Part shown: piece after piece, positions 1 through 64,000 of the stretch
Position numbering within the stretch: position 1 is the stretch's first letter
Layout of the letters: the number at the start of each line of letters is the position of its first letter
Assembly: GCA_965205685.1 (NCBI GenBank)
Contig: OZ242174.1
Location: 141,406-205,405 of the forward strand
Reading direction: 5' to 3'
DNA length: 64,000 nt
Origin: Gammaproteobacteria bacterium
GTDB taxonomy: Bacteria; Pseudomonadota; Gammaproteobacteria; UBA4575
Notes under the pieces: model-generated
The model's database searches: none
What the model was told of the DNA's origin: nothing
The model's input: only the letters and a program-made list of their open reading frames with translations
Position numbers and translations under genes: made by a program

Positions 1-1025
1 AGTTTCAATGCGGTGTTGTCCTTGAGAGGCAGGATGGTTTGTACAGAGCCCTTGCCAAATGAAGTGACTCCCAGGACCGTGGCACGGTCGTGGTCCTGCA
101 TGGCCCCTGCAACAATTTCCGAAGCGGATGCCGATCCCTGATTGATCAGCACCACCAGCGGAGCACCATCAAGCAAATCATTGGTGCTTGCAGAGTATTT
201 CAATTCCGAATCACCTGCTCGCCCCTTGATGTAAACGATCAGGGCATTATCCTGCAAAAAGACATCCGAGACTCCAACCGCACCGGTCAGCAGCCCGCCG
301 GGGTTGTTTCGCAAATCAAGTACCAGGCCCTTCAACTCGCCCTCGTTCTCCGTTTCCAGGTTCTCAATCGCTTCATGCAGCGCGCTCGTGGTCTTGGACT
401 GAAAATTTGAAATTCGCACATACCCGAAATCCGGCTCGAGCATCCGGCTGCGCACGCTGTGCACGCGAATCATGGCGCGCGTGATAGCCATCTGCAAAGG
501 CATATCTTCCCCTTCCCGCACGATGGTCAGCTCAATCGTCGAGCCGATCTTGCCACGCATGCGCCTGACGGCCTCTTGCAGGTCCAGTCCCTTCACCGAC
601 TCGCCGTCGAGCTTGATGATCAGATCGCCTGCCTGCACCCCGGCCTGTTGTGCCGGAGTATCATCAATCGGTGCGATCACCTTGATGAAGCCATTCTCCA
701 TCCCGACCTCGATGCCAAGCCCCCCAAACTCGCCCGTCGTGCCAATCTGAAGATCGTGAAACTGCTCCGCATCGAGAAAGGAGGAGTGCGAGTCAAGACC
801 GGACAACATGCCTCGGATCGCATTTTTCAAAAGTTCGTCGTCTTCGACCTCCGTCACGTATTCCTTTTTGATCCTCGCATAGACATCCGTAAACGTGCGC
901 AGCTCATCGAGCGGCAGCGAAGCTGCCTGTTCCTTGTCTGCCCACACGGTGTGCATCAGGCTGACAGGCAAGCTCAAGGCGATGCCCAGCATCAGTCCGA
1001 GTCCCAAGGAGGGTTTGAATTTCAT
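1..1025 (-). CDS. ctpA: Carboxyl-terminal processing protease (S41 peptidase), partial; C-terminus lies beyond the window start
   Basis: Minus-strand translation from the ATG at 1025 reads MKFKPSLGLGLMLGIAL... The S41 core LVVLINQGSASASEIVAGAMQDHDRATVLG reads off the reverse complement of nt 60-200. The gene is missing from the ORF track because it runs off the window edge. Confidence 0.75.
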   Translation of the reverse strand, partial: MKFKPSLGLGLMLGIALSLPVSLMHTVWADKEQAASLPLDELRTFTDVYARIKKEYVTEVEDDELLKNAIRGMLSGLDSHSSFLDAEQFHDLQIGTTGEFGGLGIEVGMENGFIKVIAPIDDTPAQQAGVQAGDLIIKLDGESVKGLDLQEAVRRMRGKIGSTIELTIVREGEDMPLQMAITRAMIRVHSVRSRMLEPDFGYVRISNFQSKTTSALHEAIENLETENEGELKGLVLDLRNNPGGLLTGAVGVSDVFLQDNALIVYIKGRAGDSELKYSASTNDLLDGAPLVVLINQGSASASEIVAGAMQDHDRATVLGVTSFGKGSVQTILPLKDNTALK

Positions 1026-1139
1026 TGCCGATCTCCGGAGTTTGATCCAGCTGTCCAATCATACCCCGATTTATGAGACGGAAAAGCCCGTTTACGAACA
1101 CCCGGATGCATGCAATGTGCGCTCATTGACTATGCAGGC

Positions 1140-2336
1140 TCAGCTGGTGCGCCCCGTCGGAGCCGGTTTCTTGCACCAGAGCTGGGGGTTCACAGGCTTG
1201 CCGTGCCTGCGGATCTCGAAATACAGGCCGGTACGGCCTTGCCCACCGCTGTTGCCCACGGAGGCGATGCGCTCGCCCGCCTTGACCCATTCGCCCGGCC
1301 GTTTGTACAGGCTCTGGCTGTGTCCGTACAAACTCATGTAGCCATTCCCGTGGTCAATGATCATCAACAGCCCCAGGCCGCGCATCCATTCCGCAAACAC
1401 CACTCGTCCATGAAAAATGTTGTACACATCATTACCGGCTTTGCCGGGGATAAACACGCCCTGCCAATACAGTGCACGGCGGGAAAAATTGCGTCTCTGG
1501 CCAAACCGGTTACTGGGTCGCCCGGCCACCGGCCAGAACAGCTTGCCTTTTTCCTTGCGAAAATCCTGGCCTTGGTCGATGTGAGGGATGTTGATCAGGG
1601 CTGCCTGCAGTTCATCCAGAAGTTCCTGAAGCTGCTGCCGGTCGATCTCGAGGTTGGCTAGCCGGGATTGTTCACCGGAAACACGTGCCTGCATGCGCTC
1701 AAGCACAAGTTTTCGCTTTGCCTGCTCCTGTCCGATTTCCTGTTTGCGGGCGGACAGCTCGGATTGTGTCTGGACAACCGACCTTTCCTTTTTTTCGATT
1801 TCATCCTGTACTTGGCCGATCTCCTGCAGAACCTTTCCGACAGCCTCGATCTCGTGCATGCGGGCTCGATGTAGGTAATCGTAGTACACCAGTGTCCGGC
1901 CCAGTGTTGCAGGTTCCTGCTGGTTGAGCAGCAACTTCAGTTTTTCCTGGCCTGCGTACAGATACTCGGATCTCACCTGCGCATGCAGGACATTGCGGTG
2001 CTGGGACAACTGCTTCTGCAGGCTCTGCTTTTTGGACTGCAGGGCACCAATCCTCTGGCGGTAATCTTTCAGCGCCACCTCAGCCTTGCCGAGTTGGCGG
2101 TTGAGCTGGCCGATGCGGCGTTCAAACTCGCGCAGTTCTGCCTCCAGCGCACCTGCCTCTCCACGGTGTTTCTCCATCCTGAGCTGGCTCGCTTGGATCT
2201 GGCTATGGACTCGGGCCAGTTTTTGCTCCACCTCCTGTTGTGAGGGAGCCGCGTACAGCGGCATGGTGAATGACGCCATGCAGACCGGTAAGGCAACAAA
2301 CAAGCAGCGCAGATTCAGGACATTTCTCAGCGGCAT
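1140..2336 (-). CDS. envC: Murein hydrolase activator EnvC-like protein (coiled coil + M23/LytM peptidase domain)
   Basis: 398 aa. The N-terminal half is a long coiled coil; the C-terminus carries an M23 domain (GIFIPGKAGNDV...HGNGYMSLYGH...GNSGGQ). It sits next to ctpA, as in many Proteobacteria. Confidence 0.8.
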   Translation of the reverse strand: MPLRNVLNLRCLFVALPVCMASFTMPLYAAPSQQEVEQKLARVHSQIQASQLRMEKHRGEAGALEAELREFERRIGQLNRQLGKAEVALKDYRQRIGALQSKKQSLQKQLSQHRNVLHAQVRSEYLYAGQEKLKLLLNQQEPATLGRTLVYYDYLHRARMHEIEAVGKVLQEIGQVQDEIEKKERSVVQTQSELSARKQEIGQEQAKRKLVLERMQARVSGEQSRLANLEIDRQQLQELLDELQAALINIPHIDQGQDFRKEKGKLFWPVAGRPSNRFGQRRNFSRRALYWQGVFIPGKAGNDVYNIFHGRVVFAEWMRGLGLLMIIDHGNGYMSLYGHSQSLYKRPGEWVKAGERIASVGNSGGQGRTGLYFEIRRHGKPVNPQLWCKKPAPTGRTS

Positions 2337-2445
2337 GCCCGTTCCCGGTTCAGGGGTTTCATTAATGTATTAGACATTTATAATATTAGCTTATACTATA
2401 TATCCATAAGTAAATTTGGAAGCAGTATCCTGCTGAACCCGCATC

Positions 2446-2766
2446 GTGAGCATCAGCGCTGAAGAACTCCTTCATCGGGAAAAAGACATCGAGCAAGCCT
2501 CCAGGTCGCTCAAGGCCATGTCGCATCCATTGCGACTGAAAATCCTTTGTGTCCTTGGCAAACGCGAGATCAGCGTGCAGGAAATCGTCAGCAGCGTAGG
2601 TACCTCCCAGAGTAACATATCGCAGCATTTGGCCATCTTGCGTGATAAAGGTATATTGGCGACCCGGAAAGACGCCAACCGGGTCTACTACCGGGTAGAA
2701 GATGAGCGAACGCTGAAGTTGATTGAAATGATGCAGCAGGTATTTTGCTCGGTCCAACACTCCTGA
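2446..2766 (+). CDS. ArsR/SmtB-family transcriptional regulator
   Basis: 106 aa with a winged HTH (LKAMSHPLRLKILCVL...ISVQEIVSSVGTSQSNISQHLAILRDKGIL), typical of ArsR. Confidence 0.8.
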   Translation: MSISAEELLHREKDIEQASRSLKAMSHPLRLKILCVLGKREISVQEIVSSVGTSQSNISQHLAILRDKGILATRKDANRVYYRVEDERTLKLIEMMQQVFCSVQHS

Positions 2767-2855
2767 GTATCAAGCCCGCAGGTGCCATATTCGTTTAGAC
2801 GGGTACTCCAAGCAACAGCCATCGATTCGGTTGCAGCAACCAGACAAACACCGCA

Positions 2856-3281
2856 ATGGAAGAATTTACAGATTTTGCAATCAGGAATTATCACCTGTTC
2901 ATTGCCCTAGGGGTCGTGCTGGGCATGATCCTCTGGGTCGAGATCAGGCGTGCGACCAAGGGATATAAGGAAATCACTCCAGCGGAAGCGGTCACCCTGA
3001 TCAACCGGGAAGATGCGCTCGTGCTGGATGTGCGCGAGGCCAATGAGTTGGGCCAGGGCAGTATCATCAACGCCAAGCATGTAGCGCTCAGCGGGCTCAA
3101 GCAAAAAGCGGAGGAGCTTGCCAAAAACAAGGATCAGCCCGTGCTGGTGTTTTGCAAAACGGGATTGCGTTCATCGCAGGCCTGCAAGGTCCTGACAGGA
3201 CACAGCTATACCCAGGTGTTCGGCTTGAAGGGTGGCATCACGGCATGGATGAACGATCAACTTCCGGTAGTCAAGAAATGA
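2856..3281 (+). CDS. Membrane-anchored rhodanese-domain (sulfurtransferase) protein
   Basis: N-terminal TM helix followed by a rhodanese fold with the active-site loop VFCKTGLRSSQA. It follows the ArsR gene, a pairing like E. coli YgaV/YgaP. Confidence 0.75.
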   Translation: MEEFTDFAIRNYHLFIALGVVLGMILWVEIRRATKGYKEITPAEAVTLINREDALVLDVREANELGQGSIINAKHVALSGLKQKAEELAKNKDQPVLVFCKTGLRSSQACKVLTGHSYTQVFGLKGGITAWMNDQLPVVKK

Positions 3282-3535
3282 GTACAAGCGAGGTTGTCAT
3301 CTATTCCGGCAACCGCTGCGCATATTGCAATGCGGCAAAGCGTTTGCTCGACAGCAAGAATGTCAGCTATACGGAAATCAATGTCGATGAAGACCCGGCC
3401 CGTCGCGAAGAGATGATGAGGCGTACACAACGCCAGACGGTGCCGCAGATCTTTATCGGCGAACAGCATGTAGGCGGCTTTGACGATCTCTCCGAACTCA
3501 ACCAGTCCGGCGGGCTGGATGAGTTGCTGGCCTAA
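3278..3535 (+). CDS. grxC: Glutaredoxin (Grx3-like, CAYC active site)
   Basis: MSTSEVVIYSGNRCAYCNAAKRLL...TVPQIFIGEQHVGGFDDL. The start forms an ATGA overlap with the rhodanese stop. The upstream part of the ORF-track ORF (from 3152) overlaps the rhodanese gene out of frame and was trimmed. Confidence 0.8.
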   Translation: MSTSEVVIYSGNRCAYCNAAKRLLDSKNVSYTEINVDEDPARREEMMRRTQRQTVPQIFIGEQHVGGFDDLSELNQSGGLDELLA

Positions 3536-3587
3536 TGAAAAATGCCGTTGACATCACCGGATGATGTAAAACCCTTTTTGATCTCTC

Positions 3588-4052
3588 ATGACCGCGGAAA
3601 CGGATCAAAAATTCGAGATTCAAAAAATTTACCTCAAAGATGTCTCCTTTGAGAATCCTGTTTCTCCCAAGGTATTCACCGAAAAATGGAACCCGCAGAC
3701 CGACGTCCATATCCAGTCGGAAACCGCCAAGTTGGGTGAGCATGTTTTTGAGGTCTGCATCACCATCCAGGTCACTGCAGTCCAGGAAGAGAGCACCGCA
3801 TTTCTGGTCGAGGTCAAGCAGGCGGGTATCTTCCTGATCAAGAATTTCAAAAAAGACCAGCACAGCCAGTTGCTGGGCAGTCACTGTCCCAATGTGCTGT
3901 TTCCCTTTGCCCGTGAAACCATAGCTGAACTGGTCTCAAAAGGAGGCTTTCCACAACTGCTGCTGAACCCGGTGAATTTTGAAGCCCTGTATCAGCAGCA
4001 CCTGAAGGCCCAGAAAGAACAGAAATCCAGCCCCGATCAAACCAAACACTGA
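3588..4052 (+). CDS. secB: Protein-export chaperone SecB
   Basis: 154 aa with the characteristic SecB sequence (FEIQKIYLKDVSFENP...). The grxC-secB-gpsA order is conserved. Confidence 0.9.
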   Translation: MTAETDQKFEIQKIYLKDVSFENPVSPKVFTEKWNPQTDVHIQSETAKLGEHVFEVCITIQVTAVQEESTAFLVEVKQAGIFLIKNFKKDQHSQLLGSHCPNVLFPFARETIAELVSKGGFPQLLLNPVNFEALYQQHLKAQKEQKSSPDQTKH

Positions 4053-4059
4053 TATATCC

Positions 4060-5055
4060 ATGGCTATCGCTGCAGTATTGGGTGCGGGCTCCTGGGGGAC
4101 TGCACTTGCCCTTCAACTGGCCAGGAACCAGCACAGTGTACAGATATGGGACTGCGACACCGACCTGATCGACACCCTGCAGACCCGAGGCTGCAACCTG
4201 CGGTATCTGCCGGATCACCCGTTGCCGGACTCTCTCTCGGCGCACCATGATTTGGCCGATGCCCTTGCGCATGCTGATTTTGTTCTGGTGGCGGCCCCGA
4301 GTTATGCCATGCGCAGCGTCTGCGATCAGATCGTGGGGTTGCGTTTTCCGGAGAAGCTGGTCTGGGCCACGAAGGGCTTCGAGAAAGCCAGCGGCCTGAT
4401 GATGCACGAGGTGGTGGCCCAGGTGCTGGGAGACAAGATCAAGAAAGCGGTCCTGTCCGGGCCGTCTTTTGCCGGCGAAGTTGCCAGCCAGTTGCCGGCC
4501 GCAGTGACCCTGGCATCCGAGGAGCCGGACTGCGCCGAAGAACTGGCGGGCTATTTTCACAGCAGCAGCTTTCGTGTCTACACCAGCGGCGACGTTATCG
4601 GTGTCGAATTGGGTGGTACAATCAAGAACGTGCTGGCCATCGCCGCCGGCATTGCCGACGGGTTTGGTTTTGGTGCCAACGCACGTGCCGCACTGGTCAC
4701 CCGTGGACTTGCTGAAATGATGCGACTCGGGCAAAAACTGGGGGCTGAGCGGACGACCCTGATGGGGCTTGCAGGCGTCGGTGACCTGGTACTTACCTGC
4801 ACCGACGATCAGTCCCGGAACCGCCGCCTCGGGCTGGCCCTTGCACGCGGGAAAACTGCACAGCAGTACATGGAAGAGCTGGGACAGGCGGTTGAAGGGT
4901 TTCATGCTGCCCAAGTCGTACACCGGATTGCACAGGACCACCAGGTGGACATGCCGATCTGCACACAGGTGTGGCGCGTACTGAACGGCGATGCCGTGCT
5001 GGAAACAGCCGTGTCGGAACTGCTGAGCCGTGACATGAAAGTCGAGCTTGCATGA
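4060..5055 (+). CDS. gpsA: NAD(P)H-dependent glycerol-3-phosphate dehydrogenase
   Basis: 331 aa with an N-terminal Rossmann motif (AVLGAGSWGTALA) and GpsA-typical sequence throughout. Confidence 0.9.
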   Translation: MAIAAVLGAGSWGTALALQLARNQHSVQIWDCDTDLIDTLQTRGCNLRYLPDHPLPDSLSAHHDLADALAHADFVLVAAPSYAMRSVCDQIVGLRFPEKLVWATKGFEKASGLMMHEVVAQVLGDKIKKAVLSGPSFAGEVASQLPAAVTLASEEPDCAEELAGYFHSSSFRVYTSGDVIGVELGGTIKNVLAIAAGIADGFGFGANARAALVTRGLAEMMRLGQKLGAERTTLMGLAGVGDLVLTCTDDQSRNRRLGLALARGKTAQQYMEELGQAVEGFHAAQVVHRIAQDHQVDMPICTQVWRVLNGDAVLETAVSELLSRDMKVELA

Positions 5056-5122
5056 ACGGGGGACCGGTGCAGGCATGCAACGCGCAGGTGTCGGTAGAGC
5101 CATGTAACTCTGGTCTTCAGAT

Positions 5123-6079
5123 ATGAGCGACGATCACAGACTCAAGGTGGATTTTTGCGGCCTGCAGTTTTCCTCCCCCCTAGTGCTGCTGTCAGGCTGT
5201 GTCGGCTTCGGCGAGGAGTACACCCGCATCCAGGGGTTTTCCAACCGGGACGTGGGCGCCATCTGCCTGAAAGGCACGACGCTTGAGCCGCGTCTTGGCA
5301 ATGCACCACACCGCCTGGCCGAAACCGCCGACGGGATGCTCAATGCCATTGGCCTGCAAAACCCCGGTGTGGATGTCATCGTGCAAGAGATTCTGCCCAG
5401 CCTCGATTTCTCGCAAACCCGTTTCATTGCCAATGTATCCGGCTCCACCGTAGAGGAGTACCGGGAGGTAACGCGCAGATTTGACAACTCCCCGATCGAT
5501 GCAATTGAAATCAACATTTCGTGCCCGAACGTAAAGGAAGGCGGGGTAGCCTTCGGCAATGATCCGGAGATGTCGGCACGCGTGGTAGACGCCTGCCGTG
5601 CCGTTACCCAAAAACCGATCATCACCAAGCTCTCACCAAACCAGACGGACATCCGGCACAATGCAAAACGCTGCATTGAGGCCGGCAGCGATGCCTTTGC
5701 CGTGATCAACACAGTCATGGGCATGGCCATCGATGTCGAAACCCGCCAACCCGTACTGCACAACAACCAGGGGGGATTGTCCGGTCCTGCAATCAAGCCG
5801 ATTGCGTTACTCAAAGTGCACGAGGTGTACCAGGTCTGCAAGCCTCACAAGATCCCCATCATTGGGCAGGGCGGCATCGTCAGTGCCAGCGACGCAATCG
5901 AATTCCTGATTGCAGGAGCCACCGCCATTGGTCTGGGCACGGGTCTTTTTTACAATCCTCTTTGTTGTCAGGAAATCAATCACGGCATTGCCGAATACCT
6001 TGACAATACCGGTCTGTCGCATATCAATGCAGTGACCGGAAGCCTGGAGATGCACACCGACACATCGGATTACACCTGA
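5123..6079 (+). CDS. Class-1 dihydroorotate dehydrogenase family protein (DHOD / dihydropyrimidine dehydrogenase-like catalytic subunit)
   Basis: 318 aa TIM-barrel flavoprotein. It has the class-1 active-site Cys motif NISCPN and FMN-binding motifs (GLQNPG, IIGQGGI). Confidence 0.65.
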   Translation: MSDDHRLKVDFCGLQFSSPLVLLSGCVGFGEEYTRIQGFSNRDVGAICLKGTTLEPRLGNAPHRLAETADGMLNAIGLQNPGVDVIVQEILPSLDFSQTRFIANVSGSTVEEYREVTRRFDNSPIDAIEINISCPNVKEGGVAFGNDPEMSARVVDACRAVTQKPIITKLSPNQTDIRHNAKRCIEAGSDAFAVINTVMGMAIDVETRQPVLHNNQGGLSGPAIKPIALLKVHEVYQVCKPHKIPIIGQGGIVSASDAIEFLIAGATAIGLGTGLFYNPLCCQEINHGIAEYLDNTGLSHINAVTGSLEMHTDTSDYT

Positions 6080-6174
6080 GTGTTTTGGCCCGGCAGGCGT
6101 CCGGGGGTGTGACCGAAGGACATCAACCTCAGCAAAAATGTGGACGCGCTGTAATGTGAAGGTTCCTCTCTGTT

Positions 6175-6191
6175 AAGATATAATATATCTT
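6175..6191. promoter_or_regulatory. Putative Zur box (AT-rich perfect palindrome AAGATATAaTATATCTT) upstream of znuA
   Basis: A 17-bp perfect palindrome with an ATAATAT core sits 55-70 bp upstream of the znuA start. It resembles the Zur operators of Proteobacteria. Confidence 0.4.
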
Positions 6192-6245
6192 TTTTGAGCC
6201 TGATGCGCCCATGAGCTTGCTTGCAGCAAGCAACTTCGAATTCAG

Positions 6246-7310
6246 GTGCCTTGGGCGACCATCAGGAGGCAGGTGTCTGTGACCACGGATTACTCACCCC
6301 TTGCATTGTTGCAGTCACGCTGCATGCTTGTCATGGTTGCGGTACTGGGCTGTTTGATTTCCTTTCCTGCGACAGCTGAGGGGATGGACAGGGTTATTAC
6401 CTCGATCAAACCGGTGCATTCCCTGGTGAGTGCTGTCATGGCCGGAGTGGGTGAGCCCTATCTGATGGTGCAGGGGACCGCATCGCCCCATACTTTCAGC
6501 CTGCGTCCTTCGGATGCGGTGAAGCTTGAGAATGCCCAGATCATCTTTCTGGTTGACAGGTCCATAGAGGCATCTCTTGTCAAACCGGCCCACACACTCG
6601 GGGGTAACGCCCGTATCGTCATGCTGTCTGAAACAAAGGGACTTGTACTGAGAAAATTTCGCGAGGACGGTGCTTTCGAGACCCATAGCCATGAAACCGA
6701 TCATGCTCATGAACACCATGAAGACGCGGGACATCATGCAGGCCATGGAATTGCGCACGAAAAGGACCCTCACCCTGCCGAAGGCCCTTATGACATGCAC
6801 GTCTGGCTTGATCCGGAAAATGCCGGCGTGATGGTACGCAAAATTGCTGAAGTCCTGTCCGAGGCAGACCCCGACAACGCTGCAGTTTATGCAGCCAACG
6901 CCCGCACACTGCAACACCGGCTTGACGAACTGACTGCGAAGATCACCACAGACCTGATACCCGTACGTGACAAATCTTTTATCCTGCTCCACGACGCTTA
7001 CCAGTATTTCGAGGCACGCTTTGGCCTGAGCGCATCTGGCTCGGTCATGGTCGACCCCGAACATGCGCCCAGTGCCCAGCGCATACAGAAACTTCGCAAC
7101 AAAGTGCAGGAATTGGGTGCGGTCTGTGTATTTTCCGAACCCCAGTTTGGCTCGCGCCTGATCGAGGTCATCACTGAGAACACGCAGGCCCGTGTCGGTG
7201 TTCTAGATCCTCTGGGGGCAACGATTGAGGCGGGGCCCGAAGCCTACTTCACACTTTTGCACGATCTCGCGACATCGTTCAGGGAGTGCCTGGCTCCTGC
7301 AGATCACTGA
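6246..7310 (+). CDS. znuA: Zinc ABC transporter periplasmic substrate-binding protein ZnuA (His-rich loop)
   Basis: Signal peptide, then the ZnuA/TroA fold, with a His/Asp/Glu-rich loop (HSHETDHAHEHHEDAGHHAGHGIAHE). No znuB/znuC is adjacent. Confidence 0.8.
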   Translation: MPWATIRRQVSVTTDYSPLALLQSRCMLVMVAVLGCLISFPATAEGMDRVITSIKPVHSLVSAVMAGVGEPYLMVQGTASPHTFSLRPSDAVKLENAQIIFLVDRSIEASLVKPAHTLGGNARIVMLSETKGLVLRKFREDGAFETHSHETDHAHEHHEDAGHHAGHGIAHEKDPHPAEGPYDMHVWLDPENAGVMVRKIAEVLSEADPDNAAVYAANARTLQHRLDELTAKITTDLIPVRDKSFILLHDAYQYFEARFGLSASGSVMVDPEHAPSAQRIQKLRNKVQELGAVCVFSEPQFGSRLIEVITENTQARVGVLDPLGATIEAGPEAYFTLLHDLATSFRECLAPADH

Positions 7311-8707
7311 GCCTTGTCAAACAGTCCAAGTTCCTGGATCTTTCGGGTCAGTGTATTTCTTCCCCAGCCCAGAAGCTTGGCTGCTTTCTGGCGTCGACCC
7401 CCGGTTTTTTTCATGGCCGCCTTGATCATGATCGATTCGAATTCAGGCAAGGCCTGGTTCCAGATAGCACTGCTGCCTTTGGAAAATTCCTTGTCGGCCC
7501 AGTCACGCAACAGGCTTTGCCAGTTCACCGTATCGGCAATTTCATCCTTGAGCATGTCCACAGGCAAATCCTGCATGTGAATCTCATTGCCTGCGGCCAT
7601 CACGGTCAGCCATCGGCACACATTCTCCAGTTGTCTGACATTGCCCGGCCATTGCAGGGTGCACAGGTGCTCAACAACCTCATCCGTCAACTGTTTCGGC
7701 TCGGTGTCCAGTTCTCTTGCGGAACTTTGCATGAAGTGCTGCAACAAGACCGGAATGTCCTCGCTGCGCTCAGGCAGGGAAGGGATGCTGATGCGAATCA
7801 CATTGAGACGATGGAACAGGTCTTCACGAAACTCGCCTTTGCGGACACGGCCTTCCAGGTCCTGATGTGTCGCGGCAATGATCCGGACATCGGCCTGGAT
7901 CGGATCATGGCCTCCGATTCGGTAAAAATGCCCGTCCGACAGGATACGCAGCAACCGGGTTTGCAGATCGGCTGGCATGTCCCCGATTTCATCCAGAAAC
8001 AAGGTCCCCTTGTGGGCCTGCTCAAAGCGCCCCTTGCGCATCGCAAGGGCTCCCGTGAACACGCCCTTTTCATGGCCAAACAGTTCGGCCTCGAGCAGGT
8101 CGCGCGGGATCGCGGCCATATTCAGGGCGATAAAGGGTCCGATCGACCGCGGACTGTGTTCATGTAACTCCTGGGCAACCAGTTCTTTTCCCGTACCCGA
8201 TGCCCCGTTGATGAGCACCGTCATGCTGGAGTTCGACAATCGTCCAATGGCGCGAAATACTTCCTGCATGGCGGGTGATTTGCCGATGATCCTGACCGGC
8301 GGTTCCACCGCCGCACTGTGCGCCGGCGCAGACCCGCTGCCCGCTGCAAGGCAGGCGCGGCGGGCAAGCTCGATGGCCTCGTCGACATCAAAGGGCTTGG
8401 GCAAGTAATCGAACGCACCCTTTTCGTAGGCACCGACCGCGCTCTGCAGATCCGAGTGGGCAGTCATGATGATAATCGGCAGCATCGGATGTTCCGCCTT
8501 GATCCGTTCCAGAAATTCAAAACCGTCCATCCCGGGCATGCGCACATCCGTGAGGATTGCGGTGGGCACATGATGTTCCAGCGTGTGCAACGCTGCCGCT
8601 GCAGACTCGAATGCCGTCACAGGTATGCCGGCCTTCTCAAATGCGCGCTCAAGCACCCAGCGCATGGCTTGATCGTCATCAACAATCCAGACATTGGCAT
8701 CATTCAT
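7304..8707 (-). CDS. glnG: Nitrogen regulation protein NR(I), sigma-54-dependent response regulator NtrC
   Basis: 467 aa: a receiver domain (VWIVDDDQAMRWVLE...), an AAA+ sigma-54 activator domain (GESGTGKE-like, GAFTGA) and a C-terminal Fis-type HTH. It follows ntrB. Confidence 0.9.
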   Translation of the reverse strand: MNDANVWIVDDDQAMRWVLERAFEKAGIPVTAFESAAAALHTLEHHVPTAILTDVRMPGMDGFEFLERIKAEHPMLPIIIMTAHSDLQSAVGAYEKGAFDYLPKPFDVDEAIELARRACLAAGSGSAPAHSAAVEPPVRIIGKSPAMQEVFRAIGRLSNSSMTVLINGASGTGKELVAQELHEHSPRSIGPFIALNMAAIPRDLLEAELFGHEKGVFTGALAMRKGRFEQAHKGTLFLDEIGDMPADLQTRLLRILSDGHFYRIGGHDPIQADVRIIAATHQDLEGRVRKGEFREDLFHRLNVIRISIPSLPERSEDIPVLLQHFMQSSARELDTEPKQLTDEVVEHLCTLQWPGNVRQLENVCRWLTVMAAGNEIHMQDLPVDMLKDEIADTVNWQSLLRDWADKEFSKGSSAIWNQALPEFESIMIKAAMKKTGGRRQKAAKLLGWGRNTLTRKIQELGLFDKAQ

Positions 8708-8733
8708 AGCATCTCTTCCTAATTGTTAGGCAT

Positions 8734-9852
8734 TTAATATCCGGTGCCGTTCAACGGCAGCAAAATACGAAACTCCGTCAGGCCGGGATCGGAATCAAAC
8801 TCGATCAGGCCCCCATGCAAGTGCACCAGACTTTGTGCAAGCGGCAGGCCGAGGCCGGTACCCTCGGCACTTCCCGAGATCATCGGGAAAAAAATCTGCG
8901 GTTTCAGATCTTCAGGAATGCCGCAACCGTTATCCGTCACACTGATCAGGACGGCCAGTCGATGACAGGTTTCACCGATTGTGATTTGCCGCAACACCCG
9001 GGTCTTGAGGCTGACCTCTCCCTGCAGCTCCACGGCACGGACTGCATTTCCAACGATGTTCAGTATCGCCTGGACCAGCAGGTCGTAATCGGCATGCAAC
9101 GGCGGGATGCTGGGATCGTAATCCGTCCTGATGACAATGTCGTCCGAGAGTTCCGCCACTGCAAGACGACGGACATGTTCAAGCACGTTGTGAACATTCA
9201 GTTCCTGTTTCTCGGGTGTGACCTTGGGCTCGAACATGCTGTCAACCAGTTTGCGCAGGCGGTCGGCTTCACCGATGATGACGTCCGTATACATCTGCAG
9301 ACGTTCTTCGCCCAGTTCCTTGGCCAGCAACTGTGCTGCACCGCGCAGCCCGCCCAGCGGGTTTTTGATTTCATGGGCCAGACCACGCAGCATGTTCCGG
9401 GTAGCCAGATTCTCAGACAGCAGATGTTCTTCCCTGGAGATCCGGATCAGATGATCGATACAGGTGATCTCAAGCAGGCATTCCACCGTGTCACCCATGG
9501 CCAGCGGCGTGATGGTGCAGTTGATGGTGATCTCGTCCGCACCCGGGCGGCGCACGCAGACTTCATGCTCGGTGACCGGATTCCCGGTGGCGATGGAGCG
9601 CCGGATGTGTGCAATAAAATCCCCGCCGGCATCCTGGATAAAACCGGTAAGCGGTCGACCGAGCGCATGCCGTACTCCAGTGCCCAGACACTCCTCTCCC
9701 GCGGGATTGAGATAGCGGATGCGCAGGTCCTGATCGACCAGAACGATCGCCAGCGTCAGATTTTCAATGATTCCCCGTATATCCATGGCAAGTGCGTGAC
9801 TAATGTTCAGCGCCTGTCCCATGCATTCACGAAAGGACAGGCTACCCTTCAA
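8734..9852 (-). CDS. glnL: Nitrogen regulation sensor histidine kinase NtrB
   Basis: PAS domain, an H-box (HEIKNPLGGLRGAAQLL) and an HATPase domain. It lies in the glnA-ntrB-ntrC order. The start may be one of several N-terminal Met codons. Confidence 0.85.
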   Translation of the reverse strand: MKGSLSFRECMGQALNISHALAMDIRGIIENLTLAIVLVDQDLRIRYLNPAGEECLGTGVRHALGRPLTGFIQDAGGDFIAHIRRSIATGNPVTEHEVCVRRPGADEITINCTITPLAMGDTVECLLEITCIDHLIRISREEHLLSENLATRNMLRGLAHEIKNPLGGLRGAAQLLAKELGEERLQMYTDVIIGEADRLRKLVDSMFEPKVTPEKQELNVHNVLEHVRRLAVAELSDDIVIRTDYDPSIPPLHADYDLLVQAILNIVGNAVRAVELQGEVSLKTRVLRQITIGETCHRLAVLISVTDNGCGIPEDLKPQIFFPMISGSAEGTGLGLPLAQSLVHLHGGLIEFDSDPGLTEFRILLPLNGTGY

Positions 9853-10052
9853 CTACCGTGCAATTTTCAGTCCAACCCCGCTGACTGCGGATTTCATGAA
9901 CCGGGACCGCTCAGCCAGGATAAAATGCACCAGATAAGTGCATATCTGCCTGAATCATACGCTCCCGTGCGCCAAAGAGCATCTCGAAAATCGGAAATAT
10001 GGTCAAGAATAGGGCACTGTTACACCAGTCAATTCCTAGGCATCCAACAAAA

Positions 10053-10075
10053 ACGCCCCATAAAGGGGCGTTTTT
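10053..10075. terminator. Bidirectional rho-independent terminator between glnA and ntrB
   Basis: AAAAACGCCCC-ataaa-GGGGCGTTTTT: a perfect 7-bp GC-rich stem flanked by an A-tract and a T-tract, 30 nt downstream of the glnA stop. Confidence 0.55.
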
Positions 10076-10100
10076 CGGGGAAAGTTCGGGACCTCTGTGG

Positions 10101-11510
10101 CTAACAGCTGTAGTACATATCGAATTCGATCGGATGGGTGGACATGCGAAGGGCAGTCACCTCTTCCATCTTCAGTTCGATATAGCCATCGATCAGGTCA
10201 TCGGAGAACGCACCTCCGGCCTTGAGGAACTCCCGGTCGCCGTCCAGGGCCTCGAGGGCCTGATCCAGAGAAGCGCACACCGTGGGGATGTTGGCTTCTT
10301 CTTCGGGAGGCAGGTCATACAGGTCCTTGTCGATCGGGGCACCCGGGTCAATCTGGTTCTGGATTCCGTCAAGCCCGGCCAGCAGCATGGCTGCATAGGT
10401 CAGGTACGGATTGCCCGCAGAATCCGGGAAGCGGACCTCGATACGCCTCGCCTTGGCATTGGCCTCATGGGGGATCCGGATGGAAGCCGAACGGTTGCGG
10501 GCCGAGTAGGCCAGCATCACCGGGGCCTCAAAGCCCGGCACCAGGCGCTTGTAGCTGTTCGTGGTTGCATTTGAAAACGCATTGATCGCACGTGCGTGCT
10601 TGATGATGCCGCCGATGTAGTAGAACGCCGTTTGCGACATGCCGCCGTACATGTCCCCCGTAAACAGGTTGTCGCCATCCTTGAACAGGGACTGGTGCAC
10701 GTGCATGCCACTGCCGTTGTCACCGACAATCGGCTTCGGCATGAAGGTCGCGGTCTTGCCGTAATTGTGGGCAACATTCAGCACGACGTATTTCAGGATC
10801 TGGTTCCAGTCCGCACGCACGGTGAGGGTGTTGAAACGCGTGCCGATTTCACATTGCCCCGCGGTACCGACCTCATGGTGGTGGACTTCGACCATTACCC
10901 CCATCTGCGTGAGCACCTGGCACATGGCAGAGCGCACATCCTGCAGCGAGTCCACAGGAGGCACCGGGAAATAGCCGCCCTTCACACCCGGGCGATGACC
11001 GATATTGCCCTCTTCGTAGCCCTTGTTCGAATTCCACGCCGACTCTTCCGAGTCAATGGCGTACGAAGCGCCCGCCATTTCGTTGGTCCACTTGACATCA
11101 TCAAAAACAAAAAACTCGGGCTCGGGTCCGAAATAGGCAGTATCTGCAATGCCCGTGGATCGCAAATAGGCTTCAGCGCGCTTGGCAGCTGACCTTGGGT
11201 CACGGATATACCCTTCCATCGTAGATGGCTCGAGAACATCACAACGCAGGCTCAGGGTCGTGTCATTGTAAAACGGGTCGATCACCTCAGTGCCCAGATC
11301 GGGCATCAGTACCATGTCAGACTCATTGATGCCCTTCCAGCCGGAAATGGACGAACCATCGAACATCTTGCCGTTCTCGAAAAAATCTTCATCTACCACA
11401 GAGGCCGGGATAGAGACATGCTGCTCCTTTCCCCGGGTATCGGTGAAACGTAAATCAACGAACTGGACATCGTTATCCTTCATCATTTTGATAACATCGC
11501 TTGCGGACAT
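10101..11510 (-). CDS. glnA: Glutamine synthetase type I
   Basis: 469 aa, GSI-typical throughout, including the adenylylation-site region NLYDLPPEE. Confidence 0.95.
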
Positions 11511-11597
11511 GAGTTCCTCCTTAGCTTACGAACTCGAACTGTTGTTTTTCTGATCGCGATTGGTGGCTACACACTTTCAGCGTCATGCGTAGGTTCA

Positions 11598-11613
11598 AGC
11601 ACAATGTGTGCCA
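11598..11613 (-). promoter_or_regulatory. Putative sigma-54 (-24/-12) promoter for glnA (glnAp2-like)
   Basis: The minus strand reads TGGCACacattGTGCT, with GG and GC elements at the correct 10-bp spacing, about 90 nt upstream of the glnA start. Confidence 0.5.
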
Positions 11614-11697
11614 ACACACCGTTTCTGCACTCCAACGGGGCCAGTGCGCATTATACTCAGGTTTTCAGCAATGGGCAGTGCAAGGGCGCCCCAGATT

Positions 11698-11735
11698 TGC
11701 ACCTTTTTAATGCAACAACACACCAAAAGAGTGCA
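11698..11735. promoter_or_regulatory. Two tandem NtrC-like enhancer half-palindromes upstream of the sigma-54 promoter
   Basis: TGCACCtttttaaTGCA (11698-11714) and CACACCAaaagaGTGCA (11719-11735) both approximate TGCACCA-N3-TGGTGCA. They lie 90-130 bp upstream of the -24/-12 element. Confidence 0.4.
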
Positions 11736-11984
11736 AATTTCCGACCGCAGCCCTTTCCCGGTCCCCGGCGCCTGTGCAAGCCCGCCTCATCCTATGATCG
11801 AATCTGAAAAGTGGCGCGCCCGGGTGTCCAGCGACACCGGCTTTTCACGCACCTGGGATGCGCCCGGCGATACATCAGGAAGAGAATTTTGGCCCGGGTC
11901 CAGCGCCGCGCTACAAATGACATGTAGCTCGGAATTGCCGGGTGCAGCAAGTATACTCATCCTGCACTCCACCTGTTCGAGACC

Positions 11985-12893
11985 ATGCCGCCAGCCAACA
12001 CCACATCGCTTCAGGACCTGATCGCCAGCCTGGAACAGTTCTGGGGCACTCAGGGCTGTGTGCTTGAGCAACCCTACGACATGGAAATGGGCGCCGGCTC
12101 GTTTCATCCCGGCACCTTCCTGCGTGCCATCGGTCCTGAACCCTGGCGCGCAGCCTATGTCCAGCCCTGCCGGCGACCGACCGACGGACGTTACGGAGAC
12201 AACCCGAACCGGCTGCAGCGTTACTTCCAGTTCCAGGTGGTGCTGAAACCGGCACCGGACCTCATCCAGGACCTGTACCTGCAATCGCTGACGGCACTCG
12301 GAATCGACCCGCTGGTCCACGACATCCGCTTCGTGGAAGACGACTGGGAATCGCCCACACTCGGCGCCTGGGGGCTGGGCTGGGAAGTCTGGCTGGATGG
12401 CATGGAGGTTTCACAGTTCACCTATTTCCAGCAGGTCGGGGGACAGGATTGCAGGCCGGTTACCGGGGAGATCACCTACGGGGTCGAACGCATTGCCATG
12501 TACCTGCAAGACGTGAACAGCGTGTATGACCTGGTGTGGACCCGCAGCGACGGGCGCACCATTACCTACGGGGACCTTTACCACCAGAACGAAGCCGAAC
12601 AGTCCGCATTCAATTTTGAACATGCCGATGCCAACCTGCTGTTTAAGGCGTTCGAATCCAGCGAACAGGAGTGCCGCAAGCTGATCGGGCTTGAGCTGCC
12701 GGTAGCTGCCTATGACCATGTCCTGAAGTGCTCGCACACCTTCAACCTTCTGGATGCCCGCCAGGTAATCTCCGTGACGGAACGCCAGCAGTACATTCTG
12801 CGAATTCGCAAGCTGGCGCAGGCAGTTGCTACGGCCCATCTTGCGCGTCGCGAAAAAATGGGTTTCCCGCTGCTGGAAGCTTCCACGTCATGA
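11985..12893 (+). CDS. glyQ: Glycine--tRNA ligase alpha subunit
   Basis: 302 aa, near-identical in pattern to GlyQ ([20 protein letters not shown]...[25 protein letters not shown]). Confidence 0.95.
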
Positions 12894-14965
12894 CTGACAA
12901 GAAGGACCTGCTGGTCGAGCTTGGCACGGAAGACCTGCCTGCGCGGCTCGTGCTGTCACAGGCTACCGAACTGGGTGAGGTCCTTTGCGAACAACTCGCC
13001 GGGGCGGAACTGCGCTTTGGCGAACACCGGGTATTCTGCACCCCACGGCGCATGGCCGTGGTCGTGGAGCAACTCGATGCCCGCCAGCCAGACCGGTTGG
13101 TCGAGCGCTGGGGCCCGGCAAAAGCCATCGCTTTCGATGAAGCAGGCAACCCGACGGCGGCGGCCACCGGTTTTGCACGCTCCTGCAACATCGAAGTGGA
13201 TCAACTGCAGATCGAATCGAACTCCGGTGAGCCCAAGCTCGTGTTCCGGGAGCAGCGGGCAGGGCTTGAAACCCAGGCACTCTTGCCCGAGTTGCTGAAG
13301 GCCGTGTTCGGCAAGCTTTCGGTCCGCAAGCGCATGCGCTGGAATGCGGGTGAGGACGAGTTCATTCGGCCGGTGCGCTGGCTGACAGTCCTGTACGGCA
13401 CCGAAATCGTATCGGCCCGTGCATTTGGCTTGGCCGGTGGCGGCGTGACCTACGGCCACCGGTTTCACAGCCCGAAGGCAATCAAGATCCCGCAACCTTC
13501 GCATTACAACCGGCTGCTTGAAACCGAAGGACACGTACTTGCCGATTTTTCTGCGCGACAGGAAGAAATTCTCAACCAGGTAAGCGCACTTGCAACCCGT
13601 GCCAAGGCAGAACCGGTTTACACGCAGGCTCTGCTGAATGAGATCACCGGGCTGGTGGAATGGCCACAGGCCCTGCTGGGCGAGTTCGACCCGCGTTTTC
13701 TGGAAGTGCCCCGAGAAGTGCTAATCATCACCATGCAGGATAAACAAAAATACATTCCCCTGGTCGACCAGACGGGGATGTTGCTGCCGAGATTCATTAT
13801 GCTCAGCAACATCGACAGCGCGGCCCCGGAGCAGGTTCGTCTGGGAAATGAGAAGGTGATCGTGCCACGCTTCGAGGATGCCAGCTTTTTCTGGCAGCGT
13901 GATCTCGCCCGGGAGCTGGAATCCCGGCTGGATGCCCTGAAGGATGTGGTTTTCGAGAAAGAGCTCGGCAGCCTGCATGACAAGACCCTGCGCACCTGCC
14001 AATTGGCCGAAGCGATCGGCGAGGAGCTCGGTGCTGACCTGCAGACCTGCCAGCGTGCCGCCCGTCTCAGTAAATGCGATTTGCTCACCGAAATCGTCAC
14101 GGAACTTCCCGAAATGCAGGGCATTGCCGGTCGCTACATGGCCTTGCATGATGGAGAAGAGCCCGCAGTTGCACTGGCGATCGAGGAACAGTATCTGCCA
14201 CACCAAGCCGGCGGGGTATTGCCAAGGAGTGTCCCTGGCCAGGTTCTTGCCATTGCCGACAAGCTGGATACCCTGGTCGGAATCTTTGCCATCGGCAAAA
14301 AGCCGACCGGCCTGAAGGATCCCTATGGTTTGCGGCGAGCAGCACTCGGCGTATTGCGCATCCTGGTCGAGACGGAACTGAACATCGATTTGCCATCAGC
14401 CCTGAAACGGGCCGGCGGTCTTTTCCCGGGAAAGCTGGCCACCGATGCAGTTATCTGTGAAGTGCACGAATACATGATCAAGCGCCTGTACGCCTACTTT
14501 TCGGCACAGGATGTGGCACACGATGTCATTGATGCGGTGCTTGCGAACCGGCCAGCCAGTCCCTTCGACATTGCAACGCGCATTGATGCCGTGGCCCGCT
14601 TTCGAAAGCTGGAGGATGCAGCGCGCCTGGCCGCGGCCAACAAGCGCATTCGCAACATCCTGAAAAAAACCGCCGGCGCCACGCAGGGGGCCGTGCAAAA
14701 AGAGCTGCTCAGGCAGGATGCTGAAACTGACCTGTACACGGCCATCGAAGCGATGTCTCGCGACGTCGAGGATCTTTTTCACCAGCGCCAATACGAGCAG
14801 GCATTGCGCAAACTTGCCGGCCTACGCCAGCCGATTGACTCATTTTTCGATCACGTCATGGTGATGGACGATGATGAAGCGCTCAAAACCAACCGGATCG
14901 CGCTGCTCGCGAGAATCGATGCCCTGTTCATGCACGTGGCCGATTTCTCGCGGCTGCAATCCTGA
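12890..14965 (+). CDS. glyS: Glycine--tRNA ligase beta subunit
   Basis: Starts [17 protein letters not shown] at an ATGA overlap with the glyQ stop. The ORF-track ORF from 12728 overlaps glyQ and was trimmed. Confidence 0.9.
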
Positions 14966-14976
14966 GACCCGTTACG

Positions 14977-15522
14977 ATGAGTACACTGAAAGTTGTTGTG
15001 CTGGACCGTGACGGTGTCATCAACGAAGACTCGGATGAATTTATCAAGTCTCCCGAGGAGTGGGTCGCGATCGAGGGCAGCCTTGAGGCCATCACCCGCC
15101 TGAACCACGCCAAGGTCAAGGTCTTCATCGCCTCCAACCAGTCAGGCATCGCCCGCAAGCTGCTGGATTACGACGTCCTGAACCAGATTCACAGGAAAAT
15201 GATGTCGGAACTTGCCCGTTGCGGCGGCCATGTAGACGGAATTTTCATCTGTCCACACCTGAAGGGGGAATGCCGCAAGCCCAACCCGGGGATGCTGGCT
15301 GAAATCGAGCAGCGTTGCGGGCTGCCCCTGAAGCAGGCACCGATGATCGGCGATTCGCTGCGTGACATCGAGGCGGCCCTGGCCTACGGGCTAGAGCCCA
15401 TTCTGGTACGGACCGGCAACGGCTCGGTGACTTCACGCAGCACGCAACTGCCTCGCGACCTGCTGGTTTTCGAGGACCTGGCGGAAGCCGCGAATTTCCT
15501 GCTCGCCCGAAGCTCCGACTGA
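14977..15522 (+). CDS. gmhB: D-glycero-beta-D-manno-heptose-1,7-bisphosphate 7-phosphatase (HAD family)
   Basis: 181 aa with HAD motif I (VLDRDGVIN) and GmhB-like sequence. It lies downstream of glyQS, as in many gammaproteobacteria. Confidence 0.85.
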   Translation: MSTLKVVVLDRDGVINEDSDEFIKSPEEWVAIEGSLEAITRLNHAKVKVFIASNQSGIARKLLDYDVLNQIHRKMMSELARCGGHVDGIFICPHLKGECRKPNPGMLAEIEQRCGLPLKQAPMIGDSLRDIEAALAYGLEPILVRTGNGSVTSRSTQLPRDLLVFEDLAEAANFLLARSSD

Positions 15523-15575
15523 ATCGCAGGCAACCATGGAAGACCCGGGGGCACCCATCCCGGTGCAAACAGGCC

Positions 15576-16610
15576 TCAGGGACAGGGGTTGGACCGGTGG
15601 TTGTGAAGCTGCTCGATGTCCTCCATCACTTCCTCGGAAAGAGTCAGGTCAATGCTACCGATGTCCTCTTCGAGTTGCTGCAGGCTGGTAGCCCCGATGA
15701 TATTGGATGCAACGAACGGCTGAGAATTGACGAATGCCAGGGCCATCTGGGCCGGCGTGTAGCCGTTCTTGTGGGCCAGCTCCACATAGGCCCGCGTGGC
15801 TTCCACGGCCACATCACTGGTGTAGCGGTCGAAGTACGTGTAACGGGTCAGGCGGGCATCGGCGGGCGCCTTGCCATCCAGGTATTTGCCTGAAAGCACC
15901 CCGAACCCCAGGGGGGAATAGGCCAGCAGTCCGATATTCTCGCGATGGGAGATTTCTGCCAGACCGATTTCATACGTACGGTTCAGCAAGCTGTATGGGT
16001 TCTGCACACTGACCACGCCGGGCCAGTCATGGACCCGTGCCAGGGACTGGTACTGCATGACCCCCCACGGGGTTTCATTGCTGACCCCGACATACCGGAC
16101 CTTGCCCTGCTCCACAGCCTTGGCGAGGCAGGCATAGGTTTCCTCGATCGGAGTCGCGGATTCTTCAGGGTCAGATTCATAGCCAAGCTTGCCAAAGAAA
16201 TTGGTATTCCTTGCCGGCCAGTGCACCTGGTAGAGGTCGATACAGTCCGTCTGCAGGCGCTTGAGGCTCGCCTCGAGTGCTGCCTCGATGTGATCCGGGG
16301 TCAGCTGCGGGCCATCGCGCAGATACGCCATCATGCCCGGACCGGCCACCTTGGAAGCCAGAATGACATCGTTGCGTCTGCCGCTTTTCTTGAGCCAGGT
16401 GCCGATGTACTGCTCGGTACGGCCCTGTGTCTCCTCACGGCACGGCACCGGGTACATCTCCGCGGTATCAATAAAATTGACGCCGTGGGCCAGCGCACAG
16501 TCAAGCTGGTCGTGGGCTTCGGATTCTGTGTTCTGCTCACCGAAGGTCATGGTCCCCAGACAGATCCTGCTGACGTTCAGTTCAGAATTGCCAAGCGGTG
16601 CGTACTGCAT
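15576..16610 (-). CDS. Aldo/keto reductase (Tas-like NADP-dependent oxidoreductase)
   Basis: 344 aa with AKR-typical sequence (LGTMTFGEQNTESEAHDQLDCALAHGVNFIDTAEMY...). Confidence 0.85.
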   Translation of the reverse strand: MQYAPLGNSELNVSRICLGTMTFGEQNTESEAHDQLDCALAHGVNFIDTAEMYPVPCREETQGRTEQYIGTWLKKSGRRNDVILASKVAGPGMMAYLRDGPQLTPDHIEAALEASLKRLQTDCIDLYQVHWPARNTNFFGKLGYESDPEESATPIEETYACLAKAVEQGKVRYVGVSNETPWGVMQYQSLARVHDWPGVVSVQNPYSLLNRTYEIGLAEISHRENIGLLAYSPLGFGVLSGKYLDGKAPADARLTRYTYFDRYTSDVAVEATRAYVELAHKNGYTPAQMALAFVNSQPFVASNIIGATSLQQLEEDIGSIDLTLSEEVMEDIEQLHNHRSNPCP

Positions 16611-16617
16611 ATGCGAT

Positions 16618-17739
16618 TCAGGTGAAGAGTGTCAGGACACCCGTGTAGCCGTACAGGCGGTTGTGAAAAATCTCGCCGTTGGCAAAAAATCCGACCAGCG
16701 GGAAATCTCCCAAGGTATCCTGGATCATTTTAAGTTCTTCGGAATTTTCGCCAAACTGATAGCGGCCTCTGCCCAGGCAGGTGTAGTATACCCCGCCTCT
16801 CGGGCTGTCCTGCATGCGGGACTTCATGGTGCCCAGCATGCGCAGCATGTCCTCGCGTGCACTGTTTCCGTCGCGCCTGCATACCATGAACTTGCTGCCT
16901 TCATAGAGATAGTCTCCCACCGCGATGATCTTTTCCTGCTCATCAATACCGATGATGTTGCGCACCAGATAGTCACCTGTATCCGAATACTCAATGGGCA
17001 GGCCGGCAAAGATATAGCCCGCGATTTTGTGCAGGTCCTTGGCCAGCACCTCGCCGATGTCCTCGCGGAATACATCCAGAGCAGGTCGATGGTCGAGTTC
17101 GATCAGCAGGTTGCGGTCTGCTTTTGTAATCACATGCTGCATGTCCAGTGGCGTGCACCCTTGCGTGTGGCCAACGACGGTGCTGACCTGCGGTGAGAAA
17201 AAGATGCCGGATATGCTTCCGTTGACCACGTCCCGGGCAATCTGGTGATTCTGGAAATTCGAGGAAGTCAGCCCTCCCACCAGGTAGGCGTTGGGCACGG
17301 CCTCGGAAATCTTCTCGATCAGGCTCGGGGTGGCCGGGTTGCTGGGATCGCCGTGGATGATCCCGACATGCGGCAATTCTTCCTTGCAGTAGCTGGTGAC
17401 CTGCTCAAGCAGTTGCTCCTCGTTTGGACTCTTGCCACCAATGATGGAAAAATCCCGGGCCTCCAAGTCTGCCAGCATGATCACCAGGGCCGCCTGGTCG
17501 TAGTATTCGCAGCCGGTGCTGCAAAGCCCGACGCCCACAGTTCCTACCCAGTCCTGGACTCCGGTTTCCTGCTTCAGCCGGCCGACGATATCCTCCAGAT
17601 CGTTGCACAGGCTGTCACTGGCATACAGGAATCCCAGCCGGAACTTGCCGCGAACGTCACCAAGCTGGCGCAGGCAGTCATTGACCAGTTCGCGCGAGGA
17701 CTGGTCCGATGCGGTCGCGAATTGAAAGGGTTCAGCCAT
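16618..17739 (-). CDS. FIST-domain signal-transduction protein
   Basis: 373 aa with FIST-N and FIST-C domains. The C-terminus GFFANGEIFHNRLYGYTGVLTLF matches the FIST-C signature. Confidence 0.7.
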   Translation of the reverse strand: MAEPFQFATASDQSSRELVNDCLRQLGDVRGKFRLGFLYASDSLCNDLEDIVGRLKQETGVQDWVGTVGVGLCSTGCEYYDQAALVIMLADLEARDFSIIGGKSPNEEQLLEQVTSYCKEELPHVGIIHGDPSNPATPSLIEKISEAVPNAYLVGGLTSSNFQNHQIARDVVNGSISGIFFSPQVSTVVGHTQGCTPLDMQHVITKADRNLLIELDHRPALDVFREDIGEVLAKDLHKIAGYIFAGLPIEYSDTGDYLVRNIIGIDEQEKIIAVGDYLYEGSKFMVCRRDGNSAREDMLRMLGTMKSRMQDSPRGGVYYTCLGRGRYQFGENSEELKMIQDTLGDFPLVGFFANGEIFHNRLYGYTGVLTLFT

Positions 17740-18389
17740 GTGCCTGATTCGAGCTGCACGGACAGGGAAAAGCCGATGGGGAAGAGACGGGTTGCGCCTC
17801 CCGGGCGATTTTCGACGGACGCCTTAGGCCAGTACGTGCGAACACCGTTTGCACCTCCTCCACAGGTTCCCCAAGTGCCTGATGGTACTGCACAGAATAT
17901 CACGATATGTGACACCTTGCGGGTGCTTCACACACCCGTCCGCTGGCAAACGCGGTGGCGGGGTCCCTGAACACCCTTCCATCGAAGCCAGGATGCCGCA
18001 TGTGCCTGATCTTCAGAAAGGCACGATCCTGTGGCGGCGGGCGACTCGGTGGGCTTGAGCGTCAGCTTGGAAACCCCCCGTATCAGACTACATTCTGCTG
18101 TGGCCTGTAACTTAACTTTCACACACATATTTTCGTATAATTGGGGATGCCGTTTTCCCGGATACTAGATGAACTCCACGACCGGCCTTAGTAAGGAGAA
18201 TCCTGACTGTTCCATGGAGTGCAAGTGAACACATCGGTGCCCGGGGCCATCGTGCTCAGGAACCCAGATGACTGCATACCATGCAGGATGTGCCTGATGC
18301 CGCGATACGGGTTGCAGCAATACACCCTCCATGCATATACCCAGTGAGCGTGGTGCTGAAGGACAGACCGGTGTGACCAGGAGGATCCG

Positions 18390-20189
18390 TTGATCACAGC
18401 CCAGCAATACACCCACGAATTTATAAGCCGGTTCGTGCCCTACCTGAACTGGATCCACGAACTCAAGGATCCGTCGACCATATGGAAAGACTGTGTGGCC
18501 GGCCTGACGGTCGCACTGGTGCTGATTCCCCAGTCCATGGCCTACGCTCAACTTGCCGGGCTGCCTCCCTACTACGGCCTGTATGCCTCCTTCCTGCCGG
18601 TGATCGTGGCCTCGGCGTTCGGCTCCTCCCGGCAACTGCAGACCGGGCCCGTTGCCGTGGTCTCGCTGATGACTGCGGCCGCACTGGAACCTCTGGCCGC
18701 GGCGGACCCCGAAGGTTTTCTCGTGTATGCGGCCCTGCTGGCAATCCTGGTGGGGGTGTTCCAGATGTCACTGGGCCTGTTGCGGCTCGGGGTACTGGTG
18801 GACTTTCTCTCGCATCCGGTCGTCGTCGGCTTTACCAATGCCGCGGCCATCATCATAGCGACCTCGCAACTGTCCAAGCTTTTCGGGGTCACTGCAGAGA
18901 CGGGGCATCTTTTTTACGTCACGATCTGGAACGTGCTGGTTGAGGCCTCCCAGCACACGCATTTCCCGACCCTCGCCATGGGTACCGCGGCACTGCTCAT
19001 CATTTTCGGACTCCGCCACTACGCTCCAAAAGTGCCGAGCGTGCTGATCGCCGTCGTTGTGACCAGCATCGTTTCCTTACTGATCGATTATGAGGGCCTC
19101 GGCGGGCAGGTCGTGGGGCACGTGCCAGCCGGCCTGCCCGCCCTTTCCGTACCGGATGTCGACATGGCCATCGCTGCAAGCCTGATCGGCAAGGCTATCG
19201 TCATTGCCGTGATCGGGTACATGGAGGCCATCTCGATTGCCAAGGCCATCGCCGTGCAGACCCGACAGCGTATCGATGCCAACCAGGGCCTGGTCGGACA
19301 GGGTCTGGGAAACATCATCTCGGGCCTGTCCGGGGCCTACCCGGTAGCCGGATCCTTCTCGCGTTCTGCGGTCAACATGAGCGCAGGCGCCAAAACCGGA
19401 TTTGCCGCGATCGTGACCGGACTCATCGTTGCGGGCTCGCTGATTCTTCTGCACGCTGCCCAGTACCTGTACTACCTGCCACAGGCCACCCTGGCGGCCG
19501 TGATCATCTCGGCCGTGGTCAACCTGATCCGGATCAAGCAAATCAAGTATGCACTTCGTGTGCATCCCCATGACGGAATCATCGCGATCCTGACTTTCGT
19601 GCTGACCCTGGCCCTAGCCCCGCACCTGGAACAAAGTATTCTGATCGGGGTGGTTTTGTCGCTGGGCCTTTTCATCTACCGCACCATGCATCCTCACATT
19701 TCGGTGCTGTCGCGTCATTCTGACGGCACCCTGCGGGATGCCGAGGCCAACATCCTCAAGACCTGCCCGAAGATTTCCATACTGCGCTTCGAGGGACCGC
19801 TGTTTTTTGCCAGCGCGATGTACTTCGAAGCCAAGATCCTGGAGCGTGTGGCGGCCAAGCCGGAACTGAAGTTCATTATCATCGATGCCGAGGCCATTAC
19901 CGATGTCGATGCCACCGGGGAGGACATGCTGCACCAGCTGTCGTTGCGCCTCGCCGCACTGGACGTCCGTCTGGTGTTTGCGCGCACCAAGCGTCAGGTC
20001 ATGGACGTATTCGTGCGCACAGGCTTTGCCGGCCCCGACTGGCTGGATCATTTTTATCGCAAGGACGAGCGCGCCATCGAATTTGCCTGGAAAAACATCC
20101 AGCACTGTGAAAAAGACGTGTGTCCGCTGGCCTGGGGAAGCGAGTGTCCGGCCCGGCACATGCATCTGGACAAGCCGAAAAAAACCTAG
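18390..20189 (+). CDS. SulP-family anion (sulfate/bicarbonate) permease with C-terminal STAS domain
   Basis: 599 aa polytopic membrane protein. It has the SulP signature region and a STAS domain at the C-terminus. Apparent TTG start preceded by AGGAGGA. Confidence 0.85.
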   Translation: MITAQQYTHEFISRFVPYLNWIHELKDPSTIWKDCVAGLTVALVLIPQSMAYAQLAGLPPYYGLYASFLPVIVASAFGSSRQLQTGPVAVVSLMTAAALEPLAAADPEGFLVYAALLAILVGVFQMSLGLLRLGVLVDFLSHPVVVGFTNAAAIIIATSQLSKLFGVTAETGHLFYVTIWNVLVEASQHTHFPTLAMGTAALLIIFGLRHYAPKVPSVLIAVVVTSIVSLLIDYEGLGGQVVGHVPAGLPALSVPDVDMAIAASLIGKAIVIAVIGYMEAISIAKAIAVQTRQRIDANQGLVGQGLGNIISGLSGAYPVAGSFSRSAVNMSAGAKTGFAAIVTGLIVAGSLILLHAAQYLYYLPQATLAAVIISAVVNLIRIKQIKYALRVHPHDGIIAILTFVLTLALAPHLEQSILIGVVLSLGLFIYRTMHPHISVLSRHSDGTLRDAEANILKTCPKISILRFEGPLFFASAMYFEAKILERVAAKPELKFIIIDAEAITDVDATGEDMLHQLSLRLAALDVRLVFARTKRQVMDVFVRTGFAGPDWLDHFYRKDERAIEFAWKNIQHCEKDVCPLAWGSECPARHMHLDKPKKT

Positions 20190-20875
20190 CGAAGCTTGCG
20201 GTACACCTGCGCGAAGACCCGGTGACCAAGGCGACGCCCACGGCGCTCGAACTTGGTGGAAGGCCGCTTGCTAATCAGGGTGGAATTTGAGGTTTTCTCA
20301 AACACCTCGCAGCTGTCCAGCACGGTCTTGATGTGTTCCGCGTATGGCGCCCAGTCCGTGGCAAGGCTCAGCTCACCCCCTGCCTGCAGTTTTTCAGCCA
20401 ACAGCCGGACAAATTGCGGCTGTAGCAGGCGCCGCTTGTGATGGCGTCGTTTGGGCCAGGGATCGGGGAACCAGATCAGCACCGCCGCCAGACTAGCAGG
20501 TGCAATCTGCTCACGCAGCACGTCCACGGCATCCCTGTGTATCACACGAACATTCTCAAGCTGCCTTGCAGCAATCTTTTGCAGCAAGGCCCCCACCCCG
20601 GGCCGGTAGACCTCGACGCCCAGGAAGTTCAGGTGCGGATGGTCGCAGGCCAGCTGCGCCAGGGCTTCCCCGTTGCCGAAGCCGATGTCCAGCACCACCG
20701 GTTGCGGCTTGGTAAAAAGGGTCTGCACATCCTGCGGTGCGCCTGCTACATCCACACCGTACACCGGCCAGTAATTCCTGAACGCCGCGCGCTGGCTTTT
20801 CGTAAAGCGCCCTTCGCGCAGGACGTAGCTGCGAATGGGTGGCGGAGTCTGCTGCAACCGGAACGATGGGGTCAA
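20186..20875 (-). CDS. trmB: tRNA (guanine-N7)-methyltransferase
   Basis: 229 aa with a SAM-binding motif ([12 protein letters not shown]) and TrmB-typical sequence. Confidence 0.9.
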
Positions 20876-21690
20876 GAGATGACGTCCTCCGCAGGGGAGG
20901 ATGCCGATGCATGGCGGCGCTTGGGCATGCGCCCTGCGAGGAAGGCCTGGCGTCCGGCCACCACCGCATGACGCATGGCCTCGGCCATCTGGACCGGGTC
21001 CCGGGCCATGGCGATTGCGGTATTCATCAGCACACCGTCACAGCCGAGTTCCATGGCAACCGCAGCGTCCGAAGCCGTGCCCACACCAGCATCCACCAGA
21101 ATGGGAACCCCGGCGTTCTCGACAATATCGAGGATATTCCCCGGGTTGCGGATCCCAAGGCCCGAGCCGATCGGGGCCGCCAGCGGCATGACTGCAACAC
21201 AGCCCATGGCTTCGAGTTGCCGGGCAATTACCGGATCGTCATTGGTGTACACCATGACCTGAAAGTCTTCCTTGATCAGGGTGTCGGCAGCCCTCAGGGT
21301 GTCGACGACATTCGGATACAGGGTTTTCTCGTCCCCCAACACCTCGAGCTTGACCAGCGCGTGCCCGTCCAGCAACTCGCGGGCCAGTCGGCAGGTGCGG
21401 ATCGCTTCCTTGGCGCTGTAGCAACCGGCCGTGTTGGGCAGGAGCGTGAACTGTTCAGGGGAGATGACATCCAGCAGATTGGGTGCATCCTTGTCTTGCC
21501 CGATGTTGGTTCTTCGTATCGCGACGGTCACGATCTGTGCACCGCTTGCAACGACCGCATCACGGGTTTGCTGCAAATCCTTGTATTTCCCAGTTCCAAC
21601 CAGAAGACGGGAGTGGTAGGACTTGCCGGCGACCACGAGCGTATCGGCTTTTTCGCAGGCAAGGTCGCCTGCAGTAGGGTTCGCAATCAT
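20872..21690 (-). CDS. thiG: Thiazole synthase
   Basis: 272 aa, ThiG-typical throughout (GTGKYKD..., [16 protein letters not shown]...). Confidence 0.9.
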
Positions 21691-21787
21691 GGGGCTGTAC
21701 GTATGCTCTCTCGGGTTATTGGTTCAACGGCACGCATTAATCATAGCACTGCTCTCGCAGGTGCTATTTGCGTTCTACGGTAGGAGG

Positions 21788-21988
21788 TCAGCCGCCGCCG
21801 ATGGCATGGATAATTTCCACGCGATCGCCTGCATGCAACACGTGAGTGGCCAGTGCGCTGCGCACCACGATTTCGCTGTTGACCTCGACGGCGATGCGGC
21901 GGTCCCCGAGTTCCAGTGCATCGATCAGCCCGGACGCCGTCAGTCCTTCGGAGACGCTTTTCTCGCGGCCGTTCAGAATAATTTGCAT
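21788..21988 (-). CDS. thiS: Sulfur carrier protein ThiS
   Basis: 66 aa, MQIILNGREK...IIHAIGGG, with the C-terminal Gly-Gly. The ORF-track N-terminal extension was trimmed back to the ThiS-like Met. Confidence 0.8.
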   Translation of the reverse strand: MQIILNGREKSVSEGLTASGLIDALELGDRRIAVEVNSEIVVRSALATHVLHAGDRVEIIHAIGGG

Positions 21989-22041
21989 GCGGCTTTCCCT
22001 CGGACAGGCTGACTTCACAGCCGTTATAATCGGCAAACTTT

Positions 22042-23145
22042 TTGCAGACTTCAATAGTGTACATGGCCTATGACGCGGCAGTAATTGGTGGTGGCCTGAT
22101 CGGCATGATCACGGCGCGCACCCTGCAAATCGCCGGACTGAAGGTGGCGCTGCTCGAAAAAAATCGGCTCGGGGAAGAATCCAGCGGGGCAGCCGGCGGG
22201 ATCCTGGCCTCATTTCATCCCTGGCGCCAGCACGAGGCCGCAGGTGCGCTGATCAAGGCAAGCCAGGATGCCTTCCCGGTGCTGGCGGAAGAATTGCGCG
22301 AGGAGACCGGAATCGATCCGGGGCTGGTGCATTGCGGCATGCTGGTTGCAGATACTGAAGAACAAAGCCAGGCGCTTGCCTGGGCTGAAAAGCATGCCGT
22401 GCAAATCGAGGTCATTGACCAGGGACAATTGAAGGTGCTGGAGCCGAATCTTGCCGGGACACTGCATTCCGCACTTCTCATCCCGTCAACCATGCAGATT
22501 CAGCCTCGCCGGCTCATGAACGCCCTCCGGAAATCCCTGACCCGGCTCGGCGTTGAAATCCTTGAAGGGACCGAGGTCACCGGACTTGAGAGTCACGCCG
22601 GCAAAGTCATCGGGGCGCATACCGACCAGGGCACAATATCCGCTCACAAGATCGTTATCTGCAACGGGGCATGGGCCCAGCAGCTTCTTAAGACGCTCAC
22701 TGACATCTGCACGGACATCGTTCCGGTACGCGGACAAATACTGATGTTCAAGGCACAGCGACACGTGCTGTCACATATCCTGGTGCAAGACGAACAGTAC
22801 ATGGTGCCGTGGGGAGAGCATCATGTCCTGTGTGGCAGTTCGATGGAGTACGTGGGCTTTGACCGTTCCGTGACCGAGGAGGCAAAAAATGACATCTGTA
22901 CGTGGGCTTACCGGTTTTGCCCGCTGCTGGAAGATGCCGAGCTAGTCGATCACTGGAGCGGGCTTCGGCCCGGCACATTGCGTGATGCCCCTTACATCTG
23001 CAGACACCCTGAATATGAAAACCTGTATGTGAACGCCGGGCACTTCCGCTCCGGAATAGCCATGAGCGTCTCCTCCGCCGATCTCATGTGCAGGCTGATG
23101 ACGGACCCGTCTGCAGCCTCACAAATGGCCCAATACGGGTGCTAG
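22042..23145 (+). CDS. thiO: FAD-dependent glycine oxidase-like oxidoreductase (ThiO/DAO family)
   Basis: N-terminal dinucleotide-binding motif AAVIGGGLIGM, DAO-family C-terminus, divergent from thiSG. The start may instead be at 22063. Confidence 0.7.
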   Translation: MQTSIVYMAYDAAVIGGGLIGMITARTLQIAGLKVALLEKNRLGEESSGAAGGILASFHPWRQHEAAGALIKASQDAFPVLAEELREETGIDPGLVHCGMLVADTEEQSQALAWAEKHAVQIEVIDQGQLKVLEPNLAGTLHSALLIPSTMQIQPRRLMNALRKSLTRLGVEILEGTEVTGLESHAGKVIGAHTDQGTISAHKIVICNGAWAQQLLKTLTDICTDIVPVRGQILMFKAQRHVLSHILVQDEQYMVPWGEHHVLCGSSMEYVGFDRSVTEEAKNDICTWAYRFCPLLEDAELVDHWSGLRPGTLRDAPYICRHPEYENLYVNAGHFRSGIAMSVSSADLMCRLMTDPSAASQMAQYGC

Positions 23146-23275
23146 GTCATGCTCGAGAAGCCAGTTTCATGCTTGGATCATTGAATTTTCAGGGTGTCTA
23201 TCCCGTCATTTCAGCACACGGCAACTGGACGCACCTGTACAAACACTGTCCCGACAAGTTATAAACCGGGTCTGT

Positions 23276-23351
<76 letters not shown>

Positions 23352-23415
23352 ATATCATCAGCAGTTAGGTATGTACTTAACTCACTGAAATTCTCAAAAA
23401 GAATTTTATTGCAGG

Positions 23416-24285
23416 ATGCGACACCACTATGTGCCTCAGTTTTTGCTCAAGTATTGGGCAAAACATACACCTGACAAAAAGGTTGAAACATTCCGACTCG
23501 ATCAATCAAAAATTTCATCGAAACGTTACACACCTAAGTACGTTGGCTTTGAGCATGACTTGTACACATTAAAACCCAGTCGTACAGGTAGTTATGATGC
23601 TCAAGCAATTGAGACTAAAGTTCTAAAGCAGATTGACAGTTCTGCGGCAAGAGTTTTACACAAAATGTTTACGTCTGGACCACCAAGCCTAACTGGTCAG
23701 GATCATATAGATTGGACAGCATTTTTGATGTCCCTCCGTTCGCGAAACCCAGATTTCATTGAACATTTCAATAGTGTGGTACCCAATGCACTCAAGGAAA
23801 GTCTGGATGCAAACCCTAAAGAGTATGACGCATTATCAGAAGTCTCTGATCCCCCTACACTTTCAAAGTATGCGGAACAGAATTTTCCAGATATCACAGA
23901 GGAATTTAAATTGTCGCTCTTTAAAAACTTAGCCACCGATTCAAAAATTGGAAACAAGATATTGAACATGAACTGGGGGCTTTGTCCACTTAAGGTCAAA
24001 AAGAGCCATTTGTTGCTTTCAGATAGTCCTATTATCTTTACAGAAGGTATTGACCATCCTGATTTGATTATTGCCTTACCTGTAGGTCCACACACAGCAT
24101 TCATGGCAACTAATACTGACCGAATTGTTGCTGCTATTCAGAGAAGCCCCCAAGAACACCTGATGACCCGTATCAATGAAAGTTCACTAAATCAAGCAAG
24201 AAAACGGATCTATGCCCTTGATAGATCTCTATACAGTTTCATTAGCGACAAAATAAATAGACGTAAAAGTCATAGGCCTACCTGA
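23416..24285 (+). CDS. DUF4238-family protein
   Basis: The N-terminus MRHHYVPQFLLKYW matches the HYVPQFYL signature of DUF4238. 289 aa, AT-rich. Confidence 0.55.
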   Translation: MRHHYVPQFLLKYWAKHTPDKKVETFRLDQSKISSKRYTPKYVGFEHDLYTLKPSRTGSYDAQAIETKVLKQIDSSAARVLHKMFTSGPPSLTGQDHIDWTAFLMSLRSRNPDFIEHFNSVVPNALKESLDANPKEYDALSEVSDPPTLSKYAEQNFPDITEEFKLSLFKNLATDSKIGNKILNMNWGLCPLKVKKSHLLLSDSPIIFTEGIDHPDLIIALPVGPHTAFMATNTDRIVAAIQRSPQEHLMTRINESSLNQARKRIYALDRSLYSFISDKINRRKSHRPT

Positions 24286-24326
24286 GCTTGTTCTCACACC
24301 AAGTTGCTAATAGACAGAACTTTACT

Positions 24327-25535
24327 TTAGTTAGTGTAAGTAACTGGACGTCTAGCGCCACCATCCTTAAATAGCGGGACCTTTTGTTCTTCTACAGGAA
24401 GTGTGCAAGGTGAGGTGATTTTATACGGAGCACTTCGCTCTTTCGGTAAAGCCTGAACCTTAGGTATGAAACGTGCTCGACTACCAAGAAGGTATTCTTC
24501 AGATAGTTCGCAGCATATCCAGCGACGAGCTAAGTTTTCAGAAACTACACCTGTGACACAAGAACCAGCAAAAGGATCAACTACCAAATCGCCAGGATCA
24601 GTTAACAAACGGATAAAATATTCTGGTAATTGTGTAGGAAAACGAGCTGGGTGAATCGCGATATTCTCTGACCGGCAAAAATCTTGATATCTGCAATTTG
24701 ATTCAGTATTTGCAATTGCTAATAGATTAGGAGGAACAGAACCTCCATTGTCTATATTGAATTTCTTCGATATATCATGTCCAGATGGCCGAAGCTTCGC
24801 TTTATAGCCATTTTTTAGTAAGTACTTCATAGACTTGCTATAAGGCTGGAGAACACGTTTGTTGTTCGCTTTAGGATAAGGAGTCTTAGAAAGCCACCAT
24901 ATCGTGTTTACTGCATCTTTGACCCGAACACGTCTGATATTTACCCATTCAGAAGGTGTTGGTAGTTTTGCCGGGTTCCACCAGTAGTGTTCTTGGCAAA
25001 GATGAAAGCTGTACTCTTCAACGAGCATTAACAGTAGTTTGAAATGATAAAGACTACGTGTTGGTTGTCCAGGTATCCAAGCTCCACCAATGTCTATGAC
25101 CAAGCTACCTGAATCTTTTAGAACACGACTGAACCCTTCGGCAAAAGGTCGAAACCAGTCACAATATTGTTCAGCATCTTCATTTCCATAGCTTTTTTTT
25201 CGTACCAAACCGAATGGCGGACTAGTCACAAGCAAATCAACACTACCAGGTTTTGCCTTATGAAAAAGATAGCTTCGCGAGTCGCCCCATAGAATTTCAC
25301 CAAAATCTGTTTTATGAAAAGGCCTCAAGCGATCTACTGGATAGGCTGCTGGATTTACACAATTCTTATCCTTATCAGGTACCTCCCTGAAGTCTTTATG
25401 TAAAAACCGTATGTATTCACTTATGTTTTTAAAACCTTGAGAAGCAGATGCTTTTTCAAAGTCGGCACGTTCATCTTCAGTTAGGCGAATGTTGGTAATT
25501 TTATTTCGGGGCTTCGCCACTCTTGGTCGTGCCAT
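24327..25535 (-). CDS. DNA methyltransferase, beta-class N4-cytosine/N6-adenine type, with N-terminal extension
   Basis: Motif IV (LLVTSPPFG) precedes motif I (DLVVDPFAGSCVTG), and the RFPTQLPEYFIRLLT segment is typical of the N6_N4_Mtase family. About 50 aa at the N-terminus (ITNIRLTEDERADFEKASASQG) look like a small RHH-like DNA-binding module. Confidence 0.8.
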   Translation of the reverse strand: MARPRVAKPRNKITNIRLTEDERADFEKASASQGFKNISEYIRFLHKDFREVPDKDKNCVNPAAYPVDRLRPFHKTDFGEILWGDSRSYLFHKAKPGSVDLLVTSPPFGLVRKKSYGNEDAEQYCDWFRPFAEGFSRVLKDSGSLVIDIGGAWIPGQPTRSLYHFKLLLMLVEEYSFHLCQEHYWWNPAKLPTPSEWVNIRRVRVKDAVNTIWWLSKTPYPKANNKRVLQPYSKSMKYLLKNGYKAKLRPSGHDISKKFNIDNGGSVPPNLLAIANTESNCRYQDFCRSENIAIHPARFPTQLPEYFIRLLTDPGDLVVDPFAGSCVTGVVSENLARRWICCELSEEYLLGSRARFIPKVQALPKERSAPYKITSPCTLPVEEQKVPLFKDGGARRPVTYTN

Positions 25536-25579
25536 AGCTGCTTCCTTGAATTGATTGCAAAAGGATAATCTAATCCATA

Positions 25580-25616
25580 TTGTAATACAATTAACAGATA
25601 AATATTTGTATTACAA
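25580..25616. promoter_or_regulatory. Perfect 11-bp inverted repeat (TTGTAATACAA-N15-TTGTATTACAA) in the divergent MTase/helicase promoter region: candidate operator
   Basis: Seen in the 244-bp AT-rich intergenic region between the MTase start (25535) and the helicase start (25779). Confidence 0.4.
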
Positions 25617-25778
25617 ATACACCAGCTACTCGATATCCGCTCCTTTCATACGGCATGTATTTCTCAGAAACACTTAAGTGATATCTTTTAGATAGTATGT
25701 CCTCCAGCAATAGGGTTATTAGAAAGTATGGTCATAGGCAGAAGATTTTCTTGAGCTACCCTCATAAGAGTCAGCGCT

Positions 25779-26972
25779 ATGAACATTAATCAACAAATTA
25801 TCCCTAGAAGATGGCAGTCGGAAGCTCTGGAGATTTGGGCTAAAAATTTCCGTGGCGTTGCACAAGTGGTCACTGGGGGTGGAAAAACTATTTTTTCTTA
25901 TCTGTGCTTAGAAAAATTCTTCACTGAGTATCCAGATGGCAAAGCAATTATCATTGTCCCAACGTTAGCTTTGCTTGATCAATGGTTTCTAGATATATGT
26001 GATGCGACCAGCATAGAAGAGTCGGAAATTGCATGCTTCTCAGGTCACTCTCGACCCAAACAACCTGCACGGATAAACATACTTGTTTTAAATTCTGCAC
26101 GACTTGTTGCTCAAGACCTTACCAAGCAAGGTCCATCGATGCTTATTGTCGATGAATGTCATCGGGCAGGTGCAATTCAGAATTGCCGTGCATTGAAAGG
26201 GATTCATGAGGCAACCCTTGGTCTATCCGCTACACCTATTCGAGAACGAGATGATGGATTCGAAACGAAAATTGTTCCAGCACTTGGGCCAATTATTTAC
26301 TGTTACGACTATATCAAAGCAAAAGCCGACAACGTAATTGTCGACTTCGATTTAGTCAACATAGAGATTTCCCTTGATCATGCGGCAGTGAAAAAGCTAA
26401 TAACTACCTATAAACAGAAAATCTACGATATGGGGCAGCATAGTTGTTCATCAGAAGTAGACCAATTATTTGCTACAAGTTCGAGAAAAATAACTCGATC
26501 AGCGGAACATTCAGTTAGAACCCCGTGGGCAGCTAAAGTAGCATTAAGTCATAAGGGTGAGCGTGTGATCATTTTTCACGAAAGAATTGCATCACTGAGG
26601 ACTATTTCTAATCTTCTATCTAAGTTTCAACAGAATTCTGTTATATACCACTCATACCTTTCAGAAGCACATCGACGCGACAATCTTCGTCTTTTTCGAC
26701 GTGGCATGGTCAATGCACTAATCACGTGTCGCGCGCTTGATGAAGGTGCAAACGTACCAGAAGCTAACATTGCTATCATCGCCCATTCTACTTCAAGCTT
26801 ACGACAACGAATTCAGCGACTTGGACGAGTGCTGCGGCCAGCACCAGGGAAAAAAATTGCAACTGTTTACACACTTTATTCTGGAGAAGAACAACGGGCA
26901 AGGCTTGTAAAAGAAGCTAAAAATTTAGAAGGTGTAGCCAATGTCCGATGGAAACGGGGATCAGTTCAATGA
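25779..26972 (+). CDS. SF2 DEAD/DEAH-box helicase (Type III restriction Res-like helicase domain)
   Basis: Motif I VTGGGKT, motif II DECH, motif III SATP and motif VI QRIQRLGRVLR. 397 aa, with no nuclease domain of its own. Confidence 0.8.
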   Translation: MNINQQIIPRRWQSEALEIWAKNFRGVAQVVTGGGKTIFSYLCLEKFFTEYPDGKAIIIVPTLALLDQWFLDICDATSIEESEIACFSGHSRPKQPARINILVLNSARLVAQDLTKQGPSMLIVDECHRAGAIQNCRALKGIHEATLGLSATPIRERDDGFETKIVPALGPIIYCYDYIKAKADNVIVDFDLVNIEISLDHAAVKKLITTYKQKIYDMGQHSCSSEVDQLFATSSRKITRSAEHSVRTPWAAKVALSHKGERVIIFHERIASLRTISNLLSKFQQNSVIYHSYLSEAHRRDNLRLFRRGMVNALITCRALDEGANVPEANIAIIAHSTSSLRQRIQRLGRVLRPAPGKKIATVYTLYSGEEQRARLVKEAKNLEGVANVRWKRGSVQ

Positions 26973-27760
26973 CTTTGCTCATTCGCCATAGTCGAATTTT
27001 TGAACAAATTTACTACAACAACGAACCTCACTTCTCAGACATCGTGAAAGTGGAGCTGGCAAAAGTACTACCAAAATTTTCAATTCTGGGATTCTCACCA
27101 TATATCCTCGGTGATGAGGGGCGACGACGGAGACCAGACTTGGCGCTAATAGACCGAAACTACAGCATGTGGGTAGTAGTTGAAGTAGAGCTGGAGAACC
27201 ACTCGCTTGAACACCATGTTTTGCCTCAAGTTCAGACATTTGCAACAGGACACTACGACGAGACGCATGCAGAATTGTTACATAATAAAGATCCAACACT
27301 AAATATCACGAAATTAAAAAACCTTATTAAATACTGCCCACCTGTAATTTCAGTGATTGTAAATTCAAATTCGGTTCTAAAAAAAGGATGGCAAATTCTT
27401 GAATCTGACTATTCAGCTTACCTTACTTTTTTAGAATCATTTCGTGCTGAAGATGGTGATGTAGTTTTCTCGATCTCTGGTTACCTACCCACTCCACAAC
27501 CCTGCCACCTTATTAAGCTTAGAAAACATGGACTAATGAATGCCCTAGTCTGCAACAGCCCCGAGAATGTACCGGCAGACCTAGTTGATGTAATGCAAAT
27601 ATACTTTGATCAACGTCCCTACACTTGGCAAATAATTAGAACAAAAGATACGGCAGTATTTCTACCGACAGGTGGATTTACGGTCAGCGATGATCGCAAC
27701 TATGAGATGTTAAGAATCGATGAAGGAAACAAAACGATATATAAATTAATAAAATTGTAG
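26969..27760 (+). CDS. Hypothetical protein, possible degenerate PD-(D/E)xK-like nuclease partner of the helicase
   Basis: ATGA-overlapped with the helicase stop (translational coupling). It contains RRPDLALID...WVVVEVELE, reminiscent of a restriction-endonuclease-like core. This is weak. Confidence 0.35.
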   Translation: MTLLIRHSRIFEQIYYNNEPHFSDIVKVELAKVLPKFSILGFSPYILGDEGRRRRPDLALIDRNYSMWVVVEVELENHSLEHHVLPQVQTFATGHYDETHAELLHNKDPTLNITKLKNLIKYCPPVISVIVNSNSVLKKGWQILESDYSAYLTFLESFRAEDGDVVFSISGYLPTPQPCHLIKLRKHGLMNALVCNSPENVPADLVDVMQIYFDQRPYTWQIIRTKDTAVFLPTGGFTVSDDRNYEMLRIDEGNKTIYKLIKL

Positions 27761-27792
27761 AGATTTAATTGTGAAAATAACTAGGAGGTAAC

Positions 27793-29304
27793 ATGGCATT
27801 AGAGATCAGGTTTGGACATGAAAATTTTGCTAACTATAAGCGACTATCTTACAAATGGTGGTTTGCCTTGGCCGAATTCGTCGATAATTCAACACAGTCC
27901 TACTTCGATCATAGTGAGATACTTAAACCTGTATACGAAAAAGAGAAAGAAAGGTTTTTTGTGAACATTTCCACGGACGAAGATTTTATTCGAGTACGTG
28001 ACAATGCCATGGGCATGGATCTCGAGGACTTACAAAATGCCATGGTAGTTGGCATACCCCCAAAAAATACTAGTGGTCGATCACAATATGGGCTCGGAAT
28101 GAAAACTGCGGCCTGCTGGATCGGGGACAAGTGGAAAATTATAACAACTAAATTAGGTAGCCCATTTGAATACACAGTAAATGTGAATGTAAATGAAGTG
28201 TCAAAAGGGAATATAGTCCCCCCAGTTGATGAGAGAGAGATTTCTTCGGATGATCATTACACTGTTATTGAAATCACAGAGCACCACCGACCATTGCGTG
28301 GGAGAACAATTACAAAAGTCAAAGAGTATCTTGAAAGTATCTACCGAGTAGATATTTCTCTTGGAGAAATGTTACTCCAGTACAACGACCTTGAATTGAA
28401 TTGGAATGGCTTTTCTGACCATGATTTCCTAAAGCGTAAGGATAGTACAGCTTATAGAGAACATTTTATTTTTGAAATTGACACTGAGCCCAAGAAAGTT
28501 GTTGAAGGTTGGGTAGGAGTACTGCAAAAGGGTTCACGTGCTAAGGCTGGATTCTCTATATTTCACCGAAAACGTTTAATCAAAGGTTGGCCGGATAGCT
28601 GGCGTCCTGAGAAAGTTTTTGGAGTTGGTGGAAGGAATGACTTAATCAACCAACGCGTAGTAGGGGAAATAAACCTGGAAGATTTTGAAATTTCCCACAC
28701 TAAGGATGAAATTAACTGGAATGGTCTGGAAGAGGAGCTAGTTGAAGAGGGGTTATTGAAGCGTTGCAAACCGTATATGGAAACAGCTCGAAAAGCTCGA
28801 AAAGGGCAAGCAGTAGACCATGGTCCCACTGATGTCCAAGTGGATGTTGCTGTCCAAACTTTACAGGAAGAGCTTACAGCACCTGAGTTTTTGGAAGCAT
28901 TAGAACTAGAAGAAGTTCTTCCGCCATTGAGCCAAATTAAAGCAAGTAATGAACATATAGTCACTAATGCTTCAAATATTGACCCTGCATTTATAGTAAA
29001 CCTTAGGGATATGAATATTCGTGTCTACATAGACACAATAGGCTCGCCAAACGATCCATATTTTGTTAATCAAGATGTCGATGATGCCTCACTCGTGATA
29101 GTAATCAATAAGCAGCACCCACACTGGCTGATGCTCGAGGGCGAGAATTCCGTGGTGAATTATATGCGGCACTGTGTTTATGATGGGGTTGCTGAGTATC
29201 GCGCCACACGATTAAGTAGAGTTGAGTCAGACTCTGTAAAGAGACTGAAAGATATGTACTTGAGGATCCCCTTCGAAATATTACAGCGTGAAGAGGAAGA
29301 GTAG
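27793..29304 (+). CDS. GHKL-superfamily ATPase (HATPase_c_3 / MORC-like)
   Basis: N-box ALAEFVDNS, G1 box DNAMGMD and G2 box GLGMKTA. 503 aa. It is the last gene of the helicase operon. Confidence 0.6.
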   Translation: MALEIRFGHENFANYKRLSYKWWFALAEFVDNSTQSYFDHSEILKPVYEKEKERFFVNISTDEDFIRVRDNAMGMDLEDLQNAMVVGIPPKNTSGRSQYGLGMKTAACWIGDKWKIITTKLGSPFEYTVNVNVNEVSKGNIVPPVDEREISSDDHYTVIEITEHHRPLRGRTITKVKEYLESIYRVDISLGEMLLQYNDLELNWNGFSDHDFLKRKDSTAYREHFIFEIDTEPKKVVEGWVGVLQKGSRAKAGFSIFHRKRLIKGWPDSWRPEKVFGVGGRNDLINQRVVGEINLEDFEISHTKDEINWNGLEEELVEEGLLKRCKPYMETARKARKGQAVDHGPTDVQVDVAVQTLQEELTAPEFLEALELEEVLPPLSQIKASNEHIVTNASNIDPAFIVNLRDMNIRVYIDTIGSPNDPYFVNQDVDDASLVIVINKQHPHWLMLEGENSVVNYMRHCVYDGVAEYRATRLSRVESDSVKRLKDMYLRIPFEILQREEEE

Positions 29305-29580
29305 TTGTAAGCCGCTAGCTTTGAATCTGGTCCCTCTATCCCAAGCTCGTCCAGCACAGTGCACTATTTGTTGACCATGGCAGGAGCCCAATAAGTCTGT
29401 GCTCATTTGAATCGAAAATTACCATTTGCCCTCCAGCATGACTCGCGTCCTGAATGGGCAGTAGAGTCTCCGCCTGAAAAGCTCCTTTAACATTTTGCAG
29501 GTTTCGCAAAACCAAGGTTCCACGAAATCTTGATTTCTGACCGCTAATGAACTCAAATCCTGAATATTCATGAACTGTAT

Positions 29581-32102
29581 GTGCATCAAACCTTTAACCA
29601 TGTGTGCCGGTGCTTTACACCGAACAGGCACGAGGATGGCCCTTTGGCTGACAACCCACTAGCTCTGGAAACCGTCACGCGCGATCCGGTCTGCGGGATG
29701 ACCGTCGACCCGCAAGCAGGGAAGCCCTGTTTCGAGCATGACGGGCACATGTATCATTTTTGCCACGATGGTTGCCGCGGCAAGTTCGTGATGGATCCCG
29801 AACCCTATATCAAAGCGGTGGACCCCGTTTGCGGCATGAAGGTCAACCGCGCTACGGCAAGTTTTATCACGAGGCACATGGGTCAGTGCCACTATTTCTG
29901 CTCTGGCCATTGCCTGGATAAGTTCGAGACTGATCCGGACACTTACCTGGAAGGCCGCTTAACAGCAGAACCTGTACCAGAAGGTACACTCTATACCTGC
30001 CCGATGGATCCCGAAATCGTGCAAGAGGAACCGGGTGATTGTCCGATCTGTGGCATGGCACTGGAGCCGATGATGCCCACGGTTGATTCGGGCCCGAATC
30101 CTGAACTCGTCGATTTCAGGCACAGGCTCCTGATCGGCGCGCCCCTGACTCTGGCAGTCTTGCTGCTCGAGATGGGAGGCATGCTGGGGATTCCGTGGAA
30201 TGACTGGTTCGGACCAGCGGCGGTTCGCTGGCTTCAGTTTGTATTGGCCACGCCGGTCGTGGCCTGGGTTGGTCTGCCCTTCTTCAAGCGCGGCTGGTCA
30301 TCCGTGGTCACTGGCAACCTCAACATGTGGACGCTGATCGCCATCGGTACCGGTACAGCCTATGCGTTCAGCGTGGTTTCGCTGATTGCACCGTGGGTTT
30401 TTCCTGCTGACCTAGGAAACGGTCACCCTCCGCCGCTTTATTTCGAGGCAAGTGCAGTCATCCTCATCCTGGTGCTTGTCGGACAGGTGCTGGAACTGAC
30501 AGCCCGCGACCGAACGGGAGATGCGATTCGGGCACTGATGGATCTCTCGCCAAAAACCGTCCGGCTGGTGACGGCTTCGGGTGAGGCAGACGTGCCGCTT
30601 GAAACTATCAAGACAGGAGACCAGCTTCGCGTGCGTCCCGGGGAGGCGGTACCTGTCGATGGCACTGTCACCGAGGGTCACTCATCGGTGGATGAAAGCA
30701 TGCTCACAGGCGAGCCGGTTCCCGTTGAAAAAACCGAGGGCGATTCGATCACTGGCGGCACGCTGAACAAGACGGGCTCGTTCGTGATGCAGGCCAGGGC
30801 TGTAGGCAGCGACACGGTCTTGTCCCGGATCATCGCCATGGTCGCACAGGCACAACGATCGCGGGCACCGATCCAGGCACTGGCCGACAGGGTCGCCTCG
30901 TATTTTGTTCCCGTCGTCATTTCTGTCGCTGTACTGGCCTTTATCGTATGGATGATCTGGGGTCCGGCACCGGCGCTCAGTTACGCCATCGTTTCTGCCG
31001 TCAGCGTCCTCATCATTGCCTGTCCCTGTGCACTCGGGCTCGCCACACCGATGTCCATCATGGTGGCGACAGGACGTGGCGCACAGGCGGGCGTGCTGAT
31101 CCGGGATGCAGAAGCACTGGAACGGTTTGCAAGCGTAGACGCCCTGATCATCGACAAGACGGGCACGCTCACGGAAGGGCGGCCGAGCCTGGCCGATATC
31201 GTGGCGTTCGGTGATGCATCCGAGGACCGGGTGCTCGCACTGGCTGCGGCCCTTGAACGCGGGTCGGAGCATCCGATGGCCGAGGCCATTCTCAGGGCAT
31301 CCCAGGAAAGAAACATCGAACGCCTCACACGACGGGCTTTGATGCGGTGACCGGCAAGGGAGTCAAAGGTCAGGTCAGCGACTTGTCGGTGGCATTTGGC
31401 AACGCGAAGCTGATGGGGGATCTGGGCATCGATGTTTCTGCTGCCCAAACCCAGTTAGCCCAGCTTCAAAATGAAGGCAAGACGGTCATGCTGCTGGCTG
31501 TGGATGGAGTGCTTTGCGGCCTCATCGCCGTGGCAGACCGCATCAAGGAGACCACACCCGGTGCCATCCAAGCTTTGCACAAGGCAGGCCTCAAGATCAT
31601 CATGGCGACCGGGGACAGCCGACAGACTGCCGAGGTGGTCGCTGCCAAGCTCGGGATCGACGAGGTCCGCGCAGAAATATCCCCTGAGGACAAGGCGACA
31701 CTTGTTGCTGAAGTCCGCAACAGGGGGCTTTCGGTTGCGATGGCGGGCGATGGCGTGAACGACGCTCCGGCCCTGGCTGCAGCAGACGTGGGAATCGCCA
31801 TGGGAAGCGGCTCCGATGTAGCTGTAGAGAGTGCCAGCATGACGTTGGTGAAAGGAGATCTACGCGGCATTGTCCGGGCCCGGCTGCTGGCACGTGGAAC
31901 AACGCGCAACATTCGCCAGAATCTATTCTTTGCCTTTGTCTACAACAGCATCGGCGTACCCGTAGCTGCAGGTGTGCTTTTTCCCGTTTTCGGAATCCTG
32001 CTGTCTCCGATGATTGCTGCTGCCGCCATGAGCCTCTCTTCAGTCTCGGTGATTGGCAATGCATTGAGACTGCGCCGAGTCCACTTGTATACTGGTGGCT
32101 GA
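29581..32102 (+). pseudogene. copA: Copper-translocating P1B-type ATPase (CopA family) interrupted by a frameshift near 31320-31350
   Basis: N-terminal YHS/TRASH-like Cys motifs (DPVCGM x2, YTCPMDPEI...CPICGM), CPC and DKTGTLT in the first ORF, and GDGVNDAPAL with the C-terminal TMs in the second ORF (31347-32102). The reading frame switches between ...ERNIE and [12 protein letters not shown]. Confidence 0.7.
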
Positions 32103-32135
32103 TTTTCCAGATAGCCAGACCCAAAAGAGGAAGTT

Positions 32136-32651
32136 ATGAAAGTCAAACCACGTTTTCTTACAGCACTGCTTGCCCTTGTCGTTTCGGTTGTGGCGCCCCA
32201 GTGGGCTATGGCCGCGAAGCAGGCACATGCCCAGATAATGAATGCAGACGGTCAACAGGTGGGCAAGGTGATGCTTCACAGGACCCCGCATGGCACGCTG
32301 CTGCATGCCAAGCTGCACGGCATGCCGGAGGGAGCCCATGCATTTCATGTGCATTCGATTGGAAAATGCGAAGCGCCCTTCAAGTCCGCGGGCGGACATT
32401 TCAATCCGCATGGCCACAAGCACGGCCTGCTGAGCGCCGACGGGATGCACGCGGGTGACATGCCCAACATTCATGTACCAGCCTCCGGAAGTCTCGAGGT
32501 CGAGATTCTCAATACAGGTCTGGTACTGGACAAATCGTTGTTCGATGAAGACGGTGCATCCATCGTCATCCACGCAGGACCCGACGACTACCAGTCAGAT
32601 CCGGCAGGAGCGGCCGGGCCACGCATTGCATGCGGGGTCATCCACAAGTAA
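32136..32651 (+). CDS. sodC: Periplasmic Cu/Zn superoxide dismutase
   Basis: Signal peptide, then the metal-ligand His motifs (HAFHVHSIGKC, HFNPHGHKHG, GDMPNIHV) and the C-terminal Cys of the disulfide. Confidence 0.9.
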   Translation: MKVKPRFLTALLALVVSVVAPQWAMAAKQAHAQIMNADGQQVGKVMLHRTPHGTLLHAKLHGMPEGAHAFHVHSIGKCEAPFKSAGGHFNPHGHKHGLLSADGMHAGDMPNIHVPASGSLEVEILNTGLVLDKSLFDEDGASIVIHAGPDDYQSDPAGAAGPRIACGVIHK

Positions 32652-32702
32652 CGCGGATTTTTAGCCGGGCTTCAAGGCGGCCGAGCTTGCCGGCAAACGC
32701 CG

Positions 32703-33515
32703 TTATCCGGCCGTTTTTCTAAACGGCTGCAACAGCAGATGATCCAGCCACAGGTCGCGCGGGGTCCGGAAGTGCTCGATGCCGACTTTCATACCAATGT
32801 GCCCGGCCTGCGGTGAGGCGCGGTAGGTTTTAAACAGGTAGTCCCACCAGGGTACATTGAAGCCGAAATTGCTGTCGGTTTCCTGCCGCACCACCGAGTG
32901 ATGCACCCGGTGCATGTCCGGTGTCACGATAAAATACCGCATGACCCGGTCCACTTTATCCGGGATGCGTATGTTCGCATGGTTGAACAGTGAGCTTGCA
33001 TTCAGCAGCACTTCAAAAGCGATTACAGCCACCACCGGAGCTCCCAGCACAAGCACCGCCGCCATTTTGATTGCCATGGACAGCACGATCTCGATGGGAT
33101 GAAACCGCAAGCCGGTCGTGACGTCCACTTCCAGGTCCGCATGGTGCATGCGGTGCAGTCTCCACAAAAAGTCCACATGGTGAAATACCAGGTGCTGAAA
33201 ATACAGAATCAGGTCCAGCGCCAAGATCGCCACGACCATGGCAAACCATGCTGGCAGGGTCACCTGATTCAGCAAGCCGAGGTCCTGGTCTTGCGCAACG
33301 ATGGCCGTACCCACTGCGGCCAGCGGAATCCCGAGCCGCACGACCAGCCCGTTCAGCACGGTGAGGGCTAGGTTGTTTAGCCAGCGTACACTCCGCGAGT
33401 GGTGCTGGGTGCGGCGTGGAGCCACAAGTTCCCACACCGCGAACACCGCGAACAGGCCTGCAAAGGTCGACAGGCGAACCAGCACTTCGGTATCCATGGA
33501 AAATTCGGTCAACAT
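32703..33515 (-). CDS. Fatty acid hydroxylase / sterol desaturase-family membrane protein
   Basis: Histidine boxes HHVDFLWRLHRMHH and HRVHHS in a polytopic membrane protein. Confidence 0.8.
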   Translation of the reverse strand: MLTEFSMDTEVLVRLSTFAGLFAVFAVWELVAPRRTQHHSRSVRWLNNLALTVLNGLVVRLGIPLAAVGTAIVAQDQDLGLLNQVTLPAWFAMVVAILALDLILYFQHLVFHHVDFLWRLHRMHHADLEVDVTTGLRFHPIEIVLSMAIKMAAVLVLGAPVVAVIAFEVLLNASSLFNHANIRIPDKVDRVMRYFIVTPDMHRVHHSVVRQETDSNFGFNVPWWDYLFKTYRASPQAGHIGMKVGIEHFRTPRDLWLDHLLLQPFRKTAG

Positions 33516-33724
33516 GCAACCTTTCTAGGCGCCACGCAGGGGGTTGTCAATCTTTTTCCATGCCGTCCTATCGGTTCCATAAGGGATTGTAATCGGTGGG
33601 TTTTCGCTACTGGCGAGAACGACGTCTGCGAGCGGCGCTGGCTGGCCCGTACAATCCCAATTCAAGTATAGTGATGCGAAAAGATTTCATCCGGGTCCAG
33701 AAGAACTTGCGGGGCAGTAAAAGA

Positions 33725-34477
33725 ATGACGAGACATGGCTTCCGGTTGCTGTTGGTCTTGATGCTGGGCACATGCCTTGGTGCTTGCAGCACTCCATCTT
33801 CAGAGTCCACATCGAGCCTGCCGGTACCCGAGTCCAGTCCTTCCCGGGAGTCCCAGCATGAAGACCCTCCCCAACCCCCGAATGAACAAACCGAGCAGCA
33901 TCCCCAGGACTCACCCCGCCAGCCGCAGGAAACGATCGATCCCGAGGCAAGGACATCCGATGCCCAAGCCCCTGTTCGTACTGACGATGAGGAAGTCGCC
34001 GTCCTCGACCAGCAACTTGAAGAGGCGTTGGGACGCTATGACGAACAGATCCACAAGGAATTCGAAAAGGCGCAGGCCGAAAGACGGGCACACGGACAAG
34101 AAGTGCCTGCCGGTGCAGGACAAGAGGCGGGATCCGAGCGGGAATCTGCCCACGCAATGGACCCTGCGACCCAGGCAGGAAAGACGTCCGGAGCCGAAGC
34201 ACAAGCCGGCACTCGTTCATCATCGGCTGAGAGCGGAGATCCGGACGATGACTCGAAGGAAAGTGCAGAAGAACGAAAAAACAGGGGGGCTCACAGCGCA
34301 CCGCCGCCGGCTGATATTCCCAGTGGAGACGATGATGATGTCGTTGCCAGGCAACTTCGGGAAGCCGCACAAAAGGAGCGTGATCCCGTGTTGCGCGACA
34401 AGCTTTGGGACGAGTACCGCAAGTACAAGAAGCAGCAGGCGAGCGCGACCTCCTCGCCTGCTGCTGAAGGCGAATGA
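33725..34477 (+). CDS. Lipoprotein with acidic, Pro/Glu/Ser-rich disordered region
   Basis: Signal peptide with lipobox LGAC (MTRHGFRLLLVLMLGTCLGACS). The rest is low-complexity and acidic. First gene of the co-directional operon. Confidence 0.5.
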   Translation: MTRHGFRLLLVLMLGTCLGACSTPSSESTSSLPVPESSPSRESQHEDPPQPPNEQTEQHPQDSPRQPQETIDPEARTSDAQAPVRTDDEEVAVLDQQLEEALGRYDEQIHKEFEKAQAERRAHGQEVPAGAGQEAGSERESAHAMDPATQAGKTSGAEAQAGTRSSSAESGDPDDDSKESAEERKNRGAHSAPPPADIPSGDDDDVVARQLREAAQKERDPVLRDKLWDEYRKYKKQQASATSSPAAEGE

Positions 34478-35646
34478 CCATGAGCAGAACACTCCTGGCC
34501 CCTCTGTGGCTGACCATTGTCCTTTTGACCAGCAGCTGTGCGCTAAACACGGTTCGGGTTTCAGGCGGGGAAGAGATCGAGTCAGAAACTGTACAGCTGC
34601 AGGAAAGTCAGCTTCTGGATGTCGGTGTGCTGTTGTTCGAGGAGGGTGAAATTACCGAGCAGCAGAAACAGGAAAGCATCCACGAGGACATTCGGACAGC
34701 CGAAGCGCGCTACATGGCCTACCACCTGAAAGAGACACTGCAGCGCACCAGTGGCTGGGGTGCCATCCGGGTGCTGCCAGCCACCTCACATATTGCGGAC
34801 GTGGTTGTCCGCAGCACGATCATCACTTCCAACGGCGAACAGCTGCTGCTTGAGGTCCACGTATCGGACAGTACCGGCATCCTGTGGTTTGAGAAAAAGT
34901 ACACGTCCGAGTTGGCCGAACTCGACTACTTCGAGATCGATCCCGGTAATGATGTCTACCAGCACGTCTACAATCGCGTTGCCAACGATATCTACCGCCA
35001 CCGAAAGAAACTGACCGACCGGCAACTGATCCGCATCCGCAACACCTCCGAACTGCGCTATGCCGCCAGCATATCGCCCGATCCGTTCTCCGATTACCTC
35101 GTGTGGGAACAGGGCGGGCAGGTCAAGGTGGCACGCCTGCCAGCCCGGGAGGATCCCATGCTGCAGCGGGTGCGCAAGATCCGCGAGCGCGAGTTTTTGT
35201 TCGTCGATACGATCAACGAGTACTATGCGAATTTCCACAGCGTGATGTACCGGCCCTACACGAACTGGCGCAAATATTACCTGCTGGAAGTCCGGCAAAA
35301 ACGTGCCATCGAACGCCGTGCCACACGAACCAAACTTGCTGCAGCAGCCATCACGCTGGCAGGTCTGCTGCGGGACGCTCCGGGCCTCGTAACCACGGGA
35401 GCCATGCTGTACAAGGATGGCATCGACATCGGCAAGGAAGCCCGGATCCACGACGATGCCATCCGCGAGCTGGGAGATTCCCTCAAGACTGAAGTGCGCC
35501 CGATGGTACTGGATATCCAGGGGCGTACCGTGGAGATCACGGGCACCATTGAAGAACAGTACCGCAAATGGCGGGCGCTGCTGCGCGAGATCTATCTGAA
35601 CGAGACGGGGCTGGCACAGGACGAAAGCGCTCCGGACAGCATTTAA
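34474..35646 (+). CDS. Putative lipoprotein of unknown function
   Basis: N-terminal signal peptide with a Cys (LLTSSCALN). 390 aa. ATGA overlap with the upstream gene. Confidence 0.5.
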   Translation: MTMSRTLLAPLWLTIVLLTSSCALNTVRVSGGEEIESETVQLQESQLLDVGVLLFEEGEITEQQKQESIHEDIRTAEARYMAYHLKETLQRTSGWGAIRVLPATSHIADVVVRSTIITSNGEQLLLEVHVSDSTGILWFEKKYTSELAELDYFEIDPGNDVYQHVYNRVANDIYRHRKKLTDRQLIRIRNTSELRYAASISPDPFSDYLVWEQGGQVKVARLPAREDPMLQRVRKIREREFLFVDTINEYYANFHSVMYRPYTNWRKYYLLEVRQKRAIERRATRTKLAAAAITLAGLLRDAPGLVTTGAMLYKDGIDIGKEARIHDDAIRELGDSLKTEVRPMVLDIQGRTVEITGTIEEQYRKWRALLREIYLNETGLAQDESAPDSI

Positions 35647-35653
35647 TATAGCG

Positions 35654-37198
35654 ATGCGCGAGGACAAGTCCACACCGGTTGAACCGATCGATCCCGCATC
35701 GCTGCGCGCCGCTGGCGCTGATTCCGGCAATCAGCTCTCCAATGCCAACCGGAACGCCCTGCTTGCCCTTGTGTTCGTCGGGCTGGCGGCAGTGGCGGTG
35801 CTGGTGTTCTGGATATTGCCCGGGGTGGTCGACCAGCAACGATCCTCCGGGCCGCTGAACCAGGAACCCCCTGTACCCCTGCACGAGCCTCCCGAGACTT
35901 ACTCCGAGCCGAGCGGTGTACCCGAAGCCCTGGCTGAAATGCCTGCAGGGCTTGCTGAACAGGAGTACGCAGCCCTGAGGCTGCAGGCTGAAACCTTATT
36001 GCTGAGTATGATTGAAAAACAGGACGCCTTGCAGCAGCAAGGGGTCAAGCAGTGGGCAGGCCAGGACTATGCCGATGCGGTTGCGAGTGGGCAGGCCGGG
36101 GATGCGCATTTCCGCAAACAGGATTTCGCCGAGGCGATCCGCCTGTACACTCAGTCGGCGGACGCCCTGCAGGCCCTGCAAAACCGCGTCGATGCAGTGC
36201 TCGACCAGGCACTCTTGCAAGGGGAACAGGCCCTGTTGCAAAATCTGGCCGAGGTTGCAAAACAGCATTTCAGCCTGGCTCTCAGCATCGATTCACACAA
36301 CCGCCGGGCCCTCGAGGGCCTGAAACGGGCTGAAACCCTCGGTGAGCTGTTCGAATTGCTGGAGACGGGCGGTCACTTCGAGGCTGCCAACCGCCTGCAG
36401 GCCTCTGAACAGGCGTACCGGCAGGCCGTCACCCTGGACCCGCTGTCTGCCGAGGCTGCCGCTGCACTGCAGCGCATCACGGAGCGCCTGACCGAGGCGG
36501 AGTTTTCCCGGCAGATGAGCCAGGCGTATGCCCTGCTGCAATCCCACCAGTTCGAAGATGCTCGTGCAGCGTTTCGCAAGGCCCAGGAACTGGTACCCTA
36601 CTCCAAGCGCCCCGCCCAGGGATTGCGCCGAGTCGATGAGGTCGTGCGCGAGGAAAAAATCGCTTCACTGAAAGCTGAAGCATCCCATTTTGAGAAACAG
36701 GAACAATGGTCCCTTGCTGCACAGAGCTGGCAGCAACTGCTGTCGCTGGACCCGCAAGCCCCTCACGCCGGGGAAGCTGCTACCCGAACCCAGTACCGCG
36801 CAGCCTTGCTTTCGAAGCTGGACCATTATCTGGAACATCAAGAGCGCTTGTACTCTACGGACGTATCGGCCGAGGCACAGGCACTGCTGGATGAGATCTC
36901 CGCCCTGGACCACAGCCCGGGCCGTCGCATCCTGCAAAGTGCAGAAGCCCTGCAGGGCGTGCTGGTGCTGGCCCGCCAGCCAGTCAGGATTGCCCTGTAT
37001 TCGGACAACCAGACCGAGGTGACCATTTTCCGGGTCGGCAAGCTCGGGCGCTTCGAACATCAGGACGTTCGGCTCAAGCCGGGCCAGTACACGATCATCG
37101 GCTCGCGGCCCGGCTACCGTGACGTACGAAAAACCCTCCACGTGACCCCGGACATGAAGGCCGAGCGCCTGAGTATTCTATGTGAAGAGACGATCTGA
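35654..37198 (+). CDS. Bitopic membrane protein with TPR-like repeats and C-terminal PEGA-like beta domain
   Basis: N-terminal TM helix (LLALVFVGLAAVAVLVFWILPGV), helical TPR-like repeats, and a C-terminal PEGA-like segment (GQYTIIGSRPGYRDVRKTLHVTP). Confidence 0.45.
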   Translation: MREDKSTPVEPIDPASLRAAGADSGNQLSNANRNALLALVFVGLAAVAVLVFWILPGVVDQQRSSGPLNQEPPVPLHEPPETYSEPSGVPEALAEMPAGLAEQEYAALRLQAETLLLSMIEKQDALQQQGVKQWAGQDYADAVASGQAGDAHFRKQDFAEAIRLYTQSADALQALQNRVDAVLDQALLQGEQALLQNLAEVAKQHFSLALSIDSHNRRALEGLKRAETLGELFELLETGGHFEAANRLQASEQAYRQAVTLDPLSAEAAAALQRITERLTEAEFSRQMSQAYALLQSHQFEDARAAFRKAQELVPYSKRPAQGLRRVDEVVREEKIASLKAEASHFEKQEQWSLAAQSWQQLLSLDPQAPHAGEAATRTQYRAALLSKLDHYLEHQERLYSTDVSAEAQALLDEISALDHSPGRRILQSAEALQGVLVLARQPVRIALYSDNQTEVTIFRVGKLGRFEHQDVRLKPGQYTIIGSRPGYRDVRKTLHVTPDMKAERLSILCEETI

Positions 37199-39253
37199 CC
37201 CTGCAGTCCCGCACGGCGAGGTGATCCGGCCCGTGGCGCTGCCCGAGACGGCCTACCGAAAATCGAAGCGCCCGGGCCGTCGCCTTCTGACCCTGACCGG
37301 GGCGCTCATCTTTCTCTCCCTGGTTCTGCTCCTCTTCCACGTGCTGACATCCAAAAGCCTGCAGATCGAGATTGACCCGCCGGCGGACTCGATCAGCCTG
37401 CGGGGCATGCCTTGGCCCGTCCATGTGCAGGGACGTTACCTGGTGCGCCCTGGCAGCTACAGGCTGCAGGCAGGGCGGGCTGGATACCATCCCTTGGAGC
37501 GGGATATCCAGGTCGGCACACAGGCCTCCCAGACGCTCACGTTCTCCCTGCTCAAACTCCCGGGCTACCTGGACATCACCAGCGCCCCCGAACACGGGGT
37601 ACACATTCAGATTGACGGCACATCCTTCGGCAGCACTCCGATCAGGCGCCTTCAACTTGCAGCCGGAACCTATGTCCTGCAGGCGACAGCCGATCGTTAC
37701 CTGCCCTACACCACACAGCTGGTCATCGAGGGCGAGCACAGGCAACAGGATCTTGAAATCCAGTTGCAGCCCGGTTGGGCGGAAGTGTCCATCGATTCAC
37801 AGCCCCCGCATGCGGAGGCTTGGCTGGACGGGACCCGCCAGGGACACACGCCCCTGAGACTGGAACTGATGGCCGGGGAATACCGTCTTGACCTGCACCA
37901 CCCGGACTACCTGCCCTACACCGTGGATTTTCTGGTGGTCGCTGGCCAGCCGCTGGAGCTGCCGCCGGCACAGTTGCAGGCCGGCACCGCTCATGTGAGG
38001 ATTACCAGCGTTCCTCCCGGTGCACGCGTCACCATTGCAGACCTCGACAAAGGCCAAACCCCGTTAAGTCTCGCGCTGGCTCCGAATGCCGAGCACCACA
38101 TTACCCTGACCAAGCCTGGCTACCGTCCCGGCCACCAAATCCTCAAGACCGAGCCGGGACAACAGAAAACCGTCACTTTGCATTTGGAAGCCCTGCTGGG
38201 CACCGTAGTCGTGCAGGCCACCCCTGAGGATGCCGAGGTGCTCGTCGAGGGCAAAACCGCAGGCCGCGGCAAACTCCGCCTTGAGCTGCCGAGCGCACCG
38301 CAGCGCCTTGAGGTGCGAAAACCCGGATATCTCAGCCACACGCAATCCATCACTCCGCTCGTGGACACCCCGCAGGTCATCGCCGTCACGTTGAAACCGG
38401 CTGCAGCCCGCAGCAGATATGACCCGCCCGCCCGCATCACCACCCACCAGGGCGAGACCCTTATCCGCCTGGACGGCGGTACATTTACCATGGGTGCCCC
38501 GCGGCGTGAACAGGGGCGGCGCACCAACGAAACCCAGCACAGCGTCACACTGCAACGACCGTTCTACATGGCCACCCGCGAGGTCACCAATGCCCAGTTC
38601 AATGCTTTCATGCCTTCCCATCTCTCCGGCAACTACCGTGGCCATGACCTGTCCGCCCCCGACCTTCCGGTCGTCAACCTCACCTGGGCGGATGCGGTGC
38701 GCTACTGCAACTGGCTGAGCGAGCGCGAAGGGCTGGAGCCCGTGTACGAGGAAAAAAACGGAACCTGGGTGGCCAAGACACCCCTCCCCGCCGGCTACCG
38801 CCTGCCCACGGAGAGCGAATGGGAATGGGCAGCCCGCTGGGGCCCCGGCGGGAAGCTGGCGAAATATGCCTGGGGTCATGAGTACCCGCCGGTGGAGGTG
38901 ACCGGGAATTACGCGGACCATGCTGCCAGCGGCCTGCTTGAGGACATCATCGACGGCTATGACGACGGATTTGCGGTGGCCGCACCGGTGGGAAGCTTCA
39001 GGCCCAATCCGCTGGGCCTGTTCGACCTGGACGGCAACGTCGCCGAATGGTGCCACGACTACCACAGCATCTATCCAGCCCTGAGCGAGAAGACCTATGT
39101 AGACCCGGCGGCCCTACCACGGGAACCAAGCACGTCATCCGTGGTGCTTCCTGGATGCGCAGCACCCTCAGCAGCACTCGACTCAGCTACAGGGATCAGG
39201 ATAATAACCGGCATGTTGATGTTGGTTTCCGTATTGCCCGATACCTGGATTAG
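37182..39253 (+). CDS. Membrane-anchored PEGA-repeat protein with C-terminal FGE-sulfatase (SUMF1-like) domain; reading frame shifts near 39100-39130
   Basis: One TM helix, about five PEGA repeats (PGY...TP pattern), then FGE-domain motifs (GGTFTMG, RPFYMATREVTNAQFNAFM, YRLPTESEWEWAARWG, NPLGLFDLDGNVAEWCHD). The canonical FGE end (HVIRGASWMRS...VGFRIARYLD) is in a different frame, 39047-39253. Confidence 0.65.
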
Positions 39254-39259
39254 TGGGGT

Positions 39260-39496
39260 ATGAGACTTTGCGCGGCGTTGTTGCTGGCCATGCTGGTTCT
39301 TCCTCTTGCAGCCACCCCCGAGCCCACAGAAGAGATGCCTGAGAACACCGCAACGCCTGAAGCCCACCCGGGTGAAGACGCTGCTCGCAGGGCAGCTGGG
39401 AAACGCGGCACACGACGCGCCCCGCCCCTGGAGGAGTTCGTACCCAGCGAAGAAGTCTCTGCCGACAAGCCCGTGAGTTTTCCAACGGACATCTGA
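39260..39496 (+). CDS. Small secreted protein (signal peptide), hypothetical
   Basis: 78 aa with an N-terminal signal peptide (MRLCAALLLAMLVLPLAAT). Tightly packed between operon genes. Confidence 0.35.
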   Translation: MRLCAALLLAMLVLPLAATPEPTEEMPENTATPEAHPGEDAARRAAGKRGTRRAPPLEEFVPSEEVSADKPVSFPTDI

Positions 39497-39501
39497 GCAC
39501 G

Positions 39502-40299
39502 ATGAGAAAACCGTTTTCCCCCGAATTCACCTACCAGATTTTCAGCCTGTTGGTGATTATGATCGTCGTGCATGCGGCGTACGTGGCCGTTATTCGCCCG
39601 ACCGCCGAAGCTGAACTCGAGCAGCAGGCGGTGCAGATCAATCTTGACCGGGACTACGTGCCGAAACGCTCGGTGTACGTGCTGGTTCGCGACTACGAAC
39701 AGGAAGCCTGTTTCATCCTGATGTTCTGGGCCCTGGTGATCATGGGCTACAAGACCAGCCACCTGTTGCGCGAGCGCGACATGCTCGACATGGACCTGCT
39801 GCACGCCAAGGAGGGGATCCGGTTTTTGCCCCAGGACATGCAAAAGCTCAACCGCCAGATCCAGTCCCTGCCCGAAGAACAGCAGGGCTATCTGCTGCCG
39901 CGTGCCCTGCAGGTCGCCCTGCACCGCTTCAACTCCACCCGTAACATCCAGGACGTCTCCTCGGCCACCCGCGGTGTATGTGAATCCGAATCCGAGCGCC
40001 TCGACTCCGAACTTTCCATCATCCGCTACATCACCTGGGCGATTCCCTCCATCGGGTTTTTGGGTACGGTGCGCGGTATCGGTGATGCGCTGGGGCAGGC
40101 GCACAAGGCAGTGGAAGGCAACATCGCCGGGGTCACGGAGAGCCTGGGAGTGGCCTTCAACTCCACCCTGATCGCCCTGTGCATCAGCATCGTGCTGATG
40201 TTCATCGTGTACCAGCTACAGCTTTTGCAGGAACGGCTGATCCTGGACACCCAGAACTACTGCAATCACAACCTGATCCGCCATCTTCAGGCGGAATGA
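39502..40299 (+). CDS. MotA/TolQ/ExbB-family proton-channel protein
   Basis: 265 aa with three TM helices and the family-signature C-terminal region (IRYITWAIPSIGFLGTVRGIGDALGQA...SLGVAFNSTLIALCISIVLMF). Confidence 0.7.
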   Translation: MRKPFSPEFTYQIFSLLVIMIVVHAAYVAVIRPTAEAELEQQAVQINLDRDYVPKRSVYVLVRDYEQEACFILMFWALVIMGYKTSHLLRERDMLDMDLLHAKEGIRFLPQDMQKLNRQIQSLPEEQQGYLLPRALQVALHRFNSTRNIQDVSSATRGVCESESERLDSELSIIRYITWAIPSIGFLGTVRGIGDALGQAHKAVEGNIAGVTESLGVAFNSTLIALCISIVLMFIVYQLQLLQERLILDTQNYCNHNLIRHLQAE

Positions 40300-40314
40300 A
40301 GGGGAGCCGCCTGA

Positions 40315-41685
40315 GTGTCCACGGTTGTCATCGATCTGTACGACAGCGGAATCCTGATCAGCGACGGAAAACGCATCCTCGCCAACTGCCCGTCCTGTGC
40401 CCTGGTTGAAACCGAGACCTCCATCCTGACAGGCAAGCAGGCCGAGCAGCAAATACACCTGCGACCGCAGGAAATCAGCACGGGGTTTTGGGCGGACCTT
40501 GCCGGGCAAAGCACGACCCGGCATGCCGTCAGCCATGCCGAGATCGCATTCAGGCACATGCAGTTTGCCTGGAGCCTGCTGGACCGACAGGACCACGATG
40601 CCATCCTTGCGGTGTCCGGCGCGCTGCGCAAGCAGGAACTGGGGCTGGTGCTCGGCATCTGCGAAAAACTCGGCATTGCGGTCGTTGGCATCGTCAACAA
40701 GGCGGTGCTCGCGGTCCCCGGCCCCGTTCCGAAGACCCGGCTGGTGTGGCTGGCCGTGCTGCAGCAGAGCACTATACTCACCCTGGTCTCGCAGGACCGC
40801 AAGCAGGTGTCCGCCACCCGCCCGGGAAGAGTCATTGAACACGGGCTGCAGTCCCTAATCCAGGCACAAGCCAAGTGGATCGCCGCGGCCTTTGTCCGGG
40901 AAACACGCTTCGACCCCCTGCAAAAGGGTGAAGACGAACAACGTCTGTATGAAAGACTTCCGCACTGGCTGGCGACCCTGCAGTCCATCGAGTCCGTCGG
41001 CTGCGAACTGCACTCCGATGGACAGGGCCACCGCATACAGCTGCACAGAAAGGACGTCCTCGAGATCAACCGGGCTGCCTTCGAGGAGATGGCGATTTCC
41101 CTGAGTGAGCTGCTCCCAGACCACAAGGTCACGCTCGTGTGCTCCCCGACCTGCAACCAGGTGTTTGGTCTGAACGAATTCCTGAAGGACCTGCCGGGGT
41201 GCGCCATGCTGGGCACGGACCCGACCCGCATTGCCCGCCAGGCCCTGCGCTACCGCGAACAGATCAGCAGCGGCGATGCGACCGTGCATTACACGACCGC
41301 GCTGGCCTGGGACAAATCCACCCGTCCCGAGTTGCTGGAACCCAATCCCGGGTTGCTGGCCAGCCTGCGCAACTGTCCCACCCACTTGCTGATCGGCAAC
41401 CGTGCCTGGCCACTGGGCCCGAAACAGGAACTGCGCCTGACGAAGGACCGCCATGAGATTCACCTGGAACTCGATCCGGTTTGCAATGACCGCGGCATTT
41501 GCCGGATCCAGAAAAAAGGCATGCGCATCGAGTTGCGCCACCTCAGGGAGTACAAGATCCGTCTCAATGACCGGCTCCTGAGCGAGCCCCAGCCGATCCA
41601 GTCCGGAGACCGCCTGCGTATTGACGGGTACCGCGGGACCGTACACTTCATCCAGGTCCAGGAACATGAAGCGTCGCACGATTAA
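40315..41685 (+). CDS. Cytoplasmic protein with possible actin/Hsp70-like N-terminal fold and FHA-like C-terminal domain
   Basis: The N-terminus VVIDLYDSGILISDG looks like an ASKHA phosphate-1 loop. The C-terminal 100 aa (LLIGNRAW...HEIHLEL...IRLNDRLL...GDRLRIDG) follow the FHA pattern. No TM segment. Both assignments are tentative. Confidence 0.4.
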   Translation: MSTVVIDLYDSGILISDGKRILANCPSCALVETETSILTGKQAEQQIHLRPQEISTGFWADLAGQSTTRHAVSHAEIAFRHMQFAWSLLDRQDHDAILAVSGALRKQELGLVLGICEKLGIAVVGIVNKAVLAVPGPVPKTRLVWLAVLQQSTILTLVSQDRKQVSATRPGRVIEHGLQSLIQAQAKWIAAAFVRETRFDPLQKGEDEQRLYERLPHWLATLQSIESVGCELHSDGQGHRIQLHRKDVLEINRAAFEEMAISLSELLPDHKVTLVCSPTCNQVFGLNEFLKDLPGCAMLGTDPTRIARQALRYREQISSGDATVHYTTALAWDKSTRPELLEPNPGLLASLRNCPTHLLIGNRAWPLGPKQELRLTKDRHEIHLELDPVCNDRGICRIQKKGMRIELRHLREYKIRLNDRLLSEPQPIQSGDRLRIDGYRGTVHFIQVQEHEASHD

Positions 41686-42757
41686 CGTATTCAGCCTGTC
41701 CTTCCTGGACGTGATGTTTTGCGGTTTCGGGGCGGTCATCCTGTTTTTCATGATCATCAATGCTGATTCGCAGGCGCGTCGCGGCATGGTCAATGCCACC
41801 GCGCAGGATGAAGTGCAGGAACTGCAGGCCCAGGTCACCGAGGCCGAGCGCTCGCTGGCGGAACTGCAAAACTCCCTGCAGATGCTCGAAACGCGCCGTC
41901 TGCGGGCACAGGGACGCGCTGCAAGTATCCTTGAGGACATTACCCTGCACACCTCGCAACTATCCCGACAGCAACAGGAGACCCGTGCCAGGATGCAAGC
42001 CGTCGATGCGCTCAAGGCGGAACTGAAATCCCTGGAGGAGGCGCACCGGCGTCTTGAGGCAGGCGCCTTGCAGGACGAGACCCCGGGGGCGTACCTGCGC
42101 GCATTCGACGGTCACGGGCAGCGCCAGTACCTGACCGGCCTCAAGATGGACGGTGAGCGCATCCTGATCCTGGTGGACAGCTCGGCCAGCATGCTGGCCG
42201 ATCGCATCATCAACGTGCTTCGCTTTCGAAACCTTCCACCGGATGAACGGGTGCGCGCGGCCAAGTGGCAGCAGGTGCTGCACACGGTCGACTGGATCAC
42301 CACACGAATCCCGCCCACCAGCCTGTTCCAGATCCATGCCTTCAATGAGACCAGCGAACCGCTCTACCAAGCTTCGGACGCGGTCTGGCTGGATGCCAGC
42401 GATCCCCGGCACCTGGATCTTGCGGTGGAGGGCCTGTACGCGCGTGCGCCGGGCGGCGGCACCAGCCTGTACCAGGCCTTCAGGGGGATCGCGCAGCTGG
42501 ATCCGCCCCCGGACACCATCTACCTGCTGACGGACGGGCTCCCCACACAGGGTCGCTCGAAACCCTGGCGCACCAAGGTGTCCGCGCAAGCGCGCAAGAA
42601 GCTGTTCGATGATGCACTGAAGATCCTGCCTGGCGGGATTCCCGTCAATACCATCCTGTTCCACATGGAAGGTGACCCGCAGGCCTCCAGTGAATACTGG
42701 AAGCTGGCGAGCACCACCCGGGGAGCCTTTTTCAGCCCCTCCCGGGACTGGCCCTGA
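41666..42757 (+). CDS. ExbD/TolR-like N-terminal TM anchor fused to coiled coil and vWA domain (paralog 1)
   Basis: The N-terminus MKRRTINVFSLSFLDVMFCGFGAVILFFMI mirrors the ExbD/TolR TM region. A long coiled coil follows, then a vWA with MIDAS-like residues (ILVDSSASM...LTDG). Confidence 0.6.
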   Translation: MKRRTINVFSLSFLDVMFCGFGAVILFFMIINADSQARRGMVNATAQDEVQELQAQVTEAERSLAELQNSLQMLETRRLRAQGRAASILEDITLHTSQLSRQQQETRARMQAVDALKAELKSLEEAHRRLEAGALQDETPGAYLRAFDGHGQRQYLTGLKMDGERILILVDSSASMLADRIINVLRFRNLPPDERVRAAKWQQVLHTVDWITTRIPPTSLFQIHAFNETSEPLYQASDAVWLDASDPRHLDLAVEGLYARAPGGGTSLYQAFRGIAQLDPPPDTIYLLTDGLPTQGRSKPWRTKVSAQARKKLFDDALKILPGGIPVNTILFHMEGDPQASSEYWKLASTTRGAFFSPSRDWP

Positions 42758-42760
42758 AAC

Positions 42761-43768
42761 ATGAAACCGCGTCGCAGCATCGAGATTTTCAGCCTGTCCT
42801 TCCTGGACTGCATATGCTGCGGCTTCGGTGCGCTGATCCTGCTGCTGGTGCTGTCGAAAACGGCCGAGCCGGTGATCTTCGAGCAATACAGCGAAGACCT
42901 CGACCGGCATGCCACGGACCTGCAGATGCAGTTGTCCGAACTGCACGGGCAAAACCACGCACTGAACCGCGAACGGATCAGACAAAAGCACCAGGTGACC
43001 CGCGAGATAGAAAAAATCGCGCACCTGCAGGATGAGCTGTCAATCGTGCAAGGCCGGTATTCGACCGCGCAAGGCGAAGCGGCACTGCAGAACACGATCG
43101 AGGGCCAGCTGGCCCGCGCACGCCAGACGTTGAGCGAAGAGATGCGCCGCCTGCAGGCTAGGGACCTGCGGATCCGGCCATCACAGGATGCCACGATTGC
43201 CGGCATCCCGGTGGACAGCGAGTACATCATTTTCATCATCGACACTTCGGGCAGCATGCTGAGCTACGGCTGGGAACTGGCCGAGCAAAAGCTGGCCGAG
43301 GTGCTGGATGCCTACCCGACGGTCAAGGGCATGCAGGTCATGAACGACATGGGCGAGTACATGTTCCGCCAGTATGCCGGGCGCTGGATCCCGGACACTC
43401 CGGCACGGCGCAAGGCGGTGCTTGAGCGGCTGCGCACCTGGCAGCCGTTCAGTAACAGCAGTCCGGTCGAGGGCATCACGGCCGCCATCCGAACGTTTCA
43501 TGCAGACGACAAGAAAATCAGCCTGTACGTGTTCGGTGACGAATTCACCGGCGCCTCCATCCAGTCCGTGCTTCGCGAGGTGAATGCGATCAACCGCAAG
43601 GACCTGCACGGTGCGCGACGGGTGCGCATCCATGCCGTTGGTTTTCCGATCCAGTTCGCCCGGCTTGAGGACGAGCAAGTGACCGGCGTGCGCTTCGCCA
43701 CCCTGATGCGCGCTCTGTGCGAACAAAACGAGGGCACCTTCATCGGGCTGGCCGACTTCGCCCCCTAG
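42761..43768 (+). CDS. ExbD/TolR-like N-terminal TM anchor fused to coiled coil and vWA domain (paralog 2)
   Basis: The N-terminus MKPRRSIEIFSLSFLDCICCGFGALILLLVL, then a coiled coil, then a vWA (IIFIIDTSGSM...). It is clearly paralogous to the upstream gene. Confidence 0.6.
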   Translation: MKPRRSIEIFSLSFLDCICCGFGALILLLVLSKTAEPVIFEQYSEDLDRHATDLQMQLSELHGQNHALNRERIRQKHQVTREIEKIAHLQDELSIVQGRYSTAQGEAALQNTIEGQLARARQTLSEEMRRLQARDLRIRPSQDATIAGIPVDSEYIIFIIDTSGSMLSYGWELAEQKLAEVLDAYPTVKGMQVMNDMGEYMFRQYAGRWIPDTPARRKAVLERLRTWQPFSNSSPVEGITAAIRTFHADDKKISLYVFGDEFTGASIQSVLREVNAINRKDLHGARRVRIHAVGFPIQFARLEDEQVTGVRFATLMRALCEQNEGTFIGLADFAP

Positions 43769-43971
43769 GCACGCGTGCCGCAATGACGGAAGGCCCGGCC
43801 TTAGAAAAAATAGATCGTTGCGACCTAAATAATCAATTTCACTTGCAGGGCTTTCTGTTCCATCATGGCATCAAGAACGGAATTCTGTAATGTCCCCCAG
43901 GGACCGGGGGCCGCAGCCGAAGCGCCAAGACCCCCCTCCCCGCTTGGCGCTTTGCCGCCGGTCAACAGGTC

Positions 43972-44871
43972 TTAGTTCTTCACGCTCTTCAGGATCACAT
44001 CGGCCAGCATGCCGAATTCCTGCTTGCGGACACTGGATTTTCTCCAGGCCAGACCGATTTCCCGATACGCATGATCCTTCAGGTCCTGCGTGATCACCTG
44101 GGTATTGTCCAGCAGGCCTCCATCGATCGCCATCTGCGGAATGAAGGACACCCCGAGGTCACTGTTCACCATCTGCACCAGGCTGTACAGGCCGCTGGCC
44201 GAGAACTTGTTGGTCTCCTCCAGCCGGGTCAGGTTGCATGCGCTCAATGCGTGCTCGCGCAGGCAGTGCCCATCCTCCAGCAGCAGGATCGAGCCCTGGT
44301 TCAACTTGTTGGGCGTAAAGTCCTGAGGGTCAATCAGCCGCGTCCCTTGCTTGTACGCAAGCTTGAACGCATCCGTAAACAGGGACACCGTGTCCGTGTT
44401 GGTAAGCTCGACGGGCAGGGCCAGCAACAGGATGTCGAGTTCCCCTTCCAGCAACAGGGCATGAATTTTCTTGGTCTGTTCCTCCTTGAGGTACAACTCC
44501 AGCTTCGGGAAGTGTTTGCGAATCTCCGGCAGGATCTTCGGCAGCAGGAACGGGGCAATGGTCGGGATCACGCCCATTTTTAAAGGCCCGGTCAGGGGCT
44601 GTTGCACGGACCGTGCGATATCGACGATGCCCTCCAGGTCGAACAGGGCATGACGGGCCTGCTCGGCGACCAGCTTTCCCACCGAGGTGAAGGTCACGCT
44701 GCGGCTGGTGCGATCCACCAGGGAAACATTCAACTGCCTCTCAAGCTCCTTGATGGCTACACTGAAGGCGGACTGGGTGACAAAGCAGGCCTCTGCGGCC
44801 TTGCCGAAATGCAGGTATTTCTCCAGCGTCACCAGATAACGCAGCTGCTTGACGGTGGGCAGGTTGATCAT
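43972..44871 (-). CDS. oxyR: LysR-family peroxide-sensing regulator OxyR
   Basis: 299 aa with an OxyR-like HTH (LRYLVTLEKYLHFGKAAEACFVTQSAFS) and the redox-Cys region LEDGHCLREHALSACN, which matches the OxyR C199/C208 context. Confidence 0.75.
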   Translation of the reverse strand: MINLPTVKQLRYLVTLEKYLHFGKAAEACFVTQSAFSVAIKELERQLNVSLVDRTSRSVTFTSVGKLVAEQARHALFDLEGIVDIARSVQQPLTGPLKMGVIPTIAPFLLPKILPEIRKHFPKLELYLKEEQTKKIHALLLEGELDILLLALPVELTNTDTVSLFTDAFKLAYKQGTRLIDPQDFTPNKLNQGSILLLEDGHCLREHALSACNLTRLEETNKFSASGLYSLVQMVNSDLGVSFIPQMAIDGGLLDNTQVITQDLKDHAYREIGLAWRKSSVRKQEFGMLADVILKSVKN

Positions 44872-45028
44872 TTGTAAAATAAATCATTGATTAAGAAACA
44901 ATCAGATTTATATCAGGATCAAGCCACGATCTCCAGTCCTGTGCGAGACGGGACCGGGTGCAGGTGCGGGCTTTACGGGAACGTGGGATGGGTGCGCTAT
45001 TCCACGGGCGCGGAATCATTCACAACAG

Positions 45029-45358
45029 TTAATGAGTTTGCCCCTTATACAAATTTACCAACGTGACCCCAATAACGATCAAGAACAAACCAATGATCGT
45101 TTGCCAGTTTAAGGTCTGTTTATAAAAGACATAACTTAGCAGCGCTACTGAGAAAACACCCAGTCCTGCCCAGGATGCATACAGTATTGCAAGAGGGAGT
45201 TTTTGGGCTAACAGTGTCAACAGATAAAAAGATATGCCATATGAGATGATCAAAACAGCGGTTGGCAACAGCTGTGTAAAATTTTGTGATGCAGGCAAGA
45301 GCATTGTTCCAAGAACTTCTAATGCGATTGCAGCAAAAAGCATTATGTATACATCCAT
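45029..45358 (-). CDS. SMR-family small multidrug efflux protein (EmrE/Qac-like, conserved Glu14)
   Basis: 109 aa with four TM helices and E14 in TM1 (AAIALEVLGT). The gene and its flanks are markedly AT-rich compared with the surroundings. Confidence 0.85.
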   Translation of the reverse strand: MDVYIMLFAAIALEVLGTMLLPASQNFTQLLPTAVLIISYGISFYLLTLLAQKLPLAILYASWAGLGVFSVALLSYVFYKQTLNWQTIIGLFLIVIGVTLVNLYKGQTH

Positions 45359-45382
45359 TCTCTTCTAGTTCGCTGTTGTGAA

Positions 45383-47212
45383 CTATTCCACCGTCACCGA
45401 CTTGGCCAGATTGCGTGGCTGGTCGACGTCCGTGCCCTTCAGGACCGCCACGTGATAGGCGAGAAGCTGCAGGGGAATGGCAAAGATGATGGGGGCGACC
45501 GCATTGTCCGGGGCATCCACCTCGATCCCGATCGTCTCGGAGCCGGGTTCGAACCCTGAATCCACGTCAGCAAACACGTGCAGCACACCGCCACGCGCAC
45601 GCACTTCTTCCAGGTTGGACTTCAGTTTCTCCAGAAGAACATCGTTCGGTGCCACGGCAATGACCGGGACCTTGTCGTCCACCAGCGCGATGGGGCCATG
45701 CTTGAGTTCGCCCGCAGGGTACGCCTCGGCATGGATATAGGAAACTTCCTTGAGCTTCAGGGCACCTTCTTTGGCAATGGGATAATGGATGCCGCGGCCC
45801 AGAAACAGGGCATGCTGCTTGTCCCAGTACTGGCGCGAGAGTGCCTCGATCTCGGCATCCCGCTCCAGTACGCGGTTGATCCGGGCCGGCAAGTTAGCCA
45901 ACTGCTCCGCCAGCTGCTTGTCCGTTGCATCCTGCATGCCGTGGTGGCGTCCGACGCTGATCACCAGCATCAGCAAGGCCACCAGCTGGGTGGTAAAGGC
46001 CTTGGTGGAGGCCACACCGACTTCCGGGCCAGCGTGCGTCATCAGCACCAGGTCCGACTCGCGCACCAGGGAGCTTTCCGGAACATTGCAAATGGTCAGT
46101 GAACCGACATAGGCTTCCTCGCGGGCCTGGCGCTGCGCGGCCAGAGTGTCGGCAGTCTCACCGGACTGAGAAATCGTCACGAACAGGGTGCCGGGCTGAA
46201 CCACGTGTTTGCGGTAACGAAACTCGCTAGCAACATCGACGAAGCAGGGAATCCCCGTCAGATCCTCAAACCAGAATTTCGCGATCATCCCGGCGTGATA
46301 GCTGCTGCCGCAGGCGATGATCTGCACGGCCCGGGTGCGCTCGAGAATCTGCTCGGCACGTGCCCCCAGAATCTGTTCGGCCACCCGCCCGTTGATCAGA
46401 CGTCCTTCCAAGGTGTCGGCAATGGCCTGAGGCTGTTCATGGATTTCCTTGAGCATGTAGTGCGGATAGCCGTCTTTCTCGACGGCATCTGCGGACAGGT
46501 AACTCCGCTGGGAATTACGCTCCACCGCGGCCCCGCCTTCGTCGAACACCTGGATTTGCGCACGCGAGATGTCCACAATGTCCCCGTCCTCCAGGAAAAC
46601 GAACTCCTGCGTCTCCTTCAGCAGGGCGTGCACGTCCGAGGCAATGAAGTTTTCTTCCTGGCCGATCCCGACGACCAGCGGGCTGCCGTTTCGCGCGGCG
46701 ATCATGCGCCCCGGTTCGGTCTTGTCGATCACTCCAAGCGCATAGGCACCTTTCAAATCTTTCACGGTTGCACTCACCGCAGCCAGCAGATCCAGGCCGC
46801 GGTCCAGGTACAGCACAATCTGGTGGGCGATGACTTCGGTATCGGTGTCCGAGGCAAAGCTGAAGCCCGCTTCGCTCTGCTCGATCTTGAGGCGCTCGAA
46901 ATTCTCGATGATGCCGTTGTGCACAATGGCAATGCGTCCATTGCTGATGTGTGGGTGCGCATTGTGTTCGGCGGGTACGCCGTGGGTTGCCCATCGGGTG
47001 TGCGCAATTCCGAGCTGGCCGGTGAGTGCGGATTCCTCCAGGGCCTTGCCCAGTTCGCTGACCTTGCCCTGCCTTCGCACGCGCTCGATTGCACCATTGG
47101 TCAGCACGGCCATTCCGGCCGAGTCATACCCGCGGTATTCCAGGCGCCGCAGGCCTTCAAGCAGGACCGGGGAGATGTCCCTGTTCGCGATGCCGCCGAC
47201 GATTCCGCACAT
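45383..47212 (-). CDS. glmS: Glutamine--fructose-6-phosphate aminotransferase
   Basis: 609 aa with the MCGIVG N-terminal nucleophile and two SIS domains. Confidence 0.95.
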   Translation of the reverse strand: MCGIVGGIANRDISPVLLEGLRRLEYRGYDSAGMAVLTNGAIERVRRQGKVSELGKALEESALTGQLGIAHTRWATHGVPAEHNAHPHISNGRIAIVHNGIIENFERLKIEQSEAGFSFASDTDTEVIAHQIVLYLDRGLDLLAAVSATVKDLKGAYALGVIDKTEPGRMIAARNGSPLVVGIGQEENFIASDVHALLKETQEFVFLEDGDIVDISRAQIQVFDEGGAAVERNSQRSYLSADAVEKDGYPHYMLKEIHEQPQAIADTLEGRLINGRVAEQILGARAEQILERTRAVQIIACGSSYHAGMIAKFWFEDLTGIPCFVDVASEFRYRKHVVQPGTLFVTISQSGETADTLAAQRQAREEAYVGSLTICNVPESSLVRESDLVLMTHAGPEVGVASTKAFTTQLVALLMLVISVGRHHGMQDATDKQLAEQLANLPARINRVLERDAEIEALSRQYWDKQHALFLGRGIHYPIAKEGALKLKEVSYIHAEAYPAGELKHGPIALVDDKVPVIAVAPNDVLLEKLKSNLEEVRARGGVLHVFADVDSGFEPGSETIGIEVDAPDNAVAPIIFAIPLQLLAYHVAVLKGTDVDQPRNLAKSVTVE

Positions 47213-47215
47213 GAT

Positions 47216-48583
47216 CTATTTCTTGTCCTTCTCGGGGCGCTTCCAGTGCTGCACCGTCACCTGTTTGCTGCGGGCGACCGCAAGGACCTCGGCGGGCACA
47301 TCCTTGGTGATGGTCGACCCGGCCGCAATCGTCGCGCCCTCGCCGACGACCACCGGGGCAACGAGCTGGGTGTCGGAGCCAACGAACACGCGATCATTGA
47401 TGACCGTGCGGTGTTTGTGCGCGCCGTCATAGTTGCAGGTGATGGTGCCTGCCCCCACATTGACCCCTGCCCCGAGCTCGGCATCGCCGAGGTAGCTGAG
47501 ATGATTGACCTTGCTGTTCGCACCGATTCCGGATTTCTTGATCTCAACGAAGTTGCCGACCTGCACCTGATCCCCCAGGCGGGTCTGCGGGCGAATCCGG
47601 GCGAAGGGGCCGATGCGGCATTCGCTGCCGATTTCGGCCTCTTCGATATGGCTGTTGGCATGGATCCGGGTGCCGGCACCGACGGTGGTGTTGATGAGCA
47701 CGCTGTTGGCTCCGATTCGCACGCCGTCGCCGAGACGGTTTTGCCCTTCGAACACGGCATTGACATCGATTTCAACATCCCTTCCCACCTGCAGTTCACC
47801 CCGGATGTCGATGCGTGCGGGATCCATGAGTGTCGCGCCCTGGTCCATCAGCCGCCGCGCAGCCCTGCGCTGGCAGGCGCGCTCGGCCCGGGCCAGCTGC
47901 GCCTTGTCATTGACCCCGAGCGCAGCATCGGCGTCCTGGCAGAGCATGGCCTCGACGCGGTGCCCGCCTTCGACCGCCAGCCCGATGCAATCGGTCAGGT
48001 AGAATTCCTGCTGGGTATTGTCGTTGCCGACCTGTCCCAGCCACTGCTTCAACCGCTCCGCACGTGCCGCCAGCACCCCGGTATTCATTTCACGAATGGC
48101 CAGCGTGTCCGGGTCGGCCTCGCACTGCTCGACGATACGCAAAACCCCGCCATCGGCATCGCGCACGATCCTCCCCAGACCTTCCACCCCCTCGAATTCC
48201 GCCGACAGCAACATCAGCTCACAACGTGACAGGCCCTCAAGCAGCCGCTGCAAGGTGGCAGGCTCGAGCAGGGGGACATCGCCATACAGGACCAGAACCA
48301 CGTGCTCATCAGCTAGCCCGGGCAAGGCCTGCTGCACCGCATGCCCTGTCCCCAGCTGCTGCTCCTGCAGATGCCAGCAAATGCCTTCATCACCCACCGC
48401 GGCGCGGACCTGCTCCGTACCGTAGCCGGTGACGATGTGAATGTTATGCGGTGACAATGTGCGGGCACATTCGATCACATGCCCCAGCAAGGGTTTGCCG
48501 GCGAGTGGGTGCAGAACCTTGGGCAAATCGCTGTGCATGCGCGTGCCCTGGCCTGCGGCAAGGATGACGATTTCCAGTTTCAT
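47216..48583 (-). CDS. glmU: Bifunctional UDP-N-acetylglucosamine pyrophosphorylase / glucosamine-1-phosphate N-acetyltransferase
   Basis: 455 aa with an N-terminal nucleotidyltransferase (LAAGQGTRM) and C-terminal hexapeptide repeats. Confidence 0.95.
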   Translation of the reverse strand: MKLEIVILAAGQGTRMHSDLPKVLHPLAGKPLLGHVIECARTLSPHNIHIVTGYGTEQVRAAVGDEGICWHLQEQQLGTGHAVQQALPGLADEHVVLVLYGDVPLLEPATLQRLLEGLSRCELMLLSAEFEGVEGLGRIVRDADGGVLRIVEQCEADPDTLAIREMNTGVLAARAERLKQWLGQVGNDNTQQEFYLTDCIGLAVEGGHRVEAMLCQDADAALGVNDKAQLARAERACQRRAARRLMDQGATLMDPARIDIRGELQVGRDVEIDVNAVFEGQNRLGDGVRIGANSVLINTTVGAGTRIHANSHIEEAEIGSECRIGPFARIRPQTRLGDQVQVGNFVEIKKSGIGANSKVNHLSYLGDAELGAGVNVGAGTITCNYDGAHKHRTVINDRVFVGSDTQLVAPVVVGEGATIAAGSTITKDVPAEVLAVARSKQVTVQHWKRPEKDKK

Positions 48584-48732
48584 GAGCGCTTCTTGACCGT
48601 GAATACCTGTCCTAACCGGTGAAGGCCCGGTGCCTTAACCCTGAACCATTGCAAACCCGCGGCAAATAATCAAATGCCGGGACAGGTTTCGCGGGCAACG
48701 TAGAAGGGGCCAGACAGGCCTTGGGGCGTACC

Positions 48733-49155
48733 CTATTTTCGCATCTTGCGCATGCGCTCGATCATGCGCAACTGCTCGGCGGCACGCGCCAGTTCCGCCT
48801 GTGCCTTGGCGGCATCCAGATCGCCTTTTTGATCACGCAGCGCATCTTCGGCCCGCTGCTTGGCCTCCATGGCCTTGGCTTCATCCAGGTCCTCCGCACG
48901 AATGGCGGTATCCGAAAGCACGGTAACCACGTGCGGCTGCACCTCGAGGATGCCTCCGGAAACATACAGGTACTGGTCTTCCTTGCCTTCCACCTCGATC
49001 TTCAGCTCACCAGGCCGCAGGCTGGTCACCAGGGGGGTGTGGCGCGGGTAGATGCCGACATCGCCCATTCGGGCCGGGGCAAATACCGCCGACACAGTGC
49101 CGGAAAAAAGCGCCTTTTCAGCGCTAACCACATCCAGGTGCAGTGTCATCGCCAT
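48733..49155 (-). CDS. atpC: F0F1 ATP synthase epsilon subunit
   Basis: 140 aa, AtpC-typical. Confidence 0.9.
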   Translation of the reverse strand: MAMTLHLDVVSAEKALFSGTVSAVFAPARMGDVGIYPRHTPLVTSLRPGELKIEVEGKEDQYLYVSGGILEVQPHVVTVLSDTAIRAEDLDEAKAMEAKQRAEDALRDQKGDLDAAKAQAELARAAEQLRMIERMRKMRK

Positions 49156-49161
49156 GCCGAC

Positions 49162-51442
<2,281 letters not shown>

Positions 51443-51454
51443 GGCCGTACCGTC

Positions 51455-52996
51455 CTACCAGCTGCCCTTGGCCTTGAAATCCTCGACCGCGCGGGCCAGT
51501 CCCGCCTCGATCTCGTCGTCATAGGCACCACTGTGGTTGATCTGTTCCAGCAGTTCCGCATGCTGCGAGCGCATGAAGTCATGCATGGCCTTCTCGAACG
51601 GCACCACCTTGCCCACTTCGACATCATCCACGTAACCGCGGTCCACCGCGAACAGCGAGACCGCCATGTCCGCCACGGTCAGGGGCGTGTACTGGGGTTG
51701 TTTCATCAGCTCCATGACCCGTTCGCCGCGTTCGAGCTGCTTGCGGGTCTGCTCATCGAGGTCGGATGCGAACTGCGAAAACGCGGCCAGCTCGCGGTAC
51801 TGGGCTAGTGCCAGACGCACCCCGCCGCCGAGCTTCTTGATCACCGGGGTCTGGGCCGCACCGCCGACCCGCGAAACCGACAGGCCCGCATTGATGGCCG
51901 GGCGAAATCCCGAGTTGAACAGGTCGCTTTCCAGGAAGATCTGGCCATCGGTGATCGAGATGACGTTGGTGGGCACGAAGGCCGACACGTCGCCAGCCTG
52001 CGTCTCGATGATCGGCAGCGCGGTCAGAGAGCCGGTACGCCCGCTCACCTTGCCGTCGGTAAACTCTTCCACGTACGCGGCATTGACCCGCGATGCACGC
52101 TCGAGCAGTCGCGAATGCAGGTAGAACACGTCGCCCGGATAGGCTTCGCGGCCCGGCGGGCGGCGCAGCAACAGCGAGACCTGGCGATAGGCCCAGGCCT
52201 GCTTGGTCAGGTCGTCGTAAATGATCAGGGCATCCTCGCCGCGGTCGCGGAAGTACTCGCCCATGGCACAGCCGGAATAAGGTGCAATGTACTGCATGGC
52301 CGCCGACTCCGAGGCGCTGGCCGCAACGACGATGGTATGTTCCATCGCGTCGTGCTCCTCAAGCTTGCGCACCACGTTGGCGATCGAGGAGTTCTTCTGC
52401 CCGATCGCCACGTAGATACACTTGATGCCGGTGCCCTTCTGGTTGATGATGGTGTCGATGGCCAGAGCCGTCTTGCCGGTCTGGCGGTCACCGATGATCA
52501 GCTCCCGCTGGCCGCGTCCAATCGGCACCATGGAGTCGATGGACTTCAGTCCCGTCTGCACGGGCTCGCTCACCGACTGGCGCTCGATCACGCCGGGGGC
52601 GATCTTCTCGATCGGCGAAGACTGTGCACACTCTGCCGGGCCCTTGCCGTCAATACCGTTGCCAAGCGAATCCACCACCCGGCCGAGCAACTCGGGGCCG
52701 ACCGGTACTTCCAGAATTCTTCCCGTGCAGGACACCTTGTCGCCCTCGGTAATGTGCTTGTATTCGCCAAGGACCACCGCGCCCACTGAGTCGCGCTCCA
52801 GGTTCAGCGCCATGCCAAAGGTGTTCTGCGGAAACTCCAGCATCTCCCCGGCCATGACATCGGCCAGCCCGTGGATGCGCACGATGCCGTCAGTGACACC
52901 CACCACGGTGCCCTCCGTGCGGGCCTGGGCGACCACTTCAAAATTCTCGATGCGTTTTTGGATCAGTTCACTGATTTCGGTTGGGTTCAGTTGCAT
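51455..52996 (-). CDS. atpA: F0F1 ATP synthase alpha subunit
   Basis: Starts [12 protein letters not shown] and has the P-loop GDRQTGKT. The ORF-track N-terminal extension was trimmed. Confidence 0.95.
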
Positions 52997-53030
52997 GTTC
53001 GAATCCTCTTGTTGGCTCCGGTGCCTGTAC

Positions 53031-53567
53031 TCAGTGCGCCAGGGCCGTTGAAAGCTTGTCGAGGCGTCCGCGAACGGATCCGTCGATGACCAGGTCTCCC
53101 GCGCGGATGACGGCACCGCCGATCAGCGCCGGGTCGGTCCGCGAGACCAGCTGCACCTCTTTGCCGAGACGCTGCCTGAGGGCCTGGGTGATGTCTGCCA
53201 GCTGCGCCTCATCGACCTCGCTCGCCGAGATCACCTCGGCATTGACCGTGCCTTCGGCCTCTGCCCGGTAACGCCGGAACAGGATCTCGATATCCGGCAG
53301 CAGGCGAATGCGGTTATTCTCGGCCAGCAGGCGAATGAAATTGCGGGCGCGCTCGTTGAGCTGCTCCTCGCACACCGAAATCAACAGCTCGGCTGCCTGC
53401 TGCCTGGACAGCGCCGGGCTGTCCAGCACGGCGCGCATGGTCGGGTCGCTGGAGACCGCCACCATGAATGCCAGCATCCCGCTCCAGGGCTCCTGTTCCT
53501 GGTGGGCGCAGGCCGCATCGAAGGCGGCGCGGGCATAGGGTCTTGCGGCAGTGGTGAGGTCTGACAT
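53031..53567 (-). CDS. atpH: F0F1 ATP synthase delta subunit
   Basis: Starts [17 protein letters not shown], 178 aa. Trimmed from the longer ORF-track ORF. Confidence 0.85.
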
Positions 53568-53592
53568 CGGTCTTGGAAATGAATTTCGTGGC

Positions 53593-54063
53593 CTAGATCT
53601 GGGTCGCCAGCTCCTCCAGCATGTCCTGGTGTGCGCCGGCATCAATCTCTTTTTTCAGGATGCGTTCGGCGCCGGCCACCGCGATCACCGAGACCCGCGT
53701 TCTGAGTTCCTCGGTGGCCCGGTGAACTTCCTTTTCCACCTCGGCGTGGGCGGCTTCCTTGATGCGGTTGCCTTCTTCTGTCGCATCGGACTTGGCGTTC
53801 TCGACGATTTCGTTGGCGCGCTTTTGCGCCTGGTTCAGGATATCGGCCGCCTGCTGCTTGGCCTCGGAGACCTTGTGCTCGGCGTCGCGCTCGGCCAGCT
53901 CCTGCTGCTTGAATCCGCGTTCCGCCTCGGCCAGGCCGTCGGCAATTTTCTTCTTGCGCTCATCAAGTGCGGTCATGATCGGCGGCCACACGTACTTCAT
54001 GCAGAACAGGACAAAGATGATAAATGCGAGGGTTTGACCGAATAATGTTAGACCTATGTTCAT
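53593..54063 (-). CDS. atpF: F0F1 ATP synthase subunit b
   Basis: 156 aa with an N-terminal TM helix and a long charged helix. Confidence 0.9.
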
Positions 54064-54106
54064 GTCTGGACTCTACTGGGTGGTTGACAGGAAAATGCTG
54101 CGCGCG

Positions 54107-55653
<1,547 letters not shown>

Positions 55654-56212
55654 TGTTCCAATAGGGTCCGGGGCCGGTCTGCAGCGACTTTCGCGCTGCT
55701 TCGTGCGACAGTCCCAACGCTCGCCTTTGATGGGCCTGCAGCATGTTTTTCAAGAGGCGCGAAGTATACGGTTTGGACATCAAAATCTCAACCGCATGCA
55801 GGGTAGCTCACAGCCGCAAATCGGGGTGGTCTGCGGGGACGGATTTTTGCCTGCCGGCATATCCCGAAAGGGGATGGATAGACGTTCTAGAAACTGTAGC
55901 GCATCGAAAGGGCGGCTTTGTTTTCGCGCTTGCGAATGATGCTCGTGCCATCACGCTCCGCGGTCCTGTCCGTGTGATTCAGGCCGAGGCTCACAGACGG
56001 TGCCGATTGTTCTTGGGCCATCAAGTCAGTATTCTCTACCGGGACATGGCCCCCCTTATGGGAGGGGTGTCTTTGCCCCGGGCCGGGACAAAGACGGGTG
56101 GGCCCTGTGGGCGCGCACAGGCTAGCTGGCCGCATCGGGGCTGGGCTTGCCCGGGCTGCCTCATATCGGGACGCAGAAGCCTTACAGTCTCAAAAACAAG
56201 GGAGATGATTGT

Positions 56213-57076
56213 ATGAGGTTGATTTTAACTCCCGCGACCAGGGCGACCCTGCTGGGGCTGGTAGTCCTGCTCGGCACACCGGCCATGGCGGATGATTCGC
56301 GGCACTCAGGCTGGTACGTGAGCGCAGGCGCAGGCCTCGGCTGGATGGCAGAGATCAAGCAGGCGGGCTGGAACCGGGACATGATCTGTTATCCGAACGA
56401 TGACTGCAGCCAGAAGAGTTCCATCGGCGGCTATCAGTGGTTCTACGACCATGACGCAGACCGTGGTAACGTGTTTGAATTTGCCGTTGGCCGGGTTTGG
56501 GGCGCCTTGCGCCTGGAGCTCTCGGCAAACCGCCGCGAAAACGATCTCGGCCGGGAATTTACCGGCAGCTCCTACCTGGACGGAACACCGATCTTGCCGG
56601 ACACCACGTCCGGCTATACCAGCCAGTCCGTGGATCTGATCGATCGTTTGCGAACAGAGGGCCTGCAGTTGAATGCCTACTACGATTTCCCGCTCGCATG
56701 CGGTCGCCTCACTCCATACCTGGGGGTCGGGATTGGGGTTTCCCGCATCAAGCTCTACGGGCTGGTGTACAGAAGCGAGTACAGCTGCGATCACAGCTGC
56801 AATGCCGAGTTATCTCCGCCCGGGGCCTATAATTCCTGGAAGGACGTGGATCTTCGCGACACCGTGTTTTCCGCACACCTGCATGCCGGGGCAGACTACA
56901 GCATTACGGAGCAACTGCAGCTGGGCCTCAAGCTGACCTACAGCAAGGCCGGTGACCTGCGCGATACGAAAGGCTACATCGAGCATCCAATCCCGGACCA
57001 GGTCTTCCGTACAAAAATCAGCGGCATGGACCACTGGTCCCTGCTGCTTAACGTGAAGCACCGGTTCGGCAACTAG
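56213..57076 (+). CDS. Outer membrane beta-barrel protein (OmpA-N/Opa-like family), hypothetical
   Basis: Signal peptide (MRLILTPATRATLLGLVVLLGTPAMA), amphipathic beta-strand pattern, aromatic-rich. RBS AGGGAG. Confidence 0.5.
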   Translation: MRLILTPATRATLLGLVVLLGTPAMADDSRHSGWYVSAGAGLGWMAEIKQAGWNRDMICYPNDDCSQKSSIGGYQWFYDHDADRGNVFEFAVGRVWGALRLELSANRRENDLGREFTGSSYLDGTPILPDTTSGYTSQSVDLIDRLRTEGLQLNAYYDFPLACGRLTPYLGVGIGVSRIKLYGLVYRSEYSCDHSCNAELSPPGAYNSWKDVDLRDTVFSAHLHAGADYSITEQLQLGLKLTYSKAGDLRDTKGYIEHPIPDQVFRTKISGMDHWSLLLNVKHRFGN

Positions 57077-57141
57077 GCAACTCGAGACTGCGAGCCGCCC
57101 GACACCCTAGGATACGGGTGCCAATAAACCTCTCTTAGGAT

Positions 57142-58017
57142 TCAGTCTTGCGCTGAAATAAGCCGTTCGACGATACCGCCGAACTCATCCAGGTTGGCAT
57201 AGGAAATCGACACCTGGCCGCTGCCATTTTGACGGTGACGGATTTTCACGCGGGCATGTAGCTGCCCGGAAAGCTTTTCTTCCATGCGCTGGATGTCGGG
57301 GTCTGTGCGACCCTGGCCGCGCGGGGGTTGTACGGTGCCCGAGCCCATCCGCTTGACCAGTCTCTCGGTCGCGCGAACTGACAGGCTTTGGCGCACCACG
57401 GCATGGGCGGCCTCGAGCTGTCCGGCTTCGTCCAGGGCCAGCAGGGCGCGTGCATGGCCCATCTCGATGCGCCCCTGATCCAGCAGGTCCTTTACCGCCG
57501 CCGGCAGGGTCAGCAGGCGCAGGCTGTTGCTGACGGCCGTGCGCGAGCGGCCTGTGGCATCTGCCACCTGCTGGTGGGTCAGGTCGAAATGCTCGACCAG
57601 GGTGGAAAATGCCCGCGCTTCCTCAAGCGGGTTCAGGTCCTCGCGCTGCAGGTTCTCGACCAGGGCCATGGCGGCCGCTTCCGAGTCGCTTGCCTCGCGC
57701 ACGATGGCCGGTATCTCCTGCAGGCCGGCTTGCTGGGCGGCCCGCCAGCGGCGTTCCCCGGCAATCAGCTGGTACTCCCCTCCGACCTCGCGCACCACGA
57801 CGGGCTGCATCACGCCCTGTTGGCGGATCGATTCCGCCAAGGCTTGCAGCGCTTCGGGCTGCATCGACTGGCGTGGCTGGTACGGACTGCGTTGGACCCG
57901 CTCGATCGGCAACTGCCGCAGGGCCGCACCGCGCGCATCTTCTTTCGTGCCCGGGCCAGGGGTACTCAGTAATACATCGACCCCCAGTGTGCCCAGCCCT
58001 CGTTTCTTCTTTGTCAT
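57142..58017 (-). CDS. parB: Chromosome partitioning protein ParB (Spo0J)
   Basis: ParB box GERRWRAAQQAGL and an HTH. Downstream of parA. Confidence 0.9.
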   Translation of the reverse strand: MTKKKRGLGTLGVDVLLSTPGPGTKEDARGAALRQLPIERVQRSPYQPRQSMQPEALQALAESIRQQGVMQPVVVREVGGEYQLIAGERRWRAAQQAGLQEIPAIVREASDSEAAAMALVENLQREDLNPLEEARAFSTLVEHFDLTHQQVADATGRSRTAVSNSLRLLTLPAAVKDLLDQGRIEMGHARALLALDEAGQLEAAHAVVRQSLSVRATERLVKRMGSGTVQPPRGQGRTDPDIQRMEEKLSGQLHARVKIRHRQNGSGQVSISYANLDEFGGIVERLISAQD

Positions 58018-58832
58018 GACTCCGGTGTGTGTTGCTGCATCTCCGGCGAGCCAGGCGCCGTTGTTTCGGGCCCCTCCACGCGCGCCAGCATCTCGTTGGC
58101 CAGGTTCAGGTAGGCCTGCGCGCCGCGCGAGTATGCATCATACAACAACACCGGCAGGCCGTGGCTAGGGGCCTCGGCCAGTGTCACGTTGCGGGGGATG
58201 ATGGTGCGAAAGACCTCTTCGCCGAAGTGCGAGGCCAGCTGGCTGGAAACATCGTGGGCCAGGTTGTTGCGCGAGTCGTACATGGTGCGCAGCAAGCCCT
58301 CGATCCCAAGCGCCGGGTTGGCGGTACGGCGCACCCGGTCGATGGTTTGCATCAGGGCCGACAGTCCCTCGAGCGCATAGTATTCGCACTGCGTCGGAAT
58401 GATGACGCTGTCCGCCGCCACCAGGCCGTTGAGCGTGAGCATGTTGAGCGAGGGCGGGCAGTCGAGGAAGACGTAGTCGTAGCGCTCGTGCAGCGACTGC
58501 AGGGCCTCGCGCAGCCTGAACTCGCGGCCCTGGAGTTCCAGCAGGCGCACTTCGGCCGTGGTCAGCTGCTCGTTGCCGGGCATCAGGTCGTAGCCGCCCT
58601 TGCATCCGGGAACGACGCATTCTGTGGCCAGCGCATCCTTCATCAGGGCCTGTGCCGTGGTGTTCTCCACCTCCCGCTTGTCGACCCCGGAGCCCGTGGT
58701 GGCATTGCCTTGCGGGTCCAGGTCAATGAGCAGCACTCGGCGGGGAACGTTCGCCATGGCGGCAGCCAGATTCACCGAGGTGGTGGTCTTGCCCACGCCG
58801 CCCTTCTGGTTGGTGATGGAGACTGTCCTCAT
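58014..58832 (-). CDS. parA: Chromosome partitioning ATPase ParA (Soj)
   Basis: Deviant Walker A KGGVGKTT. 272 aa. Confidence 0.9.
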   Translation of the reverse strand: MRTVSITNQKGGVGKTTTSVNLAAAMANVPRRVLLIDLDPQGNATTGSGVDKREVENTTAQALMKDALATECVVPGCKGGYDLMPGNEQLTTAEVRLLELQGREFRLREALQSLHERYDYVFLDCPPSLNMLTLNGLVAADSVIIPTQCEYYALEGLSALMQTIDRVRRTANPALGIEGLLRTMYDSRNNLAHDVSSQLASHFGEEVFRTIIPRNVTLAEAPSHGLPVLLYDAYSRGAQAYLNLANEMLARVEGPETTAPGSPEMQQHTPES

Positions 58833-59485
58833 GAACCCTTTTCAAGCGCGGCGATTTGTCGGCCGGTGCCCGCGCCCGGAACACCCGCCGGATACACGCC
58901 CCGCAGGCAATACCCGCTGGGCAACTCTGGCAGGGCGGCGCCCTGGCCCAGCATGAGCAGCACCCGGCCACGCTCCAGCAGGGGGTCCACCCAGGCCAGC
59001 AGCGTATCTGCAGGTGCCAGCGCACGGCTCACCACCGTGTCAAAGCCCTGTGGCGGTACGTACGCTTCCACCCGTTGCCGGTGCACCCTGGCATTTTGCA
59101 GGCCGATCTCGATGATGCACTGCTGGATGAACCGGGTTTTCTTGGCATTGGCGTCGAGCAGCAAAAATTCCCGGTCCGGGCAGGCAATCGCCAGCGGGAT
59201 GCCGGGCAGCCCGGCGCCGCTGCCGACATCGATCACGCGGCGACCGGCCAGGTGCGGCAGCAGGCTCAGGCTGTCGAACACATGGCGGTGGAGCAGCGTG
59301 TCGGTGTCTGCCACAGCCGTGAGGTTGTACGCCGTGTTCCATTTTTGCAGCAACTGCATGAATTGCAGCAGCGCCTGCCGGCAGTCGGTGTCTGCCGGGA
59401 TCTGCATCTGTCGCAGCCCGGCCTCAAGCTGCGGCCCGTCCTGCGGGGGCGAAAGGGGGGTCGAGGGTACGGCCAAAGAACTCAC
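58829..59485 (-). CDS. rsmG: 16S rRNA (guanine527-N7)-methyltransferase
   Basis: 218 aa with the SAM motif [16 protein letters not shown]. Located between mnmG and parA. Confidence 0.9.
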
Positions 59486-61374
59486 GCGCTCTGCTTCAAC
59501 TGCTCACGCGTTCTCAGGTGCACTAGCAACAGCGACAGTGCCGAGGAGGTCATGCCCGGGATCCTGGCGGCCTGCCCCAGGGTGCGTGGGCGAATCTCGG
59601 CCAGCTTCTGGCAGGCCTCGTTGGACAGCCCGGTGATGGCGGCATATTCCAAGTCCTCCGGCAAGCGGACATGTTCTTGCTGGGAGAGGTGTCGGGCCTG
59701 GGCGTCCTGGCGTTCGATGTAGCCGGCGTAGCGGGCCTGGATCTCGATCTGCTCGGCGACGTCCGGGGCGATGTCCGCGCATTCCCCAGGGACCAGCCGG
59801 CGCAGTTGTTCGAGGCTCGTGTGCGGTCTTCGCAACAGGTCATACAGGCTGTATTCGTGCCTGAGTTCACCGCCCAGTAGCTTGCGCGCCTGTGCGGGCG
59901 ACACGTCCTGCGGGCGCAAACGGGCGGCCTGCAGGTGCCGGGTCTCGCGCTCGATGGCCTCGCGCTTTTGTACAAATGCCTGCCAGCGCGCCTCGGGCAG
60001 GCAGCCGAGCCGGTAGGCGGTTTCGCTGAGCCGCAGGTCGGCATTGTCCTGGCGCAACAGCAGGCGGAATTCGGCGCGGCTGGTAAACATGCGGTACGGC
60101 TCCAGAGTGCCGCGCGTGACCAGGTCATCCACCATGACCCCGAGGTAAGCCTCATCGCGGCGCACGACCCAGGCCTCCTTTTCCTGCACACGGCGCGCAG
60201 CGTTGATGCCTGCCAGCAGCCCCTGGGCGGCCGCCTCCTCGTAGCCCGTGGTGCCGTTGATCTGGCCGGCAAAATACAGCCCCTGCACGGCCCGGGTCTC
60301 GAGGCTGGGACGCAGGTCGCGCGGATCAAAAAAGTCGTATTCGATGGCGTAGCCGGGGCGCGTGATGTGCACGTTCTCGAAGCCCTTGATCGAGCGCACG
60401 AAGTCGCACTGGGTCTCATAGGGCAGGCTGGTCGACAGCCCGTTCGGGTACACCTCGTGGGTGCGCAGGCCTTCCGGTTCGACGAATACCTGGTGTTGGG
60501 TGCGGTCTGCAAAGCGGGTGACCTTGTCCTCGATGGAAGGGCAATACCGCGGGCCGACGCTCTCGATGCCGCCGTTGTACATGGGGGAGCGGTGCAGGTC
60601 CTTGCGGATCAGGGCATGCGTGGTCTCGTTGGTGTAGGTGATGTGACAGCTGACCTGCTCGGGGTGCAGTTCGCGGCTGCCCGCAAACGAGAACACCGGG
60701 GTCGGCACATCGCCGGGCTGGCGTTCCATGACGCTGAAATCGATCGTGCGCCCGTCCAGGCGCGGCGGGGTGCCGGTTTTCAGGCGCCCGACCCGAAACG
60801 GCAACTCGCGCAGGCGCTGTGCGAGGGTCAGGGCTGGCGGGTCGCCGGCGCGCCCGGCGCCGTACTGGATGTCGCCGACATGGATCTTGCCGCCCAGAAA
60901 CGTGCCGGTGGTCAGCACCACGGACGGTGCTTCGAACCGCAGGCCGGACTGGGTGACAACCCCGCGCACGGCATCCTGCTCGACCACCAGGTCATCGACC
61001 GCGGCCTGGAAGAGATGCAGGCCTTCCTGGTTCTCCAGCAGCTCGCGGATGGCGGCCTTGTACAGGGCCCGATCCGCCTGCGCCCGGGTGGCGCGAACCG
61101 CCGGGCCCTTGCGCGAGTTCAGGATGCGGAACTGGATCCCGGCACGGTCGGCCGCCAGCGCCATGGCCCCGCCCATGGCGTCGATTTCCCGGACCAGGTG
61201 GCTCTTGCCGATCCCGCCGATGGCCGGGTTGCAGCTCATCTGCCCGAGGGTCTCGAGGCTGTGGGTCACCAGCAGCGTGCGACATCCCATGCGCGCAGCC
61301 GCGAGCGCCGCCTCGGTTCCGGCGTGTCCGCCACCGATGACGATGACCTCGTAGTGCTGCGTGGATGTGTTCAT
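59482..61374 (-). CDS. mnmG: tRNA uridine 5-carboxymethylaminomethyl modification enzyme MnmG (GidA)
   Basis: Starts [22 protein letters not shown], 630 aa. Trimmed from the longer ORF-track ORF. Confidence 0.95.
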
Positions 61375-61475
61375 GTTCGAAAGTCCATGTGCGTGTGGCA
61401 TGCCCGGGGCCGGCCTTCGTGCGTACCCCGTCTGCAAATCCCGCCCATTGTACTGAACCCGGTGTGCGGACTCGA

Positions 61476-62813
61476 CTACTTTCCGATGCAGAACTCGCTG
61501 AAGATGCGGCCCAGCAGGTCTTCGGAACCGAATTCGCCGGTAATTTCGCCAAGTGCCTGCTGGGCCAAGCGCAGGTCCTCACCGGCAAGCTCCAGTCCGC
61601 GGGCCTCGCGAAGCCCCCGCACGGCGGCCTGGACATGGTCCCGGGTGCGCTGCAGGGCGAGCCGGTGGCGCCTGCGTGCCAGAAACGGCGTGCTCGCCTG
61701 CTCGCTTCCCAGCAGCCGGGCGCGGATCAGCTCGATCAGCGCCGGCAGGCCCGAAGCGGTCTTCACCGACAGGTAGACTTCATCCTCAAGGGCCTCGGGC
61801 ACTTGGTCGGTCAGATCGATCTTGTTGTGCGCCCGGATGCAGCGGGCACCATCCACTTCCTCGGGCAGCACCTGCCCGGGTTGCGTGACATCGTCCATCC
61901 ACACCACCAGGTCCGCCTGCGCCAGCGTACGGCGGGTGCGCGCGATGCCCTCGCGCTCGATGGCGTCCTCGGTCTCGCGCACACCGGCGGTATCCACCAC
62001 GTGGACCGGCATGCCCGCGATTTCAATGTCCGTGGCCACGGGATCACGGGTGGTCCCGGGTGCGGCGGTCACAATGGCGATGTCGCTTTGTGCCAGCGCG
62101 TTGATCAGGCTGGACTTGCCGACATTGGGTGGGCCTGCGATGGCGAGCGTGGCCCCGGCGTGCAGGCGCTCTCCCACCTGGGCCTGCTTGAGAAGGGTTG
62201 CGATATCCGTGCCGAGCTGTTCCAGCTGTTCGCAAAAATGCTGCGCTTGCTGCACATCGAGGTCCTCGTCGGGGAAGTCCAGATATGCCTCGATGCCCGT
62301 GCGCACGGCCACCAGTTGCTCCAGCACGTCCTGTACGCGCGCGGAGAAAAGCCCCTGCAGGGAGCGGTTGGCCAGGCGCACGCACTGCTCGGTGGAGCTT
62401 GAGATCAAATCGGCGATGGCCTCGGCCTGGGCCAGGTCGATCTTGCGGTTCATGAAGGCCCGCAGGCTGAATTCGCCGGGCTCTGCCAGCCGTGCGCCGT
62501 GCGCGCACAGGGTGTCCAGCAAAAGGTCGCACACCACCGGGCTGCCGTGGGTGTGGAATTCGACCAGTTCCTCGCCTGAAAACGAGGCCGGCGCCTGGAA
62601 ATAGAGCGCGATGCCCTGGTCGATGCGTTCCCCGCGGGCATCGTAGAAGCCGGTCAAAATAGCCTGGCGCGCGGCCAGCTTGCGATGCGTCACCTGCTCG
62701 GCAATGGTGTGCGCATCCGGCCCGGACAGCCGGATCACGGCCAGGGCGCCGCGCCCGGGCGCGGTGGCCACTGCACAGATGGAGTCGACGGAGGATGGGA
62801 TGACGTTGGGCAA
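61476..62813 (-). CDS. mnmE: tRNA modification GTPase MnmE (TrmE)
   Basis: 445 aa with G-domain motifs ([14 protein letters not shown]) and the C-terminal CIGK. Confidence 0.9.
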
Positions 62814-62843
62814 GGCCGGCGCCCTATCGCGTGGCGTTCGCGC

Positions 62844-64000
62844 CTAGTAATCCGCGTTTTCAATACGCTTGGTAATCACGTATTGCTGGGCAATGGACAG
62901 GAGGTTGTTGACCAGCCAGTACAGCACGAGGCCGGCCGGGAAAAACGCCATGAAGGCCGTCATCATGATCGGCATCATGGCAAAAATCTTGGCTTGCATG
63001 GGGTCCGGGGGCGCCGGGTTGAGCTTGAACTGGATGTACATGGTGATGCCCATCAAAAGCGGCAGCACGAAAATCGGGTCGCGCAGCGAGAGGTCGTGAA
63101 TCCACAGCATGAACGGCGCCTGGCGCAACTCGACGCTTTCGACCAGCACCCAGTACAGGGCCAGGAACACGGGAATCTGCACCAGGATCGGCAGGCAGCC
63201 GCCGAGCGGGTTGATCTTTTCCTTCTTGTACATTTCCATCAGCGCCTGATTCAGCTTCTGCTTGTCGTCCGCATAGCGCTCGCGCATCGCCTGGAACCGG
63301 GGCTGGATCTTGCGCATGCGGGCCATCGACTTGTAACTGGCTTCCGAGAGCTTGAAGAACACCAGCTTGACCGCGATCGTCACCAGGATGATGGCCATGC
63401 CCCAGTTGCCGACCAGCTTATGGAACCACTCCAGCAACCAGAACAGCGGCTTGGAAAGAATCGAGAACATGCCGTAGTCCACGCTCAGGTCGAGTCCCGG
63501 TGCAATCTCCTCCATGCTGCGCTGCAGCTTGGGCCCGGCATACAGGCGTCGCTTGAACTCGCCCTGTGTGCCGGGCGGGACCGTTTGCGAGGCGGACAGC
63601 ATGCCGATCAGGTATTGCGGCCCGTTCGCGCCCTGCACGCGCTTGCTGTAGAACCGGTTCGCCTGTTCGGGCTCTGCGACCCAGGCCGAAACGAAATAGT
63701 GCTGCAGCATCGCCGTCCAGCCACCGTTTACCTGCATGTTGAAGGGCTCGTCTTCGATGTCGTCGAAGGAGTGCTTGTGATACGCGCCGTCGTAGTAGGC
63801 CGCCCCGGTGTAGGTCGGCAGGCGCAGCCAGCTGCGATCCTCGGGGATGGCGCTGTGGCGCAACTGCTGGTACTGGCGACCGGTCCAGAGGGCCGGGCCC
63901 GGGTTGAGCACGCGGTGGCTGACATCGATCACGAAGTCGCCGCGATAAAAGGTGAAGATCTTCTCCACCCGAAGGCCGCCGTCACCCTGCCAGACAAGCC
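62844..64000 (-). CDS. yidC: Membrane protein insertase YidC, partial; N-terminus lies beyond the window end
   Basis: C-terminal 60-kDa insertase core (LSKPLFWLLEWFH..., GGCLPILVQIPVFLALYWVL...). The ORF continues past 64000. Confidence 0.85.
   Translation of the reverse strand, partial: LVWQGDGGLRVEKIFTFYRGDFVIDVSHRVLNPGPALWTGRQYQQLRHSAIPEDRSWLRLPTYTGAAYYDGAYHKHSFDDIEDEPFNMQVNGGWTAMLQHYFVSAWVAEPEQANRFYSKRVQGANGPQYLIGMLSASQTVPPGTQGEFKRRLYAGPKLQRSMEEIAPGLDLSVDYGMFSILSKPLFWLLEWFHKLVGNWGMAIILVTIAVKLVFFKLSEASYKSMARMRKIQPRFQAMRERYADDKQKLNQALMEMYKKEKINPLGGCLPILVQIPVFLALYWVLVESVELRQAPFMLWIHDLSLRDPIFVLPLLMGITMYIQFKLNPAPPDPMQAKIFAMMPIMMTAFMAFFPAGLVLYWLVNNLLSIAQQYVITKRIENADY

Follow-up and report, generated by a model that had tools for sequence, protein, structure and literature searches.

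A conserved nine-gene module pairing a MotA/TolQ/ExbB-family channel with two Asp-helix vWA proteins: a probable proton-motive-force-driven envelope machine

Described systems related to the locus

The core of the locus analyzed herein has a described counterpart in PMC12204202 (Mol Biol Evol 2025), which described TolQ-like genes in tight linkage with heterologous pairs of vWA proteins that carry an Asp on a 'trans-pore-helix'; these were modelled with AF3, with Idiomarina loihiensis as the exemplar. Matched by description, that system and the window (the whole 64,000-nt stretch of DNA analyzed) share a tolQ/motA-like gene without neighboring tolR/exbD/motB, tight linkage to a heterologous vWA pair, conserved pore threonines, and an N-terminal Asp helix lacking the SHLS/His motif of TolA/TonB. 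The original prediction of an undescribed system was thus superseded as regards the core, which appears in section 8 and Fig. 4c-d of that paper, where the idea of a PMF-driven motor core had also been put forward in silico. As far as this part of PMC12204202 extends, however, the description covers the motor triad only, and its discussion includes neither the other six genes nor the covariation of the g3 kinase with the g7 FHA domain, nor the kinase-less and g7-less variants. The full nine-gene module, the kinase-FHA covariation, and the purifying selection on all nine genes in the window lineage are first described here.

The well-known motors ExbB-ExbD, TolQ-TolR, and MotA-MotB have in common with the window a PF01618 channel with two lumen threonines, and their partner subunits, like g8 and g9, carry a short basic N-tail and a single Asp-bearing TM helix. 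In g8 and g9, however, a coiled coil and a MIDAS vWA domain stand in place of the ExbD/TolR periplasmic or OmpA-like peptidoglycan-binding domain. Moreover, the module encodes two different partners, whereas ExbB-ExbD-type motors employ a homodimer, and it has no TonB- or TolA-like transducer. The Agl-Glt machinery of Myxococcus (PMC11761067, PMC9946355) similarly combines a MotA/TolQ-type motor with TPR proteins and lipoproteins; its GltG, which has an FHA-TMH-periplasmic layout and is predicted to bind the motor from the cytoplasmic side, is comparable to the g4 orthologues, its actin-fold partner MreB to g7, and its business end is a vWA domain (CglB), as in the window. Unlike Agl-Glt, which comprises ~17 genes, the nine-gene module contains no AglQ/S-type TolR homologs, TonB-like GltG/J domains, or GltA/B/H/K barrels, and its vWA domains reside on the plug subunits instead of an outer-membrane lipoprotein.

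GldKLMN (PorKLMN, type IX secretion/gliding) couples a 5:2 motor, the type presumed for the window, with a non-catalytic envelope protein of the FGE-sulfatase fold. Among the NCBIfam models, the FGE domain of g4 scored best against GldK (1.8e-27; 96.7 bits against a cutoff of 350), but GldK is a lipoprotein, whereas g4 spans the membrane and carries PEGA repeats, and no homologs of GldL, GldM, or GldN were found in the operon. In the T6SS threonine-phosphorylation pathway (PpkA-Fha1-PppA, TagQRST), control of an envelope machine involves a TM Ser/Thr kinase with its FHA reader, together with lipoproteins and a vWA domain in the periplasm; the window differs in having neither T6SS genes nor a PP2C phosphatase, in bearing the vWA domains on separate Asp-TM proteins, and in missing the kinase. 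Membership tests by Pfam, NCBIfam, and PADLOC profile searches assigned the locus to none of Ton, Tol, Mot, Agl-Glt, Zorya, or Bat/MoxR, as originally anticipated.

Gene layout, conservation, and selection

As summarized in Table 1, positions 33725-43768 are filled by nine co-directional ORFs on the + strand, one fewer than the ten genes originally announced alongside a list that itself held nine entries. The junctions from g1 to g9 measured, in order, -4, +7, -17, -4, +5, +15, -20, and +3 nt. The 'ATGA overlap' formerly read at g4/g5 proved to be an artefact of a frameshift: compared with the related loci L005/L006, g4 has a 1-nt deletion near 39110 that shifts its last ~47 residues, and the conserved frame stops at ~39253. 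Downstream of the deletion, conservation continues in the shifted frame, which fits either a lesion of very recent origin or an indel of the assembly. The GC content of the operon equals the genome background, and the genes on both flanks are unrelated and on the opposite strand. Farther out, a Cu-ATPase gene at 31347 is split, and a low-GC island of restriction-modification/defence type lies ~4 kb upstream.

Table 1. Genes of the module and its immediate flanks
Gene	Position	Strand	Features
Fatty-acid hydroxylase	32703-33515	-	Unrelated flank
g1	33725-34477	+	Lipoprotein: signal peptide and LGAC lipobox, long acidic disordered region, conserved C-terminal helix motif
g2	34474-35646	+	Probable lipoprotein, 390 aa; N-terminal alpha/beta domain, then long helical hairpin
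g3	35654-37198	+	Short cytoplasmic tail, TM helix 36-54, periplasmic TPR, C-terminal PEGA/CarboxypepD_reg-like beta domain
g4	37182-39263 (as read)	+	N-in TM protein (TM 36-54), at least 4 PEGA repeats, non-catalytic FGE-sulfatase-like domain
g5	39260-39496	+	Secreted protein, 78 aa; conserved C-terminal ~20 residues
g6	39502-40299	+	MotA/TolQ/ExbB-family channel subunit, probably four TM helices
g7	40315-41685	+	Cytoplasmic Hsp70-NBD/actin-fold (ASKHA) domain (~1-340), then C-terminal FHA-fold domain
g8	41666-42757	+	Basic N-tail, Asp-bearing TM helix, ~110-aa coiled coil, MIDAS vWA domain
g9	42761-43768	+	Paralog of g8, identical in kind: Asp TM helix, coiled coil, MIDAS vWA domain
LysR gene	43972-44871	-	Unrelated flank

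The gene order was kept throughout the 98 related loci wherever the flank sufficed, ranging from Gammaproteobacteria to Acidobacteriota, and the prediction of a single operon-like unit was upheld by the same order and strand in these loci. Counted only where the flanking sequence sufficed, g6 was present in 64/64 loci, g4 in 41/41, g3 in 36/36, g2 in 32/32, and g1 in 30/30, and g9 followed g8 in 74/74, the g8/g9 pair always coming after g6; g5 was found in 50/61, a weaker detection attributable to its shortness. The genes beyond g1-g9 vary by lineage and are housekeeping genes. The nine-gene unit is kept across many uncultured bacterial lineages, including symbionts with genomes of ~2 Mb, and the window lineage itself consists of sponge-associated gammaproteobacterial MAGs of ~2 Mb. 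In comparisons of the window with L006, L008, and L010, dN/dS was 0.09-0.28 in eight of the nine genes and higher, 0.22-0.52, in g5; for g7, the value against related genomes of the kinase-less clade was 0.09-0.14. All nine genes thus remain under purifying selection in the window lineage.

Properties of the channel, its vWA partners, and the envelope proteins

The assignment of g6 to the MotA/TolQ/ExbB family was well supported by Pfam PF01618 (MotA_ExbB; 6.8e-14, 52.2 bits against a cutoff of 22.9). Although its probable four TM helices are MotA-like, g6 scored best against TolQ among the NCBIfam models. In the alignment with the E. coli proteins, the motif PSIGFLGT(189)VRGIG and T222 matched T145/T178 of TolQ and T148/T181 of ExbB, so that both lumen threonines are kept, while Glu176 of ExbB is not conserved. 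Profile searches found no ExbD, TolR, or MotB in the operon, the window, or the related loci.

As predicted, g8 and g9 are paralogs (BLASTP 29% identity, E 1e-14). The Pfam VWA_2 matches of the window proteins stayed under the threshold (3.5e-4 and 9.6e-4, respectively), and VWA_2 and VWA matched g8 homologs above it. Both proteins have invariant MIDAS residues: D171-x-S-x-S (42176-42190), T266, and D290 in g8, which ends in an invariant DWP, and D161-T-S-G-S (43241-43255) in g9. The g8 family is constant in length (362-364 aa) at 45-100% identity. Furthermore, both share the motif FSLSFLDxxxCGFGA, preceded by a basic tail and containing an invariant Asp, which is D15 in the g8 helix FSLSFLD(15)VMFCGFGA (codon 41708-41710) and D16 in g9 (codon 42806-42808). 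The predicted ExbD-like N-terminus was sustained in this Asp motif and in its hhalign register with D25 of ExbD and D23 of TolR, but homology was statistically unsupported: HMM searches of the TM helix against the PDB gave no match, and the hhalign E-value to ExbD/TolR was 0.27. Throughout the related loci, outside the window genome as well, the MotA-like channel was always paired with two TM-coiled-coil-vWA paralogs carrying the invariant Asp in the ExbD/TolR position. The positive-inside rule, on which their placement rests, would put the vWA domains in the periplasm.

Among the putative partners, g3 matched TPR_2 (1.1e-10) and, weakly, PEGA (0.064). The earlier description of g4 as about five PEGA repeats with an FGE-sulfatase domain held for both domains (PEGA, 7e-44; FGE-sulfatase, 6e-41), the PEGA repeats being found in four stretches; the catalytic Cys pair of FGE is missing throughout the g4 family. 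In most g4 orthologues, though not in the window g4, a cytoplasmic FHA-like domain is added at the N-terminus. The C-terminal motif of g1, DDD(I/V)VARQLREAAxxExDPxLRxKLWxEYRxYK, is conserved across phyla, and no Pfam or NCBIfam model matched g1. In g2, Cys22 is invariant, and with moderate confidence the structure model suggested an N-terminal domain resembling PelC/CsgG/TolB-N/PqiC/flagellar outer-ring lipoproteins, that is, a fold like that of outer-membrane ring lipoproteins. Conservation in g5 is confined to the C-terminal ~20 residues, FxP(S/T)Ex(I/V)xxDxx(V/I)(S/A)FPxDI-COOH, a peptide that looks like a candidate docking ligand.

The ASKHA-like guess for g7 agreed with its predicted Hsp70/actin fold. 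The DxGGGT (phosphate-2) and adenosine GG motifs of the PilM/FtsA/Hsp70-NBD adaptors are not kept in g7, which also has an FHA fusion that is not a feature of those adaptors. As even the phosphate-2 Asp is lost in the window, g7 may be a pseudo-ATPase. The predicted FHA domain was recovered as an FHA-fold C-terminus of g7, but not as a competent pThr reader in the window genome, where the pThr-binding residues changed from SRxH to DRGI and from S..GT/S..N to L..YK..N. The window g3 likewise has no N-terminal Ser/Thr kinase domain, which is carried by its orthologues in other lineages: those of L001 and L003 are 654-661 aa long (Pkinase 7e-37), the L001 kinase protein aligning with the window only over residues 423-652, and in L017 an adjacent ORF of its own encodes the kinase. 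A canonical FHA occurred on g7 in 13/13 kinase-bearing loci and in 0/23 kinase-less loci, which belong to at least three separate clades and in which g7 is missing or its FHA pocket has decayed. From these sequence patterns, we propose that the g3 kinase and the g7 FHA constitute a regulatory layer in the relatives. Whole clades without the kinase, the canonical FHA, or even g7 still keep g1-g6, g8, and g9 as intact genes under purifying selection. The module can therefore dispense with all three, and signalling appears to be an accessory layer and not the core.

Proposed mechanism and alternative interpretations

We consider it fairly probable that the nine genes encode one trans-envelope, PMF-driven machine, in which a g8/g9 heterodimer replaces the ExbD/TolR/MotB plug. 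The AF3 modelling of PMC12204202 arrived independently at the same motor model. The engine would be the proton channel g6, presumably a pentamer, into which g8 and g9 would each insert the Asp-bearing helix to give a 5:2-type motor; the 5:2 assembly, the heterodimer, the periplasmic vWA domains, the force transduction, and the binding pairs are all inferred. The coiled-coil stalk of each, ~110 residues long and of fixed length, would extend into the periplasm with a metal-dependent vWA binding domain at each tip, and proton flow would turn or pull it against periplasmic and outer-membrane partners. Candidates for these are g3 and g4 as inner-membrane-anchored scaffold or ligand-binding proteins, the lipoproteins g1 and g2, the latter with its possibly ring-forming PelC/CsgG/FlgP-like fold, and the small secreted g5. 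As cytoplasmic adaptor, g7 would ancestrally have read phosphothreonine written by the g3-fused kinase; since the window lineage has lost kinase, FHA pocket, and g4 N-domain, the motor there is presumably constitutive or otherwise regulated. Physiologically, the machine might tether or remodel the outer membrane, mediate gliding or adhesion to surfaces, or export polymers.

Extracytoplasmic FGE-like domains without the catalytic Cys pair, such as that of g4, are common sensor modules of bacterial kinases. Together with the tight covariation of kinase and FHA across loci and the cytoplasmic FHA-like domain of most g4 orthologues, this gives some weight to a transmembrane sensory complex instead of a force generator, in which envelope ligands or damage would be sensed in the periplasm by the TPR, PEGA, FGE-like, and vWA domains and signalled via the g3 kinase to g7, and the MotA-like/vWA unit would be an ion-conducting or PMF-sensing transducer, by analogy with PpkA/Fha1 of the T6SS. 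We regard this as rather unlikely, considering that the module holds no conserved output domain (transcription factor, cyclase, or effector) and that whole clades have dispensed with kinase, canonical FHA, and even g7 while keeping the remaining genes intact. A Zorya-like anti-phage defence, in which the MotA-like/plug complex would detect envelope perturbation and trigger a response, could be read from the weak PADLOC match of g6 to ZorA (E 2e-4, MotA domain only) and the nearby defence-type island, but seems very improbable: no further PADLOC family matched beyond coiled-coil noise, the module encodes no nuclease, helicase, or NTPase that could act as effector, its GC content is that of the genome, and it is a fixed unit among varying housekeeping neighbors, retained, at dN/dS well below 1, even by symbionts with reduced genomes.

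The PMF-driven machine might, on the other hand, be decaying in the window genome to a non-functional remnant, as the g4 frameshift, the loss of the kinase, FHA pocket, and g4 N-domain, and the second split gene (the Cu-ATPase) nearby in a reduced symbiont-type genome could indicate. This too we hold improbable, since the kinase-less architecture is common to a whole clade with intact ORFs (L005-L013), the g4 sequence past the frameshift is conserved, and the dN/dS values given above, including those of g5 and g7, point to sustained constraint.

Organization and conservation of the nine-gene module

As summarized in the table, nine ORFs (g1-g9) lay head-to-tail on one strand, with successive junctions of -4, +7, -17, -4, +5, +15, -20, and +3 nt, and were bounded on both sides by unrelated genes of the opposite strand. 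The GC content of the operon was that of the surrounding genome, and a scan of the locus for consensus promoters and terminators gave counts at background and was uninformative. The original prediction had counted ten genes, whereas nine ORFs were found, and its own list likewise held nine entries. Its description of an operon was otherwise confirmed with one further correction, which concerns the reading frame of g4. Relative to L005 and L006, which are closely related, g4 of the window lacked one base, and its last ~47-50 residues as read were out of frame, the conserved FGE-like end (...HVIRGASWMRS...RIARYLD*) being located in the next frame. The ATGA overlap previously noted between g4 and g5 was thus an artefact of this 1-nt indel. 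Since the sequence past the lesion was still conserved in the shifted frame, it is either very recent or an indel of the assembly.

Coordinates of the operon, its conserved termini, and neighboring features (window positions)
Feature	Position	Strand	Remark
Low-GC island	23416-29304		GC 0.40-0.45 vs ~0.60; outside the operon
Copper/heavy-metal P-type ATPase	29581-32102		YHS, HMBD, E1-E2_ATPase, then HAD hydrolase domain
Break in the ATPase gene	31347-31350		two overlapping ORFs
Fatty-acid hydroxylase	32703-33515	opposite to operon	flanking gene
Operon g1-g9	33725-43768	+	nine ORFs
C-terminal helix of g1	34300-34420	+	DDD(I/V)VARQLREAA..E.DP.LR.KLW.EYR.YK
End of g4 as read	39104-39263	+	out of frame
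Missing base in g4	near 39110	+	relative to L005, L006
Stop of g4 in the next frame	~39253	+
C-terminus of g5	39436-39496	+	last ~20 residues; invariant end FPxDI-COOH
C-terminus of g8	42746-42754	+	invariant DWP-COOH
LysR regulator	43972-44871	opposite to operon	flanking gene

Outside the operon, the P-type ATPase gene was also broken, so that two apparent frameshifts, counting that in g4, lie within 8 kb; this hints at either assembly indel errors or pseudogenisation in a reduced genome. The low-GC island encodes a DUF4238 protein, an N6/N4 DNA methylase (minus strand), a ResIII/DEAD-type helicase, an unannotated 270-aa protein, and a HATPase_c_3 protein, and has the look of an island for restriction-modification or defence that was acquired by horizontal transfer.

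Related loci were collected by a genome scan with a single query sequence, which reached close relatives, and by a metagenome scan seeded with an alignment of 27 sequences, in which at least 585 stretches were confirmed (585 of the 600 listed). These gave at least 98 loci, whose ORFs were all searched, the queries being the window proteins together with three sets of distant orthologues. The order g1-g2-g3-g4-g5-g6-g7-g8-g9 on one strand was found wherever the contig was long enough (98 loci listed). Among these listed loci, which represent the closest part of the family (~45-95% identity) and are not phylogenetically independent, those with enough flank invariably contained g6 (64/64), g9 (74/74), g4 (41/41), g3 (36/36), g2 (32/32), and g1 (30/30), while g7 was detected in 56 of 71 and the short, weakly detectable g5 in 50 of 61. 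The co-occurrence of the MotA-like gene with the vWA fusions was upheld beyond this genome, as the original prediction required, with named carriers including Gammaproteobacteria and Acidobacteriota/Vicinamibacteria metagenome-assembled genomes (MAGs). Because the genes beyond g1-g9 vary between lineages, we regarded the nine genes as the unit. A protein with DUF456 and an OmpA-family (peptidoglycan-binding) domain was encoded directly downstream of g9 in the UBA1148 proteobacterial locus L017 (11626-12492 of that locus) and was not seen beside g1-g9 in any other locus with inspected flanks.

The closest relatives of the window (82-95% identity on g8) were gammaproteobacterial or Thiotrichales MAGs, and somewhat more distant ones (68-82% on g8) included complete chromosomes of ~1.9-2.1 Mb; the module was retained in small symbiont genomes, and bin names suggest a sponge origin for some of the relatives. 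Among 1.84 billion cluster representatives, 1289 matched the g8/g9 family at E ≤ 1e-10, of which 480 reached E ≤ 1e-30, and a tblastn search of the plasmid database PLSDB with g8 gave no match.

The channel g6 and the candidate plugs g8 and g9

In the Pfam search, g6 matched MotA_ExbB (PF01618) with 52.2 bits against a curated cutoff of 22.9 (E = 6.8e-14), and it retained the P-x-x-G-x-x-G-T-V-x-G-I motif (T189) along with a second Thr (T222). Alignment of g6 and four orthologues with TolQ and ExbB from E. coli revealed that both Thr residues are invariant and correspond to T145/T178 of TolQ and T148/T181 of ExbB, lumen-lining residues of the last two TM helices, and that Glu176 of ExbB is not kept. 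The hydropathy profile suggests a MotA-like topology with four helices. No ExbD or OmpA domain was detected by Pfam in g1-g9, and tblastn with the E. coli ExbD and TolR sequences gave no match across the window and the first 18 of the related loci. No conventional plug gene (exbD, tolR, or motB) was found in the operon, the window, or these loci.

The g8 and g9 proteins are paralogs (29% identity, E = 1e-14) sharing a common build, in which a short basic N-tail is followed by a TM helix, a coiled coil of ~110 residues, and a vWA domain. The TM signature FSLSFLDxxxCGFGA was near-invariant and free of His, and its Asp was invariant in both paralogs from all lineages sampled. On VWA_2, the window proteins themselves fell below threshold and homologs of g8 scored above it. 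The MIDAS residues were invariant within both families, g8 carrying DxSxS...T...D and g9 the DTSGS and downstream Asp, the Thr being replaced in g9 by FSNSSPVEG. The length of g8 was constant (362-364 aa) across 45-100% identity, as would be expected of a stalk spanning a set distance.

The original prediction had proposed that this N-terminal helix is ExbD-like, and profile searches gave no statistical support for such homology. A 40-position profile of the g8/g9 N-termini returned no ExbD, TolR, MotB, or ZorB among all PDB chains, the sole return being a chance CGFG match to NDUFB4; phmmer searches of the PDB with g7 and g8 likewise gave nothing or coiled-coil noise. In hhalign against E. 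coli ExbD and TolR, F-x-D-V-M/L fell in register and the TM Asp was placed opposite D25 of ExbD and D23 of TolR, at a non-significant E value of 0.27 obtained with approximate reference sequences. Since the PDB profile search returned none of these subunits and the hhalign score was of this order, the likeness to ExbD would lie at the level of motif and context rather than of demonstrated homology.

Such a core was described in the full-text literature by one paper, which reports no phenotype (PMC12204202). According to this study, published in Mol Biol Evol in 2025 with Idiomarina loihiensis as exemplar, a TolQ-like motor is accompanied by vWA genes 'predominantly found in heterologous pairs', which carry a TolR/ExbD-like trans-pore helix with a conserved Asp, and AF3 models place this Asp within a coordinating threonine ring. 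Judged by description, g6, g8, and g9 fit every stated feature of this class, including a tolQ-like gene without a tolR, exbD, or motB neighbor and a heterologous vWA pair with an Asp-bearing N-terminal helix lacking an SHLS/His motif. The same reading had thus been reached independently, and the motor core cannot be called undescribed, as the original prediction had it. Its central proposal, a proton motor with two ExbD-like vWA partners, stands nevertheless as the best-supported reading, which we favor with moderate confidence, while the homology of the helix to ExbD is not statistically supported. The text of that paper is silent on g1-g5, g7, the kinase, and the variants; what is added here is the full nine-gene module, the folds assigned to g7 and g2, the non-catalytic FGE-like domain, and the covariation of kinase and FHA domain with three natural variants.

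Envelope components and the kinase-FHA layer

Translations and hydropathy indicated a signal peptide with a lipobox Cys in both g1 and g2, and a cleavable signal peptide in g5. By Pfam, g3 comprises TPR repeats with a weakly PEGA-like C-terminus, and g4 contains PEGA in four stretches (7e-44) and an FGE-sulfatase domain (6e-41), of which the best NCBIfam match was GldK, far below threshold. The catalytic Cys pair of FGE/SUMF1, which we take to be that of the C-terminal GGS(Y/W)xC...C motif, was absent from the g4 domain, where the corresponding motif RG(A/S)SWMxSxxxxxRLSYR had no conserved Cys in 18 of the 18 orthologues inspected. A catalytic FGE activity was therefore rejected for g4, and the domain is better regarded as a binding or structural module. 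Conservation of g1 was confined to its C-terminal helix and that of g5 to its last residues, the remainder of both proteins being unconserved or disordered; these two motifs and the C-terminus of g8 were kept in every or almost every sampled lineage. One may speculate that the three terminal motifs serve as peptides that dock onto the TPR or vWA/MIDAS modules.

The g3 orthologues of L001 (an Acidobacteriota MAG) and L003 measure 654-661 aa and bear a Ser/Thr kinase domain at the N-terminus (Pkinase, 7e-37), and in L017 an ORF of its own encodes the kinase and abuts the TPR gene. The window g3 starts 35 residues ahead of its TM helix, and only its periplasmic part matches the kinase-bearing orthologue. 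Three architectures were distinguished accordingly: A, seen in all 13 kinase-bearing loci, with the kinase and a g7 having a canonical FHA pocket (SRxH[C/F], S..G[T/S]..N); B, without the kinase and with a decayed g7 pocket, which includes the window; and C, lacking both kinase and g7, with g6 abutting g8. A canonical FHA was found in 0 of 23 loci with a visibly kinase-less g3, and kinase-less states occurred in at least three separate clades of a neighbor-joining tree of g8. This covariation across loci provides good comparative evidence that the FHA domain of g7 would read phosphothreonine made by the g3 kinase, and that the kinase/FHA layer would be accessory to the core machine.

The FHA reader of the original prediction was upheld as to fold but not as to function in the window: the FHA-like fold and alignment of g7 were retained without a Pfam FHA match, while the phosphothreonine pocket, which is defined by SRxH and S/T..N residues, reads NDRGICR and LREYKIRLND as against SRxHC and HSxxG(T/S)FLN in kinase-bearing orthologues. 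Most g4 orthologues also have an N-terminal cytoplasmic FHA-like domain (hhalign against the g7 FHA, 93% probability, E = 3e-7; against PDB FHA domains, E ~1e-3), which the window and its nearest relatives lack. Of the kinase-less symbiont clade, L010-L013 still have this domain, and it is deleted in the window and L005-L009. Its survival in the kinase-less L010-L013 shows that the cytoplasmic signalling parts were lost stepwise.

Comparison of the window with L006, L008, and L010 gave dN/dS values of 0.09-0.28 for g1-g4 and g6-g9 and of 0.22-0.52 for g5; within g7, the FHA-like part had 0.10-0.18. By this measure, the genes of the window clade are under purifying selection despite the kinase/FHA losses, and the evidence points to the window as a kinase-less, FHA-decayed form that is still constrained. 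Because such selection persists without the kinase, g7 should have a kinase-independent role, plausibly a structural one. Its phosphate-2 (DxGGGT) and adenosine (GG) motifs were not conserved, and by analogy with PilM or FtsA it may be a pseudo-ATPase adaptor.

Relation to known motors and possible mode of action

The 5:2 proton motors drive flagella, TonB-dependent uptake, Tol-Pal envelope integrity, gliding, type IX secretion, and Zorya defence. The exclusion of the Agl, Zorya, and Bat arrangements by the original prediction held, as the membership features of each were lacking. Agl-Glt is an analogue in theme but not a homologue in composition: there, the FHA-TMH of GltG is predicted to dock beneath the AglR pentamer, and the machinery also has a vWA adhesin and a partner of actin fold. 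For membership, AglR with its TolR-like pair AglQ/AglS, the TonB-like GltG/J, and the outer-membrane proteins GltA/B/H/K would be expected, and the searches found neither ExbD/TolR nor TonB_C domains nor any outer-membrane barrel. Zorya was suggested by a weak PADLOC match to ZorA (E = 2e-4), which involved the MotA domain of g6 alone and was accompanied by no ZorB-G; a Zorya system combines a ZorA having a long C-terminal tail, a ZorB having a peptidoglycan-binding domain, and effector genes, whereas g6 is a protein of 265 aa without such a tail. PADLOC assigned no operon protein to a defence family. The GldK/PorK likeness of g4 reached 96.7 bits against a cutoff of 350 (TIGR03525), and the GldL, GldM, and GldN of the type IX system were absent. 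The module is not Bat, because neither an AAA (MoxR) nor a DUF58 domain occurred in the operon or orthologous loci, and T6SS-TPP membership was also rejected.

Tentatively, since we hold it somewhat short of an even chance, g1-g9 might constitute a previously uncharacterised class composed of a vWA-handed proton motor, a g2 ring, a PEGA/FGE/TPR cage, and a kinase-controlled FHA clamp. In such a machine, the plug subunits, rotating or pulling, would carry MIDAS vWA 'hands' on coiled-coil stalks of fixed length; the hands would act on an outer-membrane lipoprotein ring formed by g2 and on the periplasmic PEGA/FGE/TPR cage; and, in ancestral forms, the Hsp70/actin-fold FHA clamp would put the motor under Ser/Thr-kinase control. 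The output of the module is probably an envelope process, such as adhesion or motility, outer-membrane tethering, or export.

To our knowledge, every new partner set of a 5:2 motor has opened another route of inner-membrane energy to the outer envelope, and the nine-gene module would add another such set. If the proposal is correct, it would form a new functional branch beside Ton, Tol, Mot, Agl-Glt, GldLM, and Zorya, with adhesion, gliding, outer-membrane tethering, and polymer export as candidate outputs. The module is widespread, and its clean architecture combines a predicted Asp/Thr proton path with MIDAS sites and a stalk of fixed length. The kinase/FHA layer, being present, decayed, or deleted by clade, offers a natural experiment that parts the core machine from its regulation.

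Extra Ser/Thr-kinase-like ORFs were also observed downstream of g9 in three of the metagenome loci (L061, L073, and L064), two of which have a decayed g7 FHA.

Follow-up and report, generated by a model that had tools for sequence, protein, structure and literature searches.

Two adjacent genes in the window, the 64,000-nucleotide stretch of gammaproteobacterial DNA analysed here, encode membrane-anchored vWA proteins and belong to the same operon as a gene for a protein of the MotA/TolQ/ExbB family. In a preliminary description of the sequence these proteins, here designated vWA1 and vWA2, were taken for TolR-like subunits fused to a vWA domain. The question raised by this locus is what part such proteins might play beside a MotA-like protein. 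The evidence favours, with a probability of roughly 60%, the reading that vWA1 and vWA2 occupy the two axle positions at the centre of a motor that is driven by protons and built on the 5:2 plan of MotAB/ExbBD/TolQR. The positions of all features are listed in Table 1.

Table 1. Genes of the operon and parts of the two vWA proteins in the window
Feature	Position	Strand	Basis
g293, first operon gene, acidic low-complexity lipoprotein	33596..34477	+	lipobox in sequence
g390, second lipoprotein, 390 aa	34474..35646	+	lipobox
TPR protein, membrane-anchored, periplasmic, PEGA-like C-terminus	35654..37198	+	TPR matches
PEGA/FGE-sulfatase protein, membrane-anchored, GldK/GldJ-like	37182..39263	+	Pfam
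Small secreted protein, 78 aa, signal peptide	39260..39496	+	sequence
MotA/TolQ/ExbB-family subunit (MotA-like protein)	39502..40299	+	PF01618, E=6.8e-14
Hsp70-NBD-like/FHA protein, cytoplasmic	40315..41685	+	AF2, Foldseek, FHA in distant homologs
vWA1, 363 aa	41666..42757	+	ORF, Pfam, orthologs, AF2
vWA1, TM helix	41687-41758		
vWA1, D15	41708-41710		
vWA1, coiled coil (followed by linker)	41759-42061		
vWA1, vWA domain	42158-42754		
vWA1, MIDAS DSSAS	42176-42190		
vWA2, 335 aa	42761..43768	+	ORF, Pfam, BLASTP and profile match to vWA1
vWA2, TM helix	42785-42853		
vWA2, D16	42806-42808		
vWA2, coiled coil	42878-43150		
vWA2, vWA domain	43223-43765		
vWA2, MIDAS DTSGS	43241-43255		

Domain architecture of vWA1 and vWA2

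The boundaries and N-terminal sequences of both plus-strand reading frames had been given exactly in the preliminary description. The ATG of vWA1 is preceded by AGGA 8 nt upstream and lies within a 20-nt overlap with the end of the preceding gene, and vWA2 starts 3 nt past the vWA1 stop codon. BLASTP aligned residues 1-178 of the two proteins with 29% identity (E=1e-14), while comparison of their profiles with hhalign covered 319 columns (Prob 99.6%, E=4.5e-24). As judged from these alignments, vWA1 and vWA2 are full-length paralogs.

The proposed order of a basic N-terminus, a TM helix, a coiled coil and a vWA domain with MIDAS residues was borne out by the reading frames, the AF2 model, Foldseek and conservation. 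Each protein has a basic N-terminus followed by a single TM helix. The Asp residue of this helix, which lies within the common motif SLSFLDxxxCGFGA, is indeed conserved, to at least 97% for both D15 of vWA1 (81 orthologs) and D16 of vWA2 (77 orthologs). The coiled coils comprise about 95 residues in both proteins, corresponding to about 14 nm, with an unbroken heptad register, and in the AF2 model of vWA1 residues 13-132 form a single uninterrupted helix. The stalk resembles a ruler, as the distance between the TM Asp and the MIDAS Asp is constant, with 156±2 residues in vWA1 and 144±2 residues in vWA2.

The window proteins scored 21.6 and 20.2 bits against Pfam VWA_2, below the gathering score of 27, whereas the ortholog P0080 reached 36.2 bits. 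Residues 165-363 of vWA1 were modelled by AF2 with a pLDDT of about 90 as a vWA fold, which Foldseek matched to solved vWA domains with E values of 1e-7 to 1e-5; for vWA2 the fold was assigned via the profile alignment with vWA1 (Prob 99.6%). The MIDAS is intact in both proteins. The conserved residues are D171, S173, S175, T266 and D290 in vWA1 and D161, S163, S165, S233 and D260 in vWA2, with Ser in place of Thr. The C-terminal residues DWP of vWA1 are invariant.

As membrane-anchored vWA proteins, vWA1 and vWA2 share an N-terminal anchor and a vWA domain with BatA/BatB, the aerotolerance proteins whose partner is a MoxR ATPase and that had been named earlier as a possible assignment. The BatB vWA domain (3ibs) occurred among many Foldseek vWA matches, but it ranked under several eukaryotic vWA domains and reflects generic vWA similarity. 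BatA/BatB have MoxR and DUF58 partners, whereas no MoxR (AAA_3), DUF58 or BatD/E-type gene was present among the nine operon genes scanned, and the window pair has a coiled-coil stalk, a TM Asp and linkage to a MotA-like gene. To our knowledge, Bat proteins have neither such a coiled-coil stalk nor a TM Asp. This assignment was rejected and can be dismissed with near certainty.

The MotA-like protein and the relation to ExbD and TolR

The MotA-like protein matched PF01618 with 52.2 bits (cut-off 22.9). Its residues T189 and T222 align with T145 and T178 of E. coli TolQ and with T148 and T181 of E. coli ExbB, and both pore Thr residues are conserved to at least 95% among 76 orthologs. It differs from ExbB and TolQ by a Val at the position of ExbB E176 and by its TM helices, of which there appear to be four. 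In a search of the PDB the sole relative was TolQ, with a weak match (E=0.006). vWA1 and vWA2 formed a tandem heterologous pair in all 80 loci compared, and the MotA-like gene was present in 75 of them. The earlier statement that the two subunits lie next to a MotA-like gene holds for membership of the same operon, but not for direct adjacency, as a gene for a protein of 456 aa intervenes.

The N-termini had also been called strikingly similar to the ExbD/TolR signature, and no comparison with ExbD/TolR/MotB profiles gave this statistical support. The Pfam ExbD model (PF02472) matched neither the whole vWA proteins at E<=0.1 nor ten N-terminal fragments at E<=10, and an N-terminal profile of the vWA proteins retrieved no ExbD, TolR or MotB chain from the PDB. 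Alignment by hhalign with 41 ExbD/TolR N-termini covered 5 columns (FLDVM versus lvDVm; Prob 2.4%, P=0.019), and unrelated membrane anchors used as controls gave P values of 0.006-0.02, which were no worse. Since no significant sequence relationship was found, a TolR-like role is argued here from context and one charged residue. The pair resembles ExbD/TolR in that each subunit is small, crosses the membrane once with its N-terminus inside and has an Asp embedded in the membrane within a short xLDVM motif, and in having a partner of the MotA/TolQ/ExbB family with both pore Thr residues, as in ExbB-ExbD and TolQ-TolR. It differs in that two additional residues separate the IN and D positions, that the place of the periplasmic alpha/beta domain is taken by a coiled coil with a vWA domain, and that there are two distinct putative axle subunits instead of a homodimer. 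Unlike Ton and Tol, the window system has no third protein of the TonB/TolA type.

The missing ExbD/TolR homology is compatible with another explanation, in which vWA1 and vWA2 are part of the complex but act in the periplasm as membrane-anchored scaffolds or adhesins outside the motor pore. Either the MotA-like protein would then use a TolR/ExbD subunit encoded elsewhere, or the vWA proteins would dock on its side like TonB and TolA. A vWA family with such TonB-like docking from the side has been described (PMC12204202). No His or SHLS motif was found among the 143 distinct N-terminal segments of the window family, which argues against this kind of docking. The helix Asp is nearly invariant, which would be costly if it faced the lipid, and no TolR/ExbD homolog was detected among ORFs of at least 50 aa in the window or in the 80 loci with 10 kb flanks. 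The strict 1:1 pairing of two paralogs suits two axle positions. A scaffold outside the pore is considered rather unlikely.

Previously described vWA pairs and a model for a proposed motor

The vWA fusion had been regarded as unusual, but the architecture occurred in at least 573 species-level genomes and at least 474 clusters at 50% identity. Carriers of the pair were Gammaproteobacteria, Acidobacteriota, Myxococcota and Gemmatimonadota. Nor is a vWA-fused TolR-like pair new, as TPH-vWA pairs beside tolQ-like genes were predicted computationally in 2025 (Mol Biol Evol, msaf138; PMC12204202, section 8, Fig. 4c-d). The published family, seeded on Idiomarina loihiensis, shares with the window family a TM-tethered vWA domain, a helix Asp, the lack of a SHLS/His motif, the heterologous pair, tight linkage to a tolQ-like gene in which the pore Thr are conserved, and the absence of tolR/exbD nearby. 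The two families are likened by these features, not by sequence, and the published matches came mainly from Proteobacteria and Verrucomicrobia, compared with the four groups of carriers named above (PMC12204202). The axle reading is supported independently by an AlphaFold3 model of the paper's own example, in which the helices of the vWA pair lie within the TolQ-like pentamer and the Asp residues are ringed by Thr (PMC12204202). The main text of this paper does not mention a PEGA or FHA domain, and no description of the lipoproteins, the TPR/kinase protein, the Hsp70-like protein or the gene between the MotA-like gene and the pair was found in its text. Thus the idea of the pair is known, while the nine-gene envelope system around it goes beyond the published text.

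For the axle reading we infer a 5:1:1 complex in which the MotA-like protein would form a pentamer surrounding the axle. Each vWA protein would be anchored N-in by its one helix with D15 or D16 inside the pentamer pore, opposite T189 and T222, where the Asp residues would bind and release protons. In the periplasm the two coiled coils would pair to give a heterodimeric stalk, and past a flexible linker the two MIDAS vWA heads may grip partner proteins via a metal ion. Likely partners are either the two operon-encoded lipoproteins or the FGE-sulfatase domain on its stalk of PEGA repeats. In this way the motor would use proton flow to drive rotation or to pull on envelope components.

Gene content of the operon

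The vWA genes are the last of a conserved nine-gene operon, which also encodes two lipoproteins, a TPR protein, a PEGA/FGE-sulfatase protein, a small secreted protein, the MotA-like protein and an Hsp70-NBD-like/FHA protein. The probable start of g293 is at 33725, with the lipobox MTRHGFRLLLVLMLGTCLGAC-S; orthologs were found at the equivalent position in 58 of 80 loci, and no match was obtained in Pfam and NCBIfam. The lipobox of g390 is LTSSC-A (FSGC-S in orthologs). The g390 protein was found in 62 of the 80 loci and had no relative in Pfam, NCBIfam or the PDB. Both lipoproteins are probably located in the outer membrane. The PEGA/FGE protein, found in 73 of 80 loci, contains four PEGA repeats (E=7e-44) and an FGE-sulfatase domain (E=6e-41). 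Comparison with two other loci (L001 and L002) revealed a 1-bp deletion near 39108 in its gene, so that the conserved true C-terminus lies in the frame ending at 39253. The small secreted protein was detected at sequence level in 18 of 80 loci, and one locus (L163) has a 78-aa gene at the equivalent position.

With somewhat less than even chances, the pair could be the axle of an uncharacterised eight- or nine-gene trans-envelope machine with a cellular function of its own. This tentative reading joins a MotA-like pentamer, a heterodimeric coiled-coil axle tipped with vWA heads, a PEGA-stalked FGE-like protein and a TPR protein with an ancestral kinase; the Hsp70-NBD/FHA protein as cytoplasmic regulator, the two lipoproteins and the small secreted protein would complete the set. 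If it is true, the machine would be comparable in rank to Ton, Tol-Pal, Agl-Glt or the GldLM/T9SS core and would be widespread in marine and sediment Gammaproteobacteria, Acidobacteriota and Myxococcota.

A machine with a MotAB-like motor could also serve as an envelope sentinel in anti-phage defence of the Zorya type, and in PADLOC the MotA-like protein weakly matched ZorA2 (E=2e-4). The remaining PADLOC matches were coiled-coil noise, and no ZorB, ZorC, ZorD, nuclease or other effector was found; Zorya has effector genes and a peptidoglycan-binding domain in ZorB, and the window system has neither. Further points against defence are a gene order that is fixed across phyla, the approximately 60% identity of the MotA-like protein between Gammaproteobacteria and Acidobacteriota, and the housekeeping genes glmS, glmU and atp around the operon in this genome of about 1.85 Mb. 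No plasmid copies of the system were found. A defence function is highly improbable.

Kinase and FHA domains

In most other lineages, orthologs of the TPR protein carry an N-terminal Pkinase domain (E 1e-22 to 1e-39), which has been lost from the TPR protein of the window; 32 of the 64 loci that were informative had the domain. The Hsp70-NBD-like/FHA protein was modelled by AF2 with a pLDDT of 91.3, and Foldseek matched Hsp70 NBDs with E values of 1e-16 to 1e-14; the part resembling these actin-fold domains is N-terminal. This protein, present in 70 of 80 loci, ends in an FHA domain, for which PF00498 was detected in distant homologs. The phosphothreonine-binding motif SRxH is degenerate in the lineage of the window (NDRGIC). 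A canonical SRxH occurred in 25 of 32 kinase-bearing loci and in none of 25 kinase-less loci (Fisher p=3.5e-10, uncorrected for phylogeny). Loss of the kinase thus tracks with decay or loss of its FHA partner, also in the window. In most lineages the machine appears to be under the control of a TM Ser/Thr kinase with periplasmic TPRs and of the Hsp70-NBD-like/FHA protein in the cytoplasm.

These domains might mean that the module is mainly an envelope sensor, in which the kinase and the FHA/Hsp70-like protein would read out ion flux or the mechanical load borne by the stalk with its vWA heads. A comparable pathway is known from P. aeruginosa, where TagR carries an FGE-sulfatase domain. PpkA, whose vWA domain is periplasmic, is acted on at its C-terminal domain by TagR, a periplasmic co-receptor (PMC3224232). 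The window family resembles the PpkA-PppA-Fha1-TagR system of the H1-T6SS in its TM Ser/Thr kinase, FHA protein and periplasmic vWA domain; with the FGE-sulfatase-type protein, the same four domain types occur together as in the PpkA-TagR-Fha1 pathway that activates type VI secretion. The co-variation of kinase and FHA fits a sensor as well. The vWA domain is fused to the kinase in PpkA, whereas in the window family it is fused to the axle and the kinase to TPR repeats, and no phosphatase or type VI secretion gene was found among the nine operon genes scanned, the kinase itself being missing from the window. Against a sensor, seven loci without the kinase and the FHA gene retained the motor, the vWA pair and the PEGA-FGE, TPR and lipoprotein genes. 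Because the machine persists in these loci and in the lineage of the window although the kinase is gone, it can do without the signalling arm, which looks like a regulator and not like the output. A sensor as the main function is clearly unlikely.

Comparison with gliding motors

The AglR-AglQ-AglS motor of Myxococcus consists of one MotA/TolQ homolog and two different TolR-like subunits. The window system is similar in having one MotA/TolQ homolog with two distinct axle-type subunits, a TPR protein and a vWA protein. AglQ and AglS differ in being ordinary small TolR homologs. Agl-Glt is an envelope-spanning complex with TPR proteins and includes the vWA adhesin CglB (PMC9946355). CglB is a separate outer-membrane lipoprotein, whereas in the window system the putative axle itself carries the vWA domain. 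Homologs of Glt proteins were not identified in this system.

The GldL-GldM motor of type IX secretion and gliding, with its GldK/PorK ring, is likewise comparable, as its axle reaches through the periplasm and the system includes a protein of the FGE-sulfatase family, but the putative axle of the window system is a coiled coil with vWA heads. The NCBIfam models for GldL, GldM and GldN matched none of the nine operon proteins. The PEGA/FGE protein matched the GldK model TIGR03525 with 96.7 bits (E=1.8e-27), far below its cut-off of 350, and GldJ with E=3.4e-16. While GldK/PorK is a lipoprotein, the FGE protein of the window is anchored in the inner membrane through its PEGA repeats.

Layout of the tandem vWA genes

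The tandem genes vWA1 and vWA2 were confirmed as a real feature, and the N-termini quoted for them in the preliminary description matched the translations of both reading frames exactly. The start of vWA1 and the stop of the gene before it overlapped by 20 nt, an AGGA sequence was located 8 nt upstream of its ATG, and the vWA1 stop was separated from the vWA2 start by 3 nt. The overlap and the short gap suggest that the two genes may be co-translated within a single operon. The proteins were paralogous end to end; BLASTP gave E=1e-14 across residues 1-178, and profile-profile alignment with hhalign gave a probability of 99.6% (E=4.5e-24) over 319 columns.

Genes of the operon containing vWA1 and vWA2, with positions in the window
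Operon gene	Product	Position	Strand	Basis
1	Lipoprotein g293
2	Lipoprotein g390
3	TPR protein	35654..37198
4	PEGA x4 + FGE-sulfatase protein (PEGA-FGE)	37182..39263
5	Small signal-peptide protein, 78 aa
6	MotA-like protein (MotA/TolQ/ExbB family)	39502-40299		PF01618, E=6.8e-14, above cut-off
7	456-aa protein (Hsp70-like/FHA)	40315-41685
8	vWA1, 363 aa	41666-42757	+	ORF translation
9	vWA2, 335 aa	42761-43768	+	ORF translation

Domain structure and conserved residues

An AlphaFold2 model of vWA1, calculated with 35 homologs as input, had a mean pLDDT of 79.8. In the model, residues 13-132 formed one unbroken helix (membrane helix and stalk), residues 133-164 a linker of low confidence, and residues 165-363 a compact alpha/beta domain with a pLDDT of about 90. 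This C-terminal domain matched solved vWA domains in Foldseek with E values of 1e-7 to 1e-5, the matches including Catenulispora 4fx5, ITIH1, alpha2-delta, CLCA1 and BatB. With Pfam VWA_2 the two window proteins reached 21.6 and 20.2 bits, below the gathering score of 27, and orthologs scored above it.

Conservation was determined in 81 vWA1 and 77 vWA2 orthologs from 80 related loci and the window. At least 97% conservation was found for D15, D171, S173, S175, T266, D290 and the C-terminal W-P of vWA1, and for D16, D161, S163, S165, S233 and D260 of vWA2; hhalign paired T266 with S233 and D290 with D260. The DxSxS-type MIDAS residues claimed in the preliminary description were thus borne out in both paralogs, and the conserved Asp for which the membrane helix was to be inspected was present as D15 and D16. 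From this conservation both MIDAS sites look functional, with Ser in place of Thr in vWA2.

The membrane motif SLSFLDxxxCGFGA was common to both proteins. The spacing from the membrane Asp to the first MIDAS Asp was nearly constant (156±2 residues in vWA1 and 144±2 in vWA2), and a single heptad register was kept through the whole stalk of each. By the positive-inside rule, the basic N-termini and the acidic or neutral C-terminal flank point to an N-in orientation, in which stalks and vWA heads would be periplasmic.

vWA1 ends in D-W-P (window 42746-42754), a triplet that was invariant in a 35-sequence alignment; vWA2 had no equivalent of this end. Its conservation suggests a C-terminal contact or sorting motif. 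PF24161 was precomputed for some vWA1 homologs (P0040, P0060, P0065-P0067 and others) and was not recovered for vWA1 homologs by our own Pfam scan at E<=1.

Comparison of the membrane anchor with ExbD and TolR

The resemblance of vWA1 INVFSLSFLDVM to E. coli ExbD INVTPFIDVM and TolR INIVPLLDVL is real to the eye and short. Pfam ExbD did not match full-length vWA1 or vWA2, and none of ten N-terminal fragments, each 45 residues long, was hit at E<=10. A 40-sequence N-terminal vWA profile, searched against 177,635 PDB sequences, retrieved no ExbD, TolR or MotB chain. When the vWA N-termini were compared by hhalign with 41 distinct ExbD/TolR N-termini taken from 80 metagenomic loci, five columns were aligned with a probability of 2.4% (P=0.019). 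Control alignments with unrelated anchors scored no differently: P was 0.021 and 0.006 for the vWA N-termini against membrane anchors of the TPR protein of the operon, and 0.009 for ExbD compared with the anchor of the PEGA protein.

The similarity reported in the preliminary description therefore did not hold as homology; an ExbD/TolR relationship is not demonstrable from these sequences. Since a helix of 25 residues gives such tests little power, the results lower the claim that the proteins are ExbD/TolR more than the claim that they work like one.

Linkage to a MotA-like gene and a proposed mechanism

vWA1 and vWA2 occurred together in all 80 loci, and the MotA-like gene was present in 75, the rest being truncated contigs. 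Residues T189 and T222 of the MotA-like protein aligned with T145/T178 of E. coli TolQ and T148/T181 of ExbB, and each was at least 95% conserved in 76 orthologs; Val occupied the position of ExbB E176. TolQ was its only relative among solved structures (E=0.006). A protein search with the MotA profile returned close orthologs only; forms of the module that are simpler or more distantly related did not appear. No TolR/ExbD homolog was detected by phmmer with the E. coli proteins among ORFs of at least 50 aa in the window and the 80 loci with 10 kb flanks.

With a linked MotA-like gene and no tolR or exbD nearby, the TolR-like role proposed earlier is plausible, and it agrees with a published prediction. 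TM-tethered vWA proteins, mostly heterologous pairs, co-occur tightly with tolQ homologs without tolR/exbD (Mol Biol Evol 2025 msaf138; PMC12204202, section 8, Fig. 4c-d). Their 'transpore helix' bears a conserved Asp and was placed by AlphaFold3 inside a TolQ-like pentamer, adjoining the Thr ring; these pairs are without known phenotype (PMC12204202). The preliminary description, made from raw sequence alone, thus arrived independently at a computational hypothesis already in print. The published family was seeded on Idiomarina loihiensis, and the window pair, likened to it by description, may belong to the same family or to a sister family. The pair is of a computationally known, experimentally untouched kind. 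The literature searched contained no further publication on the family; a 2020 eLife paper on vWA-MoxR conflict systems was rejected as a match, being without MotA or ExbB linkage. No description of the nine-gene operon was found in the text of PMC12204202, and this context, together with the kinase/FHA co-variation described below, adds testable content to the published hypothesis.

We put the probability that vWA1 and vWA2 form the axle of a MotA-like motor at about 0.6. The helices of vWA1 and vWA2 would be ringed by five MotA-like subunits, D15 and D16 would cycle protons against the Thr ring, and the paired coiled coils would carry two MIDAS heads about 14 nm over the inner membrane. An accessory or side-docking role of the vWA proteins, which the negative ExbD/TolR comparison would allow, is a doubtful alternative beside the near-invariant membrane Asp, the strict pairing of the two paralogs and the lack of tolR/exbD within 10 kb in the 80 loci.

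Proton-driven 5:2 motors power flagella, the uptake of nutrients by Ton, the integrity of the envelope by Tol-Pal, gliding and type IX secretion, and Zorya defence. Membership in BatA/BatB, Zorya or T9SS was examined and rejected, as partner genes were missing or scores were sub-threshold. Zorya-like defence, which shares the motor type, is thus very unlikely, and BatA/B-type proteins, with BatB among the structural matches, are scarcely credible. If the axle model is true, an axle with two different metal-dependent adhesion heads would couple membrane energy with the outer envelope in a distinct way. Direct starting points for experiments are the constant length of the stalk, the MIDAS sites, which are intact, and the kinase/FHA arm, which is optional.

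The wider operon

The gene order of the table was fixed across phyla. The lipobox of both g293 and g390 was followed by Ser or Ala, and for the g390 family neither Pfam nor the PDB yielded a relative, even when a 16-sequence profile was used. The FGE domain of PEGA-FGE was closest to the type IX secretion/gliding proteins GldK/PorK (E=1.8e-27) and GldJ (E=3.4e-16), far under the family cut-offs. A promoter and terminator scan gave nothing decisive.

More speculatively, the four PEGA repeats could raise the FGE-like domain to a height similar to that of the vWA heads, whose natural ligands might be this domain or the two lipoproteins, by analogy with GldM and GldK/N. GldM contacts the GldK/N ring, and Pseudomonas aeruginosa TagR carries an FGE-type domain. 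As a further analogy for an FGE-type/vWA contact, PpkA has a vWA domain in its periplasmic C-terminal domain, the part on which TagR acts (PMC3224232).

The AlphaFold model of the 456-aa protein had a pLDDT of 91.3. Its N-terminal 350 or so residues matched Hsp70 nucleotide-binding domains (Foldseek E 1e-16 to 1e-14), and its C-terminus was a beta-sandwich, at which more distant homologs carry a Pfam FHA domain. The protein is cytoplasmic, and 64 homologs were listed in the database search.

In most lineages a Ser/Thr kinase formed the N-terminal domain of the TPR protein (Pkinase E 1e-22 to 1e-39); it was found in about half of the loci (L012, L016-L018, L022, L024, L047, L057, L163 and others). 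The kinase was present in 32 of 64 informative loci; the Hsp70-like/FHA gene accompanied it in all 32 and retained the canonical FHA motif G[VI]SRxHC in 25 of them. Among the 32 loci lacking it, the Hsp70-like/FHA gene was also gone in seven (L023, L036, L060, L068, L072, L073 and L080), where MotA directly precedes vWA1, and the SRxH motif occurred in none of the other 25. The association of kinase and SRxH gave a Fisher p of 3.5e-10, with loci counted without correction for shared ancestry. The window belonged to the kinase-less group, with a TPR protein of 514 aa and an FHA motif reading NDRGIC. The co-variation argues that the kinase signals via the FHA protein, and that the kinase/FHA arm has a regulatory function and is not the core of the machine. 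That the module is primarily a sensor, as the kinase might suggest, is improbable with the machine retained both in the seven loci that lack kinase and FHA gene and in the kinase-less window.

Distribution and irregularities in the window

The vWA fusion, first taken to be unusual, was not rare. When 185,579 species-representative genomes were scanned for the motif, at least 573 loci were recovered; those listed were from Gammaproteobacteria, Acidobacteriota, Myxococcota and Gemmatimonadota, and almost all of them lay in metagenome-assembled genomes. With the vWA1 profile, a complete HMMER search of 1.84 billion cluster representatives retrieved 474 proteins at E<=1e-30 and 1267 at E<=1e-10. 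The homologs were named only 'VWA domain-containing protein' or 'hypothetical', and none was found in the plasmid collection. Among the matches listed, the nearest genome was the proteobacterial MAG SB0662_bin_53 (95% identity). The system was abundant among uncultured bacteria, both sediment-dwelling and symbiotic, and has been kept in a genome of about 1.85 Mb, so its role is probably important for the envelope.

Between 39047 and 39263 (at about 39108) PEGA-FGE was one base short compared with the orthologs in loci L001 and L002 (GACCCGGC-GG in the window, GACCCGGCAGG in both orthologs), so that the last 50 or so codons are shifted; the frame ending at 39253 holds the conserved C-terminus (...HVIRGASWMRSTLSSTRLSYRDQDNNRHVDVGFRIARYLD). 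Either the base was missed in sequencing or the frameshift is genuine. The gene of a copper-type P-type ATPase (29581-32102) was split into overlapping ORFs at 29581-31350 and 31347-32102, which looks like a second frameshift. Together these point to assembly indel errors or to genes decaying in a small genome. The stretch from about 24000 to 30000, which includes a 503-aa ORF (27793-29304), had a GC content of 0.40-0.45 compared with about 0.60 elsewhere and may be a horizontally acquired island.
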